DNA from: Planctomycetota bacterium
GTDB taxonomy: Bacteria > Planctomycetota > Phycisphaerae > WQYP01
Reading direction: 5' to 3'
Assembly (NCBI GenBank): GCA_021818445.1
Contig: JAKAEB010000011.1
Location: 2,269 to 66,268 of the forward strand
DNA: 64,000 bases
Part shown: positions 1 to 64,000 of the stretch, in pieces
Layout of the letters: each line of letters opens with the position of its first letter
How positions within the stretch are numbered: the first letter of the stretch is position 1
Notes under the pieces: generated by a model
The model's database searches: none
The model's input: only the letters and a program-made list of their open reading frames with translations
Told to the model about the DNA's origin: nothing
Program-made: the position numbers and the translations under genes

Positions 1-1
1 G

Positions 2-607
2 GGCCGCTGGCTTACCCGCGACCCGATCGGTTACCAAGGCGGAATCAATCTTTACGAATTCGTCCAAAGCAGCCCGGTGGGAAATGTGGATGGGGCGGGG
101 ATGTCGGGCGGCTGGGTTCCCGAAACGGATATCGGCGGTGATACATATTGGGTCGATAATAACACTGGCGCGATTTCATACAGTTACCCAGCCGGCCAGC
201 TGGCACCCGTGGGCAGCAACACGCAAGCCGCCCCGGCGGTGGCCCCCGCGCCGCGAGGGCTAGCGTCCCCGCCGGATTTTCCACCAGCCCCCGCGGGTTC
301 TCCAGTGTGCAACAAATATCCGTGCAGCTACACATACATGGGCGCTAACGCCCAGTGCTTCTGTAAATGCGCCGGGAACAGCCCGTGGTCAAAATATGTA
401 CGCAGTTGCCTGGCCAATCTATACGAGTTCGGCGCGAGCGCCACGCTCGCGCATTTCTCCTGCTATTTTTGGGCAACGGAAAAATTCGGCGTTTTTGGAA
501 TTCCGGCCCTGACCCTTGCACGGTGCTACGAGAAATGTGTGGGTCCCGTTCCGGGCGCACCACCGCCGGGCCGACAATTGTGGCCGTGGCCCCCCACTGC
601 CTTCTAG
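2..607 (+). CDS. RHS repeat-associated core domain protein, 3' end (5' partial, continues upstream of window) carrying a variable Cys-rich C-terminal toxin domain
   Basis: Frame-2 translation from base 2 reads RWLTRDPIGYQGGINLYEFVQSSPVGNVD, the canonical RHS core terminus (DPxGxxGGxNxYxY..NP); the six-frame ORF 77..607 continues the same frame. About 160 aa of Cys/Pro-rich sequence with no recognisable family follows the motif, to the stop at 605-607. Confidence 0.8.
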   Translation, partial: GRWLTRDPIGYQGGINLYEFVQSSPVGNVDGAGMSGGWVPETDIGGDTYWVDNNTGAISYSYPAGQLAPVGSNTQAAPAVAPAPRGLASPPDFPPAPAGSPVCNKYPCSYTYMGANAQCFCKCAGNSPWSKYVRSCLANLYEFGASATLAHFSCYFWATEKFGVFGIPALTLARCYEKCVGPVPGAPPPGRQLWPWPPTAF

Positions 608-831
608 TGAAGTGAACTGGGACGCGGGCCTTTCGTGAGGAAAGGATATTGGCTTTGGGCAAATGACACTTGAAATCGTTGCGTCCCGGCCAGTCCGCTC
701 GCCCAGCGCTGAAAACAAATTCTGCAACGAGGAAAAACAATGTTGTACGTCGGTGATAAAACCACGCCCACTAATCCGAGTGTCCGAATTATGGCGCATC
801 TCTACCGTATGGCCAACGATGGTGAGGGGAG

Positions 832-1140
832 TTGGTGGTGAGGCTGCTGGCATACGTTATAGCCGCTATTAACACGGCGCTCTTTTTCGCGGCCATAGCT
901 GCAAAGTTTGCCCAACCCGGGCAGGGCGACATGTTGAACGGGCAAGCGGGGGATTTTGCCTCCATCGCTATCAGCGCTTGCCTTGGAACATGGTATCTCG
1001 GCAGTATATGCATGCTGCTGCTAATACGGCGCGGCCAGAAATTACCCGATATTATGTACGTCTGGTTGTTCATTACCGGGTTGCCCGTGGTGCTGTTCAG
1101 CTTGGCGATGTTTTTATTCCTGTTGCCCGCTTTTTTATGA
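832..1140 (+). CDS. small integral membrane protein (3 predicted TM helices); candidate immunity protein for the upstream RHS toxin
   Basis: 102-aa ORF immediately downstream of the RHS toxin end, same strand; very hydrophobic (LLAYVIAAINTALFFAAIAAKF, WYLGSICMLLLI, WLFITGLPVVLFSLAMFLFLLPAFL); non-ATG (TTG/GTG) start implied. Confidence 0.4.
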   Translation: MVVRLLAYVIAAINTALFFAAIAAKFAQPGQGDMLNGQAGDFASIAISACLGTWYLGSICMLLLIRRGQKLPDIMYVWLFITGLPVVLFSLAMFLFLLPAFL

Positions 1141-1245
1141 TGCTGCCGTAAAGTCCCGAGAGCACCCCATACCCGGCGATGATGGCAACAGATAAAGGAG
1201 CCCTCGGCGCGGCACGCAGGGAATACCGCGACCATACACCCGCCG

Positions 1246-2277
1246 ATGATGAGAACGAAAATGGCGGATAACAGCATGAGCGATTTGCGTCTACACGCCG
1301 TCACCGGTGCCTTCGGGTATTCCGGACGGTACATCAGTAAACGACTCCTGGCGGCGGGTATTTCCGTGCGGACATTAACCGCCTCACCACACCGCGCTAA
1401 TCCATTTGGCCAATCCGTAGATGTGCGGGAGTTCCATTGGCAGGATCCGAGAAAACTGGCCGAAGCATTGGCAGGCGCGGAAGTACTGTACAACACGTAC
1501 TGGGTACGCTTCAACAGCCGAATGTTCTGCTTTGCCGAGGCGATAGAAAACAGCCGGCGACTTTTTATCGCGGCAAAAAACGCCGGCGTGCGGCGTATTG
1601 TGCATGTGAGTATCACTAATCCTGATTTTAACAGCCATTTAGAGTATTTCCGCGGCAAAGCGCTGGTTGAACGGGCATTGACAGATTCCGGGGTGGATTT
1701 CACAATTTTGCGACCCGCAGTTCTGTTTGGTAAAGAGGATATTTTAATTAACAACATTGCATGGATGCTGCGGCGGTTGCCAGTCTTCGGTGTTTTTGGC
1801 GATGGCCAATATAAAATGCAACCGATCTACGTTGATGACCTGGCCGAATTAGCAGTTCGTTCCGCTGATGATAAAAACAATCGTGTCATCGACGCCATCG
1901 GCCCCGAAACATTTACCTATCGCGGACTCGTTGAGACCATTGGAACAATCGTTGGGTGCCCCAGGCCCATCATTTCTGTCAGCCCGCAAGTTGGATACCT
2001 GTTTGCCGCTGTCGCCGGAAAAATGGTACATGATGTCATTATCACGCGCGACGAAATTTCTGCCCTGATGGAAGGCCGCCTTTTTGTCGATGCCCCACCG
2101 GCCGGGTTAACCAGCCTGACCCAGTGGGCGCAGGACAATTGCGACTGGCTTGGCCAGCGTTACGCCAGTGAAATGGCGCGCCGCAGGGATCGGCAAAGCG
2201 ACTATATCGCCCTGCGCGGCGACGGACAGAATGCCGATCCGGGGCGGGCTGGGCCGGGCCATCCCAGCGCGAGGTAA
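1246..2277 (+). CDS. NAD(P)-binding Rossmann-fold protein, atypical SDR/NmrA-like epimerase-dehydratase family
   Basis: N-terminal HAVTGAFGYSGRYI glycine-rich dinucleotide-binding motif; overall resemblance to the NAD-dependent epimerase/dehydratase / complex-I 39-kDa-like family. Confidence 0.6.
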   Translation: MMRTKMADNSMSDLRLHAVTGAFGYSGRYISKRLLAAGISVRTLTASPHRANPFGQSVDVREFHWQDPRKLAEALAGAEVLYNTYWVRFNSRMFCFAEAIENSRRLFIAAKNAGVRRIVHVSITNPDFNSHLEYFRGKALVERALTDSGVDFTILRPAVLFGKEDILINNIAWMLRRLPVFGVFGDGQYKMQPIYVDDLAELAVRSADDKNNRVIDAIGPETFTYRGLVETIGTIVGCPRPIISVSPQVGYLFAAVAGKMVHDVIITRDEISALMEGRLFVDAPPAGLTSLTQWAQDNCDWLGQRYASEMARRRDRQSDYIALRGDGQNADPGRAGPGHPSAR

Positions 2278-2338
2278 ACCCATGCCCCGCGATCGGGGGG
2301 TTGGCCATTGCACGACCGGTCGCCCGCGGCATTCACGC

Positions 2339-3193
2339 TCACTGATACTCGTGATGCGGATCGGGATAAGCTCGGTCTTTGATGGCGTTGCGGTATTGCG
2401 TGGCCGCCGTTGCGATGTGATTCGGCATCTCACCGATGACGGGTACAAACCGCGGTGGTTTGCCGTTAAAGCCAAGCAGATCGGTAATCACGACGACGTG
2501 TCCATGGCAGGGCTTTCCGGCACCACAGCCTATGACCGGGCAATTGACCTGCGAGACGACGCGTGCGCTGAGTGAAGGTGGGACGGCCTCCAGTAGAAGT
2601 AGCGCGGCCCCGGCCTCGCGGGCATCCCTCGCCAGTTGAACGATGTCTGCCGCTTCCGCCTCCCGGCGACCGTGGACACGATAGCCACCGGGATGCGATA
2701 CCTGTTGAGGCAGCAACCCCAAATGGGCACATATCTGAATACCCGCACCTGCCAAAGCGGAGATTATGGGCAATTGGTGGGGCAGAATTTCACACTTTAC
2801 CGCGCCAGCGCCGGCGTTGATGAATCGACGGGCATTGCCGATGGCGGCAGCCGGGGTGTCATAACTGCCGTAGGGCATGTCCCCCATCACCAAGGCATGG
2901 ACAGAGCCACGCGCGACGGCAGCCGTGACTTCGACCATAAAGTCCATCGAAACGCCGCGTGTGGTGGGCAGCCCCAGCAATGTGGTGGCAACTGAATCGC
3001 CGACCAGGAGAACGTCAATTCCCGCTTTATCGAGCACCTGCGCCGTCAGGTAGTCATAGCAGGTAAGCATGGAGATTGGCTCACCTTTTTGCATCATGGC
3101 ATATAATGTTTCAATATTATTGCGTGAAGAGAGGCAAGCTGCATCATCGATTGATGGCTCGGCTGGAGAAGGTTGATTGGCGCTCGACATCAT
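2339..3193 (-). CDS. panB: 3-methyl-2-oxobutanoate hydroxymethyltransferase (ketopantoate hydroxymethyltransferase)
   Basis: [32 protein letters not shown]...GDMPYGSY motifs typical of PanB. Confidence 0.85.
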
Positions 3194-3220
3194 GATAACT
3201 TCGTACGTCCCGGTTGCATT

Positions 3221-4015
3221 TTAATCAGGGGGTGATATCGATTGGAGACCGCCAAATCGGCGCTGCCGATGGCGAAAAGCGTCGATGGCCATATCCAGAT
3301 CAGCCGAGCGGAATTCCGGCCAGCAGACATCGGTCACATACAATTCCGCGTAACTGATCTGCCAAAGCAGATAGTTGCTTACACGCATCTCACCCGCCGT
3401 GCGGATAAGTAAATCCGGGTCGGGCATGCCAGCCGTATAGAGGTGCGACGAGACGGTATCCGGCTCGATGTCCTGCGGCCGCAACCGACCGGCCTGAACT
3501 TCCCGGGCGATGGCACGCACCGCATCGGTTATTTCCATCCGGGCACCGTAATTAACCGCCAGACAAAGCGTCATACCTGTGTTGGCGTCGAGCAATGCGG
3601 TGGTCTGATCAATTTCGCGCAGCACATCGTCGGGCAGACCTTCACGGCGGCCTATCTGGCGGAAGCGAATATTATTTCGGTTCATCAGTTCCCGCTCGCT
3701 CACGAGATATTGGGCATAAAGTTGCATCAGTTCGTTGACTTCTTCAACCGGGCGGCGCCAGTTTTCAATTGAAAAGCTGTAAAGCGTCAACTGGCCAATC
3801 CCACGACGGGCGCAATGCTCGATTATTTCGCGGGCCGTTATCGCACCTGCCCGGTGACCGAAAGTGCGTGGTTTACCCTGCCGTTTGGCCCACCGTCCAT
3901 TGCCATCCATGATGATGGCAATATGCCCGGGAAGACCGCTGCGGGGAGGCTCCGCCGGCGTGCCGGGATGCGTGGCGGGTTGCGGAATCGTTATGGCCGG
4001 GTCCGAGCTCATCAT
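3221..4015 (-). CDS. uppS: isoprenyl transferase / undecaprenyl diphosphate synthase
   Basis: GHIAIIMDGNGRWAKRQGKPRTFGHRAG signature of cis-prenyltransferases. The ORF extends to 4093, but that would overlap purA by 41 nt, so the internal Met (MMSSDP) start is preferred. Confidence 0.8.
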   Translation of the reverse strand: MMSSDPAITIPQPATHPGTPAEPPRSGLPGHIAIIMDGNGRWAKRQGKPRTFGHRAGAITAREIIEHCARRGIGQLTLYSFSIENWRRPVEEVNELMQLYAQYLVSERELMNRNNIRFRQIGRREGLPDDVLREIDQTTALLDANTGMTLCLAVNYGARMEITDAVRAIAREVQAGRLRPQDIEPDTVSSHLYTAGMPDPDLLIRTAGEMRVSNYLLWQISYAELYVTDVCWPEFRSADLDMAIDAFRHRQRRFGGLQSISPPD

Positions 4016-4052
4016 TCCCAGATTATACGGTTTTCCCGCCAGCCCGGCATAA

Positions 4053-5351
4053 TCAGACCAGCACAAGCGTTTCGTCACGTCCCGGGCCGACACTTACCAT
4101 CTGCACCGGCACGCCCACAAATTCTTCTATGTAGCCGATGTAGGCTTTGGCTTCGTCGGGCAGCGCGGCTGCATGACGGGCTGAACCAAGATCATGCCGC
4201 CAACCCGGTAAGGAATGATAGATGGGTTTGGCACGGGAAAGTTCCACGGCGTCGGCAGGAAACTCATCGGAAGCGCCATCGGGTGTGGCATATTTAACAC
4301 AAACTTTTATCTCATCAAATGTGGAAAGAACGTCCAACAGCATGATGCACAAGCCCGTTGCGCCGGTAACGGAGGCGGCGTAGCGCACCGCTACCAAGTC
4401 CAGCCAGCCGCAGCGACGTGGGCGTCCGGTGGTGGTGCCAAATTCCCGCCCACGCTGCCGAATTTTCTCACCAATGGCATTTTCCTGTTCCGTCGGAAAT
4501 GGCCCGCCCCCCACGCGCGAAGAGTAGGCCTTAACCACACCCAACACGCGGCCAATCGCCTGCGGGGGTACGCCCGTACCCACGCATACGCCCGTGCCGC
4601 AATTGCTGCTGGTCACAAACGGAAATGTGCCGTGGTCAAGGTCCAGCAGTGTTGCGTTAGCCCCTTCAAAAAGCACCTTTTTTGCACCGGCCATCGACCG
4701 ATGCAACAGGGCCGTGGTATTGCACACAAATGGCTTCAGCCTCTGGCCGAGCGGAATGTACTCATCAAGGATCGCCTGCCAGGCCATGGGTTCGCTGCCG
4801 AAGAGGGCTCCAAATATGGCATTTTTTTCGGGCACGATGTGGGATAGACGGTTTTGCAGACGGTCGGGTTCGATAAGGTCCGCCATGCGAACGGCAAAAT
4901 GCCGCGATGCCTTATCGGCATAGCACGGCCCGATGCCCCGTGCCGTGGTGCCGATTTTTTTATCACCCAGTTTTTCTTCAGCCAGTTTGTCCTGACGGCT
5001 GTGGTAGGGCATGACGACATGCGCCTGGGAGGAAATTTTTAAATTGTTTTCAATCGCAATACCGCGCTGCTGAAGGGCATCAATTTCACGAATGAGCTGC
5101 ACCGGGTCAATAACTACACCGTTGGCCAGCACCGACACACATTGCGGGCGAAGGATCGCACTGGGGATAAGATGAAACGCATATTTTTGGTCCCCCACGT
5201 GTACGCTATGACCTGCATTGCTGCCGCCATTCCAGCGCACGGCAAGATCAAAATGTTCACTGAGGATGTCAACGATCTTACCTTTACCCTCATCCCCCCA
5301 CTGTAACCCGACGACTGACGTATGCCGATCACAAAGTTTTGTTATATCCAT
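4053..5351 (-). CDS. purA: adenylosuccinate synthetase
   Basis: N-terminal VVGLQWGDEGKGKIVD P-loop and full-length PurA-like sequence (432 aa). Confidence 0.9.
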   Translation of the reverse strand: MDITKLCDRHTSVVGLQWGDEGKGKIVDILSEHFDLAVRWNGGSNAGHSVHVGDQKYAFHLIPSAILRPQCVSVLANGVVIDPVQLIREIDALQQRGIAIENNLKISSQAHVVMPYHSRQDKLAEEKLGDKKIGTTARGIGPCYADKASRHFAVRMADLIEPDRLQNRLSHIVPEKNAIFGALFGSEPMAWQAILDEYIPLGQRLKPFVCNTTALLHRSMAGAKKVLFEGANATLLDLDHGTFPFVTSSNCGTGVCVGTGVPPQAIGRVLGVVKAYSSRVGGGPFPTEQENAIGEKIRQRGREFGTTTGRPRRCGWLDLVAVRYAASVTGATGLCIMLLDVLSTFDEIKVCVKYATPDGASDEFPADAVELSRAKPIYHSLPGWRHDLGSARHAAALPDEAKAYIGYIEEFVGVPVQMVSVGPGRDETLVLV

Positions 5352-5480
5352 GCGTGCTGCAATCCTACCTTACCAGACCCGTTACCCGCGTTTGGGCAAA
5401 CCCCTGAACATAACCTTGGCGTGGCGACAATTCAATGCCAAAGGCGTGGTGGTGTCTCCGCTTCGGTGGGATACAGCGCA

Positions 5481-5960
5481 TTAAACCCTGTGTGCTGACA
5501 AATCTTCGATCTTCGTCCGAGCTTCAACTTCCATCGGACAGTCGTCTTTACCATACTCAAGACACTGAGCGAAATATTCCTGCAGAAATGCCCGCACGCC
5601 CCCGCATCGCTCAATCTGGACGGCATGAACCAAACCATGCAGGACGAGTTGAGACAGGTCGGGTGCGGTTGCTTTTATCACAATGAGTCGGCCAAAGGTC
5701 AGGGACATGGTTCCGGGCGTGAGAATACGCAATTGCCCGGCAAGATGCTTGAGTTCCGCCGAAGGCTCTGGAAACGATTCAACCACCGCAACGCGAACCA
5801 TATTGGGATGTTCCAGCCCCAGGGCGACAGCATCCGCCGTCTCGTGAGCCGTCAGCGGGCGACTTACATCCCGCAGATCCTTTTCGACCGAAGTAACCCA
5901 TTCCAAAACCAAGGGCACGATGGTCGGCAACATTCGGTGCAACACCGTTGGGTGTATCAT
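5481..5960 (-). CDS. hypothetical protein (159 aa)
   Basis: Uninterrupted ORF with GC3-rich codon usage, divergent from the cbiX-like gene; no recognisable motif. Confidence 0.35.
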   Translation of the reverse strand: MIHPTVLHRMLPTIVPLVLEWVTSVEKDLRDVSRPLTAHETADAVALGLEHPNMVRVAVVESFPEPSAELKHLAGQLRILTPGTMSLTFGRLIVIKATAPDLSQLVLHGLVHAVQIERCGGVRAFLQEYFAQCLEYGKDDCPMEVEARTKIEDLSAHRV

Positions 5961-6184
5961 TGTGACTCTCCCGATTGTAAGAAACCAGATTTGGGTACAA
6001 GAACGGTATCGGCTGATGACAACGCAATTGATAACGCTTTACCCTCCAATCGGCCGCCGGTTGGTTTATGGGACAAACGGTAGCGCGCCCGGTGAATGGT
6101 GCCAGTCAGCGATGGTTAGAAACTTGAATTCCAGTGCGCCTATAATCGTCCGCTGCACGATGAGACTCTTATGGAGCATGCGAT

Positions 6185-6670
6185 ATGGCAACAGCAGATA
6201 ATAGCGGGCAAAGTGTTGCACAGACCGGGATTATCCTTGTGGATCACGGCAGCCGGTTTGCCGCCGCCAACGACATGCTCAACGAGGTGGCTGAAAGATT
6301 TCGGCGCACATCGGGCTACAAAATTGTCGAGCCAGCACACATGGAATTGGCCGATCCAAGCATCCCGCAGGCGTTTGAAGCCTGTGTGAGGCAGGGTGCC
6401 ACGCGAGTCATTGTGCATCCTTATTTTCTCTCGCCGGGGAGGCACAGCACGACAGACATTCCGCGCATGGTGGCGGAGGCGGCGGCAGCATATCCATCAG
6501 TTGTTTGCAACGTCACGCAACCGCTTGGTTTAGACGATGAAATATCACGGATTATTCTCAATCGCATCCACGGCTGTGAACGCAATGGGTACACATGTGA
6601 AATTTGCGCGTCCCGGGGTGGCTGCATGGTGAAGCATCAGGCGGCTGCCAGCGCATCAACCGGCGGATGA
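6185..6670 (+). CDS. cbiX: CbiX/SirB-family sirohydrochlorin chelatase (cobalto- or ferrochelatase)
   Basis: ILVDHGSR...VHPYFLSPGRH pattern of small CbiX chelatases; C-terminal Cys/His-rich tail. Confidence 0.7.
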   Translation: MATADNSGQSVAQTGIILVDHGSRFAAANDMLNEVAERFRRTSGYKIVEPAHMELADPSIPQAFEACVRQGATRVIVHPYFLSPGRHSTTDIPRMVAEAAAAYPSVVCNVTQPLGLDDEISRIILNRIHGCERNGYTCEICASRGGCMVKHQAAASASTGG

Positions 6671-6828
6671 GAATCGTCATGTAGCCGGGCCATTTGCCGG
6701 GCGGAAGTGAAATCACGAAAAAATCGCCACACCCAGCGGTTGGCATGCCTGCGATGTTTGACGCACAGAAACTTCAAATCTACGCTAATATAAGCGTTTG
6801 ATGAGTTTTGTTTGAGCGATGAACAGCG

Positions 6829-7326
6829 GTGCGATGCCCATTTTGTCATAGCGATAACGATGACCGAGTGATTGATTCCCGCCCGGCTGAGGGGGGCGCG
6901 GCTATTCGACGGCGGCGGGCATGCCAGCAGTGCGGACGGCGATACACGACCTATGAGCGGGTGGAAGAGGCCGTTCGTATTACGGTTGTAAAAAAAGATG
7001 GAACGCGCGTTCCGTACGATCGCAACAAGGTTCTCGATGGCATTCAGCGGGCATGCTACAAGCGGCCGGTACCCGCACCGGCGATTTCCAGTATGGTTGA
7101 CGCGGTGGAAGAACAGATACTGCGTAATTTTGACCGGGAGGTTCCCAGTTCCGCCATTGGAGAGTTGGTTATGAAGGCCCTGCGATCGGCGGATGCCATT
7201 GCGTTTGTGCGGTTTGCATCCGTTTACCGTGAATTCAGAGATTTAGGCGAATTGGCGCAGGAAGTGCAAAGTGTGATGGAAGATGATAAAAAGGACCCGG
7301 CGCAGCCGGAATTGTTCCAGCCCTAG
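6829..7326 (+). CDS. nrdR: transcriptional repressor NrdR
   Basis: MRCPFCHSDNDDRVIDSRP...CQQCGRRYTTYERVE zinc ribbon followed by an ATP-cone; typical NrdR length. Confidence 0.85.
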   Translation: MRCPFCHSDNDDRVIDSRPAEGGAAIRRRRACQQCGRRYTTYERVEEAVRITVVKKDGTRVPYDRNKVLDGIQRACYKRPVPAPAISSMVDAVEEQILRNFDREVPSSAIGELVMKALRSADAIAFVRFASVYREFRDLGELAQEVQSVMEDDKKDPAQPELFQP

Positions 7327-7440
7327 GAGCTTGTCCGAGTATTAACAGGAACTGCGACGGCATGGATTTTGGCGGGCATCAGGAAGCGGTGGCCAGGGCG
7401 TATCGGGTGATGCGCCGAGGACCCGCGCCGCAGAGGCGGG
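7327..7440. repeat. conserved intergenic element, copy A (about 110 nt; second copy at 16338..16450); candidate sRNA or cis-regulatory RNA
   Basis: About 90% nucleotide identity over about 95 nt with 16338..16432 (core CTGCGACGGCATGGATTTTGGCGGGCATCA[G/A]GAAGCGGTG); both copies are intergenic and same orientation on the + strand. Confidence 0.6.
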
Positions 7441-7560
7441 GCGAAAGCCATGCCGCCCGGAGCGTGTGCCGGAAACGCCGCAATTTTGTGATGAACGCAC
7501 AATGAGGTTATGCTCGGCATGCGTGAGATTTTTAGTTTGCCAGACGGGGTATGCAAGCGG

Positions 7561-9456
7561 ATGAGGCGACCAGAACTTAAGCACGGCAAAAAATGGTGGT
7601 TGGCGGCAGCGGGCCTGTTATCTTTGAACGTCCTGGGGGGTTGTTCCACTGGACCAAGCTCATCGACTCCTCCCATTGCGGCGCAAGACCGGGTACCACT
7701 GCCGTCGGTTTACCCGGCATTGCGGGGAACGGTTGGCCAGTACGTGGGGTTGGGATACTCAGGGCCGATTGTTGTGCGTGGATGGGGTTTGGTGGCGGGC
7801 CTGCCAAATACTGGTAGCGGACAGATGCCACCACCGATCCGCAAGTTGATGCTTAATCGCCTGTTGAAAGCGGGCGTTGGTTTTTATACCCGTGGAACGG
7901 GCAATATTGATCCGAATCAGATATTAAACAGCCGCCAGGTGTCGGCTGTGGCGGTGGAGGGGGCGATTCCACCATTGGCCGTGCAGGGCACAACCTTTGA
8001 TGTCTATCTCAAGGCGCTACCCAACACCAGTACAACGAGTTTGGAAAATGGATTACTTTGGCCGGTCGGTTTGCGTGTGCACATCCGTCTGGTGGATCAG
8101 AGTGATGTGCTGGCGCGGGCGCGGGGTCCGGTTTTTTGTGATCCGTTCACTTCCGACGGCAAACTTAAGCCGGCCAACGCCATCGTGCGTGAGGGGCGTG
8201 TTATCGGCGGTGCGATGGTGGAGCACAGCGTGCCGGCGGTGTTGGAACTTTACAGTCCGTCGTACCGCATCACCGATCTGATTCAGCGTGTAATCAATCA
8301 GCATTACGGCAACTATCCGCCGGTGGCCACCGCGGAAAATGACCGGGTGGTCAAGGTGCGGATTATCCATCGCTATCGGCATTATCCGATGCGGTTTGTC
8401 CGGCGGGTGCTGGATTTGTATCTGGCCGGAAATGTGCCGGGATTCAACGCCCACCAGACGAAGGTGATCATCAAAGCGTTGCATGATCCGACCGCGCCGC
8501 ATGCCGATCTGGGTGTGGCGCTGGAGCAATTGGGGCAGCCCATTCTTCCCATATTGCAAAAACACTATAATTCCGCCAACCCCGCGGTTGGTTATTACTG
8601 CCTGCAGGCCGGGGCCCGCCTCGGCGACAGTGACGCCATTACGGACATAAGTAAAATTGCATTGGATACAGCGAGTCCGTTTCAACGCAAGGCGATTTAT
8701 ACGTTAAGCCACTGCCACGATCGCTTTCTGGCGGGGGTGACTTTTCGCAAGTTGCTGCGGTCGGCGTCGCGCCGGGTACAAATCATGGGGTATCAGGCGC
8801 TGCTGGCGATTCACTCATCGATTGTTTACTCGCAGGAAATAAGTCAGAAATTTATCATGGATATTGTCCCCGGACACCAGACATGCACGATCTATGTCAC
8901 CACCCATCACGTGCCGCGTATCGCGTTTCTGGGGCGTATCCCAACGCTGAAACCGGGAGCGCTTTATGTCAGCCCGCACGACGCATTAACGGTGAATTAT
9001 TTACCGTCACATACAACCACCAAGGGAGGTAAAAAGGCCGGCTCCAGTGCGGAGCCCGTTCTGCTGTATTACCGTAATCCGCTTTCCGGCCAAACCGTGA
9101 CACTCAGATGCGGGACAGCCTTGCCATCGATTTTAGCCACGCTGGCCGGAGCGCCCAATCCCTTTGGCAGGCATTTCAATCCGCATCAGGCTTTTATCGG
9201 TGCGTCGTATCAGCGGGTGGTGGAGATGCTCTACACGCTGTGCCATACCGGACAAATTAATGCCCGCTTTCAGATGGAAACCATTACGGGCAAAAATCGA
9301 TCTCTGATGGCATCATTAAATAAACCGCGGCCAAGCGGCAGCACGATGACAAAATCTGTCGTTGCTGGCTCGGCTACCCAGCCGGTCTCAACACCGTTCA
9401 GTACCAATCTGCCGGGTGAGCTTCCCGCGGGGACGCAGAGTTCGCCGCAGCATTGA
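7561..9456 (+). CDS. FlgI (flagellar P-ring)-like domain lipoprotein with C-terminal HEAT-like repeat extension
   Basis: Lipoprotein signal (WWLAAAGLLSLNVLGGCS). The N-terminal half aligns with FlgI (GWGLVAGLPNTGSG vs GYGLVVGLDGTGD; AIPPLAVQGTTFDVYL vs SLPPFGRQGQTIDVVV). The C-terminal about 300 aa has repeated alpha-helical HEAT/PBS-lyase-like units. The ORF begins at 7510; the start was moved to the Met preceding the signal peptide. Confidence 0.55.
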   Translation: MRRPELKHGKKWWLAAAGLLSLNVLGGCSTGPSSSTPPIAAQDRVPLPSVYPALRGTVGQYVGLGYSGPIVVRGWGLVAGLPNTGSGQMPPPIRKLMLNRLLKAGVGFYTRGTGNIDPNQILNSRQVSAVAVEGAIPPLAVQGTTFDVYLKALPNTSTTSLENGLLWPVGLRVHIRLVDQSDVLARARGPVFCDPFTSDGKLKPANAIVREGRVIGGAMVEHSVPAVLELYSPSYRITDLIQRVINQHYGNYPPVATAENDRVVKVRIIHRYRHYPMRFVRRVLDLYLAGNVPGFNAHQTKVIIKALHDPTAPHADLGVALEQLGQPILPILQKHYNSANPAVGYYCLQAGARLGDSDAITDISKIALDTASPFQRKAIYTLSHCHDRFLAGVTFRKLLRSASRRVQIMGYQALLAIHSSIVYSQEISQKFIMDIVPGHQTCTIYVTTHHVPRIAFLGRIPTLKPGALYVSPHDALTVNYLPSHTTTKGGKKAGSSAEPVLLYYRNPLSGQTVTLRCGTALPSILATLAGAPNPFGRHFNPHQAFIGASYQRVVEMLYTLCHTGQINARFQMETITGKNRSLMASLNKPRPSGSTMTKSVVAGSATQPVSTPFSTNLPGELPAGTQSSPQH

Positions 9457-9540
9457 GCCGCAAGCGACGACGCAGCAACTCTCCGACACGCCAGCAGAAT
9501 TGCGGTGAGAGCAGAGTGGTTGGCCAGAGAACAGATTGGG

Positions 9541-11031
9541 TTAGACGTTGGCCCGCTGCTTTCGCAGTTGGGCGAGGCGCTGTCGCGCATCACGGAAATT
9601 AAAATCCCATTGTGTGATTTTGCTGTAGATTTTTTCGGCTTCCGGCCCTTGGTTGGTCAGTTCGTAAGCCCGCGCCAGCCAGTAGTGCATTTCTTTGCTG
9701 CGGCTGTCGCCGGTAGACGCCAATTCATAGTTTTCAATCGCGCGCTGGAGTGTTTCGCTCGCCTCAAGGTGCATGCCCTGATCCAAAAAGGCCCGCCCCA
9801 GTAATTGCAGGGCATCGGCCCGGTGCTTCGGACTGGCCTGGGCCTGCTGCAGAATGCCGATGGCCTCTTCCGAACGATGGGCGCGATAAAGGCGAAGGCC
9901 ATACTCGTACGCGATATTGGCGTCGGATGGGAAATTTTTCATTCTTTCCGCAAACTCATCAACTTCAAATGCAAGCTTTTCCGCATCGATATCTGCGATT
10001 TTTTTTATCAGTTCCTTATCATCCGGATGGGCCTTAAGTTTTTCATTCAAGATGCGTAAGTCGCGCCGATATTTGCGAATGCGCACATCGCCCTGCAGCA
10101 TTTTGTAGCGGTACGTGCGGGTTTCTTTGTATGCCTGTTCCAGCACGGCAATGGCTTCCTGGTCGCATTCGTCCGATTCCACATCGAGCAAAGCCTTGAC
10201 CAATTTAGCGACATTCTGTGCATCGAGAGGATTTTGCTCCCACGCTTCGCGTGCATCCTCCACCATTTTGATGCGAAATTCTTCCGTTTTATTCAGCGCA
10301 TCTTTTTGCAGAAGTTCCTGGGTCACTTCTTTGTTGGCAAGCGACTCTTTGAAGTCCGGTACCTTTTCGTATCCGCCGCGCTTGAGCGTTTCACGCGTGC
10401 CTAAATCTTTAATCCGCTGATCCAAGGCGGCATCGTTCGGCGTTAGCGCAAAGGCCAACTGCACGGCCTCGCCGGCTTTGGAAAATTCCGACACCTGTTC
10501 AAAGTAGTCTGCCATTTCCAGATATTGTTTCGGGTTGGGTGTCTTGCTGGTGCTGATACCCTGAAGCACAAAAGGCCCAAACCAAGTGATAATTTCCCGG
10601 TAGCCCCCGAGTGCGGCATGCTTCATCATGTTAAGCATGTGACCGATATTGCCGGGGTCTTTGGCCAGCAGATATTCAGCATTGAGCATCTGCTCTTTTG
10701 GCGACTTGCCGGAAAAATAGGGCTTGACACCGAGGAAACCGCCAGCCGGTTTGCCACCACTGACTTTGCGACGTAAAGAGACTTCGCGCAGGGCCTTGTG
10801 CTCATCGAGATTTTCGGGCTCTCGCAGAAGCCCTTGTATGTACATGTCCAAGGCGTAGTCGTAGTTACCGGTGTCAGCGACCGTCTTGGCGCGATCAAAA
10901 AATGACTTTCCCTTACCCGGGCCTTCTACAACTACAGTCTCTTGTGCTTTGGCCATATCAACTTCCGAAACCATCAAAAACCGCCAGCCAAAACTGCACT
11001 GGCATCGACCACGAATATCTCTTTCTCTCAC
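9541..11031 (-). CDS. tetratricopeptide (TPR) repeat protein
   Basis: Multiple TPR-like helical repeats (AYEYGLRLYRAH..., ALQLLGRAFLDQG..., HYWLARAYELTNQG...). The start may be the internal Met (MAKAQ) at about 10956. Confidence 0.6.
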   Translation of the reverse strand: MRERDIRGRCQCSFGWRFLMVSEVDMAKAQETVVVEGPGKGKSFFDRAKTVADTGNYDYALDMYIQGLLREPENLDEHKALREVSLRRKVSGGKPAGGFLGVKPYFSGKSPKEQMLNAEYLLAKDPGNIGHMLNMMKHAALGGYREIITWFGPFVLQGISTSKTPNPKQYLEMADYFEQVSEFSKAGEAVQLAFALTPNDAALDQRIKDLGTRETLKRGGYEKVPDFKESLANKEVTQELLQKDALNKTEEFRIKMVEDAREAWEQNPLDAQNVAKLVKALLDVESDECDQEAIAVLEQAYKETRTYRYKMLQGDVRIRKYRRDLRILNEKLKAHPDDKELIKKIADIDAEKLAFEVDEFAERMKNFPSDANIAYEYGLRLYRAHRSEEAIGILQQAQASPKHRADALQLLGRAFLDQGMHLEASETLQRAIENYELASTGDSRSKEMHYWLARAYELTNQGPEAEKIYSKITQWDFNFRDARQRLAQLRKQRANV

Positions 11032-11242
11032 CAGAAGTATACACGATTGTACACGCTCAAGACGCCAACGCGCCGAAAACCATTACCGTCTACCCTGAAA
11101 ATTAACAAACTATGGGTGATAGTCAACCCTTGGCTATTACTTGCAGGAAACCAAGCCTCGCCATCAGCCTGCAATTGCTTCCGATAATCTACGGAATCGG
11201 GATGCCGGCCACGGACAATTTGGGAGGCGAAAGCTCAAGATG

Positions 11243-11998
11243 TCATTTGGATGCGGCACTTTTGGATCGATCGGCGGAAGCCTGACGCAAGAGGCGATTA
11301 ATGATACCGGATCGCCCCTTTTGCGCAATAAATTCAAAGCCTCCATCATTTTGCAGATAGATGGTGTAGAGAATTCCGGGGCGGACCGGTTTGGCGACAT
11401 ATTGCCGCTCCACCACCTGCAGCCCAAGCGCCTTGGCCGCATGCCGCGACCGAATAAGACCGGCAATTTTTCGCCATAGCATGAGTGCAAACGGATTCGG
11501 TGGTCCATGTTGTGGTTCAAGCACACGTGGCACGCCATCACGACCCAGCAGCGACGTCCCATGATCCGGTGCCTGGGATTTGGAAAATATGCCAGTGAAG
11601 AACCCGATGGATTTGCCACGCAGCGCATCGCCCGCCTCGACAAATGAATCGGCAAACTTCAGCACATATCCGCCGATATATGGTTCATCACCGGGAATGC
11701 GTATTATTTTCAAGGGCAGCGGCACCGCCTCGCCATTCCTGGAATAGGTAAATTCGCGCCACAGGATGGTGGTTTGAACCACATGGCCGCGACCATTGAT
11801 CTTCTGCCCATCCACCACGAGTTGGGCTTGCCGGGTGCGTCCCGTAAGGCGTTTGATGACCGATTTGAGTTCAGCCTTTTCTTTTTTCAGTTGCGCGATT
11901 TGCGCATCGCGCGATACATACTGCTGGGCGAGATTCACCGCCAAGGCGATGAATGTCGCAAGCACGACGACCCAGAAGATACCACGCCCCAACTTCAC
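11243..11998 (-). CDS. hypothetical membrane-anchored protein (251 aa)
   Basis: N-terminal TM helix (IFWVVVLATFIALAV) followed by a coiled-coil; same strand as ptsI. Confidence 0.45.
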   Translation of the reverse strand: MKLGRGIFWVVVLATFIALAVNLAQQYVSRDAQIAQLKKEKAELKSVIKRLTGRTRQAQLVVDGQKINGRGHVVQTTILWREFTYSRNGEAVPLPLKIIRIPGDEPYIGGYVLKFADSFVEAGDALRGKSIGFFTGIFSKSQAPDHGTSLLGRDGVPRVLEPQHGPPNPFALMLWRKIAGLIRSRHAAKALGLQVVERQYVAKPVRPGILYTIYLQNDGGFEFIAQKGRSGIINRLLRQASADRSKSAASK

Positions 11999-12042
11999 CG
12001 TATTACCTTTTTATCATCGCCCTTATCATCGCTTTTAAATTA

Positions 12043-13623
12043 CTACTTAATCAATGGTGCAGTCAACGCCTGCAAGCGGCGATGCCATAGCCGGGCCATC
12101 TTGGCAAAGGTTGTGGGAGTCCACGTAGACCCATCACCTGCGATGTATTGCAACAGACGGCCGTGACTGGACACCCACATTTTTGATTCGTACGGGTCCA
12201 TCAGATCGGTAACCAGGAAGGCTCGCTTCATCTGGCCTTCAACATTTATGGCCGCGTGCGACTGCACTGAGAGGACACGCAGCGCCGGTCGCCGGGCACG
12301 GTTGTTAAATGCCACCATCGCCAGCGGTTTGCTGCGGCGCAGATTCAATAAATGTGGCCAAAGCAGTTTCAGTATCGGTGGCATAAACGCGGGCATATCG
12401 GACCGCAGAACAAAATGTACCGGCGGGTTGGGCACGCCGGCCACCACGTGACTGAGGGTTCGCACCACGCGCACATGCGTTCGATAGACATATCCATCCG
12501 TAGGCTGCCCGTGCGAATTCATAATCGGGAAAAAGGCCGTTGTGGCCTGCCCCACTTCGGTCACCCAGTGGGTATCGTAATTGGGATATGGCGGATGGAG
12601 CTTAATAAGTTTAGGCTTGCGCGTTTTAGGGTCAACAACGATCCGCTGTGAATGCAATTCAGCCACCACTGGATTATTAAACGGAACCATCGTTTCGACG
12701 GAGTCCGTCCATTGTGAAAAATGCGTCGGCGGGCCTTTGGCCCCGGGCTGATGCGTAAATGCCCAGAAATAGGTTTCCTTGTGGAAAATATCGGTTCCAT
12801 TTTTCAAAAACACCCGGCTGTTCGTTGAACAGAAAACCCCGTAAAGCCCATCGCGCTTGCCCCGGTAAGTTTGTACGGCAACATATCCAAGCGGGCGGCC
12901 GTAGGCTTTAATTTGAAACAGCCGCGTTCCGAGGTGAATCTTTTTGAGCAGCTTGCCGGCGGAAATGGTTTTAAGCCACTTTTTGGCCCTTTTGACGGCC
13001 GCCATACGCAACTTGGCCTCCGCCCGAACGTTGATGAATCGGAAAGATTTAAGCACGCGCGAAAACATGCTGCGTGCCCCGGTGTGCAGATCACCAGGGC
13101 TGAAAAAGGTCAACAAAAATATTTCTTTGGGGCCTTTTTCAATAAGTACCTGTTGCCGCATGATGGATACCGGGTGCTTGTCAGAAACCGCCTGAAATCG
13201 AATGGTGAAACGCATGGCTTTGTGGCCGGAAATGACGGTCGGCTGGCGCACCAGCACCTTAACTTTTTTATAGGCCTGGCGATCGGCGGCCAGCGACTCT
13301 TTGACAATCTGGCTGAGCTTTACCGGTGTGGCGAAAAAACTTTGGTGTACGATAAGCCCCCAACGCAACGGGGCATATGTGAAGCTGACAATATCATTAC
13401 CTTTGCGGGCGTAAACCACCGAATTGCGGGGTGATCGCAAAATAAATCCGTCGGCGTCATCGCGCCAGGCGGGTGCCAGTCTGGTATTTAACCCCGAGCA
13501 GCGGGCCACCGGTGTGAGGCAAAGTGGCAGGACCCATATCAAACAAATAATTATGATTTGTTTGATATTTTGAACTGTCATTCGGGGTGTGCCTGTTCCT
13601 ATCCGGTCAATGTGCTTAATCAC
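12043..13623 (-). CDS. hypothetical exported protein (526 aa)
   Basis: Long ORF with a hydrophobic N-terminal signal/anchor (IIIICLIWVLPLCLTPVA); no recognisable domain. Confidence 0.45.
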   Translation of the reverse strand: MIKHIDRIGTGTPRMTVQNIKQIIIICLIWVLPLCLTPVARCSGLNTRLAPAWRDDADGFILRSPRNSVVYARKGNDIVSFTYAPLRWGLIVHQSFFATPVKLSQIVKESLAADRQAYKKVKVLVRQPTVISGHKAMRFTIRFQAVSDKHPVSIMRQQVLIEKGPKEIFLLTFFSPGDLHTGARSMFSRVLKSFRFINVRAEAKLRMAAVKRAKKWLKTISAGKLLKKIHLGTRLFQIKAYGRPLGYVAVQTYRGKRDGLYGVFCSTNSRVFLKNGTDIFHKETYFWAFTHQPGAKGPPTHFSQWTDSVETMVPFNNPVVAELHSQRIVVDPKTRKPKLIKLHPPYPNYDTHWVTEVGQATTAFFPIMNSHGQPTDGYVYRTHVRVVRTLSHVVAGVPNPPVHFVLRSDMPAFMPPILKLLWPHLLNLRRSKPLAMVAFNNRARRPALRVLSVQSHAAINVEGQMKRAFLVTDLMDPYESKMWVSSHGRLLQYIAGDGSTWTPTTFAKMARLWHRRLQALTAPLIK

Positions 13624-13703
13624 GCTGCGTATTCCTCCGCGCCCAACACCCAGGTGACCGCACCAGCACCGGCTGTCACCCTGATAACGAACTCTTTGAT
13701 ACG

Positions 13704-14315
13704 CTATTGATACCGATGCGCCAAGCCTGTGACAATTTTCAAAAATAACTCCTTGTCATAAATCGACAGACCATGGCGCAAACCGAATATGACCACATGG
13801 AACCGTCCGTTGCCGGCCGCCCGCGCAATAAGCAGGCGAACACCCTCGATCGGCAAACGGCCTTGAACGATGGCGGGAGTTTTTACTCCCACACGATAAC
13901 TGCGCCAAATAAGCATGGGAACGCCGAGGATATCTTCAATGGATGGTTGAGGTGCCGCCCATCCATGAGATGCTGGAAACAAATGTTGAATAAAAGCACT
14001 GGCCCGAATTTTGGCGGAGCTTCGGCCCGCAACTGATGCTCGTCCCGCATCGAAGAATGAAAGACTGATGCGATGGTGTCCGTGTGGTACCCAGGTGTAG
14101 CTGGCGGCATCGGACGGGATAAGAGCCGATATGGAAGGTTTGACTGACCGCGCTCCCTGCGGCAGTAGAGATTTGTACCAAGGCCCGCGTAGCGCCTGCC
14201 GAAAAGCCATTGACCCACGGGCGGCGGCAAGGGCAATAACCAGCAACACCAGCATCAGGATGGCAAGTGCCTGGCTTCGGAAGGTTGGATTGGATAAATC
14301 AAAATAACGGGGCAC
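13704..14315 (-). CDS. hypothetical membrane protein (203 aa)
   Basis: N-terminal TM helix (ALAILMLVLLVIALAAA), directly downstream of ptsI on the same strand. Confidence 0.4.
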   Translation of the reverse strand: MPRYFDLSNPTFRSQALAILMLVLLVIALAAARGSMAFRQALRGPWYKSLLPQGARSVKPSISALIPSDAASYTWVPHGHHRISLSFFDAGRASVAGRSSAKIRASAFIQHLFPASHGWAAPQPSIEDILGVPMLIWRSYRVGVKTPAIVQGRLPIEGVRLLIARAAGNGRFHVVIFGLRHGLSIYDKELFLKIVTGLAHRYQ

Positions 14316-14318
14316 AGT

Positions 14319-16115
14319 TCAGGCTTCCTGCGAATGATGGGCCAATTTTGACACGTCATCCCGGTAGTAATCCGGGTGATAGCGTCGCATTTCTTCATGC
14401 AGCAGGTTCAATATTTGATGACCATGTTCCATCTTGAGGGCTTTTCGGGCAATTTTCTCGGCCTGCTTCAAAGTTATTTGCCGAATGAGTTGCTTGATCT
14501 CGGGAATGTTGTTGGGTGTAATGGAAAGCGTGCGCAGGCCCAAACCCACCAGCAGCATGGTGTAATCCGGATCGCCCCCCATCTCGCCGCAGAGCGATAC
14601 GTTTTTCACCTCGGCTTTACCCGCCCGCTGCACCCGGCGGATGAGCCGGATAACGGCCGGGTGTGCACCGGTAAACAGTGACGCGACACGCTGATTCCCA
14701 CGATCGACCGCCAGCGTGTATTGAATGAGATCATTGGAACCAATGGATACAAAGTCGGCATCGTGCACATATGGCTTCGGCATAAGTGCGGTGGATGGCA
14801 CCTCGATCATCATCCCGATGCGGATGTAGCGATTGTAGGCAAGGCCCTCTTCGTCCAGATCTTCCATGGTATCCTTGAGCACCATTTTGGCTTGTCGCAG
14901 TTCCCACATATTGCAGATCATGGGGAACATAATGCGGACATCTCCAAGCACACTGGCGCGAAGAATGGCACGCAACTGCACCTTGAACAAATCCTGATTG
15001 GCCAGACAAAGCCGGATGGAACGACAACCCAGGAAAGGATTCGACTCGGCAGGCAAATCTAAACTGGGGGTGGATTTATCCGCGCCCAAATCCAGCGTGC
15101 GTATGATCACGGGTTTGCCTGCCAGGCGCCGCACCACTTCAGCGTAGGCGGCGTAGTGGTCATCTTCAGTGGGAAATTTTTCATTGCCTAAATATAAAAA
15201 CTCGGTTCGATAAAGCCCGATCCCCATGGCCCCTTTCTGGAGAGCCTGATCCACCTCATGCGGAAATTCGATATTGGCCAGGAGCGTAATATCAACACCA
15301 TCTTTGGTGCGGGCCGGTTCATCGCGGAGTTGCTCCAATTCGGTGGCGTGCCGCATCTGCCGCTCGGCAAGCATGCGACCTTCTTCGATGGTCAGCGGAT
15401 CGGGATCAACTGTCACTTTACCTTCATGACCGTTGATGACAATAATGTCGCCGGTGCGAATCTCGTGGATGATATTTTCAACGCCCACGACCGCAGGAAT
15501 ACCCAAAGAGCTTGCGATAATCGCGGTGTGGCTCGTCTTTCCGCCTGATTCAATGGCGATGCCTCGCACCATGGTTTTATCCAATGATGCCGTTTGCGAG
15601 GGAGTCAGGTCGCTGGCGATTAAAATGACCGGCTCGGTAAGTTCCCCAATTCGCAAACGCTCCGCCCCGGTCAATTTTGAAAGCAGGCGTCGCTCAATAT
15701 CGTAGATATCTTTCACCCGGTCACGAAAATAGGCGTCGGAATGATCGGTGAAGATTTTGGCATAATCCCGCAGCGCGCGATACACCGCATATTCAGCCGA
15801 ATAATGCTGGCTATTGATGAGGTTGATAAAGGTGCGTATCAATTCCGGGTCGTTGAGCAGACCGAGATGAAAGTCAAAAATGGCTCCGGTCTCTTTACCC
15901 AAACGGCGCGAGGTTTGATCGCGAAGTTCCCGGACCTCTTCACTGCTTGCCGCGATGGCCGCCTGAAGTTTTTGCCGCTCGGTCTCAAGGGCGCTACTGG
16001 CCACAGTGTGAGAACCGACCCTGAGTTGGTCGTCGCTGATAACAAGCGCTTTGGCAACCGCTACGCCGCTTGAAACTCCAATACCCTGAAGAACGTCCAT
16101 GTGTGCATCATCCAA
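14319..16115 (-). CDS. ptsI: phosphoenolpyruvate-protein phosphotransferase (PTS Enzyme I)
   Basis: GGKTSHTAIIASSLGIPAVVG active-site His region and PEP-utilising C-terminal domain (RTEFLY, CGEMGGDP); 598 aa. Confidence 0.85.
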   Translation of the reverse strand: MDDAHMDVLQGIGVSSGVAVAKALVISDDQLRVGSHTVASSALETERQKLQAAIAASSEEVRELRDQTSRRLGKETGAIFDFHLGLLNDPELIRTFINLINSQHYSAEYAVYRALRDYAKIFTDHSDAYFRDRVKDIYDIERRLLSKLTGAERLRIGELTEPVILIASDLTPSQTASLDKTMVRGIAIESGGKTSHTAIIASSLGIPAVVGVENIIHEIRTGDIIVINGHEGKVTVDPDPLTIEEGRMLAERQMRHATELEQLRDEPARTKDGVDITLLANIEFPHEVDQALQKGAMGIGLYRTEFLYLGNEKFPTEDDHYAAYAEVVRRLAGKPVIIRTLDLGADKSTPSLDLPAESNPFLGCRSIRLCLANQDLFKVQLRAILRASVLGDVRIMFPMICNMWELRQAKMVLKDTMEDLDEEGLAYNRYIRIGMMIEVPSTALMPKPYVHDADFVSIGSNDLIQYTLAVDRGNQRVASLFTGAHPAVIRLIRRVQRAGKAEVKNVSLCGEMGGDPDYTMLLVGLGLRTLSITPNNIPEIKQLIRQITLKQAEKIARKALKMEHGHQILNLLHEEMRRYHPDYYRDDVSKLAHHSQEA

Positions 16116-16337
16116 ACAAGAGATTCAGGATACTGCGCAAGTCTAACGACGATGCCCTCGGCCGATTGCAACGTACCGGCGGCGCAAAACGTCACAGAGT
16201 ATATCGGTTATCAGCGTTTGAATCCAGACCAAATCCGGGGCTAAGAATCCGAAGGGCGCGACAATTTCTCCTGGCAGAGGCAAAAACGCCGCAAAACCGG
16301 CGATTTGCGTCGCTTCTTGAGGCATGCCCGAAACGTC

Positions 16338-16450
16338 TGGGAGCCTGTCCGAGTAATAACGGGGACTGCGACGGCATGGATTTTGGCGGGCATCAAGAAG
16401 CGGTGCCGAGGGCGTATCGGGCGATAAGCCGAGAAAGCCACCCCGCAGCA
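16338..16450. repeat. conserved intergenic element, copy B (see 7327..7440)
   Basis: About 90% identity to copy A over about 95 nt; intergenic, antisense to both flanking genes (ptsI and the sigma factor). Confidence 0.6.
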
Positions 16451-16577
16451 GCCAGGGAAAAAAAGTGGCCCAGGCGCTGCACCGATTACGCCTGGGCCTT
16501 GAATAATCCGGTCTTACAACCGGAACGATTGAAAAATTATTCGGTGAATTTGCGGTGCTGCGCCACCACGGACGCCT

Positions 16578-17582
16578 TTACCGCCGGAGAATCTCCCCAT
16601 CGAGCGCCAGCCGCAATTTTTCAAGGGCACGGTTCTGAATTTGACGAACGCGTTCTTTCGTTACGCCGATCACCTGCCCTACCTCTTCCAGCGTGAGCGA
16701 CTCGGTATCGGCCGGTCTGTTGACGGCAAAGCGGGCCTCAATAACGCGCTGCTCAACGTCGGTAAGCTCAGCGCGGTTGGTTGAGATAATTCGTTGCAGT
16801 TCTTCAACTGCGTCTTTGGCGACCGCCTGACGGCGCAGTTCCATCTCGTTCGATCGCTCCATGGAAGGATCAAACTCGGCAGGGAACAGGCTATTGTAGC
16901 GGCTGGACTTTACCGCGATGCGACTGAATGCCTTGAGAATTGCCCGGCAGGCATAGGTGCTGAATTTGAAACCGCGTGCGGCATCAAACTTTTCCACGGC
17001 CCGCAGGAGCGCCATATTGCCCTCGGATATCAGTTCGCTGAAATCCACATCTGACATGCGGGTGCGCTTGGCCATCGCCAAAACCAATGCCAGATTGGCG
17101 TTGGTGAGAATTTCGCGTGTTTCTCGGCTGCGACGGTGCCACAGCACCACCTCATTGGCAACTTTCAGCCCCGGTGCCGCCCTGAGACGGGCTACCGCCT
17201 GCTTGGTTCGCATCCGGGCATAGTTGTAGCGGAGAAAAAGATGCTGCTCCTGCTTGGTATTCAGCAGAGCCCCTGAAGGCGCGGACGAGCCGTTCAAATC
17301 GTCATCAAGCATGGGGTGATACCACGATGTGCTTGCGGCGGCAATTTCCATCCCCTCGTCGAAGAGGGTGGCCTCGGCCGAACGTTTCTTGAACAAGGGA
17401 TTATCGATGTAATCAATGGGAAGCGAAAGAGCCTCCAAGGCGACATCCAACGAACCATCCTTGAGATGAGAGAGGGATCGCCGCAGTTTGGCTGGCAATT
17501 CAGGCAAAGTTAAGATTACGGGGGGTGGTGTTGCAACTGGCATACTGTACTCCTTCCAGTTCACGATGCGACGATCCATCAC
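16578..17582 (-). CDS. RNA polymerase sigma factor, sigma-70 family (non-ECF; regions 2-4 present)
   Basis: EGNMALLRAVEKFDAARGFKFSTYACRAI (region 2) and VIGVTKERVRQIQNRALEKLR (region 4.2 helix-turn-helix). Confidence 0.75.
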   Translation of the reverse strand: MMDRRIVNWKEYSMPVATPPPVILTLPELPAKLRRSLSHLKDGSLDVALEALSLPIDYIDNPLFKKRSAEATLFDEGMEIAAASTSWYHPMLDDDLNGSSAPSGALLNTKQEQHLFLRYNYARMRTKQAVARLRAAPGLKVANEVVLWHRRSRETREILTNANLALVLAMAKRTRMSDVDFSELISEGNMALLRAVEKFDAARGFKFSTYACRAILKAFSRIAVKSSRYNSLFPAEFDPSMERSNEMELRRQAVAKDAVEELQRIISTNRAELTDVEQRVIEARFAVNRPADTESLTLEEVGQVIGVTKERVRQIQNRALEKLRLALDGEILRR

Positions 17583-17599
17583 AATTGCCGCACCGAAAG

Positions 17600-17770
17600 A
17601 CTATACGGAGCAAATCCGGGACCCGATTAGAAGAGATTCAAAAATTTTTCTTTTTAGAATACATAAGATGATGTTTTACATTAATTTACAATTAAAATGC
17701 GTATTTGAAATTAAAATTTGACCAACTGGACACATCCGAAAATTCGCCAGCGGAGACCCGCCAATTTGTC
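17600..17770. promoter_or_regulatory. AT-rich divergent promoter region between the sigma-factor gene and the glmU-like-prs operon
   Basis: Sharp drop in GC (AAAAATTTTTCTTTTTAGAATACATAAGATGATGTTTTACATTAATTTACAATTAAAATGCGTATTTGAAATTAAAATTTGACC) in an otherwise about 60% GC window, between divergent genes. Confidence 0.3.
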
Positions 17771-17919
17771 AGCTACAGACAACTCACCACCACTAATGTG
17801 AGAAGGCTTTAATCAAAGGCGATTGGCGGACGACTACGGCGCATGAACAAAAAAGCCTGCGACACGATTTTCCTATTCCGGCGGCAGCGGTTAAAGTTTT
17901 GGGGCTGTGGAGGTTAATT

Positions 17920-18852
17920 ATGCCAAAATCCGGGGCGATAGTGATGGCGGCGGGAAAATCAACCCGCATGAAATCCAATAAAGTGAAAGTTTTGCACGAG
18001 GTCTGCGGGCGGCCCATGCTGGCCTATGTGCTGGATGCATTGCGGTTTGCCGACGTGGAAAAAATCACATTGGTGGTGGGCCATGATCGGGAACGGGTCA
18101 TGGATATGTTTGGCGGCCAAAAAGACTTGCACTTTGTCGAGCAGGCCGAGCAAAAGGGGACCGGGCACGCGGTTTTGATGACCGAAAAAACCATGCAGGA
18201 TGTGGACGGACCACTATTTGTGCTGGCGGGAGATGGGCCTTTGATTCGGGCCGACACACTTAAAACGTTGTTGAAGCATTTTTCAGAAAAGAAATCTGCA
18301 ATGACCTTGGCGACCAGTTTATTGCCTGATCCGATGGGGTATGGTCGCATTTTGAGGGGTGAAGACGGACGTTTGCTGAGAATTGTGGAAGACCGCGACT
18401 GCGACGAAGCGCAGCGGCGGATCGGGGAAGTAAATCCCTCATATTACCTGTTCGACAGCACCATTCTTTGGCGATTTTTGGGCAAAATCAAGCCAAATAA
18501 CGCCAAGGGAGAGTACTACCTGACCGATTTGGTGGAAATTCTGTTATCGGCGGGCCAAGCGGTGGAGGCCATCACCGCCGTGCCGCCGGAGGATGTGTTA
18601 AGCATCAATTCCAGAGCGGAATTGGCAAAAGTGAGTGCCGTGATGCAGGCCCGGATTGTGGATGCGGTGCTGGCATCCGGGGTGACGATTACGTCGCCGA
18701 TGAACACTTGGATTGAATTTGGCGCGGAAATAGGGCAAGATACTGTGCTCGAGCCGTTTACCTTTATTGGTGCGGGTGCCGTGGTTAAGGCGGGAAGCCG
18801 AGTTCCGGCGGGTACGGTAGTAGCCCGTGGCGAGCGGTTTGGTGGCATTTAG
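17920..18852 (+). CDS. glmU: UDP-N-acetylglucosamine pyrophosphorylase-like nucleotidyltransferase (GlmU N-terminal domain family; short left-handed-helix C-terminus)
   Basis: AIVMAAGKSTRMKS...KVLH nucleotidyltransferase motif; GGAGG RBS 7 nt upstream of the ATG at 17920; conserved position upstream of prs-rplY-pth as in the gcaD-prs-ctc-pth arrangement. Shorter than bifunctional GlmU. Confidence 0.65.
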   Translation: MPKSGAIVMAAGKSTRMKSNKVKVLHEVCGRPMLAYVLDALRFADVEKITLVVGHDRERVMDMFGGQKDLHFVEQAEQKGTGHAVLMTEKTMQDVDGPLFVLAGDGPLIRADTLKTLLKHFSEKKSAMTLATSLLPDPMGYGRILRGEDGRLLRIVEDRDCDEAQRRIGEVNPSYYLFDSTILWRFLGKIKPNNAKGEYYLTDLVEILLSAGQAVEAITAVPPEDVLSINSRAELAKVSAVMQARIVDAVLASGVTITSPMNTWIEFGAEIGQDTVLEPFTFIGAGAVVKAGSRVPAGTVVARGERFGGI

Positions 18853-19045
18853 CGTTATTAGCGCGATGCGAAATTTACAACGGCCAACGGGGAGTGTGGC
18901 TCCGGTTGGATTTTTTTGTTATTTTCCCAATGGGAAGGGTTGTGCTTCACAATTTGCCCGGGGAAAGCGGCGGCGTGGCTTGATTTTGCACGCCATGGAA
19001 ACGACGGCAATGGCTGGCGTCGGCAAAATGGACGGATAACTGGCG

Positions 19046-20032
19046 ATGATGGACAATTTGAACCACGATTTGAAAATCTTCGCCGGGCGCGCCAACCCGG
19101 AACTGGTGGCGCGAATTTGCGGTCATCTCGGACTGCATGTCGGACGGGCGCGAATTGAAACGTTTCCCGACGGCGAGGTGATGGTCAAGCTGGAGGAGGA
19201 TGTCCGCGGGCGTGATTGCTTTATCGTGCAGCCGACATGCCCACCAGTCAATGACAATCTGGTTGAATTGCTGGTGTGGATCGATTGTCTGATGCGCGCG
19301 TCCGCAGCTCGGATCACGGCCGTGATACCCTATTTCGGCTATGCCCGGCAGGACCGTAAAAGTGAGGGGCGCACACCGATCACGGCCAAGATGGTAGCCA
19401 ACATCATCACCGCCGCGGGTGTTGACCGCGTTATCGCCATGGATTTGCACGCCGCCCAAGTGCAGGGCTTTTTTGATTTGCCGGTCGATCATCTTCTGGC
19501 TTCGCCGGTGTTTTTGAGTTGGTACCACAAGCAACTGCCGGAGCTTGGGCGTATCGCCATTGTCTCGCCGGATCCGGGAAATCTGAAGGCCGCAAGCTAT
19601 TACGCGGAGATGCTTGGTGGCGATTTGGCATTTATTGATAAGCGGCGCCAATCGGGTACGAAGGTATTCATGTCAACCATCGTGGGCGATGTGGTGGACA
19701 AAACCGTCCTGATGTTTGACGACATGATCACCACCGGTGGAACGGTGGCCGAAGCCAGTAAAATTTTAATGGATCGGGGTGCCCGGGCGGTGCACATAGC
19801 GGCGACCCACGGCATTTTTGCGGGAGCCGCGATTGAGCGGATCGCGAAGAGCCCTATCAGCCGGATCGTGGTAACCGACACGGTGCCGCTGGATGCGCGG
19901 CTGGACCCGGTTCGGGATCGGCTGGAGGTGCTTTCCATATCGGACTTGCTCGGCGAGGCGATTCGTCGCATACACCTCAATGAATCGGTATCCAGTTTGT
20001 TTGACAAAGGTGGTAATGGCGGCAAGCGATAG
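19046..20032 (+). CDS. prs: ribose-phosphate pyrophosphokinase
   Basis: Full-length Prs with PRPP-binding site (DDMITTGGT). Confidence 0.9.
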   Translation: MMDNLNHDLKIFAGRANPELVARICGHLGLHVGRARIETFPDGEVMVKLEEDVRGRDCFIVQPTCPPVNDNLVELLVWIDCLMRASAARITAVIPYFGYARQDRKSEGRTPITAKMVANIITAAGVDRVIAMDLHAAQVQGFFDLPVDHLLASPVFLSWYHKQLPELGRIAIVSPDPGNLKAASYYAEMLGGDLAFIDKRRQSGTKVFMSTIVGDVVDKTVLMFDDMITTGGTVAEASKILMDRGARAVHIAATHGIFAGAAIERIAKSPISRIVVTDTVPLDARLDPVRDRLEVLSISDLLGEAIRRIHLNESVSSLFDKGGNGGKR

Positions 20033-20102
20033 AAGCGCCGGCCGCAGATGTTAATGGAGGCCCCGAATGGGGTCTACAGGTTTTTTCAGGAGAATGTGAG
20101 CC

Positions 20103-20807
20103 ATGGTGGCCAAGACAATCAGTGAACGTATCGTGCTCGAAACAGAATCTCGTACGGCGTCCGGTCGGTTAGGCACCGACCGCCTCCGCGCTGAGGGAAG
20201 ACTGCCCGCCGTTATTTACGGCATCAAGGGGCAGAGCACGTCGGTGAGTATTGATGCAGCGTTGGCGGAACGTGCCGTGCACAGCGGTGCGCATCTGCTG
20301 GATTTGAAATTAAACGGGCAAATTGAGCACGTGCTCATTCAGGATGTGCAGTATGACCACCTGAATAAGAATATTTTGCACGTGGACTTTCTGCGGATCG
20401 ATCCGACTAAGAAAGTCCATGTCCGCCTGCCGCTGGAATTTAAGGGCGTCGCCAAAGGATCCAAAGAGGGTGGCGTACTGGATGTGCAGCATGCCGAACT
20501 GGAAGTTGAGACCTTGCCGCTGGAAATTCCGGACAGCCTGCGTGTGAATATCGACGATATGGAACTCAACGCTGCCATTCACGCGCGTGATATTGCCCTT
20601 CCGCCGGGGATGCGGCTATTAACCCCCGGTGAACAGATCGTGTGCCAGGTGAAACTGCCGAAGGCCGTCGACACCACAGCGGATGCGACGCCCGGACCAA
20701 CCGAGCCGGAAGTGATCGGCAAGAAGGTTGAAGAGGCGGTGGCGGGTACGGCGGCGGCGGCAGCGCCGGGTGCGGCCGGCAGTAAACCGGCCGGCGGTAA
20801 GAAATAA
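20103..20807 (+). CDS. rplY: 50S ribosomal protein L25 / general stress protein Ctc
   Basis: L25/Ctc family N-terminal beta-barrel (RLPAVIYG...) with an extended Ala/Pro-rich C-terminus; operon position between prs and pth. Confidence 0.85.
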   Translation: MVAKTISERIVLETESRTASGRLGTDRLRAEGRLPAVIYGIKGQSTSVSIDAALAERAVHSGAHLLDLKLNGQIEHVLIQDVQYDHLNKNILHVDFLRIDPTKKVHVRLPLEFKGVAKGSKEGGVLDVQHAELEVETLPLEIPDSLRVNIDDMELNAAIHARDIALPPGMRLLTPGEQIVCQVKLPKAVDTTADATPGPTEPEVIGKKVEEAVAGTAAAAAPGAAGSKPAGGKK

Positions 20808-20874
20808 CGACACCCGGTCCGCCTGATTTGGCATTCAGGACTGCGGCAAGCGCGTGGTGCGCGTGGCGATTGAC

Positions 20875-21450
20875 ATGAAGCTTATCGTTGGCTTGGGCAA
20901 TCCGGGTTCGGAATATGAGCATACGCGGCACAACGCAGGATTTATGCTGGCCGACACGTTGGCCCGCTTAAACCATGCGGATCGCTGGCGCAAAGCGTTT
21001 CGCGGCCTGACTGCGGACTATCTTCTGGATAATCAGAAGGTGGTGTTGCTGAAGCCGGAAACATTTATGAATCTCAGCGGTCGCGCCGTGGGTGCGGCGA
21101 TTGACTTTTATCAATTGCCCGTGGATGACCTGCTTGTTTTGGTCGATGACATCGCCCTGCCGAACGGCAAAATTCGGCTAAGGGGTGGCGGGTCGAGTGG
21201 GGGCCACAATGGGCTGGCGCATATTGCCACCACGTTGAAGGGGTTAGATCAACGCGGAGCGGACTTTGCCCGCTTGCGAATTGGCGTGGGATCCCCCGGG
21301 CCTGTTCCTCTGGAACGCTATGTTTTGTCGCGTTTCAGCCCGGCGGAGGAGAGGGAATTGGAGGGGGCTTTAATTCGAGGCGCGAAGGCGGTAGACTGTT
21401 GGGTTCGGTCGGGGACAGTCGCCGCTATGAATGAGTTCAACGGCGGGTGA
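20875..21450 (+). CDS. pth: peptidyl-tRNA hydrolase
   Basis: MKLIVGLGNPGSEYEHTRHNAGF N-terminal signature of Pth. Confidence 0.85.
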   Translation: MKLIVGLGNPGSEYEHTRHNAGFMLADTLARLNHADRWRKAFRGLTADYLLDNQKVVLLKPETFMNLSGRAVGAAIDFYQLPVDDLLVLVDDIALPNGKIRLRGGGSSGGHNGLAHIATTLKGLDQRGADFARLRIGVGSPGPVPLERYVLSRFSPAEERELEGALIRGAKAVDCWVRSGTVAAMNEFNGG

Positions 21451-21648
21451 AAATTCGCCGGGTTTATGGCGGAGAGTTTGAGAAGGCTACCTCGCGGTGC
21501 GGCGGCCGGCCGATTCCGGGCACCTGCATGAAGCGGGTTTTAGGCCTTGGGGAGACGGAAAAAGTTGCGTATTTGTTTCAACGGGGAAACCCATGGCGAT
21601 GCACGTGGCATCGCTCGCCGTTGAATGTGTTTTTGGAGTTCAGTATTT

Positions 21649-22086
21649 ATGTCGGCACATATTGGCCAATATGAGGGATTGTTTCTGATTAACGCTGCCC
21701 ACGCTGGTGGGAACTGGGATGCCGCCCGCCAGGAGGTGGAGCATATCCTGGGACGCGCCAACGCAGAAGTGTTGCATCTGCGCAAATGGGATGAACGCCG
21801 TCTGGCCTATCCTATTGACGGACACAAACGCGGCGTTTACGCACTGGCGTTTTTCCGTTGTGAGGGGCCCAAGGTGGCCGGTATTGAGCGCGACGTACAA
21901 CTCTCCGCCAATATTATTCGTGTATTGATTACCAAGGCCGACCATCTGGCGCTGGCGGATGTGGAGCAAATGGTACCCCAGCAGCCGGTGGTCGATGAGC
22001 ATTCGGGACGCGGACACCGACGGTCGCATGACCGTCAGCCTGATCGCGCGGCGGATGCATCGGCCGAGCCGGAAATGACGGCTTAA
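21649..22086 (+). CDS. rpsF: 30S ribosomal protein S6
   Basis: YEGLFLIN...KWDERRLAYPIDGHKRGVY pattern of S6; acidic C-terminal tail. Confidence 0.8.
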   Translation: MSAHIGQYEGLFLINAAHAGGNWDAARQEVEHILGRANAEVLHLRKWDERRLAYPIDGHKRGVYALAFFRCEGPKVAGIERDVQLSANIIRVLITKADHLALADVEQMVPQQPVVDEHSGRGHRRSHDRQPDRAADASAEPEMTA

Positions 22087-22167
22087 TAACCGGACGTGGT
22101 TAGCTCTCGAAGCAAGTTTTCGGGGGTAGGCGTGTTTGACGATCGCACGCAATAAGAAGATTGAATT

Positions 22168-22638
22168 ATGGCGAATTTGAACAAAGTTTTTCTGATGGGT
22201 AATCTCACTCGAGACCCGCAGCTATCTTACACGCCGTCACAAACGCCGGTGTGCGAGTTGGGAATGGCGATCAATCGGCGATGGACCGGACAGGACGGCC
22301 AGCAGAAGGAGGAAGTCACCTACGTCGACTGCACCTCCTACGGCAAACAGGCGGAGACCCTTGCAAAATACATGAAAAAGGGGCGACCGCTGTTTGTTGA
22401 GGGCCGTCTTAAACTGGATCAGTGGGAAGCTCAGGATGGATCAAAGCGATCCAAAATGCGTATCGTTATTGAGGGGTTCCAATTTCTTGGTGGGCCGGAT
22501 TCCCGTTCAGGCGATGCGGCCGAAGGTGGCGGTGGCCAGCGCTATCAACCTCGATCGGCACCGGCGGCGGGACGACCAGCCGCCCCACAGACGGACGATG
22601 AACCGCCACCGGTATCGGACGACGATATTCCGTTTTGA
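22168..22638 (+). CDS. ssb: single-stranded DNA-binding protein
   Basis: MANLNKVFLMGNLTRDP OB-fold N-terminus, Gly/Pro-rich linker and acidic C-terminal tip (DDDIPF). Confidence 0.85.
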   Translation: MANLNKVFLMGNLTRDPQLSYTPSQTPVCELGMAINRRWTGQDGQQKEEVTYVDCTSYGKQAETLAKYMKKGRPLFVEGRLKLDQWEAQDGSKRSKMRIVIEGFQFLGGPDSRSGDAAEGGGGQRYQPRSAPAAGRPAAPQTDDEPPPVSDDDIPF

Positions 22639-22718
22639 CGGTATTTTGAAATCGTGTTGCGATGGGCAGATGCCATCGGACATTTAACCACTAGCTCGAT
22701 GAATTGATGAGGTGCATG

Positions 22719-23237
22719 ATGAAAGTTTTATTGACAGACTCAATTGATAAGGTCGGTATTGTCGGCACTGTTGTGGATGTAAGCGAAGGCTACGCCCGCA
22801 ATTACCTGTTGCCCAAAAAACTGGCCACCACACCGACGCAGGGTAATATCCAGCGTTTGGAGGCCGCCCGTAAGGAACACGAAGCGCACATGAAGTTGCT
22901 GCGCGAGCAAAAGGAAGCCTTGCTTGAGGCCATCACTGGCCTGGAACTCACCATAGCGCGTGCATCGAACGAAGAGGGCCACCTGTTTGGGTCGGTATCG
23001 CGGCGCGACATCTCGGAAGAGCTGATGAAACTTGGACATGCTGTTACACCCGACGATGTGCGGCTTGATGAACCTCTGCGTCGTATTGACACCTTTATGG
23101 TCAATGTGCAGTTGGCATCCGACCTTAAAACTCAGATCAAAATCTGGGTGGTGCGTGAAAAGACGGCCGAGGAAGCCGCAGCGGCTCAGCAAGGTACCGC
23201 TGGCGATGCGGCTGCAGCGGCACCAGTGGCGGAATAA
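22719..23237 (+). CDS. rplI: 50S ribosomal protein L9
   Basis: MKVLLTDSIDKVGIVGTVVDVSEGYARNYLLPKKLA N-terminal L9 signature. Confidence 0.85.
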   Translation: MKVLLTDSIDKVGIVGTVVDVSEGYARNYLLPKKLATTPTQGNIQRLEAARKEHEAHMKLLREQKEALLEAITGLELTIARASNEEGHLFGSVSRRDISEELMKLGHAVTPDDVRLDEPLRRIDTFMVNVQLASDLKTQIKIWVVREKTAEEAAAAQQGTAGDAAAAAPVAE

Positions 23238-23314
23238 TGTGCTGGCAGCAGCACGGCTTTGCGGCCGCGCTGTGTAAAATGGCAGTACTCCGTCCCAAAG
23301 GACTTTGTAAAAAA

Positions 23315-23350
23315 GCCGATATGGGTTTGAACGCCGTATCGGTTTTTTTT
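23315..23350 (+). terminator. rho-independent terminator after rplI
   Basis: Hairpin CCGATA-(15-nt loop)-TATCGG (6-bp stem) followed by T8. Confidence 0.5.
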
Positions 23351-23351
23351 A

Positions 23352-24131
23352 ATGGCCATGCGAATAATGATTTACAACATACTCGACGGCGGCACGGGCC
23401 GAATCGACCCGATCTGTCATGTGATTGGTTCGGCGCATCCGGACATTGTATTGCTTTGCGAAGCGACGGATCACATGCAGACGATGACCATCGCACGCAA
23501 ACTGGAAATGGCCGTGTTTCCAGCCCAATTGCCAAATAATCCCCGCGGGGCCGTGGCGTTACTTAGCCGATGGGAAATTGCCCAAGCCGTCAATTGGGGC
23601 GCAATCAACCCGAAGGAAAAATCGGCCGCACTTATCGCGACGGTGCGGAAATCGGATAGGGATGTGGTCGTTGTGGGTTCGCACTTTGCCTATGCATGCC
23701 ATGGCGATGACGAAAGACGACAACTGGAAACAATAATCGCCAGCGCAGCACCGGCAGGACAACGGCAAACGGACATGCTGCTGTTAATCGGTGATGCAAC
23801 TGATGAAGGCAGTCAAAAACAGGATGGGAATGTGGGAGAGGCAAAAGCCAGCCCGTCGCCTGGAACCGCCCCACTGCCACCCGTGAAGGCCGCCGAAAAC
23901 GGTGCGTTGGCTTTTTTGGAACAGCACGGCTGGATTGACACCCACATTGCGGAATCCAATGGCAGTTTGCCGACGCCAAATTACCCAACATACAAGCCGA
24001 CATCGCGAGCCGACCGGATTTTCGTCAAAAACACGCCATATTTGCGAATTGAAAGCTCCCGGGTGATTCAAAATCCGTTGGCAAGATTTGCAAGCGATCA
24101 CTATCCAGTGGTTGCGGATGTAGCATTTTGA
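23352..24131 (+). CDS. endonuclease/exonuclease/phosphatase (EEP) family protein
   Basis: C-terminal SDHYPVVADV motif and overall EEP-fold pattern. Confidence 0.65.
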   Translation: MAMRIMIYNILDGGTGRIDPICHVIGSAHPDIVLLCEATDHMQTMTIARKLEMAVFPAQLPNNPRGAVALLSRWEIAQAVNWGAINPKEKSAALIATVRKSDRDVVVVGSHFAYACHGDDERRQLETIIASAAPAGQRQTDMLLLIGDATDEGSQKQDGNVGEAKASPSPGTAPLPPVKAAENGALAFLEQHGWIDTHIAESNGSLPTPNYPTYKPTSRADRIFVKNTPYLRIESSRVIQNPLARFASDHYPVVADVAF

Positions 24132-24216
24132 CGGCGCGCCTGCATGTTTTCTCCGCCACGGTCGTTAAAGCTGATAGAATACCCCCGGCGTCTTATACGG
24201 TAACGGAGGCAATCAT

Positions 24217-24930
24217 ATGAACCGCTTAAAATATCTTCTGGCGGTATTGTTGTGCCTATGCGCTGCGGCGGTGACCAAAGCCGGTACAGGTCCCACTACC
24301 GCCCCGGCGAAACGTACCATCACCTACCCGGATTATTCTACGCCCCGCCGGGCGGTGCAAACTTTTATATGGGCAGTCGAAGGGCATGATTCAGGCAAAA
24401 TATCAGCCTGCCTTTACGGACGCACCAAGCTGGAGGAATCGGCCGCCAACGCCTTTGCCCAGATGACCGCGGCGATGGGGTCGATGCTGGCGACGGCCAA
24501 GAATCGGTTGGGACCTCCGCCGGGCCACGCGCAGGCACCATCTTTTACTGCCCGGCTTGAAGCTTTACGGAAGGCATTGGTGCATTCGACCGTTTCGATC
24601 AAGGGCGACAGGGCTGTGATTGGATTTACGACGGAAAAGGGAGGCGCGGCTCGAAAATCTCTGCATCTGGTAAAGCGCGGGGCAGAATGGAAATTGAATA
24701 TTCAATATATGCTGCATCTTAGTCAGAAGGGATTGACGCACAAGCTCATTCGGCACCGCATCGCCAACGAGTTGACATTTGCCCATTTGCTGCGGTCGAT
24801 AAAAGCCGATTTAATTTCGGGCAAGATCAAAACATGGCGACAATTTACGGTGGATTTTGAATCGCGTGTGCTCGCGGTCACTGCCCGCAAAGAGGCGGAA
24901 AAAGAGGCCAAACACAAAGTACCGCATTGA
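24217..24930 (+). CDS. hypothetical secreted protein (237 aa)
   Basis: Cleavable signal peptide (LLAVLLCLCAAAVTKAG); no recognisable domain. Confidence 0.45.
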   Translation: MNRLKYLLAVLLCLCAAAVTKAGTGPTTAPAKRTITYPDYSTPRRAVQTFIWAVEGHDSGKISACLYGRTKLEESAANAFAQMTAAMGSMLATAKNRLGPPPGHAQAPSFTARLEALRKALVHSTVSIKGDRAVIGFTTEKGGAARKSLHLVKRGAEWKLNIQYMLHLSQKGLTHKLIRHRIANELTFAHLLRSIKADLISGKIKTWRQFTVDFESRVLAVTARKEAEKEAKHKVPH

Positions 24931-24976
24931 TGTTGGAAACGCTTCGTCTGTGCGATGAATGAGGTGGTCGGGGGGC

Positions 24977-25756
24977 CTACCCTTTCTTCCAGTATCGCTT
25001 GAAAATAAAGCCGGTCAGCCCCAGCATAATCAGCCCGAGCGGCAGGCCAAGTACGGCGATTTGAGAAAATAGCTGATACATCGATGAATGCCCTTTCGCC
25101 GCCGAGCTTTCAGCGCCCGTCGGCCCCGCGGTAAGATGCACCACGGCCCAAATGCCGATGCCCAAGGCGACGAGTCCCATGGCAACTAATATCGGAATAA
25201 GCGTTTTATAATGCTCGGGCATACCTGTCGATCGTTTGAGGGGAACCCTGTTTGCCACCGGTGCGCGATCTGCATGGGTTGGTGCGTCGTGCAGGGGCGG
25301 ATCGTCGACTTCTTCCACCGGCGCGGAGGTGTATATTGTCGGTTCAGAATTTGACGCATCGACCGAAACCGGGTCGTTATTAACAGGCCCGGCCGTGCTG
25401 TCAGCATCGGGCGGCGCGGGGGCATCGGGACGCACGGCGATAATTCTGGCTTCCGGTATTTCTCCGGTGTCCCGCCGCAGCGAGTCATGCCCTCCACCCA
25501 TGGCCGGCAGCGACCCGGAGGAGCCCGCACCGGAGCCACCGCCCATCCCGCCCTGGGCAAGCATCGCGGCAAACCCGGTGGCACTGGCGGAATCCGACTC
25601 ATTACGGCCACCATCGTTTTGGGCACCACCATAGTGACGTTCAAGTGCGGCCAATGCGTCGTCTGAAATAGACGGTTGCGCGGGCTTTCTGCCTCTGTTA
25701 TTCGATACCGAATCGCCAGACTTGTCCGAATTAGAACCTGCTGGTTTATTTGGCAT
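24977..25756 (-). CDS. hypothetical membrane protein with disordered Gly/Ser/Pro-rich N-terminal region and two C-terminal TM helices
   Basis: Low-complexity N-terminus; TM helices (LIPILVAMGLVALGIGIWAVV and IAVLGLPLGLIMLGLTGFIF). Confidence 0.4.
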   Translation of the reverse strand: MPNKPAGSNSDKSGDSVSNNRGRKPAQPSISDDALAALERHYGGAQNDGGRNESDSASATGFAAMLAQGGMGGGSGAGSSGSLPAMGGGHDSLRRDTGEIPEARIIAVRPDAPAPPDADSTAGPVNNDPVSVDASNSEPTIYTSAPVEEVDDPPLHDAPTHADRAPVANRVPLKRSTGMPEHYKTLIPILVAMGLVALGIGIWAVVHLTAGPTGAESSAAKGHSSMYQLFSQIAVLGLPLGLIMLGLTGFIFKRYWKKG

Positions 25757-26041
25757 GCCAACTCCCCAAAAATACAGCGGGACGTAGCGAATCCCTCCTG
25801 ATGTTTAAGTCATGATAACCTTTACGGTAAGGGGTTACAACGAAAAAGACCAAATTTTCTCTGCCATCCGGTCAACATGCGCATTGAATCGCGCTTTTGC
25901 CCCGTGATGCGGACGAAGGATAGAATTTCGCATAACATTCAGACTGCCGATTGCCGCTGTTGCCAACCGACAACGACAGCGATGGATGGCAATAAGATGG
26001 GGTGTCGGTGGACGGATATTACGGCGCTATGAAAGGCCAAT

Positions 26042-27457
26042 ATGAATTCACAGGAATTTGATCTGGTGGTTATCGGGGCTGGCCCGGCGGGTTATACCGG
26101 TGCCATTCGCGCCGCGCAGCTTGGCCTGCGTGTGGCATGCGTTGAAAAGGAAGCCAAACTTGGCGGCACGTGCCTGCGGGTGGGCTGCATACCCAGCAAA
26201 ACGTTATTGGACGCCACCGAGAAACTGGTAATGGCCCGCGATCACTTTTCTCACATTGGGATCCGGTGCGGTGAGGTATCGGCGGATATTTCGACGTTGA
26301 TGGCACGCAAGACGAAGGTTGTCGAGACATTATCCGGCGGTATTGCGGGATTATTTAAAAAGAACAAGGTAACCCACCTGCATGGAACGGCCCGGTTTCA
26401 ATCGCACGAGGAATTGACTGTGGAATCGGCATCCGGCTCGACCACGGTCAAGGCGCGACACTTTTTAATTGCCACGGGCAGCGTGCCGATTGAACTGCCC
26501 GATCTGCCTTTTGATGGACGAACCATTATTAATTCCGACCAGGCGATTGCCCTTGAAAAAGTGCCGGCAAAAATGGTGGTTATTGGCTCCGGTGCCATTG
26601 GGTTGGAACTCTCATCGGTATGGCGACGGCTGGGTGCCGATGTGACCGTCCTGGAACTGTTCCCATCGGTTTTGCCCGGCAGCGATGAGGAAATGGCCCG
26701 TCTGATGGAGATGGCCATGAAAGACCAGGGCCTGAAATTTCATTTCAATTCGCAGGCCGGCGGTGTGCGCCGCGAGAAAGATCAGCTTTTTGTTAAATAC
26801 ACAACCAAAGCGGGTGATCAGAAGGAACAGTCCGGCGAACTGCCTGCCGATGTGGTTTTGGTTGCAGTGGGTCGGCGGGCCTTTACCGGCCAACTGGGCT
26901 TGGAACAGATTGGCGTGAAGTTGGATAACCGCGGCCGGGTGGAGATCAATGGGCATTGGCGCACCAATGTTGAATCAATATTTGCGGTGGGCGATGTCGT
27001 AGCCGGGCCCATGCTGGCACATAAGGCGGAGGAGGAAGCCGTGGCATGTGTCGAGCAACTGGCCGGACATGCCGGGCACGTGGACTATGGCACAATTCCT
27101 TTTGTGGTGTATACATCGCCAGAACTTGCGTGGGTAGGCAAAACCCAGGAACAGCTCAAACAGGCGGGGGTCGACTTTAAGGTTGGTAAATTCAGGTTTG
27201 CCGCCAATTCGCGTGCGATATGCATGAATGATACATTTGGCATGGTAAAGATTCTGGCCGACAGCCAGACTGACCGCGTGCTGGGTGTGCATGTCATTGG
27301 ACCGCAGGCATCGAGCCTGATTGCCGAGGCCGTCATGGCGATGGCCATGGGTGCCAGCAGCGAAGACATTGCGCGCACGTGCCATGCGCATCCCACGCTG
27401 CCGGAAGCCATGCGGGAAGCGGCGCTGGGCGTTGACGGCCGCACCATCAATTCCTGA
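26042..27457 (+). CDS. lpdA: dihydrolipoyl dehydrogenase
   Basis: DLVVIGAGPAGY FAD motif, redox-active GGTCLRVGCIPSK disulfide, C-terminal HAHPTLPE dimerisation motif. Confidence 0.9.
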   Translation: MNSQEFDLVVIGAGPAGYTGAIRAAQLGLRVACVEKEAKLGGTCLRVGCIPSKTLLDATEKLVMARDHFSHIGIRCGEVSADISTLMARKTKVVETLSGGIAGLFKKNKVTHLHGTARFQSHEELTVESASGSTTVKARHFLIATGSVPIELPDLPFDGRTIINSDQAIALEKVPAKMVVIGSGAIGLELSSVWRRLGADVTVLELFPSVLPGSDEEMARLMEMAMKDQGLKFHFNSQAGGVRREKDQLFVKYTTKAGDQKEQSGELPADVVLVAVGRRAFTGQLGLEQIGVKLDNRGRVEINGHWRTNVESIFAVGDVVAGPMLAHKAEEEAVACVEQLAGHAGHVDYGTIPFVVYTSPELAWVGKTQEQLKQAGVDFKVGKFRFAANSRAICMNDTFGMVKILADSQTDRVLGVHVIGPQASSLIAEAVMAMAMGASSEDIARTCHAHPTLPEAMREAALGVDGRTINS

Positions 27458-27671
27458 CGGACTGCGCCCGGCCGACTGCTGGCTTGGCGATCGTCCGTTT
27501 CCGGTTTCAGGCGAAACCACACTTTGCGCGATTGGCCACTCTCGAGTTGACGGGCGTGGCCATTTTTCCCGGGCGGAGGTTAGGCCGCCAAAAAAATTTG
27601 GCCGGTTGGCTGCACATCGGTTTGCATCTCTATTTTGCGCCAGTAGGATGGACGCAAAGGAGTGTGCACGA

Positions 27672-28391
27672 ATGGCTGATATGGCAGTGCTGATTGTGAT
27701 GGCGGATCCACCCTGGGCGATTGCAGGTTCCGGCCATCCATTTCATAAGGCGGATAGCCGCGAGATTTTCCTGCGTACCATCGAACTTTATGCCAACCGC
27801 GACAATATTGAGCAGCGAATATTGTGTGTGCTGCCGGACGATCTTTCGCGCGTCAATTCCCGGTACGGGCCCAATTTGGGGTTTCAGGGCGTGGCGGTAT
27901 CAGCGGCTGGCCCGGACTGGTTCGGCACAGTGGCGCACGGGCTTAAAAAGCTTGATCCGCAGATCAAATGGGTCATCATTCATGACGCATCCTGCCCCGC
28001 GGCACCGCAGACATTAATCGATGACCTTGAGGCGGCCGCCGCTCAAACGGGTGCCGCATGCGCGGTAACGGCCGTGCAATGTTTGATGGCAAAAAATAAT
28101 AAACCCGGTCAGGCTCTTTCACCGTCCGTCGTCAAGGGATATCAGATACAGTCACCATGCATTTTTTCCCGTGAATTGATCTGCCGGGCGTATGACGCAC
28201 GCAAACCGGCGACGGATGACTGTGCATTGGTTGAGGCGGCGGGTGGGAAGGTGCAGCCGATTGAAGGTGCGCCATTGAATATGCGCATCGATTCTGATGC
28301 GATGGTGCGACTTTCCGGAGATTTGATCCGCCATCTGCCCAAGCCGAAACCCAAAGGGCCTATGACACCCTTTGAAGAAGCCCAGTGGTGA
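27672..28391 (+). CDS. ispD: IspD-like 2-C-methyl-D-erythritol 4-phosphate cytidylyltransferase family protein (divergent N-terminal motif)
   Basis: VIIHDAS-CPAA...GAACAVTAV...VQPIEGAPLNMRID resembles the IspD core. AAGGAG RBS 9 nt upstream of the ATG at 27672. The long ORF 27321..28391 starts inside lpdA and is not used. Confidence 0.6.
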   Translation: MADMAVLIVMADPPWAIAGSGHPFHKADSREIFLRTIELYANRDNIEQRILCVLPDDLSRVNSRYGPNLGFQGVAVSAAGPDWFGTVAHGLKKLDPQIKWVIIHDASCPAAPQTLIDDLEAAAAQTGAACAVTAVQCLMAKNNKPGQALSPSVVKGYQIQSPCIFSRELICRAYDARKPATDDCALVEAAGGKVQPIEGAPLNMRIDSDAMVRLSGDLIRHLPKPKPKGPMTPFEEAQW

Positions 28392-28410
28392 TGAGGGGGC
28401 TGCGGCCGGA

Positions 28411-29511
28411 ATGGCGCAAAACATTATATTTTTGATAACTGACCTGGACCTTGGTGGCAGCCCGCTGGTGGTCCGGTCGCTGGTTCGCGGCCTGCGTGCC
28501 GGGGGCCGGTGGAATCCGACGGTAATCAGCATCAAATCGGCGGGGATAGTGGCCAAATGGATACGTGTTGAAGGAACCGAGGTTTTCAGTCTGCACGCGC
28601 GGTCGGTGAAGGATACCGGTGCGGTGCGGCGCTATTGCAGAATCATCAATCATCTCGAGCCGCAGATCATTTTCAGCACGCTGGTCCATGCCAATTTGCT
28701 CGCAACAGTCTGCAAGCGTGTGCTGCCGAGTTGTCGGTATGTGCAGTCAATCCACACCCTGCAGGACAACCCTCGATGGCATTGGTACGCGCAGGGACTC
28801 ATCAGCCGCGCCGCCGATGCCGTCGTTGCTCCATCGCAGGCGGTACTCGACAAAATTGCCGCCCACGGGCACTTTTCGCGCGGGGCGGTAATCGCCAACG
28901 GTGTGGATGTGGAAGTGCTCTCCCATACCGAGCCCGTGCCTGCCGATGAACTGCCGTGGGATGCAGGATCAAAAATCGTGGGATACGTGGGGCGGTTTGA
29001 CCCGGTAAAAAATCTGGATCGGCTTATATTGGAATTTTCCCAGGCGCTGATCGCCGATTACGCTGCCTGGCAGAATGTTCATCTGGCACTGGTCGGCTAT
29101 GGCAAAATTGAGCCGCAACTCAAAAGCCTGGCCAAACAGTACGGAATCCGCTCTCATGTGCATTTTTGCGGTCCCACCGCACAGCCAGCCACATGGATGA
29201 AACGCTTTGATGTGACGGTGATGCCATCGACGGTGGAAGGTTTTGGCCTTACGGTGGTGGAATCGATGGCTTGCGGCGTGCCGGTTGCGGCCTTTGACGC
29301 CCCCGCCATCAATGAGATTATCACCGATGGTGAAACAGGCGTACTGGCCAACCCCCATGAGCCTGGTGCCCTGATGGCGGCCATTTTTAAGCTTTTGCAC
29401 AATCCGGAGGCTTACCGCGACATTCAGAACCGGGGGCGTCAATTGGCGGCAGAGCAGTACACCATTGACCGCATGGTGGCGCGATACGACGACTTACTGG
29501 TAAAATTGTAA
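28411..29511 (+). CDS. glycosyltransferase family 4 (GT-B, RfaG-like)
   Basis: IIFLITDLDLGGSPLVV N-terminal domain; C-terminal EGFGLTVVESMACGVPV GT4 motif. Confidence 0.75.
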   Translation: MAQNIIFLITDLDLGGSPLVVRSLVRGLRAGGRWNPTVISIKSAGIVAKWIRVEGTEVFSLHARSVKDTGAVRRYCRIINHLEPQIIFSTLVHANLLATVCKRVLPSCRYVQSIHTLQDNPRWHWYAQGLISRAADAVVAPSQAVLDKIAAHGHFSRGAVIANGVDVEVLSHTEPVPADELPWDAGSKIVGYVGRFDPVKNLDRLILEFSQALIADYAAWQNVHLALVGYGKIEPQLKSLAKQYGIRSHVHFCGPTAQPATWMKRFDVTVMPSTVEGFGLTVVESMACGVPVAAFDAPAINEIITDGETGVLANPHEPGALMAAIFKLLHNPEAYRDIQNRGRQLAAEQYTIDRMVARYDDLLVKL

Positions 29512-29658
29512 CTTGCGCCAGATTTTTGGGATTTTACACCACCCGGCTACATACACCATTCATGGGCTTATTTTCATAATTCCACCCCACCTTTTGTGGT
29601 TTGGCGGGCTGCTCCTCACCTGCACCGACGACCGGTGAATCAAAATCCCAAAAATTGG

Positions 29659-29692
29659 TTGCAAAGTGTAGAGATGTGGGGCATAATGTGTC
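29659..29692 (+). promoter_or_regulatory. candidate sigma-70-type promoter of mraZ with overlapping MraZ-box-like direct repeats
   Basis: TTGCAA-17 nt-CATAAT, with three GTGNN repeats at about 10-12 nt periodicity (GTGTA 29666, GTGGG 29676, GTGTC 29688) resembling MraZ operator repeats; about 45 nt upstream of mraZ. Confidence 0.35.
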
Positions 29693-29736
29693 GATAGGTT
29701 ATCGAGCAGAAAGTTGTTCTGCGGTGAGAAGGCTGT

Positions 29737-30282
29737 TTGATGTCGTTTTTAAGCCGGTACGACCATACCATAGATTCCAAAAATCGTCTGCTGCTACCGG
29801 CGGCGCATCGGAAGGCCTTGGATGCTCAAAACTTGGGGGCGGCGTTGATCGCCCGGGCCGTTTTGGGCCGCGACCCGGAGTCGGGTTTGAAGTTTCGTTA
29901 TGTGGAGCTTACGCCACAAGCAGTTTATGAGGATTTTTCGGCCGTCGATGCACCCCGAAACAGCTTGTTGATCGACAGTAAGCAGATAGACCAGGCGTAC
30001 CGGGTGTACGGGTCGGCCCACATGATGGAGTTGGATGATGCAGGGCGGATTCTGTTAACGGATCGATTTGTGAATCGAACCGGCAAGGAACCGAATCCGC
30101 GGGGCGAAAAGATGCTTCGTGGTGAAGTAAGCATAGTTGGCATGGGGCAAAGCATTCAATTGTGGAATGCCAACGAATTGTTGTGGTATGACCAGCGCAA
30201 GCTGGAACGGTACCTTGGAGAACCGTTATCGAGTTGGGACAACATTATGGAGGAGAGCGGAGCACCAGATTCTCGGGGGTGA
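29737..30282 (+). CDS. mraZ: division/cell wall cluster transcriptional regulator MraZ
   Basis: Two SpoVT/AbrB-like halves (DSKNRLLLPAAHR and ELDDAGRILL...VSIVGMGQSIQLWN); directly upstream of rsmH. Confidence 0.7.
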   Translation: MMSFLSRYDHTIDSKNRLLLPAAHRKALDAQNLGAALIARAVLGRDPESGLKFRYVELTPQAVYEDFSAVDAPRNSLLIDSKQIDQAYRVYGSAHMMELDDAGRILLTDRFVNRTGKEPNPRGEKMLRGEVSIVGMGQSIQLWNANELLWYDQRKLERYLGEPLSSWDNIMEESGAPDSRG

Positions 30283-30672
30283 GGCAGACATGGATGTTCT
30301 GGCCGCACTTATCGAACCAGCAGCGTCAGGATGATGCTGCCAACCAGGCAGGGATGCCGCAAGGTTTCTATCAGGGCACAGCCGGCCCGGCTGCTCAAGG
30401 AAGAGCAGCCGAGCCAGCCTTGAAAATCCAACGCTGCAATCGCCAGGAAGGCACTTATTGCAGAACCGCCCTGCGGAACACATTGGAAGTGAACCGCAGT
30501 GCACACTGGTGACGGATGCACCGGTGTACAGCCAAGGACGGCCAGGCGGGGGCACGATTTAAGCCAGCCGTGTCTCCGCCGCTTTTGATATTTTACCACG
30601 CTGGTTGGCGTTTTGCACCCCCGCTGCGGGGATGCCCAGCGTGTTGCGGTTGAACCGCTGAAGCATTCGGCT

Positions 30673-31602
30673 ATGGATAATCCCGATCATGGCCACCAAC
30701 CCGTCCTGCTTACGGAAACGGTCACCCTCCTCAACATTGAGGAATCCAGTACCGTTGTCGATTGCACAACCGGACGCGGCGGCCATGCCCAAGCCATCGG
30801 GCAGAAACTTGGCCCTTCCGGCAACCTTATCTGTATCGACACAGACGACCGAAATCTTCACTATGCCAAGAGCAGGCTCGCGGATTTGCCCTGCAAACGG
30901 CGGTTCTTTCATGCCAATTTCAGTCAGATTCAGGAAATATTACGGACGGCTGGAATTGCTCGCGTTGATGCCATCCTTGCCGATCTCGGTGTTTCGACCA
31001 ATCAGCTTATCACGGGAGACTACGGGTTGAGCTTCAGTAATGAATCACCTTTAGATATGCGGCTTGATCAGCGATCCCATTCCACTGCCGCCCATCTGGT
31101 CAATCGCCTGGCCGAACACGACCTTGCCGACATATTGTTTCGCAATGCCGATGAGCGGTATTCGCGGCGGATTGCCCGCGCCATCGTGGAAGCGCGGAAG
31201 CGTAAGCCGATCGAAACCACCGGCGAGTTGGCGCAGATTGTGCGATCGGCCGTAAAAGGAGCTTCGCGCGATGCCATCGATTCTGCCACCCGCACCTTTC
31301 AAGCGCTGCGAATGGAAGTGAATCAGGAATTGCCCGCCCTCAGTGCCCTGCTTTCGTCCGTTGTCGCGCTTCAACAGCCGGGCATGCGGCTTGGTGTGAT
31401 CAGCTTTCATTCCGGCGAGGATCGGATCGTGAAGCAGGCGATGCGTCAATGGCAAGCGGACGACTTGGGCGTTGTGCTGACAAAAAAACCGATTGCGCCG
31501 ACCGATGCTGAAATTTATGCCAACCCCCGCAGTCGAAGTGCCAAGCTCAGGGGGTTTGAATTCAGGGCCGGGGGCGACGCGACTTCGGCAGTGCGGCAAT
31601 AG
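30673..31602 (+). CDS. rsmH: 16S rRNA (cytosine1402-N4)-methyltransferase RsmH (MraW)
   Basis: HQPVLLTETVTLLN...VVDCTTGRGGHAQAI and FHSGEDRIVKQ motifs. The start was moved to the internal Met (MDNPDHGHQPVLL). Confidence 0.85.
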   Translation: MDNPDHGHQPVLLTETVTLLNIEESSTVVDCTTGRGGHAQAIGQKLGPSGNLICIDTDDRNLHYAKSRLADLPCKRRFFHANFSQIQEILRTAGIARVDAILADLGVSTNQLITGDYGLSFSNESPLDMRLDQRSHSTAAHLVNRLAEHDLADILFRNADERYSRRIARAIVEARKRKPIETTGELAQIVRSAVKGASRDAIDSATRTFQALRMEVNQELPALSALLSSVVALQQPGMRLGVISFHSGEDRIVKQAMRQWQADDLGVVLTKKPIAPTDAEIYANPRSRSAKLRGFEFRAGGDATSAVRQ

Positions 31603-31678
31603 CGCATGGATATGTAATAGTGCGGATGGTGCGGCGTTGAGCCATCTGAACCAATGGTTTTTTACGGGAGGTTCAAGG

Positions 31679-32521
31679 ATGAACCGCGAAACAAAAGTTG
31701 GTCTTATTACCGGGTTGGCCATCATTGTGATGGTGGGCATGCTGCTTTCAAGCTATCTTAATCGGCAGGCAAGTTCCATCAAGATGGCGAGTTTGTCCAA
31801 TTTGGGATCCACCCTGCGGCATTCTTTGCTTCGCCCGGTGTCGGATCAAACCATCCCGGTACCGAATGTGGCCCCCAAAGGTGCACCGGTTGCTGCCACC
31901 ACTCCGCCGGCCAATCCGGCATCCGGTACGGTGACGTCGGCGGGGCATACGCCGACCAGGCAAAACCAGTCCGCAGCCGTGCTAAGCATGCCCCAATATC
32001 CGTCGGCACCTGTGGTTACATTTCCAACCGCGACATCACCGCACCTTGCGGCCGTCCCCGCCGCCGGCACGATGCAGTTGCAAAATGCGGTGCAGAGCCA
32101 GCCTGCCAACGCACCGGGCGGCCAGACCACCTATACCGTGGTTGCCAATGACACGCTTACCCGCATCGCCCAGCATTTTTACCATGATGGTGGACCGGTG
32201 GCGATCGAGCGCATCATCCGCGCCAACCCGGGTAAATTATCCAGCGTTCGCAGCATGTTGCGGATCGGAGAAAAGTTGAATATTCCCTCGGCGGCCAATC
32301 GTGTCTCTATGCCGCAGATGATGGCGGTGACCAACTCGGGCACCACCAGCAATACGCCCCCGACACACGCGTACCGGGTAAAACCGGGGGATACGCTTTA
32401 TCGCATTGCGCTGGTCACCATGGGCGCTGCCAACATGCACAATATTGATGCCATCAAAAAGGCAAACGGCATAACCAATGACCGCGATTTGCGCGTGGGC
32501 GAAAAGCTGAATATCCCCTGA
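31679..32521 (+). CDS. LysM-domain membrane protein (N-terminal TM anchor, Pro/Ala/Thr-rich linker, two C-terminal LysM repeats); occupies the position usually held by ftsL
   Basis: TM helix VGLITGLAIIVMVGMLLSS; LysM motifs YTVVANDTLTRIAQHFY and YRVKPGDTLYRIAL...VGEKLNIP. GGAGG RBS upstream of the ATG at 31679. Confidence 0.65.
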   Translation: MNRETKVGLITGLAIIVMVGMLLSSYLNRQASSIKMASLSNLGSTLRHSLLRPVSDQTIPVPNVAPKGAPVAATTPPANPASGTVTSAGHTPTRQNQSAAVLSMPQYPSAPVVTFPTATSPHLAAVPAAGTMQLQNAVQSQPANAPGGQTTYTVVANDTLTRIAQHFYHDGGPVAIERIIRANPGKLSSVRSMLRIGEKLNIPSAANRVSMPQMMAVTNSGTTSNTPPTHAYRVKPGDTLYRIALVTMGAANMHNIDAIKKANGITNDRDLRVGEKLNIP

Positions 32522-32610
32522 ATCGTCCGGCCGGGCATGGCAATTCCCTCAAGTTTGACACGTGTCCGCATGCGCACCGACTTGCGAAGCGTCGGCATCC
32601 AGCCTATGTT

Positions 32611-33330
32611 TTGGTCATGGACAAAAGTAAATCAACAGTCGATGAAATTCGTAACCGCTTTGACCATGAGGTGGAGCGCTTTTCCAATCTTGAAACCGGG
32701 CAGTCCGCAACTATGGACGCGGCGCTGGTGCTGGATATTATTCAGCAGTCGGCCGCCCGGCTGTGTCCCCACGCCCGGGCCATGCTGGATATTGGCTGCG
32801 GGGCAGGCAATTTTACATTAAAACTTCTCCAGGCGCTGCCAAACATGGATTGCACGCTGATTGATTTAAGCCAACGCATGCTTGACCGTGCGGCCCAGCG
32901 CGTCGGCGGTGCCACGCGCGGTGTGGTTACCTGCCATCAGACCGATGTGCGGGATTACCATCCACCGACCAGCGCATTTGATATCGTTACCGCCGCGGCC
33001 GTGCTGCACCATTTACGCACGGAGGCGGAGTGGCGGCAGGTTTTTCAAAGCATCTTTTCAGCACTGCGCCCGGGCGGGTCGCTGTGGGTGTGGGATATGA
33101 TTCAGCACGATACCCCGGCCATTGAAGCCGTCATGCAGGATCGTTTTCACCATCACCTGGTAAGCCTTGAGGGCGAAACATACCGTGATAAGGTTTTGGC
33201 GTACATCGAGCGGGAAGATACCGCCACCAGCCTGAACTTTCAGGTGGATGTGGCCAAGGCGGCCGGTTTTAACCGTGTTGAAATCCTGCACAAAACCGCC
33301 ATATTTGCGGCCTATGTCGCCATCAAATAG
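32611..33330 (+). CDS. class I SAM-dependent methyltransferase
   Basis: LDIGCGAGNFTLKLL motif I and downstream motifs (ALRPGGSLWVWD). Confidence 0.7.
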   Translation: MVMDKSKSTVDEIRNRFDHEVERFSNLETGQSATMDAALVLDIIQQSAARLCPHARAMLDIGCGAGNFTLKLLQALPNMDCTLIDLSQRMLDRAAQRVGGATRGVVTCHQTDVRDYHPPTSAFDIVTAAAVLHHLRTEAEWRQVFQSIFSALRPGGSLWVWDMIQHDTPAIEAVMQDRFHHHLVSLEGETYRDKVLAYIEREDTATSLNFQVDVAKAAGFNRVEILHKTAIFAAYVAIK

Positions 33331-33355
33331 CCGGCCCAGTCGGCCCGGCAGCCGA

Positions 33356-34141
33356 TCAGAGCTTGTTCATCAGGTTTTTAACCGATGACGCCCCGGGGAT
33401 GTTGCCAGCTTCAAACTTGGCCGCCAGCGTTTCAATGTCAGATAGCGATTTGATGCTTCCATTGGAAAGCCCCGTCTGCACCTGCTGCAGAAATTGCGTC
33501 GCCTTGCCCAAGCCTGCGGTGAGCGATTGGAGTTTGGTTTGAGCGGTCGCGGCGTCGGGGTAGATGGCTGAAACGGTTTTTTGCAGGTCGATCTTCCATG
33601 AGCTGCCGACTTTGGACAAAAAGAGTTTCGAGAGGTTTTTACCCTGATTGACCACGGCGGACTGGCCGTTGACGACCACGGAGGAATTTTTCAAACTCTC
33701 CAGCGTGGGCATAATGCCGCCTGTGGGGGCGATTTTGCGGACCATCGCGCTGATGGTTGAGGCAGGGGCATTAAATTTAATACTTTTTTCCACCGTATTT
33801 TTCAGCGAAGAGAGCTTCGCTTCAGCGCTGACGAGGGCCTTTTGGGCTGGTGAACTGGTGGTAAAGACGGATTTTATGGCCGACGCCTTGCCGGACTTAA
33901 ACGCCGAAACAATGCCTGAGAGGGCATTTTCCGCCGAAGTGGTCATGGACGTAGCGGTACCTGAAGTAGCCCCCCCACCACTGCTGGTGGCGGCGTTTTT
34001 AGAACTTGATTTTGAGCAGCCGGCAAGAAGCAAAACGGCGGCGGTAAGGGTAATGGCGATACGTTTCATGGCAAATCCTTCCAAAGTAATAATCCAATGA
34101 TGGCACGTCGTCCCAACGGCCATAGGTAATATATCCGGCAA
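33356..34141 (-). CDS. hypothetical lipoprotein, Ser/Thr-rich
   Basis: Signal peptide with lipobox (LLLAGCSKSS) followed by an S/T/G-rich low-complexity region. Confidence 0.45.
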   Translation of the reverse strand: MPDILPMAVGTTCHHWIITLEGFAMKRIAITLTAAVLLLAGCSKSSSKNAATSSGGGATSGTATSMTTSAENALSGIVSAFKSGKASAIKSVFTTSSPAQKALVSAEAKLSSLKNTVEKSIKFNAPASTISAMVRKIAPTGGIMPTLESLKNSSVVVNGQSAVVNQGKNLSKLFLSKVGSSWKIDLQKTVSAIYPDAATAQTKLQSLTAGLGKATQFLQQVQTGLSNGSIKSLSDIETLAAKFEAGNIPGASSVKNLMNKL

Positions 34142-34277
34142 CGCATTTGACTGCGAGGGTTAAATGTTGATACTTATGGGTGTGGCGTTGCCTTTGGCGG
34201 CCACGGGGATGGCGCTGGATTGCAGCGGCATGGGGGTAGGAGATACGGCAGGGGAAGAGATGCAGCGCGAAATTGAT

Positions 34278-34351
<74 letters not shown>

Positions 34352-34367
34352 ATTCCTTACATGACAG

Positions 34368-34397
34368 GGACTTGCAGTAATGCAAGTCCTTTTTTTT
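34368..34397 (+). terminator. rho-independent terminator after tRNA-fMet
   Basis: GGACTTGCA-GTAA-TGCAAGTCC perfect 9-bp hairpin followed by T8. Confidence 0.6.
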
Positions 34398-34650
34398 GTG
34401 GACCCAGATGGATGCGGCACCTGGAAAGGTAACGTTTCGGTCATACGCCTACCCACGGTGGGTTGCCCCTTAAAAAAAGTACATCAAATGGCAAGCGTCA
34501 GGTTACGCCGCCTTTTTTTACGCCGTCCACAAATTTTGATGGTACCCCCCGATTTGCGATCAGCCAAGTGGCTCGGCCTCCTCCAGCATGGACGACAGGT
34601 AGCCGCGTTTGCGTCCGCCAGGGGTGTGGTTAGCATACGCCTTGGTATTT

Positions 34651-36627
34651 ATGAGCCGTCAATACTACCACGACTCGATCAGCAGGTTCCTGGAGCGGGA
34701 AAGCGACCATATTCTCGGCGTCCTTTGTGCCGCCAGCGAGTTCCCCATCACCCAGACCCAGCGTGACGCCTGGCTGGCGGAAATTGAGGTTATCAAAACG
34801 GCGTTGACGGCTTTCCTTGGTCGCGGCAGCGTTTACCTTGAATATTCCGTTCCACGCCTTGGACGGCGGATCGACGTCGTGCTTTTAATTGACCACGTAT
34901 TGTTCATTCTGGAATTCAAGATAGGGGCGGACACCTTCTCGGCGGCAGCGATCGAACAAGTGTGCGATTACGCCTTGGACATGAAAAATTTCCATGAACC
35001 ATCCCATGGCATTGCCATTGTCCCGGTTCTGGTGGCAACCAACGCGGCCGGCGGTAATCACCAGGTGCTTCCGCACGGCGGCGACGGACTTTACCAACCG
35101 ATATGCAGTACGCCTGATCTCTTGCAAAAAACCATCAATGATTGCCTTTCGACAATCGCCGGTGAGCGCATCGCCCCCGAAACATGGGAGGCCGGTAGGT
35201 ACAATCCGACGCCGACAATTGTCGAAGCCGCACAGGCGCTTTACGCCAACCACGGAGTGGCGGAAATTTCCCGCAGCGACGCGGCCGCGACAAACCTAAG
35301 GGCAACCAGCGATCGCATAGCCGCAATTATTAACGACGCGATGGAGCAACGCCGAAAGGCGATTTGCCTCCTGACCGGCGTGCCGGGTGCCGGCAAGACG
35401 TTGGTAGGGCTGAATATAGCGGCGGCGCATACGAGCGTTCAGATGGATTTGCACAGCGTTTACCTTTCCGGCAATGGGCCTCTGGTTGCCGTCCTGCGTG
35501 AGGCCTTGGCCCGGGATAAGGTAAGGCGCGAGCGAGAACTTCAGAGAACCGTTCGCATTTCGGCGGCGCGCAGCGAGGTGAAGCAGTTTATACAAAACGT
35601 TCATCACTTCAGGGACGAATGCCTGCGCGACACGCGGCCCCCGATAGAACATGTAGCGCTATTTGACGAGGCGCAGCGTGCTTGGAATCTGGAACAAACG
35701 AAGCGGTTTATGCGAGAAAAGCGGAAGCAGACGAAATTTGAGCTTTCCGAGCCTGAATTTTTGATATCCTGCATGGACCGCCACCAAGATTGGGCGGCCG
35801 TCGTTTGCCTGATTGGCGGTGGGCAGGAGATAAACACTGGTGAGGCTGGCGTTGGAGAATGGGTTAACGCGCTGCTGGGCCGCTTCATAAACTGGGACGT
35901 CTACATGTCGCCGCGGTTGTGCGATGCCGATTACCTACCGCGCGACATGGCGGAGCAGCTTGTGCAACGACCCGGTGCGTACATGCACGAGGACCTGCAT
36001 CTTTCAGTCTCGATGCGTTCGTTTCGGGCGGAAAATCTCTCACTGTTGGTTCAGCAACTGCTGGATTTGGATGAGGGCGGGGCGCGTGCTACGCACGACT
36101 CCCTCGCAAGCCGTTACCCCATACGCATATCTCGCGACCTCGCCGCAGCCAAGCAATGGATTCGACGGCAGGCACGGGGTACCGAGCGGTACGGTTTGCT
36201 TGCGTCCTCGCGCGCCCTGCGCTTAAAACCCGAGGCTGTGGATATTCGCACCGCCGTCGACCCGGTGCAGTGGTTCCTAAACGATCGCAACGATACACGG
36301 TCGAGCTACTATTTGGAGGACGCAGCGACCGAGTATAAAACCCAAGGGCTGGAACTGGATTGGGCCTGCGTGGCATGGGACGCAGACTTCCGGCGCAGTG
36401 GCAACCATTGGGAATCTTGGTCGTTCAGGGGCGAAAAATGGGCTCGCATCCGCAAACCGGAGCGGCAGCGTTACCAGAAAAACGCCTACCGGGTACTGCT
36501 TACCCGCGCAAGGCAAGGGATGGTGATCGTTGTGCCGCGGGGCAACCCGGATGACCACACCCGGCTGCCATCATATTACGACCCGATCTATGAATACCTC
36601 AGGCGCATTGGAATTACGGAAATATAG
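34651..36627 (+). CDS. DUF2075-type protein: N-terminal PD-(D/E)xK-like nuclease module fused to P-loop ATPase / SF1-like helicase core (candidate single-gene antiphage defence protein)
   Basis: RIDVVLLIDHVLFILEFK (D...ExK nuclease-like), Walker A LLTGVPGAGKTLVG, Walker B ALFDEAQRAW, C-terminal LLTRARQGMVIVV (helicase motif VI-like). The start was taken at MSRQYY; the ORF begins at 34609. Confidence 0.65.
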   Translation: MSRQYYHDSISRFLERESDHILGVLCAASEFPITQTQRDAWLAEIEVIKTALTAFLGRGSVYLEYSVPRLGRRIDVVLLIDHVLFILEFKIGADTFSAAAIEQVCDYALDMKNFHEPSHGIAIVPVLVATNAAGGNHQVLPHGGDGLYQPICSTPDLLQKTINDCLSTIAGERIAPETWEAGRYNPTPTIVEAAQALYANHGVAEISRSDAAATNLRATSDRIAAIINDAMEQRRKAICLLTGVPGAGKTLVGLNIAAAHTSVQMDLHSVYLSGNGPLVAVLREALARDKVRRERELQRTVRISAARSEVKQFIQNVHHFRDECLRDTRPPIEHVALFDEAQRAWNLEQTKRFMREKRKQTKFELSEPEFLISCMDRHQDWAAVVCLIGGGQEINTGEAGVGEWVNALLGRFINWDVYMSPRLCDADYLPRDMAEQLVQRPGAYMHEDLHLSVSMRSFRAENLSLLVQQLLDLDEGGARATHDSLASRYPIRISRDLAAAKQWIRRQARGTERYGLLASSRALRLKPEAVDIRTAVDPVQWFLNDRNDTRSSYYLEDAATEYKTQGLELDWACVAWDADFRRSGNHWESWSFRGEKWARIRKPERQRYQKNAYRVLLTRARQGMVIVVPRGNPDDHTRLPSYYDPIYEYLRRIGITEI

Positions 36628-36923
36628 TGCCCCTTGGTTTGTTGCGGGTGGGTGCCAGGGCGTTTGTATCCGCAAGTCCGGTGGTGCGTGCAAAAGAAGC
36701 GTGTGAGTCTGCCAAAGCGCAAAGTGCTAACGGTTTTACGCGATATATCTCTGCTGCGGCCAGGAGCGGGCGGTTTAGCCGCGGTTAAACGAAAATGGCG
36801 AAAGTTGGTGTAAAATCATATATTAATGTTGAGTGCTGCTTCGGAGGTTTGCATGTCGCGGCAACCGCGCAGCGCGGATGCAGGTAGGTTTCGCAGCACC
36901 CGCCGAATGTCTGCCAAATTAAG

Positions 36924-37652
36924 ATGGAGCCGACAGTGATTCACATCGCTACCGAATTGGCCACGTTGGTACCGGCCGCCCCGTCACCAGTGCCCGATAC
37001 CCACTATATCCATTACCTTACGAACCAAGTTGAGTGGTTCTACGGGGAAATGTTCATCGGCATGACGGTTCTTTATGCCTTCGTCGCCGCAGTTTTTGGC
37101 TATTTCATACCTCGGCACAACCTCAAAGCACTGCACGAAAGGATTGACACTGATGCGGCATCAATCAAACAAGTTATCGAGCAACAGCAAGCGGCCATGG
37201 AGAGGGTCCGGCAGGAAACACAGCGGGAGCTTGGGAAAATCCACCACTTCGCCGGTGGTACGCTGCTCCTCGCCAGGGGCCTAAACATCTTTTTGAGCGG
37301 ACTTCTTCCCTCGCGGCCCGTCCAGGGTGGCGTGGATGAGGGAGGCAAAAAAAAGGGCACCATTATTCTGTCCGCCATCGAGCTGCTCGGGGCGTGCCAC
37401 CTGTTTTTTCTTGCCGAGGATTTTCAGATTTCCCTTAATACGATGTCGGAAGCGATCACCGCTTTGCGAGCGTTCGGGGACCCCCCGTCGTTCCTGCTGG
37501 ACCAAAGGCTCCGCAACAGCATCCGCCAAGTACAGGAGGACTTCGCCAAGCTGCGGGCGGACCACGCCGATGTCGTGGAAGCTGCGCAGGCGGTCAAGGA
37601 GCACCTGAGGGATCCGCACCTTCAATGGTTTTTGGACCTGCCGGCCCAATGA
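36924..37652 (+). CDS. hypothetical membrane protein (242 aa) with coiled-coil segment
   Basis: TM helix MFIGMTVLYAFVAAVFGYFI, a second hydrophobic segment ILSAIELLGACHLFFLA, and a helical Gln/Glu-rich region; co-directional with and downstream of the DUF2075 gene. Confidence 0.4.
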   Translation: MEPTVIHIATELATLVPAAPSPVPDTHYIHYLTNQVEWFYGEMFIGMTVLYAFVAAVFGYFIPRHNLKALHERIDTDAASIKQVIEQQQAAMERVRQETQRELGKIHHFAGGTLLLARGLNIFLSGLLPSRPVQGGVDEGGKKKGTIILSAIELLGACHLFFLAEDFQISLNTMSEAITALRAFGDPPSFLLDQRLRNSIRQVQEDFAKLRADHADVVEAAQAVKEHLRDPHLQWFLDLPAQ

Positions 37653-37751
37653 TTCGCTTGGCGTTTTTGCTCGCCGCTGATGGATGCCGCTCTGGCGGGC
37701 CTGCGGCCCCGTTGCGGCGTTACCCCGGTTGCCAATATCAGAATAGAGTTA

Positions 37752-37940
37752 GTGGCCGCTGCCGGGCGGTCATGATGATGGGCACCTGCGGGCAGCCGCG
37801 TCACTCGGCGGTTTTAATGGATGCGGTATTGGCGGCCTTAGGCCACGTGCAGCAGACGGTTGATGTCTTCGCCATTCTTCCAGCGCTTATAAATCATTAA
37901 TGATTGCTCAATAACTGGAAAGGCATATTCACCGGGCATA
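37752..37940. repeat. direct repeat L (about 190 bp, about 93% identical to 41224..41412); carries a duplicated ppa 3' end and terminator, a candidate attL
   Basis: Nucleotide alignment to the region spanning the ppa stop codon: about 85 nt of downstream hairpin sequence plus about 105 nt encoding the last 33 codons of Ppa. Confidence 0.7.
37838..37939 (-). pseudogene. ppa: inorganic pyrophosphatase C-terminal fragment (33 codons plus stop), a remnant duplicate of the ppa 3' end
   Basis: Minus-strand translation MPGEYAFPVIEQSLMIYKRWKNGEDINRLLHVA* matches the C-terminus of intact ppa at 41310..41412; no upstream ppa sequence. Confidence 0.6.
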
Positions 37941-37963
37941 CACCACCCTACCCCCCGCGGGCG

Positions 37964-38794
37964 TCATGGGGCCACAAAAACCAGCCGGCCGTTGCGCAGC
38001 CTTGGCTGCGGCGGGTACGAGGCGCTGGCGCTTATTTGCAGGTAGGTGACCGTCTCATACTCGTGTGAGGGGGGCTTGGTTCCCTGTGGCAGGTCCGAAA
38101 GAATCGGGTTATTCGTCGGATTGCCAAGGAGCAAGGGCATCTGTGTGAGCATGCTGCCGCCCCAGGATTTGTCAAAAACGGGAATCGCCTGCACCTTTCC
38201 CTGCCACGCCGCCGGGTAAAGTCCCCGCATTGCCCGAGTGTTCAAGGCGAAATTGCCGTCACTGGAAAAAATGGCCGATCCATCCTTATTAGGCTTGGCC
38301 CGATACGGGCACCTCATGAATGTTTCCACGGTGCCGCGGTTGGATCGCCAGCGTGCATCAGTCAGGATGGACGGATAGCGGCGGCTTGGTGCCACAATCG
38401 TGATGATCGCGCCGCTTCTAACCTGAGTGCTGCTGAGGTTTAGCACAGAGATCGGGCCCTTGGAGGCATGGGAATTCCAAGTTTCCTGCCAGACAGTCAT
38501 GAAGCATTTGCGATGTGGTTTCATGGTGATCCGGAAGCACGCCACGTGGGACGCGATTCCCATCGTTTTAAGAACCTGCTCGGCCGCAGGCGGTAGCGGG
38601 TGCCACCAGAGGCGGTAGCCCGGCCCGGTCATAACCAACTTGTCGCCGGGATCCGGCCGATTTGCCCAAACACAGAGGCCGGCCACGGATGCTATCACCA
38701 CCACCACTGCCGTGATGCCGACGGCGGAACCGACGGCAACCAGCTTTTTTCTTTGGTGAAGATGCGTTAGAAAGCCGACCATTTGGCACCCCAA
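37964..38794 (-). CDS. hypothetical membrane-anchored protein (276 aa) within the R-M island
   Basis: N-terminal TM helix (VAVGSAVGITAVVVVIASVAGLCVW); no recognisable domain; lies between the left direct repeat and the R-M genes. Confidence 0.4.
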   Translation of the reverse strand: MGCQMVGFLTHLHQRKKLVAVGSAVGITAVVVVIASVAGLCVWANRPDPGDKLVMTGPGYRLWWHPLPPAAEQVLKTMGIASHVACFRITMKPHRKCFMTVWQETWNSHASKGPISVLNLSSTQVRSGAIITIVAPSRRYPSILTDARWRSNRGTVETFMRCPYRAKPNKDGSAIFSSDGNFALNTRAMRGLYPAAWQGKVQAIPVFDKSWGGSMLTQMPLLLGNPTNNPILSDLPQGTKPPSHEYETVTYLQISASASYPPQPRLRNGRLVFVAP

Positions 38795-38990
38795 GAGACA
38801 TTGCTACCATTCATCGGGATGGTAACGCGCTGGGGGAATGCTGCCAAATTGATGGGATGGACGCTATGCCTCGCGGGAGGAGTCTGACGCTTAATAAACA
38901 ACCGTTGCCCATCCGTGAGGCCATTGAGGTAGGAATTTCTTTTCACACGATAATTATATTTTATTAAATTATCAGACAGCCGCTGAATGG

Positions 38991-39941
38991 CTACCCTGAA
39001 TCTTCCCTGCTTTTAATCTGCAAGCCGGCGGCCCCGGCGGAGGGGAGCCAACTACGCGAATACTGCCTGAACAGACGGGAGAGTTGTTCGCGGACACCCT
39101 GCTCTTGAAAACGCCCCATCTCGGTAATGTTCTGCCCCACGAACGATTCGATGTCGACCACCGCAATGCGGCCCGCCCTGACCCCAAATTTTTTATCGAT
39201 CTCCGCCTGCCAAAGCGCCCTGGCAGATTGGCGCGTCAGGAACCACACTTCCAGGCGAGTGTCCGAGATTATGGTCGCGAGTTGGTCCATGTGAGCCCTG
39301 TCCGGCCGCTCCGCTATCGTTACCTCGATTGCCGTGTTGCCGACGCGGAAATCCGCCAGGTTTGTTCCGCTCGGCGTATTAACGTTTTTGGGAGTGACGC
39401 ACCGCTCCCCGAACCTCAGTTGCAGCTTTGCCCCAACGAGATACTCGGCGACGTCCTTTGCGCGTCGTTTGCTCTGGGCCTGATCGAGTAAATCTGCTAT
39501 GACAGCCACGGCTGTGCCCTTGTCGTACCGTACGATCAATGGCGCGCTTTCGCCAATTTGTGCCAGGCGAGCCGACGCCTGGGTCTGCATATGGGTGAGT
39601 AACTCCACATTTGCCGCGAGTTGGTCTTCGTGGAAACCGGCGCTACGAAGCCAATCGAACAGGGCTTCTGCCCACGCGTGCAGGTTGCTGGAGCGCCTTC
39701 CCATTTCCTGCACTGGTGAACTTACTTTGAATCGGGAAATTGCCGTTTCAACATAGCGGTTGTGGTCGAGCAATTGCATGCCACTTTTTGCCAAGTGCTG
39801 CTTCAAAACCAGCTTCGGGGTTTCGCGCAACCGTTCCAGGAGGCCAAGAAGTGCCAGCAGCCTCGCCGGTACATCGCGTGTACCCGTGGCCATGTATTGG
39901 TCCATCCAGCCTTGGAAGGTATCGCCGCCGGCCTCACGCAT
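38991..39941 (-). CDS. putative Type II restriction endonuclease partnered with the adjacent C5-methyltransferase
   Basis: 316-aa ORF whose start overlaps the methyltransferase stop by 8 nt (39934..39941), typical of R-M operons. No recognisable catalytic motif seen by eye. Confidence 0.45.
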   Translation of the reverse strand: MREAGGDTFQGWMDQYMATGTRDVPARLLALLGLLERLRETPKLVLKQHLAKSGMQLLDHNRYVETAISRFKVSSPVQEMGRRSSNLHAWAEALFDWLRSAGFHEDQLAANVELLTHMQTQASARLAQIGESAPLIVRYDKGTAVAVIADLLDQAQSKRRAKDVAEYLVGAKLQLRFGERCVTPKNVNTPSGTNLADFRVGNTAIEVTIAERPDRAHMDQLATIISDTRLEVWFLTRQSARALWQAEIDKKFGVRAGRIAVVDIESFVGQNITEMGRFQEQGVREQLSRLFRQYSRSWLPSAGAAGLQIKSREDSG

Positions 39942-41130
39942 CGCATTTAATTCCTGTGGGCTTTTCGCAATCGGAAAGTTGATACGCCAGCGGTGTTAAA
40001 TAATTGTCGACAATCCATTCAACCGCAGGTATGCAAACTGCATCGCCGAAACCAAAGAGAGCCTGGTTTAATGGAATACCATCGACGCGATAACAATCGG
40101 GGGCACCTTGCAGACGGGCACACTCGCGTGCGGTCAGCAGCCGCACCTGGTATCGGCCATTGCCAGCTTTGAATAGTATCTGACGACCGCTACCGCCGCG
40201 CGGCGTCCTGAGACAGCCTGCAATTCCGTCGGTACGCAGTTCAGCCATGCTCCTCCCATTTCTGACACGGCGAAATACCGTTGCATACTGGCAAGTATCC
40301 TGCTTTAACATTTTTTCGGCCAGCGTCAGGTGGCGCTCGCTGAATTGCCCAAACAGGTATTTCGCCCGGTCCCGTGGCCACCAGTGCGGATCATCGGGAG
40401 GAAGGTCTTCTATAACGTCGCGCAATTGGGACGACGGTCTTGGTAATTCCGGCAGTGTCCTGATCTTCCAGCGGATATTCCGGTGAAGGTTAATAAATGC
40501 GGCAAGCCTGGTGGGTCTCGCGTCGCTGGCCATGGCAAACTGGCTGCCGGTATGGCAATCATCGACACTGGCGACCACAAACAAGCGGGGGCGGCTCTGC
40601 GGCGTCCAATGAACGGCATTGAGAATGAAAGCGTCCACCGTATAGCCAAGTTTATTAAGGGCCAGCAGAGCTGCCTCAAAGTCCCTCCCATCGTGTGACT
40701 GAAGAAAGCCGACCACATTCTCAAGCATGACGATTGGCGGGCGCCGGTGCCCCAGATTCCCAAGAATACGTATAAGGCCCCAGAATGCAGACGACTGCAA
40801 ACCGTCGAGTCCACTTCGCGACCCGGCAATCGATAAATCATTACACGGGAACGACGCGGTGAATAAATCACATTGGGGTAGATTGCTTACATCAATTTCG
40901 TGGATATCGCCGAGGTGGAAATCCGCTCGGCCGAAGTTCAGTTCATAAATTTCAAGTTTGTCGGGATCGATATCGTTTGCAAAAGCCACCCGCCAGCCAC
41001 AATGTTCAAGCGCGACGCGCACCAGTCCAATCCCCGCGAAGAACTCGGCGGCGACGAAGCCTCGCGCGGATCGCGAGGGTTTATCCCCACGATACGCCAG
41101 AATGCTCCTGCTGGTATCTAAAAGACTCAT
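39934..41130 (-). CDS. dcm: DNA (cytosine-5)-methyltransferase
   Basis: FAGIGLVRVALEHCGWRVAFANDID (motif I), DLFTASFPCNDLSIAG (PC catalytic motif IV), ENV motif VI and a C-terminal target-recognition region. Confidence 0.85.
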   Translation of the reverse strand: MSLLDTSRSILAYRGDKPSRSARGFVAAEFFAGIGLVRVALEHCGWRVAFANDIDPDKLEIYELNFGRADFHLGDIHEIDVSNLPQCDLFTASFPCNDLSIAGSRSGLDGLQSSAFWGLIRILGNLGHRRPPIVMLENVVGFLQSHDGRDFEAALLALNKLGYTVDAFILNAVHWTPQSRPRLFVVASVDDCHTGSQFAMASDARPTRLAAFINLHRNIRWKIRTLPELPRPSSQLRDVIEDLPPDDPHWWPRDRAKYLFGQFSERHLTLAEKMLKQDTCQYATVFRRVRNGRSMAELRTDGIAGCLRTPRGGSGRQILFKAGNGRYQVRLLTARECARLQGAPDCYRVDGIPLNQALFGFGDAVCIPAVEWIVDNYLTPLAYQLSDCEKPTGIKCDA

Positions 41131-41223
41131 CGCACCAGATTGTAACCGAGAGACCGTTTTTATCCCCAGCCCGGCATCAATTCGGCTTTCGCCAAGTGTG
41201 TGAAGTATGCCACCCGCTGTTTC

Positions 41224-41412
41224 GTGGCCGCTGCCGGGCGGTCATGATGATGGGCATCTGCGGGCAGCCGCGTCACTCCGCCGTTTTTATGGGTGCGGTA
41301 TTGGCGGCCTTAAGCCACGTGTAGCAGGCGATTGATGTCTTCGCCATTCTTCCAGCGCTTATAAATCATTAATGATTGCTCAATAACTGGAAAAGCATAT
41401 TCACCAGGCAGC
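41224..41412. repeat. direct repeat R (about 190 bp), overlapping the authentic ppa 3' end and its terminator hairpin; candidate attR
   Basis: See repeat L at 37752..37940. Confidence 0.7.
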
Positions 41413-41912
41413 ACATCATCTACCACCACACGCTTGTGTTCCAACGATTTGTAATCTTCAAAAAATCGCTTCAACACGGAAAGTTTGTGGGCGGGCAACT
41501 GATGCACATCGGAATAGCTGTTGTATTCCGGATCATTCACATGGACGGAAATGATCTTATGGTCAATTTCATTCTGGTCTTTCATGGTCATCAGGCCGAT
41601 GGCGCGGGCTTCAACCATAGTCAGCGGATGCACGGGTGCGGCACCAAGCACCAATACGTCCAGCGGGTCGCCATCGTCGGCCATCGTTTGCGGAATAAAG
41701 CCATAATTGGCTGGGTAATAAACGGCGGAATGCAGTACACGGTCCAGCTTAAGCAGACCGGTGGATTTATCGAGTTCATATTTATTGGATGAGCCGAGCG
41801 GAATTTCGACAATGGCGTTGAAAACCGTCGGCAGCATGCCGCTGCCCGGTTCCACGTTGTGCCACGGGCTGAACCAGGGTGTCGAAGGAAACGGTCCGAG
41901 TTTGCGCCCCAT
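41310..41912 (-). CDS. ppa: inorganic pyrophosphatase
   Basis: DGDPLDVLVLG and family-I PPase signature residues; 200 aa. Confidence 0.9.
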   Translation of the reverse strand: MGRKLGPFPSTPWFSPWHNVEPGSGMLPTVFNAIVEIPLGSSNKYELDKSTGLLKLDRVLHSAVYYPANYGFIPQTMADDGDPLDVLVLGAAPVHPLTMVEARAIGLMTMKDQNEIDHKIISVHVNDPEYNSYSDVHQLPAHKLSVLKRFFEDYKSLEHKRVVVDDVLPGEYAFPVIEQSLMIYKRWKNGEDINRLLHVA

Positions 41913-42017
41913 TAAAAGCCTCCTCTAACTGGCCAGATGCAGGATTCACCAAGTAAAGTCTAATCGCGCCGTTGGCTAAAAGCCAGACGGCCACCGGGCG
42001 GGCCAAATGGCCGGGGG

Positions 42018-43361
42018 CTAAAGGGCCAGCACGTCGTCGATGAGTTTCTGGGCGCGTTCGTGCGTACGGGCTTCGGCAATCAGGCGTGCGATCGGTTCCG
42101 TATTGCTGGGGCGAAATTGAACCCAGCTATCGCCAAAATCAATGCGTACACCGTCCTGCAGATCAGGCTGATAATCGGCAAAACGCCGGGCGATTTTTTC
42201 GGCAAAGATGCCGGCGCTGGCGCGGTCAACATCCATCTTTTGTTTAATGACGCTGTAAGAGGGAATCTCCGCCACCAGTTGCGAGATGGTTTTGCCGGTG
42301 ATGGTGAGCAGTTCCAGAATGCTGGCCATACCCATGAGAGAATCGCGTATCGGCCCTACACGCAGATCAATGACGCCCCCATTCCCCTCGCCACCGATGA
42401 GGGCATTTTCCTGCAGCATGCGGCCGGCCACATTGGCCTCCCCCACCGGGGTACGAATGACGCTGACGCCGAAACGTGCGGCGAGGTCGTCGATCATACG
42501 ACTGGTGGAGAGATTGCACACCACGGTGCCTTTTTTCTTCATGAGGCGATTAAGCACGCAGAGCGCCAGCGTATATTCCTCGCCAATATAGCGGCCATTT
42601 TCATCGACAATGGCCAGTCGGTCGGCATCCGGGTCCTGGGCAAAACCGACGGCGGCGCGGTGTTTAATGACCGCCTCGCAAAGGCCGGTGAGATTTTCCC
42701 GGATCGGTTCGGGTGTATGGGCAAAATGTCCGTCGGCGGTGCCATTGAGATGAATCAGTTCTACACCCAATTTGCCCAGCAGCATGGGCGATGGGATTGA
42801 ACCGGCACCGTTGATGCTGTCGAGTACCACGCGATACCGTTTTTGAATGATCTGGCGGGTATCAAAATACTGCAGCACGGTTTGAACATGGTGCGCGTGG
42901 CTGCGGCTTTCGGTGGCGTAATGCCCGATGGTATCTATGTCGGCACAAAACCAATCCTTGGCAAAATAACGCCGCTTCAGTTCCGCGATGGCGGATGCGG
43001 AAAGGGCAATACCGTCGGGCTGAAGCATTTTAATACCGTTGTAGGGGGCGGGATTGTGCGAGGCGGTAATGACAACTCCGGCGGCCGCCTTCAAAAAGCG
43101 CGTCATCAGACCGACGGTGGGCGTGGTGACGATGCCCAAGTCGATGATGGATGCCCCGGCCTGCATGGCACCGGCGGAAAACGCCTGCAGGATCATCGGG
43201 CCGGAGCGGCGTGAATCGCGTCCGATGACGATCGCTGGTGCTGATTGAGATTGCCGCAAATGGGTGGCCAGCGTGCGGCCAAAATCAAACGCCACCTGTC
43301 CGGTGAGCGAATCACCAATGATGCCGCGCACCCCCGAAACACTGATGATCAGTTCCGCCAT
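42018..43361 (-). CDS. alpha-D-phosphohexomutase family protein (phosphoglucomutase/phosphomannomutase/phosphoglucosamine mutase)
   Basis: ISVSGVRGIIG N-terminus and TASHNPAPYNGIKM active-site serine loop. Start set at MAELII (ATG 43359-43361) with a GGAGGT RBS; the longer ORF to 43733 has a low-complexity N-terminal extension. Confidence 0.75.
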   Translation of the reverse strand: MAELIISVSGVRGIIGDSLTGQVAFDFGRTLATHLRQSQSAPAIVIGRDSRRSGPMILQAFSAGAMQAGASIIDLGIVTTPTVGLMTRFLKAAAGVVITASHNPAPYNGIKMLQPDGIALSASAIAELKRRYFAKDWFCADIDTIGHYATESRSHAHHVQTVLQYFDTRQIIQKRYRVVLDSINGAGSIPSPMLLGKLGVELIHLNGTADGHFAHTPEPIRENLTGLCEAVIKHRAAVGFAQDPDADRLAIVDENGRYIGEEYTLALCVLNRLMKKKGTVVCNLSTSRMIDDLAARFGVSVIRTPVGEANVAGRMLQENALIGGEGNGGVIDLRVGPIRDSLMGMASILELLTITGKTISQLVAEIPSYSVIKQKMDVDRASAGIFAEKIARRFADYQPDLQDGVRIDFGDSWVQFRPSNTEPIARLIAEARTHERAQKLIDDVLAL

Positions 43362-43455
43362 GCAATACCTCCGGCCCGGCAATCTATCCGCATGCATCAT
43401 AAAATCAAGCGATGCAGGGGAAAATGTGCTTCGGCGGCTGGTGGGTTTTCGGGCA

Positions 43456-44232
43456 TTACGGCGAGGTCTCATAAGCGGAATTATTCGGCGACAAAAACCC
43501 GGTACCAGCACCCACAAACGCCTGATACGGGGCGGTGGTGGTGTAGCGGTGGGTGACGGTGGCGGCGTGGCCATCGCAGTAGACCACATTGGTACCGCCG
43601 TGATGCCGGAACGCCTGCGTTCCGGCGGCGCGTAAGGTGGGGCTGACTGAATCGGCATTGGGAGGGAGCGGGGTAAGCAAGTCGGGTGCCCGCATGAAAA
43701 AATCAATACCGCCGTAATATCCGCCATCGCCAAACAGGGCGCATTGGCCCGGATCGGTAAGGGCCGTGGTGGCCGCAGGCGTGGGATTGGCCTCCAGCGA
43801 ACCGTGACCGATGTAGCTGGTATTGTAGTTATAGCCGCAGAACAAGGTTTGCGCCCCGAATTGGCGTATCAGAGAAGGGCATTGCATGACCAGCAAATCG
43901 GAAAGTTGCGACCGGTTCCAGCCAAGCCACAGGATTCCGGGTGCCATCTGCCGGGTGCCATTGGGAAGCCGGGTGAATTTAAGGTACCAAAAGTCTGTCA
44001 TCGGGTTGTAATAAGCCGGTGGAAAATACCCCTGTGACTGGGCGGTGTACAACTCGGCAGCATTGCCAAGCTGGCGGAGGTTGCTCAGGCAGACGACGGT
44101 GTTGGCGTCGCTTTGCGCCCGGCGGAGCGCCGGCACCAGCATCGACGTAAGTAGCGCCACAATGGCAAACACCACCAGCAGTTCCACCAGCGAAAATCCC
44201 CGGCGTAAGGGGATGGTATAAATGGCTTTCAT
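43456..44232 (-). CDS. prepilin-type N-terminal cleavage/methylation domain protein with DUF1559 (H-X9-DG) domain
   Basis: RRGFSLVELLVVFAIVALLTSMLVPAL class-III signal/pseudopilin N-terminus and C-terminal HHGGTNVVYCDGHA (H-X9-DG) motif, a family greatly expanded in Planctomycetes/Verrucomicrobia. Confidence 0.8.
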   Translation of the reverse strand: MKAIYTIPLRRGFSLVELLVVFAIVALLTSMLVPALRRAQSDANTVVCLSNLRQLGNAAELYTAQSQGYFPPAYYNPMTDFWYLKFTRLPNGTRQMAPGILWLGWNRSQLSDLLVMQCPSLIRQFGAQTLFCGYNYNTSYIGHGSLEANPTPAATTALTDPGQCALFGDGGYYGGIDFFMRAPDLLTPLPPNADSVSPTLRAAGTQAFRHHGGTNVVYCDGHAATVTHRYTTTAPYQAFVGAGTGFLSPNNSAYETSP

Positions 44233-44279
44233 AAGGTCCCCATTTCTTCATTTTCCTCCGGATGCAACGTAGGCAGCGG

Positions 44280-45224
44280 TCAGGCCGTCCGCCTGCGTCT
44301 CATGGCCAGCAGCCCCAACAGCGGCACAAGCCCAATCAGCAGTGCTGATGGTTCGGGCGTGGGCGTGGAAGGGTCTCCGTAAAGGGCGGCAGCATTGATG
44401 TAGGCGCTTTCACCGGAAGGAACGGTAAACCTGACATAATCAATCGAGTTTAATCCCAGGGTGGACGATCCGGATAAATGGATCCATGTGCCGCCAGCGG
44501 TACCATTCAGCAGATTTAATATTTGCGATTCGGTTTGGCCGGCAAAATCATTTATGTTGCCTGAAAACGGCGTGGCGGCCGCGTATTGGGGAGTTGTGCC
44601 GGAAGCTGCCGGTTGAGGCGAAACGAAGGTGTAACTGCCGGAGGTTACAACCGTGTCATCCACGGTGGTAAAGGCGTTGGTGGGGTTATCAAAGGTGATG
44701 GGCGCACCGCCATTGAGCGACACAAAGTGGGTGCCGTCGGCGCTTACGCTTACAATCGCTTCCGATGGCGTGGAAAGGGTAATCGGGCCGGTGCTGGGGG
44801 CCTGTGGCTGGCCACCGGGCGTACCATTAGCATTTATTAAACCGACGGAAGAATAAACGCCCAGGTAGGCACCTGTACTTAGAATGACGGGCGCGGCGAA
44901 TTGCAGCGTCAGGGCACCGCCGGCTTTGACGGTTGTCAGCACCGCCGGATAACTGCCGCTGGCCGTCTGGGGGTATGGCGGAAAGAATGGGTCGATGGCG
45001 TAGCCGCCCTCGGAGGTGGCAAAGTGGCCAATGGACCCGTTGGGATTAAGGACAGTTGCACCGGCACTATTGGGGCCGGAATAACTGGCCACGGAAGAGG
45101 CGAATTCCGTAGTGGTGGCCGCGGAAACGGCAACTGTCGTACAGGTGCTGGCGGCCAAGGCGAGGACCAATGAAACGTTTGCGGAAAAGCGGTGCATGTA
45201 GAGACTCCTTAAAAAGATGCACAA
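44280..45224 (-). CDS. PEP-CTERM sorting-domain exported protein
   Basis: N-terminal signal peptide; C-terminal PTPEPSALLIGLVPLLGLLAMRRRR (PEP motif, TM helix and basic tail). Confidence 0.7.
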   Translation of the reverse strand: MCIFLRSLYMHRFSANVSLVLALAASTCTTVAVSAATTTEFASSVASYSGPNSAGATVLNPNGSIGHFATSEGGYAIDPFFPPYPQTASGSYPAVLTTVKAGGALTLQFAAPVILSTGAYLGVYSSVGLINANGTPGGQPQAPSTGPITLSTPSEAIVSVSADGTHFVSLNGGAPITFDNPTNAFTTVDDTVVTSGSYTFVSPQPAASGTTPQYAAATPFSGNINDFAGQTESQILNLLNGTAGGTWIHLSGSSTLGLNSIDYVRFTVPSGESAYINAAALYGDPSTPTPEPSALLIGLVPLLGLLAMRRRRTA

Positions 45225-45720
45225 CTGGCCATGGACCCATCACGAACCATTGCGCAGGTAGAGATGCGCACGTTCTAAAGGCCCGGCCAAAAACGAATTA
45301 AAAACAACCAATCGCGACCCTGCGTCCCAAACTCGCGAGGACAAATCGGGTCGTCATCAGGCAGGTCTTCTGGCTTAGGGCAGCAAGGGGGAGCAGCCTT
45401 CCCAACAACAACCGCGGCCCTCGGGACGAGGACGTTAACCGGCGTGCGCCGGTGCGGTCGGGTTTAGTGGCTGCGCCCGATGGATTGCCCATCACAGCGG
45501 CGCGTCCGCGGCGGAATTTAACCGCCTTCCCTTTTCACTCGCCAACGTGGCGAGCACCTGACGGGGAAGAGGATAGCATTTTTCTGCGGGATGGCAAGCG
45601 AACATTTTTCGCGCCGCGTGTTTGTACAAATTTTGTGCAGCTTTGACAGACTTTCCACCGCCGCGATATATTTGCTCCTCGGGTGGACAATCGAAAGATT
45701 GAAAGGCGGGGCGACTTAAC

Positions 45721-46755
45721 ATGCCCAAAATAATCATTCCCAATAAGGCGGGTAAGCGCGGTATCGGTGCGGGTGTCTGGAATCTGGGTGCGGGGCGCGA
45801 TCCATTTGGCGGGCCGACGCGGCCGGAAATTCCGATCCTTGATCGGCTTGAATTATTGGCCGCTGCGGGCATCACGTATATTGAAGCGCATGATGTTGAA
45901 ATTACTGCCAGCGACGTGCCTGAAGCAAAAAAATTAATGAAACGATTCGGCTTGCAGATGGGCATGTATACGCCATCGTTTTTCGCCGACCCGGTGTTTA
46001 AGGACGGGGCCATGAGCAGTAATGATACGGCGGTCCGCGACTTGGCGTTGCTCAACGCGATTAATGCCGTGGATGTGACGGTTGATCTCGGTGCGCAGGT
46101 CATGGTGTTCTGGAATGGGCGGGAGGGGTTTGATTTTGTATTGGCCAAGAATGGGCGGGATTCATTTCAACGCATGGTGGAAGGCTTTAACGCGGTGGGA
46201 AAATACGCCCTGAAAAAATATGGTAAAAACAGCCCCCGGTTTGCACTTGAGCCGAAGCCCAATGAACCGCGTGCGAATATGTACCTGAGCAACGTGGGGG
46301 AAGCGCTGTATCTGATCAGCCGATTGGATCCGGCGGTACAGCCGCTATTTGGCATCAACCCTGAAACGGCACACAGTCGAATGGCTGGGCTTGATTACCT
46401 GTGGGAAGTGGAAATGTGCCTGGAGGCGGGGAAGCTGTTTCACATACACCTCAATTCGCAGGATACAACGCGCTACGATCAGGACCTGCCGTTCGGCTAT
46501 ACCGAACCACTGAAAGACTTGGCGCTGTGCGTGGTGCTTCAAGACGCCAAATGGGATGGGATTTTGGCGTTTGATGTCAAAGCCCCGCGAACCGACAGCA
46601 CGCAAGACATTGCCGACATCCTGCATGTCAGCGCGGCCAATCTGCAACGGTTGTGGAACCGGGCGCTGAAGGTGGATCGCCGCAAAATTGCTAAATTCAG
46701 GACGAATCAACAGTACACGGCGCTGGCGGGCTATCTGACTTCATGCCTGTATTAG
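45721..46755 (+). CDS. xylA: xylose isomerase (class I-like, short form)
   Basis: VWNLGAGRDPFGGPTR N-terminus, FALEPKPNEPR, GINPETAHSRMAGLD, GKLFHIHLNSQ: collinear with class I XylA. About 45 aa shorter at the C-terminus than Streptomyces-type enzymes. Confidence 0.8.
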   Translation: MPKIIIPNKAGKRGIGAGVWNLGAGRDPFGGPTRPEIPILDRLELLAAAGITYIEAHDVEITASDVPEAKKLMKRFGLQMGMYTPSFFADPVFKDGAMSSNDTAVRDLALLNAINAVDVTVDLGAQVMVFWNGREGFDFVLAKNGRDSFQRMVEGFNAVGKYALKKYGKNSPRFALEPKPNEPRANMYLSNVGEALYLISRLDPAVQPLFGINPETAHSRMAGLDYLWEVEMCLEAGKLFHIHLNSQDTTRYDQDLPFGYTEPLKDLALCVVLQDAKWDGILAFDVKAPRTDSTQDIADILHVSAANLQRLWNRALKVDRRKIAKFRTNQQYTALAGYLTSCLY

Positions 46756-47041
46756 CCTTCGTAGACTGGCCCGGTCGCAATCTTCATAGCACTGGTTTTA
46801 CGGATAACCGATAATCGCCATCTGAGCGACAATTTCGGGCGAGTCAAAAACAGCGTTTTCCACCTTTGTGATTCATGATTCGCAGGTGCCTTCTGCAAAC
46901 GGCAAGGATTGACGCTGTTATCGGCATCGTGGGGAAGAGGCCGTAGTAAAAAATAGCGGCGACATGCCAAGGACGCACTGCCCGGACGCCGTTTCGTTGA
47001 GGTGGGCCACCCCGTGATGTGTTTTTTGGAAAGGGAATATC

Positions 47042-48478
47042 ATGTCGCGTCTGAACCCGTATATTGTTTTATTAACGTTGATTGCTACCTTGGGCGGACT
47101 TTTATTCGGTTACGACACTGCCGTCATTTCGGGCGCGGTCAGCAGCCTTAAGTGGTACTTCATAAGGCCGCGTCATCTTAGTACGGACGCCGCGAGTACC
47201 TTGCTGGGATTTGTCACATCCAGTGCCCTGATCGGTTGTGTGTTGGGAAGCATAATCGGCGGCTGGGTGAGCACGCATATTGGCCGAAAGGGAGGATTGG
47301 TCATAGCGGCGGTGCTGTTTTTGATCTCGGCGTTGGGGGCGTCGGCACCAGAATTCATGTTTGCACCGATAGGCCATGGCGGCCCGACATACATATGGAA
47401 TTTTGCAGCGTACCGGATCATTGGCGGTGTGGGAGTGGGGCTTGCGTCGATGCTGGCCCCCATGTACATCGCGGAAATTGCGCCGGCGCGAATCCGCGGC
47501 AATCTGGTGGCGTGGAACCAGTTGGCGATCATCTTTGGAATGCTTGTCATTTATTTCGTCAATTATGCCATCGCAAGCCATGGAAGCACTGCGTGGCTTC
47601 ATAAAATCGGATGGCGTTACATGTTTTTATCCGGCAGCATTCCGGCTGCGGCATTTTTACTGCTGCTTTTTATGGTGCCGGAAACACCGCGCTATCTGAT
47701 GCTTAAAGGGCGCGAGGACAAGGCCCGGGCGGTGTTGTCGCGGCTTGTGCCCGCTGAAGAGGGCGACCGGGAAATTGCCGACATACGGGCGTCACTGACC
47801 GAGCACCACTCCGGCAAGCTGTTCTCTTTTGGGGCGCTATTAATAGTCATCGGCATCATGCTTTCAATTTTTCAGCAGTTTGTCGGCATCAATGTGGTGC
47901 TGTATTACGCGCCAACTATTTTTAAGGGTCTGGGCATGACCACCGATGCGTCACTGCTGCAAACGATAATTGTCGGAGCAGTCAATTTGCTCTTTACCAT
48001 TGTTGCAATATTGACGGTTGACCGATTGGGACGCAAGCCGCTGCAAATTATCGGTGCGGTTGTCATGGCAATCAGCATGATAGCATTGGGTGCCAACTTC
48101 ATGTTTCATGGTAAGGGCGTCATTGCCCTGTTGAGCATGCTGATCTACATTGCCGGTTTTGCACTTTCATGGGGGCCGGTCACCTGGGTGCTGCTGAGCG
48201 AGATATTTCCGAATCAGATACGTGGCAAGGCGATGGCCGTAGCGGTTGCTGCGCAGTGGATTGCCAATTATTTAATTAGTTCGACATTTCTGATCTTGAA
48301 CAACAACCCCTATCTCATAAAGACATTTAATCATGGTTTCGCCTATTTCGTTTACGGGATCATGAGTATTCTTGCGGCTGTGTTTGTCTGGGCGCTGGTG
48401 CCCGAGACCAAAAACAGATCGCTGGAGCAAATGCAGCATCTTTGGATAAAACCCGGATCGGCCAGTCCTGACCAATAA
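47042..48478 (+). CDS. MFS sugar porter family transporter (XylE-like sugar:H+ symporter)
   Basis: 12 TM helices; LFGYDTAVISGA, GRKGGL, PESPRYL-like (PETPRYL) and sugar transporter signatures; adjacent to xylA. Confidence 0.8.
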   Translation: MSRLNPYIVLLTLIATLGGLLFGYDTAVISGAVSSLKWYFIRPRHLSTDAASTLLGFVTSSALIGCVLGSIIGGWVSTHIGRKGGLVIAAVLFLISALGASAPEFMFAPIGHGGPTYIWNFAAYRIIGGVGVGLASMLAPMYIAEIAPARIRGNLVAWNQLAIIFGMLVIYFVNYAIASHGSTAWLHKIGWRYMFLSGSIPAAAFLLLLFMVPETPRYLMLKGREDKARAVLSRLVPAEEGDREIADIRASLTEHHSGKLFSFGALLIVIGIMLSIFQQFVGINVVLYYAPTIFKGLGMTTDASLLQTIIVGAVNLLFTIVAILTVDRLGRKPLQIIGAVVMAISMIALGANFMFHGKGVIALLSMLIYIAGFALSWGPVTWVLLSEIFPNQIRGKAMAVAVAAQWIANYLISSTFLILNNNPYLIKTFNHGFAYFVYGIMSILAAVFVWALVPETKNRSLEQMQHLWIKPGSASPDQ

Positions 48479-48659
48479 ACTTAGCATCCGCCGCCAAGGC
48501 AGTATCAACGCCCCGGATGGAATCCGGATGGAATCCGCATGGCACAAATTGCGATGGCTTTGGCCGCCGTCGTTTGTCACATATAATCCAACCCTGCAGG
48601 GCTTTGCTGTCTTCAAGACGCCAAGGCTGTAGACCAAAGCGTTTTGACCGGAATGAAGC

Positions 48660-50216
48660 GTGAAACAGGTATATCTTGAAACTTTTGGCTGCCAGATGAA
48701 CGTGCTCGACAGTGAGTTGGTCGAAGGGCAACTGCGTGCGCTGGGCTATCAGTTTGTATCCAAACCAGAGGCGGCCGACATCGTGCTGTACAACACATGC
48801 TCGGTGCGGCAAAAGTCGGAAGATAAGGTTCTATCACGATTGGGTTTAATGGGCATCCGAAAGCAAACCGACCCCAACCTGCTGGTGGGTGTCATCGGCT
48901 GCATGGCAGAGCGGGACGGCGGCGCGTTATTCAAACGCATGCCACAGGTAGACCTGCTTTGCGGGCCAAGCGAGCTCGACAGGCTGCCCACCCTGCTGGA
49001 AAATGTTTATAAGACGGGGCGTCAGCAGTCGGCTTTGGCGGGAAATACCTCGCGTCGCAGTGCGCTTGCGGCCGACCTGGACGATGACCACCTGGAGGCG
49101 TTGGATTTATCGCGATCATTTTCGCCGGAGAGAAATAAATATCAGGCTTACATCCGCATTGTGCGGGGTTGCAATAAGTTTTGCACCTATTGCGTGGTGC
49201 CTTACACGCGCGGGCCGGAGGTAAGCCGGTCGCCGGTGGCCATTTATGATGAGGCACGGCGCTGCATCGATGCCGGGGCGCGCGAAATAACACTGCTGGG
49301 GCAAACGGTTAATCACTATCGCCACATGCAGGCTCGCACATCAACACCCCAAGGGCCGGCGGAAAAGGCATTTACATTTGCAGATCTGCTGGCTTATCTG
49401 CATGAAAAACTTCCGGACCTGCCACGATTACGATTTATCACCAGTTATCCGGCAGATTTTGGCGATGACATATTGGACACCATGCAAGCCTGCCCGAGGA
49501 TTTGCCGCTATCTGCACATCCCGGCGCAGTCGGGATCAAACCGTATCCTGAAGCTAATGAATCGGGGATATACGGTTGAAGCATATTTCGACCTGCTGGA
49601 CAGAGCGCGGCAGCGAATGCCGGACATCGTACTTGCTGGAGATATGATCGTTGGCTTTCCGACGGAGACCGCCGAAGATCATGAACTTTCCCGGCAACTG
49701 ATTGAGCGGGCGCGATATAAGAATTGCTTCATATTTAAATATTCACCGCGGCCGGGAACTGTTGCCATCAAACGCCACCCGGACGATGTACCTGAAAGCG
49801 AAAAACGTCGACGAAATAATGATCTGCTGCACTTGCAGGATGAAATATCCGAGCAGCAAAATCGGGAACTGATCGGTCAGACGGTAGACGTGCTGTGCGA
49901 AGGCCCCAGTGGGTGGGATAAGTCGGCGGAGTCGGTCATTGCCGGCGAGCGGGGAGGCGAATCGGTTTATGCGCCGGTCGAATTGGGGCAAAAGCTCTCG
50001 GCGGCGCTGGCTCGAAGAGGCGGCACGGGAGGAAGCAGCACCGCCGATGATGAGACGGTGCAGCTTATGGGTAGAACCCGTGGGGATCAGATTGTGGTTT
50101 TTGACGGGCCGCTCGCGCTGGAGGGAACAATTGTTCCGGTTCAGGTGCGGGCCGCCCATGCGATGACCATATTCGCGTCAAGGGTTGAGGCCGAGGCGGC
50201 ATGTCCGGCCTGTTGA
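48660..50216 (+). CDS. miaB: radical-SAM methylthiotransferase, MiaB family (tRNA-i6A37 methylthiotransferase-like)
   Basis: N-terminal MTTase domain (ETFGCQMNVLDSE), radical SAM CNKFCTYCVVP cluster motif, C-terminal TRAM-like region. Confidence 0.8.
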   Translation: MKQVYLETFGCQMNVLDSELVEGQLRALGYQFVSKPEAADIVLYNTCSVRQKSEDKVLSRLGLMGIRKQTDPNLLVGVIGCMAERDGGALFKRMPQVDLLCGPSELDRLPTLLENVYKTGRQQSALAGNTSRRSALAADLDDDHLEALDLSRSFSPERNKYQAYIRIVRGCNKFCTYCVVPYTRGPEVSRSPVAIYDEARRCIDAGAREITLLGQTVNHYRHMQARTSTPQGPAEKAFTFADLLAYLHEKLPDLPRLRFITSYPADFGDDILDTMQACPRICRYLHIPAQSGSNRILKLMNRGYTVEAYFDLLDRARQRMPDIVLAGDMIVGFPTETAEDHELSRQLIERARYKNCFIFKYSPRPGTVAIKRHPDDVPESEKRRRNNDLLHLQDEISEQQNRELIGQTVDVLCEGPSGWDKSAESVIAGERGGESVYAPVELGQKLSAALARRGGTGGSSTADDETVQLMGRTRGDQIVVFDGPLALEGTIVPVQVRAAHAMTIFASRVEAEAACPAC

Positions 50217-50413
50217 CTGGCGCAAAAGATGGCATGCCGTGGCCCGGATTGTTGCCCCGCGGGCGGTTTGACACGGGTTTGGGCGCCCCTTATGGGACGG
50301 GAGGGCTAATTGAATATTTACATTTTTCATTTGCAATTTGGGTATCTTTGTCGGTAGCATAGGGACAAGAATTGCTGACGGTTTACGGTTAAGACCATCT
50401 CATCGATAGAGCA

Positions 50414-51322
50414 GTGAACCGGGCAAGCTGGAATAACGGTAGGAGAGAGCCTATGGCAGCCGATTCCGAACTTGGTATCTATCTGGAAGAGATTCGTAAG
50501 TTACCACTGCTGACTCCCGAGCGGGAGCGGCAGTTGGCCGACAGGATCATTGCCGGGGATAAGCATGCCCGCGATGAAATGATTCGGTGTAACCTGCGGC
50601 TGGTGGTGAGCGTTGCGCGACAATTTACGCATCGCGGTCTTTCGCTGGCGGATCTCATCGCTGAAGGAAATGTCGGATTGATACGCGCGGTGGAGATGTT
50701 TGATCCTAAATTCCAGACGCGATTCAGTACCTACGCCACCTGGTGGATACGCCAAGCCATTCGCAAGGCAATTTCCACGACGGCCCAGTCGATTCGCATT
50801 CCCACCTACATTCATGCCAAACTCGGCGAGATGAACGACGCGGCTGCTCGATTTAAGAATGGTAATGGGCGTGCGCCCAACAGCGGTGAACTGGCGACCG
50901 AGATGGGAACCACCAAGCGGCAAACAGCCTTGGTAGAACAGGCCCAACGGACACGCCGCGTGACTCTGCAGGCCAATGATCAATCAGGTGCAAAAACATC
51001 TGCACATGAAATTATTATTGATTCCAATTGCCAGCCGCCCGAATCACAAATGGAAACCGCCGAGGCGATATCCATGATTCGGCACTATGTAAAATATCTA
51101 ACTGAACGTGAGGCGTCGATAATGACGTGGCGACACGGGCTTGATGGCAATCCGCCGTGCACACTGGATCAGATTGCCAAACGCATTGCCCTCACAAGAG
51201 AGCGCGTGCGCCAGATTGAAAATCAGGCTATGGGGAAATTGCATCGCATGATGCACGATCGACAGTACATGGTGGAACAGCCCACCCACCGGGTGCGGGG
51301 TGCCATGCGGAAGATGGCTTAA
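50414..51322 (+). CDS. RNA polymerase sigma factor, sigma-70 family (group 3-like)
   Basis: RLVVSVARQFTHRGLSLADLIAEGNVGLIRAVEMFDPKFQTRFSTYATWWIRQAI (region 2) and C-terminal region 4 helix-turn-helix (LDQIAKRIALTRERVRQIENQAMGKL). The start may be the Met at 50453. Confidence 0.75.
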   Translation: MNRASWNNGRREPMAADSELGIYLEEIRKLPLLTPERERQLADRIIAGDKHARDEMIRCNLRLVVSVARQFTHRGLSLADLIAEGNVGLIRAVEMFDPKFQTRFSTYATWWIRQAIRKAISTTAQSIRIPTYIHAKLGEMNDAAARFKNGNGRAPNSGELATEMGTTKRQTALVEQAQRTRRVTLQANDQSGAKTSAHEIIIDSNCQPPESQMETAEAISMIRHYVKYLTEREASIMTWRHGLDGNPPCTLDQIAKRIALTRERVRQIENQAMGKLHRMMHDRQYMVEQPTHRVRGAMRKMA

Positions 51323-51366
51323 CGTTATTAAACAAAGGGTTAAGTGGGGGTCATTCTCAGCGGTGA

Positions 51367-53883
51367 TTAAACATTGCCGTCCAATAGTTCCAGCTTGGCA
51401 AACGCGAGTACAAGCGTTTTTCGGCCGACTTTTCGGAAGTCAATAACCGCCCGTGAATTGTCGCCATTTTCAAAGTAGTCTTCCACCCGCCCCACACCAA
51501 AAAGAGGGTGCCGCACCAGCATCCCCCGTCGAAACTTGTCATTCGAGGCGGTCGCGACATCACCAGATGGTTTTTTATCCATCGGCAAACCCTGCGGACG
51601 CTTGGGATAGTACTGAACATTATCACGATAACCGGGCGATCCCGCTGGTCGTGCCTGCCGAAAGGCATCAAACATCTCTATGCAGTCCTTGGGCAATTCA
51701 CTGACAAAGCGCGAGGGAGTGCGGCCTTCGCCAAAGCCGCGCGTCATCCGGCTCAGGGCACCAGTGAGAATCAGGCGTTTTTTGGCACGGGTCATGCCGA
51801 CAAATGCCAGGCGCCGTTCCTCTTCCATATCCGCATCATCGCGATTGGATTTGCCAAATGACCTGGACATCGGCAATGTGCCCTCTTCAAGACCGATCAT
51901 AATAACCAATGGGAATTCCAACCCTTTGGCGGCATGCAGCGTCATAAGGGTAACCGAACCACGCTCATCCTTTAGCTTATCAACATCCGACACCAATGTG
52001 ACCTGCTCCAGATATTCGCTCAGCGTGCCGTTGGGATTTTGCGTCGTGAACTCCGCGGCCACATTGATTAATTCCAGCAGGTTGTTGATGCGCTCCACTT
52101 CCTCGGCGTCGCGCTTGTCGTGGTCGATGAGTTTGAAAATTCGCAGCATACGGTCCATCAGTGCGGCCACGCCGCGCAGCGACTTGTTGGGTGCGGCGGA
52201 AGCATCCAGTTCCATGACGGCTTCATCAATGACCCCGGCGGCGTCGTGGGATTCATCGCCACTGCTTTGATGCGAATTAAATTCACCGTCAGCGGTGTTT
52301 GACGAAAAAAGCCGGTCCGTGCGGACATCATCGGCAAAATCAGGTACGGGCAGGTCGGCTTCGTCCACATGCCCGGCGACGGCGTCGGCCGGCCCACCAT
52401 CCGAAGATTTTTCCCCTGGCAAAGCCGCGGATGGCTTAAGTAGATGCAAATATTCCGATCGGCACAATTCCATGTGGTGGGCAAATACCCGGGCGGCATT
52501 GGCGGCTTTTTTGGTCAGCCCCTCGATCTCCTGCGCCCGGGCGCAGGCTTCAACCAGATTGATGCCCTTTTCCTGTGCCCAGAAAATCAGGCGGTCCATA
52601 CTCCCGGCCCCGATACCCCGCGTGGGGACATTGATGATGCGTTCAAAACTGACGCGGTCGGAAGGGTTGATCAGCAGCCGCAGATAGGCCAATGCGTCTT
52701 TAACCTCTTTACGGGCGTAAAATTCGGTACCGCGGACTATCTGGTATGGTATCGCGGCCTCCATCAGAGAATCTTCCAGCACGCGTGATAAGGAATTAAT
52801 ACGGTACAGGACTGCCATCTCATCCCAGCGTGTGTTATGCTGGTCAAACATTTCACGCAGTTGGCGGGCCACGTTGCGGGCCTCTTCGCGTTCGTCGGCA
52901 GAAAAGATTACCTTAATCCGCGCCCCCTGCTCATTATTGGTCCAGAGCGATTTGTTTTTTCTCTGAACGTTATTGGTAATCAGAGCGGATGCGGCCTTGA
53001 GGATCGTCTTGGTGCTGCGGTAGTTCTGCTCCAATCGAACAACCTTGGCATTAGGAAAATGCTGTTCAAAATCAAGTATGTTGCCCAAATTGGCCCCGCG
53101 CCAGCCATAGATGGATTGATCGGGGTCGCCGGTGGCGCAAATATTCTGATGTTTGAGCGCCAGCATATGGCAAATGACAAACTGTGCGTGATTGGTATCC
53201 TGATATTCATCAATTAAAATATATTGAAAGCGATCCTGCAGCCGCTCGCGAATTTCCAGGTTATCGCGCAGCAGCATGGCCATCCTCAGGAGCAGATCAT
53301 CAAAGTCCACCGCCTTGTTTTCTTTCATAAGTTGCTCGTAAGCAGCGAACGCCCGGGCGATATTGCGGGAAGCGAAGTCGGTATTATGGGCCGCAAATTG
53401 CTCGGCCTGCTGGAGGCGGTTTTTGCTTTTGCTGATGGCGGAAAGCAGCCGCGCCGGGGGCAATAGTTCAGCGCTGATGCCGGCCCTTTCCAGTGCCAAT
53501 TTGGCCATCTTGTTCTGGTCTGAACTATCCATGATGTTGAAATTGGGTTCCAGCCCGGCAAATGAGGCGTACTCGCGCAGCAGTTTGGCACACAGGCTGT
53601 GGAAGGTGGCCACCGTTACACCCGCGCGCTGGCGTCCGGGGAGAAAGGTCAGCAATTCACCGATGCGTTCGCGCATCTCCCCCGCCGCTTTGTTGGTAAA
53701 TGTGACCGCCAGGATATTGAACGGCGATATCCCAACCGATACCAGATACGCCACACGGCGCGTGATGGTGCGCGTCTTACCCGAACCGGCACCCGCGAGT
53801 ACCAACAGCGGGCCATCGACGTGGGTTACAGCTTCAATCTGCTCGGGGGTTAAATCTGCGAGAATATCCGTTGTGTCCGCCAT
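51367..53883 (-). CDS. ATP-dependent DNA helicase, UvrD/PcrA/Rep family (838 aa, with long C-terminal extension)
   Basis: LLVLAGAGSGKTRTI Walker A, DEYQDTN, and motif VI VGMTRAKKRL. Confidence 0.85.
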   Translation of the reverse strand: MADTTDILADLTPEQIEAVTHVDGPLLVLAGAGSGKTRTITRRVAYLVSVGISPFNILAVTFTNKAAGEMRERIGELLTFLPGRQRAGVTVATFHSLCAKLLREYASFAGLEPNFNIMDSSDQNKMAKLALERAGISAELLPPARLLSAISKSKNRLQQAEQFAAHNTDFASRNIARAFAAYEQLMKENKAVDFDDLLLRMAMLLRDNLEIRERLQDRFQYILIDEYQDTNHAQFVICHMLALKHQNICATGDPDQSIYGWRGANLGNILDFEQHFPNAKVVRLEQNYRSTKTILKAASALITNNVQRKNKSLWTNNEQGARIKVIFSADEREEARNVARQLREMFDQHNTRWDEMAVLYRINSLSRVLEDSLMEAAIPYQIVRGTEFYARKEVKDALAYLRLLINPSDRVSFERIINVPTRGIGAGSMDRLIFWAQEKGINLVEACARAQEIEGLTKKAANAARVFAHHMELCRSEYLHLLKPSAALPGEKSSDGGPADAVAGHVDEADLPVPDFADDVRTDRLFSSNTADGEFNSHQSSGDESHDAAGVIDEAVMELDASAAPNKSLRGVAALMDRMLRIFKLIDHDKRDAEEVERINNLLELINVAAEFTTQNPNGTLSEYLEQVTLVSDVDKLKDERGSVTLMTLHAAKGLEFPLVIMIGLEEGTLPMSRSFGKSNRDDADMEEERRLAFVGMTRAKKRLILTGALSRMTRGFGEGRTPSRFVSELPKDCIEMFDAFRQARPAGSPGYRDNVQYYPKRPQGLPMDKKPSGDVATASNDKFRRGMLVRHPLFGVGRVEDYFENGDNSRAVIDFRKVGRKTLVLAFAKLELLDGNV

Positions 53884-54019
53884 TGAGTTTCCCGGTTAGC
53901 TCCGTCAAATTCCGAATACGGCAATATAACATTTTTTCGCCTGGAGCGTAGTGTGACATCATAGGGGCATACACCTTGGGCGGGGGGAGATCGCAGTTAC
54001 CCAAACCGCGCTTTGGCGA

Positions 54020-55489
54020 TTGACAAGGTATACAATACGTCATGCACCCGCCGCCGACTGGAGACTACTCATCGTGGGAAACGCCATTCATTGGTTTCGC
54101 CGGGATTTGCGCATTTCTGACAACTCAGCTTTGCAACTTGCCGCCCGCCGGGGCGATGGTGTCGTTGGCGTATTTGTGATTGATGACCGTTGGTTTCCAG
54201 CCCATACCGGAAAAATGGGGGCATTTCAGGCCCAATTTTGGTTGGAAAGTCTGCGTGCATTGAGCGCGGAGTTAGAGAGGCATCACGTTCCATTGCGGAT
54301 TGTGCGATCGTCAGACCCGGTCAAGGCCGTGGTAGATTTAGCGCACAAAGTGGGTGCCACGCTGATTACCTTCAACAAAGATTACGACCCCGACCAACTG
54401 GCAATGGATCGGCGACTGGAGCGAACGGCGAAAACAAACGGCATCGAAGCGGTAGCGCTGAAAGACGCGGTGATATTTGAAGAATTTGAGGTGCTTACCG
54501 GTACCAATAGTACGTACACCGTATTTTCGCCCTACAAACGCGCCTGGCTGGCCAAATTTCAACCGGCTCACGCCGCCGTTTCTGGCCCGCCGCGAGTTTC
54601 ACGGCGGTACCCAATGGTTTCCGATCCGGTGCCCGCTGGCGAATCGCTGGGGTATCCAAAAGTTACATTGCCCGTGCCGATTGGTGAAGCGGGCGGCGCG
54701 GCCATGCTGGAGGAATTTGCGAAGCATCGAATTGGCTTTTACAAAAAAGACCGCGACTACCCTGCCCTTAATGGCGTTTCAAAATTGTCCAGCCATTTAA
54801 GCGCGGGCACCGTATCGATACGTCAATGCGTACGCGCGGCGATTGCACAGGGAGCTTTGCGAGGGTGCGGCGGTGCTGAACATTGGCTTTCCGAATTGAT
54901 CTGGCGCGAATTTTACAAGATGGTAATTTTTCATTTTCCGCATACCGTACGCTCGGCCTTTCAACAGAGGTATGACCATTTGCAATGGTCCAGCGCAGAG
55001 AATCTGGTCACTGCCTGGAAGCAAGCCCGCACCGGCTACCCCATTGTGGATGCAGCGATGCGGCAGCTTCAAACCACCGGCTTGATGCACAACCGTTTGC
55101 GGATGATCGCAGCGATGTTTCTCACCAAAGACCTTGATACGGACTGGCGCATCGGGGAGCGGCATTTCATGCAAGCTCTTATGGATTACGATCAAGCCAG
55201 TAACGTGGGTGGGTGGCAATGGAGTGCCGGAACGGGCACCGACGCGGCCCCTTACTTTCGAATTATGAATCCGATTCTCCAAGGGCAGCGATACGACCCG
55301 GATGGAGTTTTTGTTAAATCGATGTTGCCGGAACTTTCAAACGTTCCCGCCAAGTTTGTACATGAACCCTGGATGATGCCATCCGAACTGCAGCGCGAAT
55401 ACCGATGCATCATTGGAAGCGACTACCCAGCCCCCATCGTAGACCATAACGAGGCACGTGAGGCAGCGATCAAGAAATTTCAGATGTGA
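54020..55489 (+). CDS. phrB: deoxyribodipyrimidine photolyase / cryptochrome family protein
   Basis: N-terminal photolyase alpha/beta domain (IHWFRRDLRISDN) and C-terminal FAD-binding domain (WREFY, GWQWSAG, MHNRLRMI). Confidence 0.8.
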   Translation: MTRYTIRHAPAADWRLLIVGNAIHWFRRDLRISDNSALQLAARRGDGVVGVFVIDDRWFPAHTGKMGAFQAQFWLESLRALSAELERHHVPLRIVRSSDPVKAVVDLAHKVGATLITFNKDYDPDQLAMDRRLERTAKTNGIEAVALKDAVIFEEFEVLTGTNSTYTVFSPYKRAWLAKFQPAHAAVSGPPRVSRRYPMVSDPVPAGESLGYPKVTLPVPIGEAGGAAMLEEFAKHRIGFYKKDRDYPALNGVSKLSSHLSAGTVSIRQCVRAAIAQGALRGCGGAEHWLSELIWREFYKMVIFHFPHTVRSAFQQRYDHLQWSSAENLVTAWKQARTGYPIVDAAMRQLQTTGLMHNRLRMIAAMFLTKDLDTDWRIGERHFMQALMDYDQASNVGGWQWSAGTGTDAAPYFRIMNPILQGQRYDPDGVFVKSMLPELSNVPAKFVHEPWMMPSELQREYRCIIGSDYPAPIVDHNEAREAAIKKFQM

Positions 55490-55710
55490 CCGGCGGCAAA
55501 ACATATTCCTTAAACATAATGTCCGATTATGATCGATAGGGGCAGATTACTGCAGCGGTGACCCGCCTCAGCCCCATACGATTACCACACCAGTGACCCT
55601 CACAGCCACGGTTTAAACTGGGCGCGCAGGTTGCACGCGCAAAAGCAACCAGCCGGGGTGCGGAGGCGTTTTTACCCGGAAGATCAATCCGCCGGTGTCG
55701 CTACCGTGTG

Positions 55711-55905
55711 TTACTTATGGTCCGGGTCGTCTTCGTCGGTGGGATCAAGTGGGCGCGACGTCAGATAGCTGCCATCCATCCAGCGGCCGAGGTCAACAAG
55801 GCGGCATCTCTGGCTGCAAAATGGAAACGCCTGATCATCCAGCGGGGCCGCCGGCTTTTTGCAAATCGGGCATCGAGGTGAATTGAAAGCTGATGGGGCA
55901 TCCAT
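55711..55905 (-). CDS. yacG: DNA gyrase inhibitor YacG-like zinc-ribbon protein
   Basis: CPICKKP...FPFCSQRCRLVDLGRW, the YacG C4 zinc-finger pattern; 64 aa. Confidence 0.6.
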   Translation of the reverse strand: MDAPSAFNSPRCPICKKPAAPLDDQAFPFCSQRCRLVDLGRWMDGSYLTSRPLDPTDEDDPDHK

Positions 55906-55913
55906 GGATCAAC

Positions 55914-56279
55914 TCACGATCTGTTCTTGCCAGTCTTTTTCGAGGTGGCCGGTTTGGATTCGGCCGCCGGTGCCGGGGTTGATGCCGCCGGGGTTTTTGT
56001 TGCAGATTCCGATGTGGCTGGGGCTTTGGCATCGCCGGCGGGTTTGGCGGCGTCGCCGGTCGAGGATTCATTTTTAGCCGCCGCCTTATAACTATCCGAC
56101 CGGTAGTCGGTTTCATAAAACCCGCTGCCTTTGAAAATGACTCCGGCACCGGCGGAAATCAGCCGCCGGGCGGAATTTTTTCCGCAATTGGGACACTTTT
56201 TGAGCGGCTTGGCGGTGATGGATTGAAACGCTTCAAATTTTTCACCGCACGCGGAGCACTGATATTCATAGGTTGGCAT
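55914..56279 (-). CDS. FmdB-family zinc-ribbon protein with Ala/Pro/Lys-rich C-terminal tail
   Basis: MPTYEYQCSACGEKFE...CPNCG N-terminal CxxC...CxxC (FmdB/putative regulatory protein family). Confidence 0.55.
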   Translation of the reverse strand: MPTYEYQCSACGEKFEAFQSITAKPLKKCPNCGKNSARRLISAGAGVIFKGSGFYETDYRSDSYKAAAKNESSTGDAAKPAGDAKAPATSESATKTPAASTPAPAAESKPATSKKTGKNRS

Positions 56280-56315
56280 AATATAAAATTCCTAATCTTC
56301 GGTACCGGCCGTCTT

Positions 56316-56861
56316 TCACGACGCCGCAGACACCTTGACTTTAGCCGACCGAAGCAACCGGTCGCCGCAGCGGTATCCCCTTTGCAATGTCTGGAGGACA
56401 GTTGATGGTGGAACCTTATCAGATGGCTCGGTCGAAATCGCTTCATGTCGGAACGGATCGAAGGGCTTGCCGGTGGGGTCAAACGATTCAATGCCGCGCT
56501 TCTGCAAAATTTTTATCAGTTCGTCGTAAGTTATCTTGACACCATCGAGAATGCTCTTGGCATCCACCTGCCGCGGATCAACGGTGAGTGCCATTTCAAA
56601 ATGATCCAGCACGGAAAGGAGCGTTTTGGCGAAATCCGCCTCGGCGGCCTGCCGCGCTTCAAGCAGTTCCTTGGCGGACCGACGCCGGAGATTTTCATAA
56701 TCAGCCTGCCAGCGGGCAAGCGTGGAGCGTAGTTCATTAATTTCGCGCTGCGGGCTGCCCTCACCGGCTGGATCGGCTGGGGCCGATGCCTCATTCGGCG
56801 GGCCATCCGCTGATGGCCTGTCTTGATTTTCGTCAGATTGTTGCGATTCTTTGTGTTTCAT
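56316..56861 (-). CDS. grpE: nucleotide exchange factor GrpE
   Basis: Coiled-coil N-terminus and C-terminal GrpE beta-domain (FDPTGKPFDPFRHEAIS). The start was moved to the internal Met to avoid a 38-nt overlap with dnaJ. Confidence 0.8.
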   Translation of the reverse strand: MKHKESQQSDENQDRPSADGPPNEASAPADPAGEGSPQREINELRSTLARWQADYENLRRRSAKELLEARQAAEADFAKTLLSVLDHFEMALTVDPRQVDAKSILDGVKITYDELIKILQKRGIESFDPTGKPFDPFRHEAISTEPSDKVPPSTVLQTLQRGYRCGDRLLRSAKVKVSAAS

Positions 56862-56886
56862 TTTTTCACCCCTGATGCTCTGAACT

Positions 56887-58038
56887 TTAAGACTTTGTCT
56901 CTGATGCTGATGCGTGGTCACCAACTACGTAGTCGCGCATCTTTTCAAAGAAATTTTTACGGGCTGGTAAAACCGCCTCATCTTCAACCTGTGCGTATTG
57001 CCGCAGCAATTGTTCCTGCGTCTTACCCAGTTTGCGAGGAATTTCCACCACAATTCGGGCGACGATATCACCCGTTCGGCCGCCATGGACGTCCGGCAGA
57101 CCGAGCCCCTTGGCGCGGATCAACTCGCCGGGTTGGGTGCCGGGGGGCACGTGCAAAGTGGTTTTTCCAGTCAGGGTGGGCAGTTCCACCTCTGCGCCGA
57201 GGGCCGCCTGCACCATGCTGATGGGCAGATCCAGATAGAGATGATTTTTATCGCGCTGGAAGAATGAATGTTCCGCTACGCGAACATAGACGTGCAGATC
57301 GCCATGCGGTCCACCTTCATTGCCAGGCTCCCCTTCGCCGCGCACTCGCACCGCCTGCCCATCGTGAATGCCAGCGGGGATTTTGACCGATATTTTACGG
57401 TTCAGCAGTGTTTGGCCGCTACCATGGCAGTCGGGGCATGGCTTTTCAATGGTCGCCCCCTGGCCATTACACTTAGGGCAATCGGTCACCATCGAAAATA
57501 TGCCACCAAAGCCGCGCTGCACCACTTGCCCCCGTCCACCGCAAGTGGTGCATATTTTTTTCTTCGTGCCGGGTTTAGCACCCGATCCTTTGCAGGTTTC
57601 GCAGTGGTCATGGCGGGTAAACTCGACATCTTTCTCCACGCCGGACTGCACTTCCTTAAGCGTGATGGAAACCTGCGTTTCGAGGTCGTAGCCACGACTG
57701 GGCCCCTCGCGCCGTCCCCCACCCCCGCCGGCTACACCGCTGAAAATGTCGTTGAACATCGAGAAGATGTCGGTGTACTGCATGTGCGAATAATCATGCA
57801 CGGCAGCACCCTGAAGCCCATCATGGCCGTATTGATCGTAGCGTGATCGTTTTTCAGGATCTGACAGCACCTCGTAGGCTTCAGCGCACTCTTTAAAACG
57901 CACTTCAGCTTCAGCGTTGCCCGGATTACGATCGGGGTGGTGTGCGATGGCGGCTTTGCGATACGCACTTTTTATTTCATCCACGCTGGCACTGCGGGAG
58001 ACCTGCAGGATTTCGTAGTAATCTCGTTTGGTTGGCAT
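56887..58038 (-). CDS. dnaJ: molecular chaperone DnaJ
   Basis: J-domain ([33 protein letters not shown]), G/F region, four CxxCxGxG zinc-finger repeats and C-terminal domains. Start at MPTKRDYY (ATG 58036-58038). Confidence 0.9.
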
Positions 58039-58054
58039 AAGCATTCCTGCCGGC

Positions 58055-58089
58055 AAAAAAAAAGCCCGAGCCTTCATCCGGCCTCGGGC
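58055..58089 (-). terminator. rho-independent terminator downstream of the distal groEL (minus strand)
   Basis: On the minus strand, GCCCGAGGCC-loop-GGCTCGGGC hairpin followed by U9; separates the groEL cluster from dnaJ. Confidence 0.5.
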
Positions 58090-58149
58090 CATGGAACTCT
58101 CCCTTATAATACGGCGGGATGAGGAGAGATAAAGCCGGTTGGCCGCTGA

Positions 58150-59763
58150 TCAGCGAACGGCACCGGGTATATTCTCCGCATCTTCCTTGACATCCGTAAC
58201 TAAAACATCGGTTGTGAGAAGCAAACCGGAAACCGATGCCGCATTTTGCAGCGCGGTACGATTTACCTTGGCCGGGTCAACGACGCCCATTTTGAACATG
58301 TCGCCGTACTTACCGGTAGCCGCGTCGTAGCCGTAGGAACCTTCTTTCTCCAGAATGGCTTCGACGACCACACTTCCATCCTCACCGGCGTTTTCGCTGA
58401 TCTGACGGGTGGGTGCCTTGAGGGCTTCAATGATGATATCGAAGCCAACTTTTTCATCCCCGCGCGCCTTGGACTTGGCATTTTCTACCGCGGCAATGGC
58501 CCGCAGGAACGCCACGCCACCACCGGGTACGATCCCTTCCTGGGCCGCAGCGCGGGTGGCGTGCAAGGCATCATCAACGCGGAATTTGCGTTCCTTCATG
58601 TTGGTCTCGGTTGCACCGCCAACTCGCAGGACCGCCACGCCACCGGTGAGTTTGGCCAGGCGTTCCTGAAGTTTTTCGCGGTCGTAATCGCTGGTGGTCT
58701 TCTCAATCTGCATGCGTATCTGGGCGATGCGGGCTTCAATATCCTTTTTCTTGCCAGCACCTTCCACGATCGTGGTGTTGTCTTTGTCGACCACAATTCG
58801 TTTGGCACGGCCCAGTTCATCAAGCTCGATCGCGTCGATTTTTGTGCCCAAATCTTCAGAGAAGAATTTGCCACCGGTCACTACCGCCAAGTCGCCCATG
58901 ATGGCCTTACGGCGATCACCAAATCCGGGGGCCTTTACCGAACACACCTTCAAGATGCCACGCAGCCGATTGACCACCAGTGTGGCGAGCGCTTCTGATT
59001 CCACATCCTCCGCCACAATCAGCAATGGCTTACCAGCAGTGGCGATTTTATTGAGCAGCGGCAGGATTTCGCTGATGGTTGAGATTTTTTTCTCAAACAG
59101 GAAGACGTAAGCGTCCTCGAGAATGCACTCCAGCGTGCCGGGGTTGGTCATGAAGTAGGGTGACTGGTAACCTTTGTCAAAGGACATACCTTCCACAAGG
59201 TCCATGGTGGTTTCAATGCCTTTGCCCTCTTCAATCGTCACCACGCCGTCACGCCCAACCCGATCTATCGCATCGGCAATCAGGTTGCCGATCGACGCAT
59301 CCGAATTAGCGGAAATGGTGGCCACCTTGCAGAGGTCGTCACGACCGGAAACCTTCCGCGACATTTCAGCAATGGCGTCGGTAGCGACGGCCACGGCTTT
59401 ATCGATGCCGCGTTTGACCACTACCGGGTTCATGCCGGAAGTAAGGTGCCGGAGTCCTGCACTAAAAATCGCCTCCGCGAGTACGGTGGCCGTGGTGGTG
59501 CCGTCGCCCGCGATATCATTGGTTTTATTGGCGACCTCATTGACGAGCTTGGCACCCATATTTTCAAACGGGTCGGGCAGTTCCACTTCCTTGGCGACAG
59601 TCACGCCGTCGCGTGTAATCTGGGGCGACCCCCAGCTTTTAGATAGCACCACATTCCGGCCGGAAGGCCCCAGCGTAACTTTAACGGCCGAAGCCAACTT
59701 GGTCAGCCCGTCAAATACCTTATTACGGGCGGCCATATCAAACATGAGTTGCTTTGCTGCCAT
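58150..59763 (-). CDS. groEL: chaperonin GroEL (paralogue 2; no Gly-Gly-Met C-terminal tail)
   Basis: Full-length Cpn60 ([15 protein letters not shown]..., [23 protein letters not shown]); ends ...ENIPGAVR. Confidence 0.9.
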
Positions 59764-59810
59764 GATAATCCCCTAAACTACTGATTTAAAATTAAATTCC
59801 ACATGACGCA

Positions 59811-60113
59811 TTACCGCGTCACGACACCAAGAAGTTCACTCTCTTCCAGGATGACATACTTCTGGTCATCAATCTTGATTTCAGTTCCGGCATATTGGCC
59901 ATAGTAAACTTCATCGCCGATCGATACCGAAGGCGGAACCCGCTTGCCGCTGTCGAGCAACTTTCCGGGCCCGATGTGCAGCACCTTTCCGCGCGTCTGC
60001 TTTTCCTTGGCGCTTTCCGGCAACACGATGCCGCCGCTGGTGGTGCTCTCCGCTTCTGCGGGCTTGACGACAATTCGATCTTCCAAAGGTTTAATCTTCA
60101 TGCGTATCTCCAT
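59811..60113 (-). CDS. groES: co-chaperonin GroES
   Basis: MKIKPLEDRIVVKP...GGIVLPESAKEK mobile-loop region; 100 aa. Confidence 0.9.
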   Translation of the reverse strand: MEIRMKIKPLEDRIVVKPAEAESTTSGGIVLPESAKEKQTRGKVLHIGPGKLLDSGKRVPPSVSIGDEVYYGQYAGTEIKIDDQKYVILEESELLGVVTR

Positions 60114-60212
60114 TACAAATCGCAGCGCCCGATTTCCAGGCGACTATTCCCTATCAATTCAAACTGGGGGACGGATGCGGTGGCCCGATAAACCAACGTC
60201 ACCTCGGGCCAT

Positions 60213-61916
<1,704 letters not shown>

Positions 61917-62269
61917 TTATGTCGCCCCGCCATCTGCGGGCACTACCAAAACCGTAAACCACGTGCAAAGGGACACGCTTACTTCCTCGCGCACCCCCGC
62001 CGTCGGGCACGCACGTTCCTATGCAACCGCTATGCCAAGGCCAAAACAGGCTCCGCATATAAGATTGTAAGTTATTTATATTCATTATGTTATAGAATAT
62101 TTACGATGTTGATAAGCCGGTTGCGATGGGAGTGGCATCTCTGCCGCTGTGGCAGCATGTTAGCATGATCCGCCCCCAAGGATTGCCATAACGGCAGAGG
62201 TGATCGGGGGAGGATTTTGGCCAAATGTGAGGGGTGGTAATTTCGGGTACGAGCTTAAGGCCCATAGTG

Positions 62270-64000
62270 TCAAACGACCATGGGAAGTTTTTCGGGGCAG
62301 CGCAGCACCAGGCCGGGACGCCAGCGCAGAGATTCACCCGTCAGCACCGCACCGGGAAAACGACCGAAAAATGCCTGCAGGGCCATCTGCGCCTCGAGCT
62401 TGGCAAGCATGGCCCCCAGGCAGTAATGGATGCCAAAGCCAAAGGCGATATGCCTGTTCTCTGCGCGATCCACCTTAAATTGATCCGGGTCGGCAAACGC
62501 GGCCGGATCACGATTGGCGGCCCCGATGCCCGCGAGGATCAAATCGCCCCGGTGCACTCTCTGCCCGGCGACCTCCACATCCGTCATGGCTACGCGCCCC
62601 GTCCATTGAACGGGACTCTCAAACCGCAATATCTCTTCCACCGCCATGGCCATCGCCTTGCCATCCTGCATGGCAATGGCCCGCTGGGCAGGATGGCGAA
62701 CCAATAATAAAATACCATTGGTAATAAGGCTGGTGGTCGTCTCATGCCCCGCCATCAACAGCAGCATGCAATTGGCGATAAATTCCTCCTGAGGCAGATC
62801 GGCGGCATCCCCGTCCAGCAGTGCACCCAGCATCCCTTCATTGCTGCCGCGGGAGAGTTTCAGTTTCAGGTAATCACTGAATTCGGCGTAAGCTACGTCG
62901 GCCTGCGCCAGATCCTGCAAGGTGGAATGAATGCCAATCGCCGGTACCATGCGGTCGGACCAGGCCGACAGCACGGGGGCATCCGCATCCGGCAAGCCCA
63001 TCATGCGTGTTATGACGCTTGTAGGCAGCGGTCCGGAAAACATCTCGATCAGGTCAAACGTCCGCCGCGATGCCATTGCGTCAAGAAGGGATTGGATGAT
63101 TTCACCCATTTGGCGACGAATTAAATCCATTGAAACGGAATTAAATACACGCATAAACGCCGCTCGAATGCGGGTGTGGCGAGGAGGATCGGCAAAAAGC
63201 ATCATCGCCGGTAAACCGCGTTGACACTCAGGGGCACCGAGTTGCTTCCGCATGGCCGGTGGGAATGAATCAGATAGAAATGGGCCACGGCCAAATCGGG
63301 TATCTTTGATGACAAACTGCACATCGGCATAATTAACCGCGACAAACGCGGGCAACAGTGGATCAAGGGCAAAGGGACGCGCTTGCCGCAGGAACCGATA
63401 CATGCGAAATGGATCGGTGCGATAACCCGGATGAAGCAAACTTTTGCGAGCCAGCACCTTCCAGGGTATCCCGGCAAGAGCGGCAGCCGTTTTGAAGGAT
63501 GGAATCCGCGGCATCACGGGCCGAAAGGCACTGGCGGCCTCGAGGCCCAAAGCCCATCGCCGGCGCAAATTTGACTCCCTTTGCCATTTTCGCCAGCCAC
63601 GTTTAACTACGTCGAAAGTCAGCCCGGCTTCCTGCATGAGCCGCCCCACCGGCGAATTGCTTTCCGCCAGCGCCATTAGTAGATGCGAGGTTGAAATGTA
63701 TGATCGCCCCAACGATTGTGACAGTTTGCGGGTATGCGCGAGCAAATCCATCGTGGCGCGCGAAAATTTCAATTCGGCATTTGGGCCCGGCGGTTCATCC
63801 GATCTTGTCGCCGACATAAGGCGGCTTCGCAACGTGGAGATATCCACCCCGCTCTGTGCGATGATGTATTGTGCGCCACTGCGTTGGGAATCAATCAGCG
63901 CCAGCAGGAGATGATACGGCTCAACCAATGCCTGCGGGGCGGCAAATTTGGCGGCATCCTGCAAGATGTGACGGGTACGTGGCGGAAGTACGTCCCACAA
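62270..64000 (-). CDS. cytochrome P450 with N-terminal Clp_N (double Clp R-domain repeat) fusion; 5' partial (continues beyond window end)
   Basis: The C-terminal about 400 aa has the P450 I-helix AGHETTTSL, an ExxR-type K-helix motif (EEILRFESP) and the heme-ligand loop FGFGIHYCLGA. The N-terminal about 150 aa shows two Clp_N-like repeats (YHLLLALIDSQRSGAQYIIAQSGVDISTLRSRL; ISTSHLLMALAESNSPVGRLMQEAGLTFDVVKRG). One continuous ORF with no stop between the domains. Confidence 0.7.
   Translation of the reverse strand: MWDVLPPRTRHILQDAAKFAAPQALVEPYHLLLALIDSQRSGAQYIIAQSGVDISTLRSRLMSATRSDEPPGPNAELKFSRATMDLLAHTRKLSQSLGRSYISTSHLLMALAESNSPVGRLMQEAGLTFDVVKRGWRKWQRESNLRRRWALGLEAASAFRPVMPRIPSFKTAAALAGIPWKVLARKSLLHPGYRTDPFRMYRFLRQARPFALDPLLPAFVAVNYADVQFVIKDTRFGRGPFLSDSFPPAMRKQLGAPECQRGLPAMMLFADPPRHTRIRAAFMRVFNSVSMDLIRRQMGEIIQSLLDAMASRRTFDLIEMFSGPLPTSVITRMMGLPDADAPVLSAWSDRMVPAIGIHSTLQDLAQADVAYAEFSDYLKLKLSRGSNEGMLGALLDGDAADLPQEEFIANCMLLLMAGHETTTSLITNGILLLVRHPAQRAIAMQDGKAMAMAVEEILRFESPVQWTGRVAMTDVEVAGQRVHRGDLILAGIGAANRDPAAFADPDQFKVDRAENRHIAFGFGIHYCLGAMLAKLEAQMALQAFFGRFPGAVLTGESLRWRPGLVLRCPEKLPMVV

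Follow-up and report, generated by a model that had tools for sequence, protein, structure and literature searches.

A probable displaced orphan rhs-CT/immunity module with an uncharacterised cysteine-rich toxin-type domain in a Planctomycetota bacterium

The first 1140 nucleotides of the window (the whole 64,000-nt stretch of Planctomycetota DNA analysed here) are best read, with a probability of about 0.7, as a displaced orphan rhs-CT/immunity module, encoding a toxin and a transmembrane (TM) immunity protein, with a proposed periplasmic mode of action. The architecture of this cassette is a standard one, and its toxin domain and predicted fold are uncharacterised. A preliminary description of the same DNA is partly supported overall: its original observation is correct and its interpretation mostly so. 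The features on which the following sections draw, all on the + strand, are:

2..103, +, truncated RHS-associated core domain, last 34 aa (TIGR03696; ORF limits from contig L001)
20-34, +, first aspartyl-protease motif, DPIGY (motif rule of PMC8636562)
89-103, +, second motif, DGAGM, degenerate with its Asp kept (motif rule of PMC8636562)
104..190, +, WW-fold module SGGWVPETDIGGDTYWVDNNTGAISYSYP, pre-toxin, directly after the cleavage motif (AF2, Foldseek)
191..298, +, Pro/Ala-rich linker, 36 aa (read from the sequence)
299..538, +, all-helical Cys-rich domain, about 80 aa (phmmer, alignment A1, AF2)
539..607, +, Pro/Trp-rich C-terminal tail VGPVPGAPPPGRQLWPWPPTAF and stop codon (closest relatives, low pLDDT)
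832..1140, +, candidate cognate immunity gene, 101-102 aa, 3 TM (hydropathy, downstream homologues)
1246..2277, +, NDUFA9-like NAD(P)-binding SDR gene (Pfam NAD_binding_10/Epimerase/NmrA)

The toxin ORF and its RHS core tail

The toxin ORF occupies positions 2..604 of the window (+ strand, frame 2), where it begins with GRWLTRDPIGYQGGINLYEFVQSSPVGNVDGAGM, continues for 167 aa and ends in TAG TGA. Its first 34 aa match positions 43-76 of the 76 positions of TIGR03696 (Rhs_assc_core) with 32.5 bits, a score equal to the cut-off of that model, which bears out the earlier placement of an RHS core terminus at the window start in frame 2. In public contigs that extend upstream, the complete ORF is 237 aa long, starts 36 codons (108 nt) before the window and matches positions 21-76 of the model with 60.1 bits; on contig L001 its limits are 9998-10714. 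The identical 237-aa protein (P0001) is recorded on 9 public contigs, 2 of which are NCBI MAG assemblies. Because the ORF is only 237 aa long in these contigs, the window does not open inside an RHS/YD-repeat protein, as had been supposed, but within a truncated core that has no shell. The complete ORF harbors no YD repeats, no signal peptide and no other delivery domain, and the 201 aa encoded in the window match neither RHS_repeat nor any other Pfam family. A full-length RHS polymorphic toxin has a shell of at least roughly 1000 aa, which is absent from this ORF; a toxin domain after the cleavage motif and a downstream immunity gene, also features of such toxins, are both present.

RHS proteins carry two DPxGL-type motifs with a catalytic Asp, and cleavage takes place behind the second of them (PMC8636562). 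Full-length RHS toxins have these motifs 17-18 residues apart. In the window they correspond to DPIGY and, at a spacing of 18 residues, DGAGM. Since cleavage follows the second motif, the separable part begins at nt 104 and not after DPIGYQGG, where the preliminary description had located the cut.

The C-terminal region is composed of four parts, namely a WW-fold module, a Pro-rich linker, a helical domain of about 80 aa and a Pro/Trp tail. It had been described as some 160 aa of Cys- and Pro-rich sequence matching no recognisable family. This stands insofar as the region after the core tail, when compared with known families, has no Pfam, NCBIfam or PDB match over its 167 aa (beyond the core tail, no Pfam match at E<=1 and no further NCBIfam match); it fails for about 30 aa, which form the WW-fold module.

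WW domains are sheets of three antiparallel strands, about 30 aa long, with the signature Trp...Tyr/Phe...Trp-x-x-Pro. A first clue to this module came from phmmer, which weakly matched NEDD4-type WW domains. The AF2 model of 104-190 is a three-stranded sheet (pLDDT 78), for which the top 50 Foldseek matches in PDB are all WW domains (TM 0.5-0.7, E 0.06-0.3). The Pfam WW profile is matched below threshold in four of six aligned segments. In the comparison of 104-190 with WW domains, the Pfam WW score is 14.6 bits against a cut-off of 26.9. In the alignment of these six segments, the first Trp and the final Pro are invariant, and the position of the second Trp is occupied by Tyr in the window copy. 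The same module is also found, singly or doubled, behind RHS tails with different C-termini (P0044, P0122, P0147). In the available text of the 2012 polymorphic-toxin survey, the phrase "WW domain" does not occur. The linker that follows differs in sequence and length ahead of the same domain in relatives (P0002, P0004, L006). The Pro/Trp tail (nt 539-604) is kept only in the closest relatives (P0004, P0005, P0006/L006) and has low pLDDT in the AF2 model.

The cysteine-rich helical domain

An exhaustive phmmer search of 1.84 billion representatives returned 227 with the domain at E<=1e-3, 109 of them at E<=1e-10, so that the family comprises at least 227 clusters at 50% identity. It emerged only by this exhaustive search: a word-indexed protein search gave 2 matches for the CT (one relative) and 13 for the profile. 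Likewise, scanning of genome contigs found no relative with a single-protein query and did find relatives with an alignment-based one.

The domain corresponds to the last ~90 residues of the carrier protein and ends 0-38 residues from the C-terminus in nearly all representatives. The carriers range from stand-alone ORFs of 90-103 aa to proteins of 1288-2334 aa in which RHS_repeat and DUF6531 are matched. In P0027 it directly follows a canonical DPTGL, and in P0027, L006 and L019-L030 the same domain stands after a canonical DPxGL on a real RHS shell. Some members consist of a Sec signal peptide, an RHS tail and the domain, without a shell; a Sec signal peptide is found in 8 to 24 of 150 members, and in eight it lies directly before the RHS tail. 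The proposal of a separable, unclassified toxin-type C-terminal domain is thereby upheld, given its location at the extreme C-terminus of 227 representatives that include full-length RHS proteins. It is found in MAGs labelled Planctomycetota, Verrucomicrobiota, Acidobacteriota, Nitrospirota, Desulfobacterota, Spirochaetia and Zixibacteria. A plasmid search did not find it, and IMG/VR holds it on one contig only. No T6SS marker was seen on carriers of the domain.

The alignment of 63 members (A1) contains the invariant columns C17, Y20, Y26, C33, C35, W43, R48, C50, H65, C68 and C93, and two nearly invariant ones, C37 and C89, which brings the conserved cysteines to eight. A CxCxC motif is present and a D/N-S pair is kept. 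The window copy retains every invariant residue, among them Y106, W129, R134 and H151 (numbered along the 201 aa encoded in the window). Among 135 members, cysteines are lost in pairs: C37 and C89 are missing together in 6 and never singly, C50 and C68 are co-lost once, and so are C17 and C35. With these three pairs set by co-loss, C33 remains with C93. The paired losses argue for four disulfides and not for a metal site, and we infer the pairing C17-C35, C33-C93, C37-C89 and C50-C68 (A1 numbering). Along the 201 aa encoded in the window, the predicted pairs are C103-C121, C119-C179, C123-C175 and C136-C154.

The AF2 model of the domain has five helices, with a pLDDT of 90 and a pTM of 0.84. 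Foldseek found no neighbour of this model in PDB, and the domain has no match in Pfam, NCBIfam, PDB or BFVD. It is well supported that the domain represents a widespread, uncharacterised toxin family whose fold, as modelled, is predicted to be new. The H-x-x-C-Y spacing of the domain resembles the His-Asp-x-Cys-Tyr catalytic motif of secreted phospholipase A2; the Asp position is variable in A1, and no phospholipase A2 structure is among the Foldseek matches at E<=10, so this relationship was rejected.

The candidate immunity gene

Downstream of the toxin ORF, a non-ATG ORF with three TM segments had been noticed at 832..1140 on the same strand. This is confirmed: the ORF starts at TTG 832 or GTG 835 (GTG 835 in the public call), is preceded by GGTGAGGGGAG, and its product has hydrophobic segments at residues ~5-27, 45-65 and 74-102, an arrangement that, judged from hydropathy, exposes only a ~14-aa loop to the periplasm. 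It is called as a gene on 9 public contigs. A 33-aa ORF (740..841), which is a gene in the public annotation, is not conserved in relatives, and the RNA fold of the intergenic region is unremarkable (z = -0.27).

A word-indexed search with the 832..1140 product returned only itself. Homologues are nevertheless encoded directly after the domain in L006 (41% identity), L007 (37%), L008 (26%) and L012, the last being recognised via L008. The expectation that homologues of 832..1140 would accompany the same domain in other genomes has thus been confirmed in four loci, and the immunity reading passes the pairing test that had been set for it beforehand. Toxin identity (74, 61, 48 and 46%) and TM-protein identity (41, 37, 26 and 19%) fall together. 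These observations make the 832..1140 product a candidate immunity protein of the window toxin.

More generally, in 23 of 26 genome loci the toxin stop is followed, at -28 to +176 nt, by the start of a small ORF of 86-194 aa with 2-5, mostly 3-4, TM segments. The same toxin/TM arrangement is seen in L101 and L114, which were found by other routes. The three loci that, by the threshold applied, do not have a multi-TM ORF are L014 and L025, with none, and L009, with a single-TM ORF. The TM proteins form at least five groups without recognisable homology to each other (hhalign probability <1%); a common origin of the five was considered and is not detectable at this level. What is conserved is therefore the TM character and not one TM family, and it is unusual for a single toxin family to be accompanied by several TM groups.

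The downstream SDR gene

The product of 1246..2277 finds its best PDB matches in the 39-kDa subunits of complex I (NDUFA9). In 9 of 29 loci (the window, L006, L007, L013, L017, L018, L025, L026 and L031), a homologue of this SDR gene directly follows the toxin/TM pair in the same orientation. The MAGs concerned bear the labels of three phyla, and their TM proteins belong to three different groups; in L013 and L017 the TM stop overlaps the SDR start, and other neighbours are not common to the nine. The SDR gene is absent at the remaining 20 toxin loci, and the TM gene accompanies the toxin with or without an SDR gene nearby. Conversely, among 58 metagenome loci of the SDR family, two have a TM gene (L063) or a toxin and a TM gene (L101) upstream, and the other 56 have neither, their upstream neighbours being highly variable. 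The possibility that the TM protein is the partner of the SDR protein rather than of the toxin was dismissed on these grounds. The SDR gene is probably not part of the cassette, and a variable, insertion-prone site upstream of a common SDR gene would best fit the linkage.

Orphan status and upstream neighbourhood

Immediately upstream of the 237-aa ORF lies a 504-aa ORF, preceded by a 260-aa ORF that has its N-terminus in common with the 237-aa ORF (MVAF.ENKIL..NADAETQNYYVRNRYYLPTLGRWLTRDPIGYQGGINLYEYV) and an unrelated C-terminus. Another orphan (orphan 1), with a different CT, is thus located 2.3 kb upstream of the window's orphan, which is the second of the pair, and the N-termini of the two are 65% identical over 91 aa, with unrelated CTs. 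A direct repeat of 182 nt (93% identity), which begins 8 nt before each start, connects the tandem orphans. The fragment of core retained by the window's orphan therefore repeats that of another rhs copy, as is the case for known orphans. Orphans are also located downstream of a full-length "main" rhs gene, and in the available contigs this is not so: in L001, orphan 1 is preceded by GATase_5 and RecJ genes of opposite orientation, the upstream gene in L002 is a Peptidase_S49, and neither the available contigs around the orphans nor the 64-kb window, where tblastn revealed no further RHS core, showed a full-length rhs gene.

Two assemblies of the same organism agree completely downstream of L001:7840. 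Within the core-tail repeat region of orphan 1 they differ by 19%, with a cluster of differences at L001:7697-7839, and beyond about L001:7640 in the upstream direction they have nothing in common. Either the repeat was a site of recombination or one of the assemblies is chimeric there.

The nearest relative in the genome collection, the Planctomycetota MAG L006, carries the same C-terminal domain on a 723-aa ORF with YD-repeat and core matches. This ORF is the last of several RHS-tail genes and is followed by the same two genes as in the window. The presence of the domain on a YD-repeat ORF ahead of the same downstream genes suggests that the window copy has lost its shell-coding part.

Proposed mode of action and alternative explanations

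The four putative disulfides point to action outside the cytoplasm. Together with the Sec signal peptides of shell-less and some full-length carriers and with the short-loop membrane partner, they point more precisely to extracytoplasmic action at or on the inner membrane. The most likely product of the module, as far as its sequence features tell, would be a membrane-directed toxin that acts in the periplasm, together with an immunity protein of the inner membrane. The domain would work in the periplasm of the target cell, where it may attack the inner membrane, or a molecule bound to it, from the periplasmic side, and the polytopic immunity protein would block it at the inner membrane. It could be a soluble enzyme or a tight binder that uses the invariant Arg, His, Tyr and Trp. 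As the domain is soluble, has no membrane-spanning stretch and keeps an invariant Arg, His, two Tyr, Trp and the D/N-S pair, we infer that an enzyme or a tight binder of a membrane-bound molecule is to be preferred to a colicin-type pore. Given a fold that has no known neighbour, the biochemical activity proposed here is a guess. The orphan itself would not be deployable alone, since it has neither a YD-repeat shell nor a secretion signal. It may instead represent stored toxin diversity, to be recombined onto a full-length rhs gene via core-tail homology, and its immunity gene would stay useful meanwhile. The recombination partner is hypothetical, as neither the surroundings of the orphans nor the window yielded a full-length rhs gene.

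The 237-aa ORF could also be a working stand-alone gene with its own promoter, the product of which is used without an RHS shell, for example via another carrier. Several observations are consistent with this possible, if doubtful, explanation: all invariant residues of the toxin domain are retained, orphan-like proteins beginning with MVA(L/I)... recur among other representatives, shell-less proteins with a signal peptide, an RHS tail and the domain clearly exist in the family, and the conserved 5' junction of both orphans provides an in-frame start and a sigma-70-like TTGATG-17-TAAAAT. However, the last of these is a consensus match inside an annotated ORF, and such matches numbered nine against an expectation of 2.9, with two of them belonging to the same repeat; moreover, the ORF itself lacks a signal peptide and any other delivery domain. 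A different question is whether the toxin acts as a colicin-like pore former or membrane-depolarising toxin that the TM protein neutralises inside the bilayer. Pore-forming colicins and membrane-acting bacteriocins typically have small polytopic membrane proteins for immunity, and the immunity candidate of the window, with its very short periplasmic loop, would suit such a mechanism. By contrast, the domain segments have a mean GRAVY of -0.28 and only 4 of 135 reach a hydropathy of at least 1.6 over 19 residues, the length of a TM segment; the window copy, with a maximum of 0.97, has no membrane hairpin by this measure. Four disulfides would in addition impede membrane insertion, and the invariant polar Arg, His, Tyr and D/N-S resemble a binding or active site, so that a pore former is unlikely.

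Two further alternatives concern the identity of the domain, namely that it is no toxin at all or that it belongs to a toxin superfamily already described. In the former case, the domain, the TM protein and the NDUFA9-like oxidoreductase would form a membrane-associated redox or metal-handling operon, as might be suspected from the adjacency and common orientation of the three genes in 9 of 29 loci under three phylum labels and with otherwise differing neighbours, from the overlap of TM stop and SDR start in L013 and L017, and from the CxCxC motif and the invariant His. Such an operon is very improbable, because the domain occupies the toxin position after the DPxGL of full-length RHS proteins, the paired Cys losses suit disulfides and not a metal cluster, and the association with the SDR gene dissolves in both directions, in 20 of 29 toxin loci and in 56 of 58 SDR loci. 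As for the latter case, helical Min-Wnt toxin tips on polymorphic toxins, together with an integral-membrane 4-TM candidate immunity protein, have been reported for the Lipocone superfamily of lipid-head-group toxins (PMC12419801), and the model of our domain, with its five helices, is likewise helical. Membership is hardly credible and was ruled out by motifs, profile and structure: the His/Glu/Asp active-site motifs (DAFRH, HE and MDLxNN, with His in H2, Glu in H3 and Asp in H4) are absent from A1, hhalign of A1 against 21 published Min-Wnt sequences gave a probability of 0.09%, Foldseek returned no Wnt, SAA or TelC structure, and CFCKCAG, KCAGDS and KCAGNS were not found in the 37 supplementary files of that paper. 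The displaced orphan module remains the preferred reading of positions 1..1140. A bolder version of it would combine a new toxin fold and a new activity on a periplasm-exposed membrane target with a functional SDR linkage (e.g. related to resistance or to the target) in place of an integration hot spot, and with a WW module that holds the toxin's own Pro-rich segments; taken as a whole, this combination is quite improbable.

Comparison with known systems

The closest known arrangement is that of the orphan rhs-CT/rhsI modules of Enterobacteria, which Koskiniemi et al. reportedly described in 2014, e.g. in Salmonella Typhimurium LT2. As in these modules, a CT fragment with a stretch of rhs core is followed by an immunity gene and stands in tandem with another module, and the repeated core segment offers homology for recombination. 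Unlike them, the window's orphan has opposite-strand housekeeping genes upstream in place of a full-length rhs gene in the available contigs, retains a very short core (~55 aa) and belongs to a member of the Planctomycetota, with no T6SS marker seen on carriers of its domain.

For some antibacterial effectors that act in the periplasm, disulfides have to be formed in the target cell, as with Serratia Ssp2/Ssp4 and DsbA. The window domain would resemble Ssp2/Ssp4-type effectors in that its activity would be tied to oxidative folding outside the cytoplasm; there is no homology between them, and the disulfides of the window domain are deduced from covariation only.

Like the RHS/TcC toxins that are released by an aspartyl protease (PMC8636562), the window ORF has a pair of DPxG-type motifs, spaced by 18 residues, with a variable toxin domain behind them. 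It differs from them in its DGAGM second motif, in the lack of a shell and in a disulfide-rich cargo (as predicted) that is preceded by a WW-fold module. In function, the nearest published analogy is offered by the Lipocone/Min-Wnt tips (PMC12419801), which are also small and helical, with predicted periplasmic or membrane action and polytopic immunity candidates. The analogy does not extend to sequence, motif or profile similarity, since eight Cys, Tyr, Trp, Arg and His are conserved in the window family instead of His/Glu/Asp.

Significance

RHS and other polymorphic toxins have repeatedly yielded new enzymatic activities and folds. The domain described here combines a confident predicted structure that is unlike solved ones with a clear genetic partner, and it is found in phyla whose interbacterial weapons have barely been studied. 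It may also reveal a new mode of attack on the bacterial envelope.

Orphan modules and their shared junction

Two features, on a public contig of the same organism (L001), lie upstream of the window:

L001:7681-8463, second orphan rhs-CT, with an unrelated C-terminus of about 190 aa
L001:8470-9984, 504-aa ORF directly after the second orphan rhs-CT

The N-terminus of the 504-aa ORF is lipobox-like and its WD40/beta-propeller matches are weak; it is a candidate periplasmic immunity protein.

The starts of the orphan modules share a conserved junction, found at the following positions:

L001:7673-7854
L001:9990-10171
L002:6934-7161 (a second assembly of the same organism)
L006:4164 (a related Planctomycetota MAG)

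The junction reads TGATGGTCGCAYTG...AAAAT, also matches the pattern TTGATG-17-TAAAAT, and produces N-termini of the form MVA(L/F/I)...; an MVA start is present in 7 of the 151 retrieved proteins. At the upstream orphan of the two on L001 (L001:7400-7840 versus L002:6661-7101), the two assemblies of this one organism diverge by 19% inside its core-tail repeat region and carry unrelated sequence upstream of that region; the downstream sequence is identical. Either the RHS repeat was a site of recombination, or one is looking at a chimera of the assembly.

Further features of the window

window 740-841, 33-aa ORF called in the public annotation
window 789-1757 (-), antisense ORF of 322 aa
window 1246-2277 (+), NDUFA9-like SDR gene
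window 7510-9456 (+), FlgI-family flagellar P-ring gene, longer than usual (publicly annotated at about 645 aa)
window 34277-34352 (+), tRNA-Met gene
window 45343-45576 (-), cobalamin riboswitch (96 bits)

No conservation of the 33-aa ORF was found among relatives, and the antisense ORF was judged spurious on the sole basis that it overlaps the TM ORF as well as the SDR gene. An SDR gene of this kind recurs as the gene after the toxin/TM pair, in 9 of 29 toxin loci (the window, L006, L007, L013, L017, L018, L025, L026, and L031), from MAGs labelled as three phyla. Among the 58 loci of the SDR family, only two (L063 and L101) contain the TM gene or the toxin/TM pair.

Shell-less proteins and the WW-fold module

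One class of mini-proteins, which lacks the YD-repeat shell, opens with a Sec signal peptide whose cleavage site (ASA|YY) adjoins the RHS tail motif YYxPxxGRWxxRDP; a spacer then leads from this motif to the toxin domain. Its members are P0008, P0018, P0029 (L114:3671-4336), P0047, P0082, P0084, P0086, and P0119.

The window protein contains a further module:

window 104-190, WW-fold module, directly 3' of the RHS cleavage motif

One or two copies of this module also precede other C-termini: unrelated Gly-rich ones in P0044 and P0122, yet another in P0147. In the window, a Pro-rich linker and, further on, a WPWPP tail come after the module; both could be its own ligands.

Follow-up and report, generated by a model that had tools for sequence, protein, structure and literature searches.

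The 3' end of ppa, the gene for inorganic pyrophosphatase, is present twice in the 64,000-nucleotide stretch of DNA analysed here (the window), and the two copies bracket an insert of 3282 bp (37939-41220), read on the minus strand and located 89 nt downstream of ppa, that carries an intact Type II restriction-modification (R-M) operon. By testable criteria applied to its sequence, the locus appears to qualify as a member of the R-M 'insertion with long target duplication' class (Nobusato et al. 2000; Furuta, Abe & Kobayashi 2010, PMC2853133). The explanation that we favour, and to which we would give roughly an even chance of being correct, is an integrase-independent, R-M-linked insertion of that type, most likely via a Campbell-type single crossover, a route that we infer from the arrangement and divergence of the sequences described below.

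Duplication of the ppa gene end

A repeat search returned one family of two direct, gap-free copies of 190 nt each (Table 1), with a start-to-start distance of 3472, identity at 178/190 positions (93.7%), 12 mismatches scattered across the whole length and a longest exact run of 62 bp (37860-37921). A 60-nt core of the repeat occurred exactly twice in the window, the expectation from 100 shuffles being zero, and beyond either edge there was no homology between the copies. Each comprises 98 coding nt of ppa (~33 codons), the stop codon and 89 nt of downstream sequence, and translation of the orphan copy (T) yields the same 32 residues as that of the copy joined to the working gene (T'). Because the duplication spans the stop codon, ppa stays intact and its displaced end persists as an orphan beside hyp242; the encoded pyrophosphatase is 97% identical to those of two relatives, L013 and L109. 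An initial annotation of this DNA had recognised both the duplication of the ppa 3' end around an island, with which the repeat search, the sharp edges and independent assemblies all agree, and a level of identity of about 93%, while placing the copies 2-3 nt away from their actual positions and assigning 85 rather than 89 nt to the downstream part. Its description of that part as a hairpin region was not upheld, shuffled sequence folding just as well as the 89-nt segment (z -0.4 and 0.0), which also matched no RNA family in Rfam.

An identical structure was recovered from six independent assemblies. Every junction is spanned by contigs of several ENA, Logan and NCBI assemblies, which match the window at 99.8-100% identity and show the same 12 mismatches. 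At 100% identity, all junctions are covered by several short contigs and by two long ones, of 94.9 kb and 82.8 kb, that come from different samples. The same-species contigs were all clonal and thus showed neither presence/absence polymorphism nor a circle junction nor amplification. An extra 115 nt in the island of one of the contigs, L003, was judged to be a joining artefact of a metagenome-assembled genome (MAG).

Table 1. Features of the ppa locus and its surroundings, in window coordinates
Feature	Position	Strand	Evidence or remark
tRNA-Met bordering defence genes	34277..34352	+	ARAGORN; Rfam tRNA 63 bits
Schlafen-like helicase, PADLOC candidate defence gene PDC-S41	34609..36627	+	PF09848 1.8e-77; PDC-S41 2.7e-278
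hyp242, membrane/coiled-coil protein, outside the repeats	36924..37652	+	divergent partner of hyp276 in L116
Orphan repeat copy T (ppa 3' fragment + 89 nt)	37749..37938	.	repeat comparison
Novel joint, hyp276 stop codon to orphan ppa fragment	37939..37963	-	25 nt
hyp276, membrane-anchored, separate transcription unit	37964..38794	-	no Pfam, NCBIfam or PADLOC match
hyp276 promoter, sigma-70-like	38819..38847	-	TTGGCA, 17 nt, TACCAT; conserved in L116
Restriction endonuclease candidate (R), DUF4928	38991..39941	-	adjoins M
C5-cytosine DNA methyltransferase (M)	39934..41130	-	PF00145 2.2e-48; TIGR00675 2e-47; PADLOC MTase_II 3.9e-111
Leader between T' and M start codon (left insert edge)	41131..41220	-	90 nt; homology stops sharply at 41220
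Repeat copy T', joined to intact ppa	41221..41410	.	98 coding nt, stop codon, 89 nt downstream
ppa (inorganic pyrophosphatase), intact	41310..41912	-	PF00719 1.5e-53
T'-specific variants	41313 A, 41322 T, 41328 G, 41331 A, 41394 A, 41406 A		
Expected junction of an empty site (or of deletion by repeat recombination)			ppa-unique 41411-41435, one repeat, CTCTATTCTGATATTGGCAACC
Expected junction of a circle or tandem amplification			hyp276 tail, repeat, ACAGCGGGTGGCATAC

Content of the island

The original assignment of a membrane-anchored hypothetical protein, a putative endonuclease and a C5 methyltransferase to the space between the copies was borne out, R retaining the status of a candidate. 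The catalytic domain of M is full, profile positions 4-320 of the 324 in PF00145 being covered, and its TIGR00675 score of 162 bits compares with a cutoff of 100.65. The adjacent R has a predicted restriction-endonuclease fold; a sequence search of solved structures with it found nothing. An overlap of 8 nt between M and R suggests that they form an operon, and the pair is an intact Type II C5 methyltransferase/endonuclease operon in which R is the candidate endonuclease. The sole hint of R cleavage blocked by cognate methylation was the under-representation of GGCGCC in the window (6 observed, 30 expected). The leader of M showed no similarity to the regions upstream of distant M homologs, no conserved M leader being apparent among the cassettes, and neither a vsr gene nor a remnant of one was found beside R. 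A weak vsr match at 58033 runs antisense to dnaJ and was rejected as spurious.

For the remaining island gene, hyp276, a single homolog was found among 5.8 billion proteins (P0140, 60% identity), and its structure model (pLDDT 33) was unusable. The short joint that connects it to the orphan repeat introduces an ATG in frame with ppa and does not significantly resemble the ppa sequence that lies upstream of the repeat. As first annotated, there is no integrase between the repeats: profile searches detected no recombinase domain in the three island ORFs, nor were recombinase, transposase, resolvase or phage families found in the island, in the genes beside it or in those large ORFs of the 64-kb window that were scanned.

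Comparison with related genomes

The only other genome found to contain hyp276 was L116 (ENA ERZ27237454, k141_661460), in which it forms a head-to-head divergent pair with hyp242. Positions 422-449 of L116 align to window 38850-38823, the hyp276 promoter, and the region upstream of hyp242 (36874-36811) aligns to L116 intergenic positions 236-292, neither score being reached by any of 200 shuffles (0/200 in each case); L116 homology ends ~5 nt past the hyp276 stop codon. The window thus divides the intergenic region of L116 in two, and its gene order is circularly permuted, the tails of the two genes enclosing the orphan repeat; either a single-crossover insertion or a tandem duplication predicts such an order. 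Since hyp276 has its own promoter and its partner hyp242 lies outside the repeats, the insert is composite rather than one discrete foreign element.

The nearest syntenic relative, L109 (82-87% nucleotide identity), has one ppa end, no island and no hyp242. In its slot after ppa, a consensus promoter precedes the 5' stub of a C5 methyltransferase other than M, recognised by weak but consistent PADLOC methyltransferase N-terminal matches, searches of Pfam and the PDB returning nothing, and the presence of this stub indicates that R-M cassettes turn over there. The PDC-S41 helicase, which constitutes the far boundary of this variable slot, is conserved in L109, where it is likewise convergent to ppa. 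The ppa-downstream DNA of L109 gave no significant alignment with the 89-nt segment, and its collinear match to the flank of the orphan, a score reached by 22/200 shuffles, was not significant. In L013, the only syntenic species from a genome-contig scan with ppa, synteny ends at the ppa stop codon.

An empty site with ppa directly beside hyp242, predicted by the initial annotation, did not emerge from these comparisons, L109 lacking that gene as well as the island. No member of the ppa 90% cluster (L109, L110 group) had ppa adjoining hyp242, a metagenome scan with hyp242 gave no match, and a scan with ppa, capped at 85% identity, gave no exact empty site among the matches listed; the collections searched yielded neither the exact empty site (ppa, 89 nt, hyp242) nor the order expected of a donor (ppa, R-M, hyp276). 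Homologous M-R(DUF4928)-Vsr cassettes occur in Planctomycetota and Verrucomicrobiota, and the contexts of R homologs examined contained neither ppa-like sequence nor long flanking repeats.

Divergence between the copies and origin of the island

Every coding difference between T and T' is a synonymous third-position change (6/6), a pattern with P ~0.004 under neutral decay of the orphan following in-situ duplication, although it comprises six sites and could also have arisen if ppa later underwent gene conversion or replacement by another allele. Only one derived change was assigned to the orphan as against three in the working copy, the latter being synonymous and absent from the orphan. These synonymous-only differences hint that one copy may have come with the cassette by homologous insertion of the Campbell type. 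A more specific proposal, which we advance tentatively and consider rather less likely than not to hold in full, is that the copies differ only by pre-existing synonymous polymorphisms already filtered by selection, one of them having been imported with the cassette as a portable homology arm through a single RecA-type crossover. If true, a piece of a neighbouring conserved gene, carried along, could be the means by which R-M cassettes pass from one related strain to another, and the 'insertion with long target duplication' class would acquire a concrete mechanism.

According to the favoured explanation, a segment from a closely related lineage, in the order ppa 3' end, R-M, hyp276, would have been circularised, and one homologous crossover between the resultant circle and the ppa 3' end of the recipient would have inserted it (Campbell-type, 'insertion-duplication'). 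Beforehand, one gene of the ancestral hyp242/hyp276 divergent pair would have been displaced in each lineage by a defence gene, in the donor by the R-M cassette and in the recipient by the PDC-S41 helicase. Once established, the repeats would permit homologous deletion or amplification of the island. Loss of the R-M genes would, as is established for Type II R-M systems, be counter-selected by post-segregational killing. At least three events are required by this history.

The permuted gene order would also be explained, as would the novel joint between the hyp276 tail and ppa, by an in-situ, head-to-tail tandem duplication in one genome of a block comprising the ppa 3' end, hyp242, the intergenic region and hyp276. 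Afterwards, hyp242 of the first copy would have given way to the R-M cassette and hyp276 of the second to the helicase side, so that no more than 190 bp could still be recognised as a repeat. Replacement of cassettes within the slot is, moreover, documented by the different methyltransferase stub of L109. We nevertheless consider this history unlikely: it calls for two replacements that were independent and yet both ended in one and the same intergenic region, and no remnants of the lost halves were detectable, the gaps around the repeats having yielded no trace of hyp242 or hyp276. In addition, an untranslated orphan that has changed less than the working copy, and by synonymous differences alone, is not what in-situ decay would be expected to leave, and L109 already has the helicase in convergent orientation to ppa.

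Less probable again is the reading originally put forward, that the 190-bp copies are the attL and attR of site-specific integration, in this case of a small mobilisable island that targets the ppa 3' end, supplies a substitute gene end and has its integrase encoded elsewhere. Repeats that span the 3' end of a conserved gene, with the gene restored, are the usual pattern of integrative elements (PMC7192596), and the private changes of the working copy exceed those of the ppa body, which is weakly consistent with an imported gene end. However, the searches reported above found no integrase in the island or in the large ORFs of the window, whereas an integrative genetic element as defined in PMC7192596 must contain one; hyp276, which would be cargo, has its chromosomal partner, hyp242, beyond the repeats; no such att sequence accompanied the homologous R-M cassettes in the contexts examined; and the repeat had no exact match in viral contigs. 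The homology also runs 89 nt past the stop codon, beyond the need of gene restoration, with mismatches throughout, which argues against attL/attR. Nothing specific was found in the literature on ppa as an attachment site.

The metagenomic source, and a probable join artefact elsewhere in the island of the MAG contig L003, might suggest that the duplicated ppa end is a mis-join of strain variants during assembly, a prospect rendered almost negligible by the long and short contigs that cross all junctions, the two long ones from different samples, and by the 12 mismatches, which make the copies distinguishable by k=141 assemblers.

Relation to known systems

The locus provides a new case, from the Planctomycetota, of R-M genes flanked by a long duplication of a housekeeping-gene end with no recombinase found, within a class that is itself already known and the mechanism of which has been open since 2000. 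The divergence of the copies and the permuted hyp242/hyp276 order offer a testable clue for discriminating homologous single-crossover import from local duplication, and in this Phycisphaerae clade the slot that follows ppa is one in which defence genes land recurrently. For annotation, an orphan gene end beside an R-M island is not automatically an att site.

The description of the class in PMC2853133 calls for both R and M within an insert of <20 kb, a duplication of >30 bp, no mobility genes and a single copy of the repeated sequence at an empty site in a related genome, notes that in many such insertions the repeat spans the stop codon of a gene, and leaves the mechanism unexplained. At the ppa locus, R and M lie together in an insert of 3.3 kb between 190-bp direct repeats of local chromosomal sequence, no transposase, integrase or other mobile-element genes were found, the repeat spans a stop codon and the target gene survives. 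The repeats, however, are longer and more diverged (190 bp, 93.7%) than those of examples tabulated in that paper (46-47 bp, 44/46 to 47/47), the insert contains a non-R-M gene, hyp276, the natural partner of which lies just outside the repeats, no exact empty site was found in the collections searched, and the host is a Phycisphaerae bacterium.

Integrative genetic elements, defined by attL, attR and a contained integrase (Mageeney et al. 2020, PMC7192596), share with the ppa island the direct repeats drawn from the 3' end of a target gene, the intact recombinant gene and the displaced orphan end. By way of contrast, the island was found to have no integrase or mobility genes and neither recurrence as a discrete element nor an attP form, its cargo is partly native to the chromosome, and its repeats far exceed the necessary length and are imperfect from end to end.

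The M-R(DUF4928)-Vsr cassettes resemble the ppa operon in protein identity (M 67-72%, R 56-66%), gene order and tight linkage, but differ in that the ppa cassette is without vsr and the others, in the contexts examined, are without long flanking repeats. In Campbell-type 'insertion-duplication', an insert comes to lie between two copies of a homologous fragment, with one sharp novel joint and with differences between the copies that derive from the donor and recipient alleles. The event here would be a natural one, with a homeologous arm of 190 bp and with circle and donor deduced, whereas the topology of the ppa island is exactly that predicted for such an insertion.

The duplicated ppa end

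A repeat search of positions 36000-43000 returned a single long direct-repeat family, consisting of two ungapped 190-nt copies (T and T') with a start-to-start spacing of 3472 nt and 12 mismatches (93.7% identity; longest exact run 62 bp); a 60-nt core was present at exactly two places in the 64-kb window, and in none of 100 shuffles. The right-hand copy, T', comprises the last 98 coding nt of ppa, the stop codon and the 89 nt downstream, the left-hand copy, T, is an orphan, and homology ends sharply at both repeat edges. Several assemblies made independently (ENA, Logan and NCBI) contain contigs with 99.8-100% identity to the window that span every junction and carry the same 12 mismatches, and the structure is therefore real rather than a product of mis-assembly. 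The proposal in the initial annotation that a duplicated ppa 3' end flanks a restriction-modification (R-M) island was thereby confirmed. Its description of the downstream segment as a hairpin region was not supported, as these 89 nt folded no better than shuffled sequence and matched no Rfam family.

At its junction with hyp276 the orphan gains an ATG in frame with ppa (37838-37941, minus strand), from which it could encode a putative 33-residue peptide, MPGEYAFPVIEQSLMIYKRWKNGEDINRLLHVA, identical in sequence to the PPase C-terminus and preceded by a G-rich stretch. One MAG contig, L003 (GCA_021816165.1, JAKAYZ010000390.1), contained 115 additional nt (1219-1333) between R and hyp276, together with a 33-nt overlap (window 38906-38938); its two halves correspond to the ends of L012 and L100, which are separate contigs, and the insertion is probably a joining artefact rather than a real variant.

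Organisation of the island and its surroundings

Features from ppa to tRNA-Met, in the order read along the minus strand
Feature	Position or length	Strand	Remarks
ppa	41310-41912	minus	PF00719, 1.5e-53
T' (copy joined to intact ppa)	41221-41410		
Leader	90 nt		between T' and M
M (C5-cytosine methyltransferase)	39934-41130	minus	PF00145 2e-48; TIGR00675; PADLOC MTase_II 4e-111
R (candidate restriction endonuclease)	38991-39941	minus	DUF4928; PADLOC REase_II 6.5e-10; 8-nt overlap with M
R-hyp276 spacer	196 nt		sigma-70-like promoter, 38847-38819
hyp276 (hypothetical protein)	37964-38794	minus	
Joint	25 nt		between hyp276 and T
T (orphan copy)	37749-37938		
hyp242 (hypothetical protein)	36924-37652	plus	tail 96 nt from T
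PDC-S41 Schlafen-like DUF2075 helicase	34609-36627		PADLOC candidate defence gene, 2.7e-278
tRNA-Met	34277-34352		adjoins the helicase gene

Neither the island and its neighbours nor the large ORFs examined in the remainder of the window, which were housekeeping genes, yielded a member of any integrase, transposase or resolvase family, and the GC content of the island was not distinct from its surroundings. The PDC-S41 gene and the R-M system constitute a small defence slot, running from tRNA-Met/PDC-S41 to ppa, in an otherwise housekeeping region. Across the whole window GGCGCC was strongly under-represented (6 observed against ~30 expected, maximal-order Markov model, z -4.3), with CTAG and GCGC likewise low; this scarcity could be the mark of an earlier or current R-M specificity, not necessarily that of the island's own system. 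At the window end, an ORF at 62270-64000 (minus strand), running off the edge, combines Pfam hits to Clp_N and cytochrome P450 in one frame, and could be either an unusual fusion or a read-through of two genes.

Homologues of the R-M genes (56-72% identical) form M-R-Vsr cassettes in Planctomycetota and Verrucomicrobiota, and the operon is horizontally mobile. Neither long flanking repeats nor pieces of ppa accompanied these cassettes in the contexts examined, where the Planctomycetota M-R(DUF4928) examples (L103-L108) mostly had a gene for very-short-patch repair (vsr) after them; the window cassette has no vsr gene or remnant (38795-38990).

Origin of hyp276

Among 5.8 billion proteins hyp276 had one homologue (P0140, 60% identity), located on a 2.4-kb contig, L116. 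Each of the two families is very rare, five homologues being known for hyp242; where source annotation was given for either, it was Phycisphaerae. Each protein has an N-terminal hydrophobic segment. On L116 (1-1302) the two homologues lie head-to-head with start codons 257 nt apart, and the intergenic region aligns both to window 36874-36811, upstream of hyp242, and to 38850-38823, the hyp276 promoter (0/200 shuffles reaching the score in each case), homology ceasing ~5 nt past the hyp276 stop codon. Since hyp242 and hyp276 are tail-to-tail in the window, separated by the orphan repeat, the segment from ~36810 to 38850 is, as judged from these alignments, an L116-like block in circularly permuted order. 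The natural partner of hyp276, hyp242, thus lies just outside the repeats, and because of this pairing on L116 the DNA between the repeats is composite: a mobile R-M operon plus hyp276, a gene of the chromosome.

A ~20-nt motif, CCATC(TT)AATTTGGCAG(A)CATTC, occurs at 36903-36925 and 38835-38855 (minus strand), directly upstream of the hyp242 start codon and in the -35 region of the hyp276 promoter; the hyp242-side site falls within a 91-nt stretch absent from L116.

Downstream of ppa in relatives

The nearest syntenic relative of the window organism, a Phycisphaerae bacterium (Planctomycetota), was contig L109 (Logan SRR32752777; 82-87% nucleotide identity), which shares the PEP-CTERM protein, DUF1559 protein, PGM and ppa genes, and in which a PDC-S41-type helicase lies 489 nt past the ppa stop, convergent to ppa as in the window. 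The anticipated empty site, ppa directly beside hyp242, was not found there: M, R, hyp276 and the orphan repeat are absent, but so is hyp242.

The L109 gap (8254-8742) holds a promoter with consensus elements (TTGACA-17-TATAAT), bracketed by a short inverted repeat, and a short frame (~20-codon stub) whose motif VVDIFAGPGGLGEGF matches motif I of C5 methyltransferases. All seven PADLOC matches to the stub were N-terminal, to cytosine or Type II methyltransferase models (best E 0.0023), and searches of Pfam and PDB gave no match. These matches hint weakly at a 5' remnant of a different, deleted C5 methyltransferase or R-M system, in which case the space after ppa would perhaps be a recurrent R-M slot. 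Among more distant relatives ppa is followed by an amino-acid ABC transporter (L110-L115) or by membrane protein, MarR and PEPCK genes (L013); the DNA downstream of ppa is variable across the clade. In L111, a block at 14400-18860 with HTH_17 (excisionase-like) and AAA_25 proteins replaces the genes past the ppa-linked transporter and points to another mobile element in this neighbourhood.

Divergence of the copies and proposed mechanism of insertion

Six of the 12 mismatches lie in the coding part of the repeat, and all six are synonymous third-position changes, an outcome with a probability of ~0.004 under in-place duplication followed by drift of an untranslated orphan (~40% synonymous expected). 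Polarisation with four relatives identified two derived states common to both copies, with three private changes in the working copy and one in the orphan. This pattern, from a small sample, is as expected if both copies evolved in working ppa genes of two close lineages and were united later; the same pattern could also result if ppa afterwards underwent allelic replacement or gene conversion. Private changes occupied 5/81 sites in the working copy and 10/377 in the ppa body, which weakly favours import of the working end.

Four topological features characterise the locus: two copies of a chromosomal fragment flanking the insert, one novel joint where the hyp276 tail meets ppa-internal sequence, one natural divergence point (89 nt past the ppa stop codon), and differences of inherited appearance. 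This combination is the hallmark of a Campbell-type 'insertion-duplication', in which a circular DNA with a ppa 3' fragment joins the chromosome through one homologous crossover. In a history consistent with this, hyp242 would ancestrally have followed ppa in convergent orientation, with hyp276 divergent beyond it; the R-M cassette would have taken the place of hyp242 in one lineage and the helicase side that of hyp276 in another, and a fragment from the first lineage would then have entered the second at the ppa end. As a tentative possibility, the cassette may have carried part of ppa along to serve as a portable homology arm.

Tandem duplication of a block comprising the ppa 3' end, hyp242 and hyp276, followed by two replacements, accounts for the hyp242/hyp276 permutation equally well, but fits the synonymous-only pattern and the lack of remnants less well than the crossover history; although the main rival, it is considered unlikely. 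Site-specific integration at the ppa 3' end by an integrase acting in trans, the repeats being the attL/attR proposed initially, would explain the restored ppa end, but is distinctly improbable and leaves unexplained the composite cargo, the absence of any recombinase from the island, its neighbours and the large ORFs scanned in the window, and the lack of recurrence of the element.

Comparison with known classes

The definition of an integrative genetic element demands a contained integrase (PMC7192596), from which the window island differs. For the class of R-M insertions with long target duplication, the published account (PMC2853133) lists among its criteria a relative in which the site is empty, and describes repeats that frequently cover the start or stop codon of a target gene kept intact, long direct repeats around R-M genes that permit amplification, and a mechanism still unknown. 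The window locus has R and M in an insert of <20 kb, a duplication of >30 bp and no mobility genes in the island, its neighbours or the large ORFs scanned, and an empty site is at best approximated by L109, which lacks hyp242 as well as the island; it is a real case of this class in a Planctomycetota genome, and a portable homology arm, if true, would provide the class with a mechanism.
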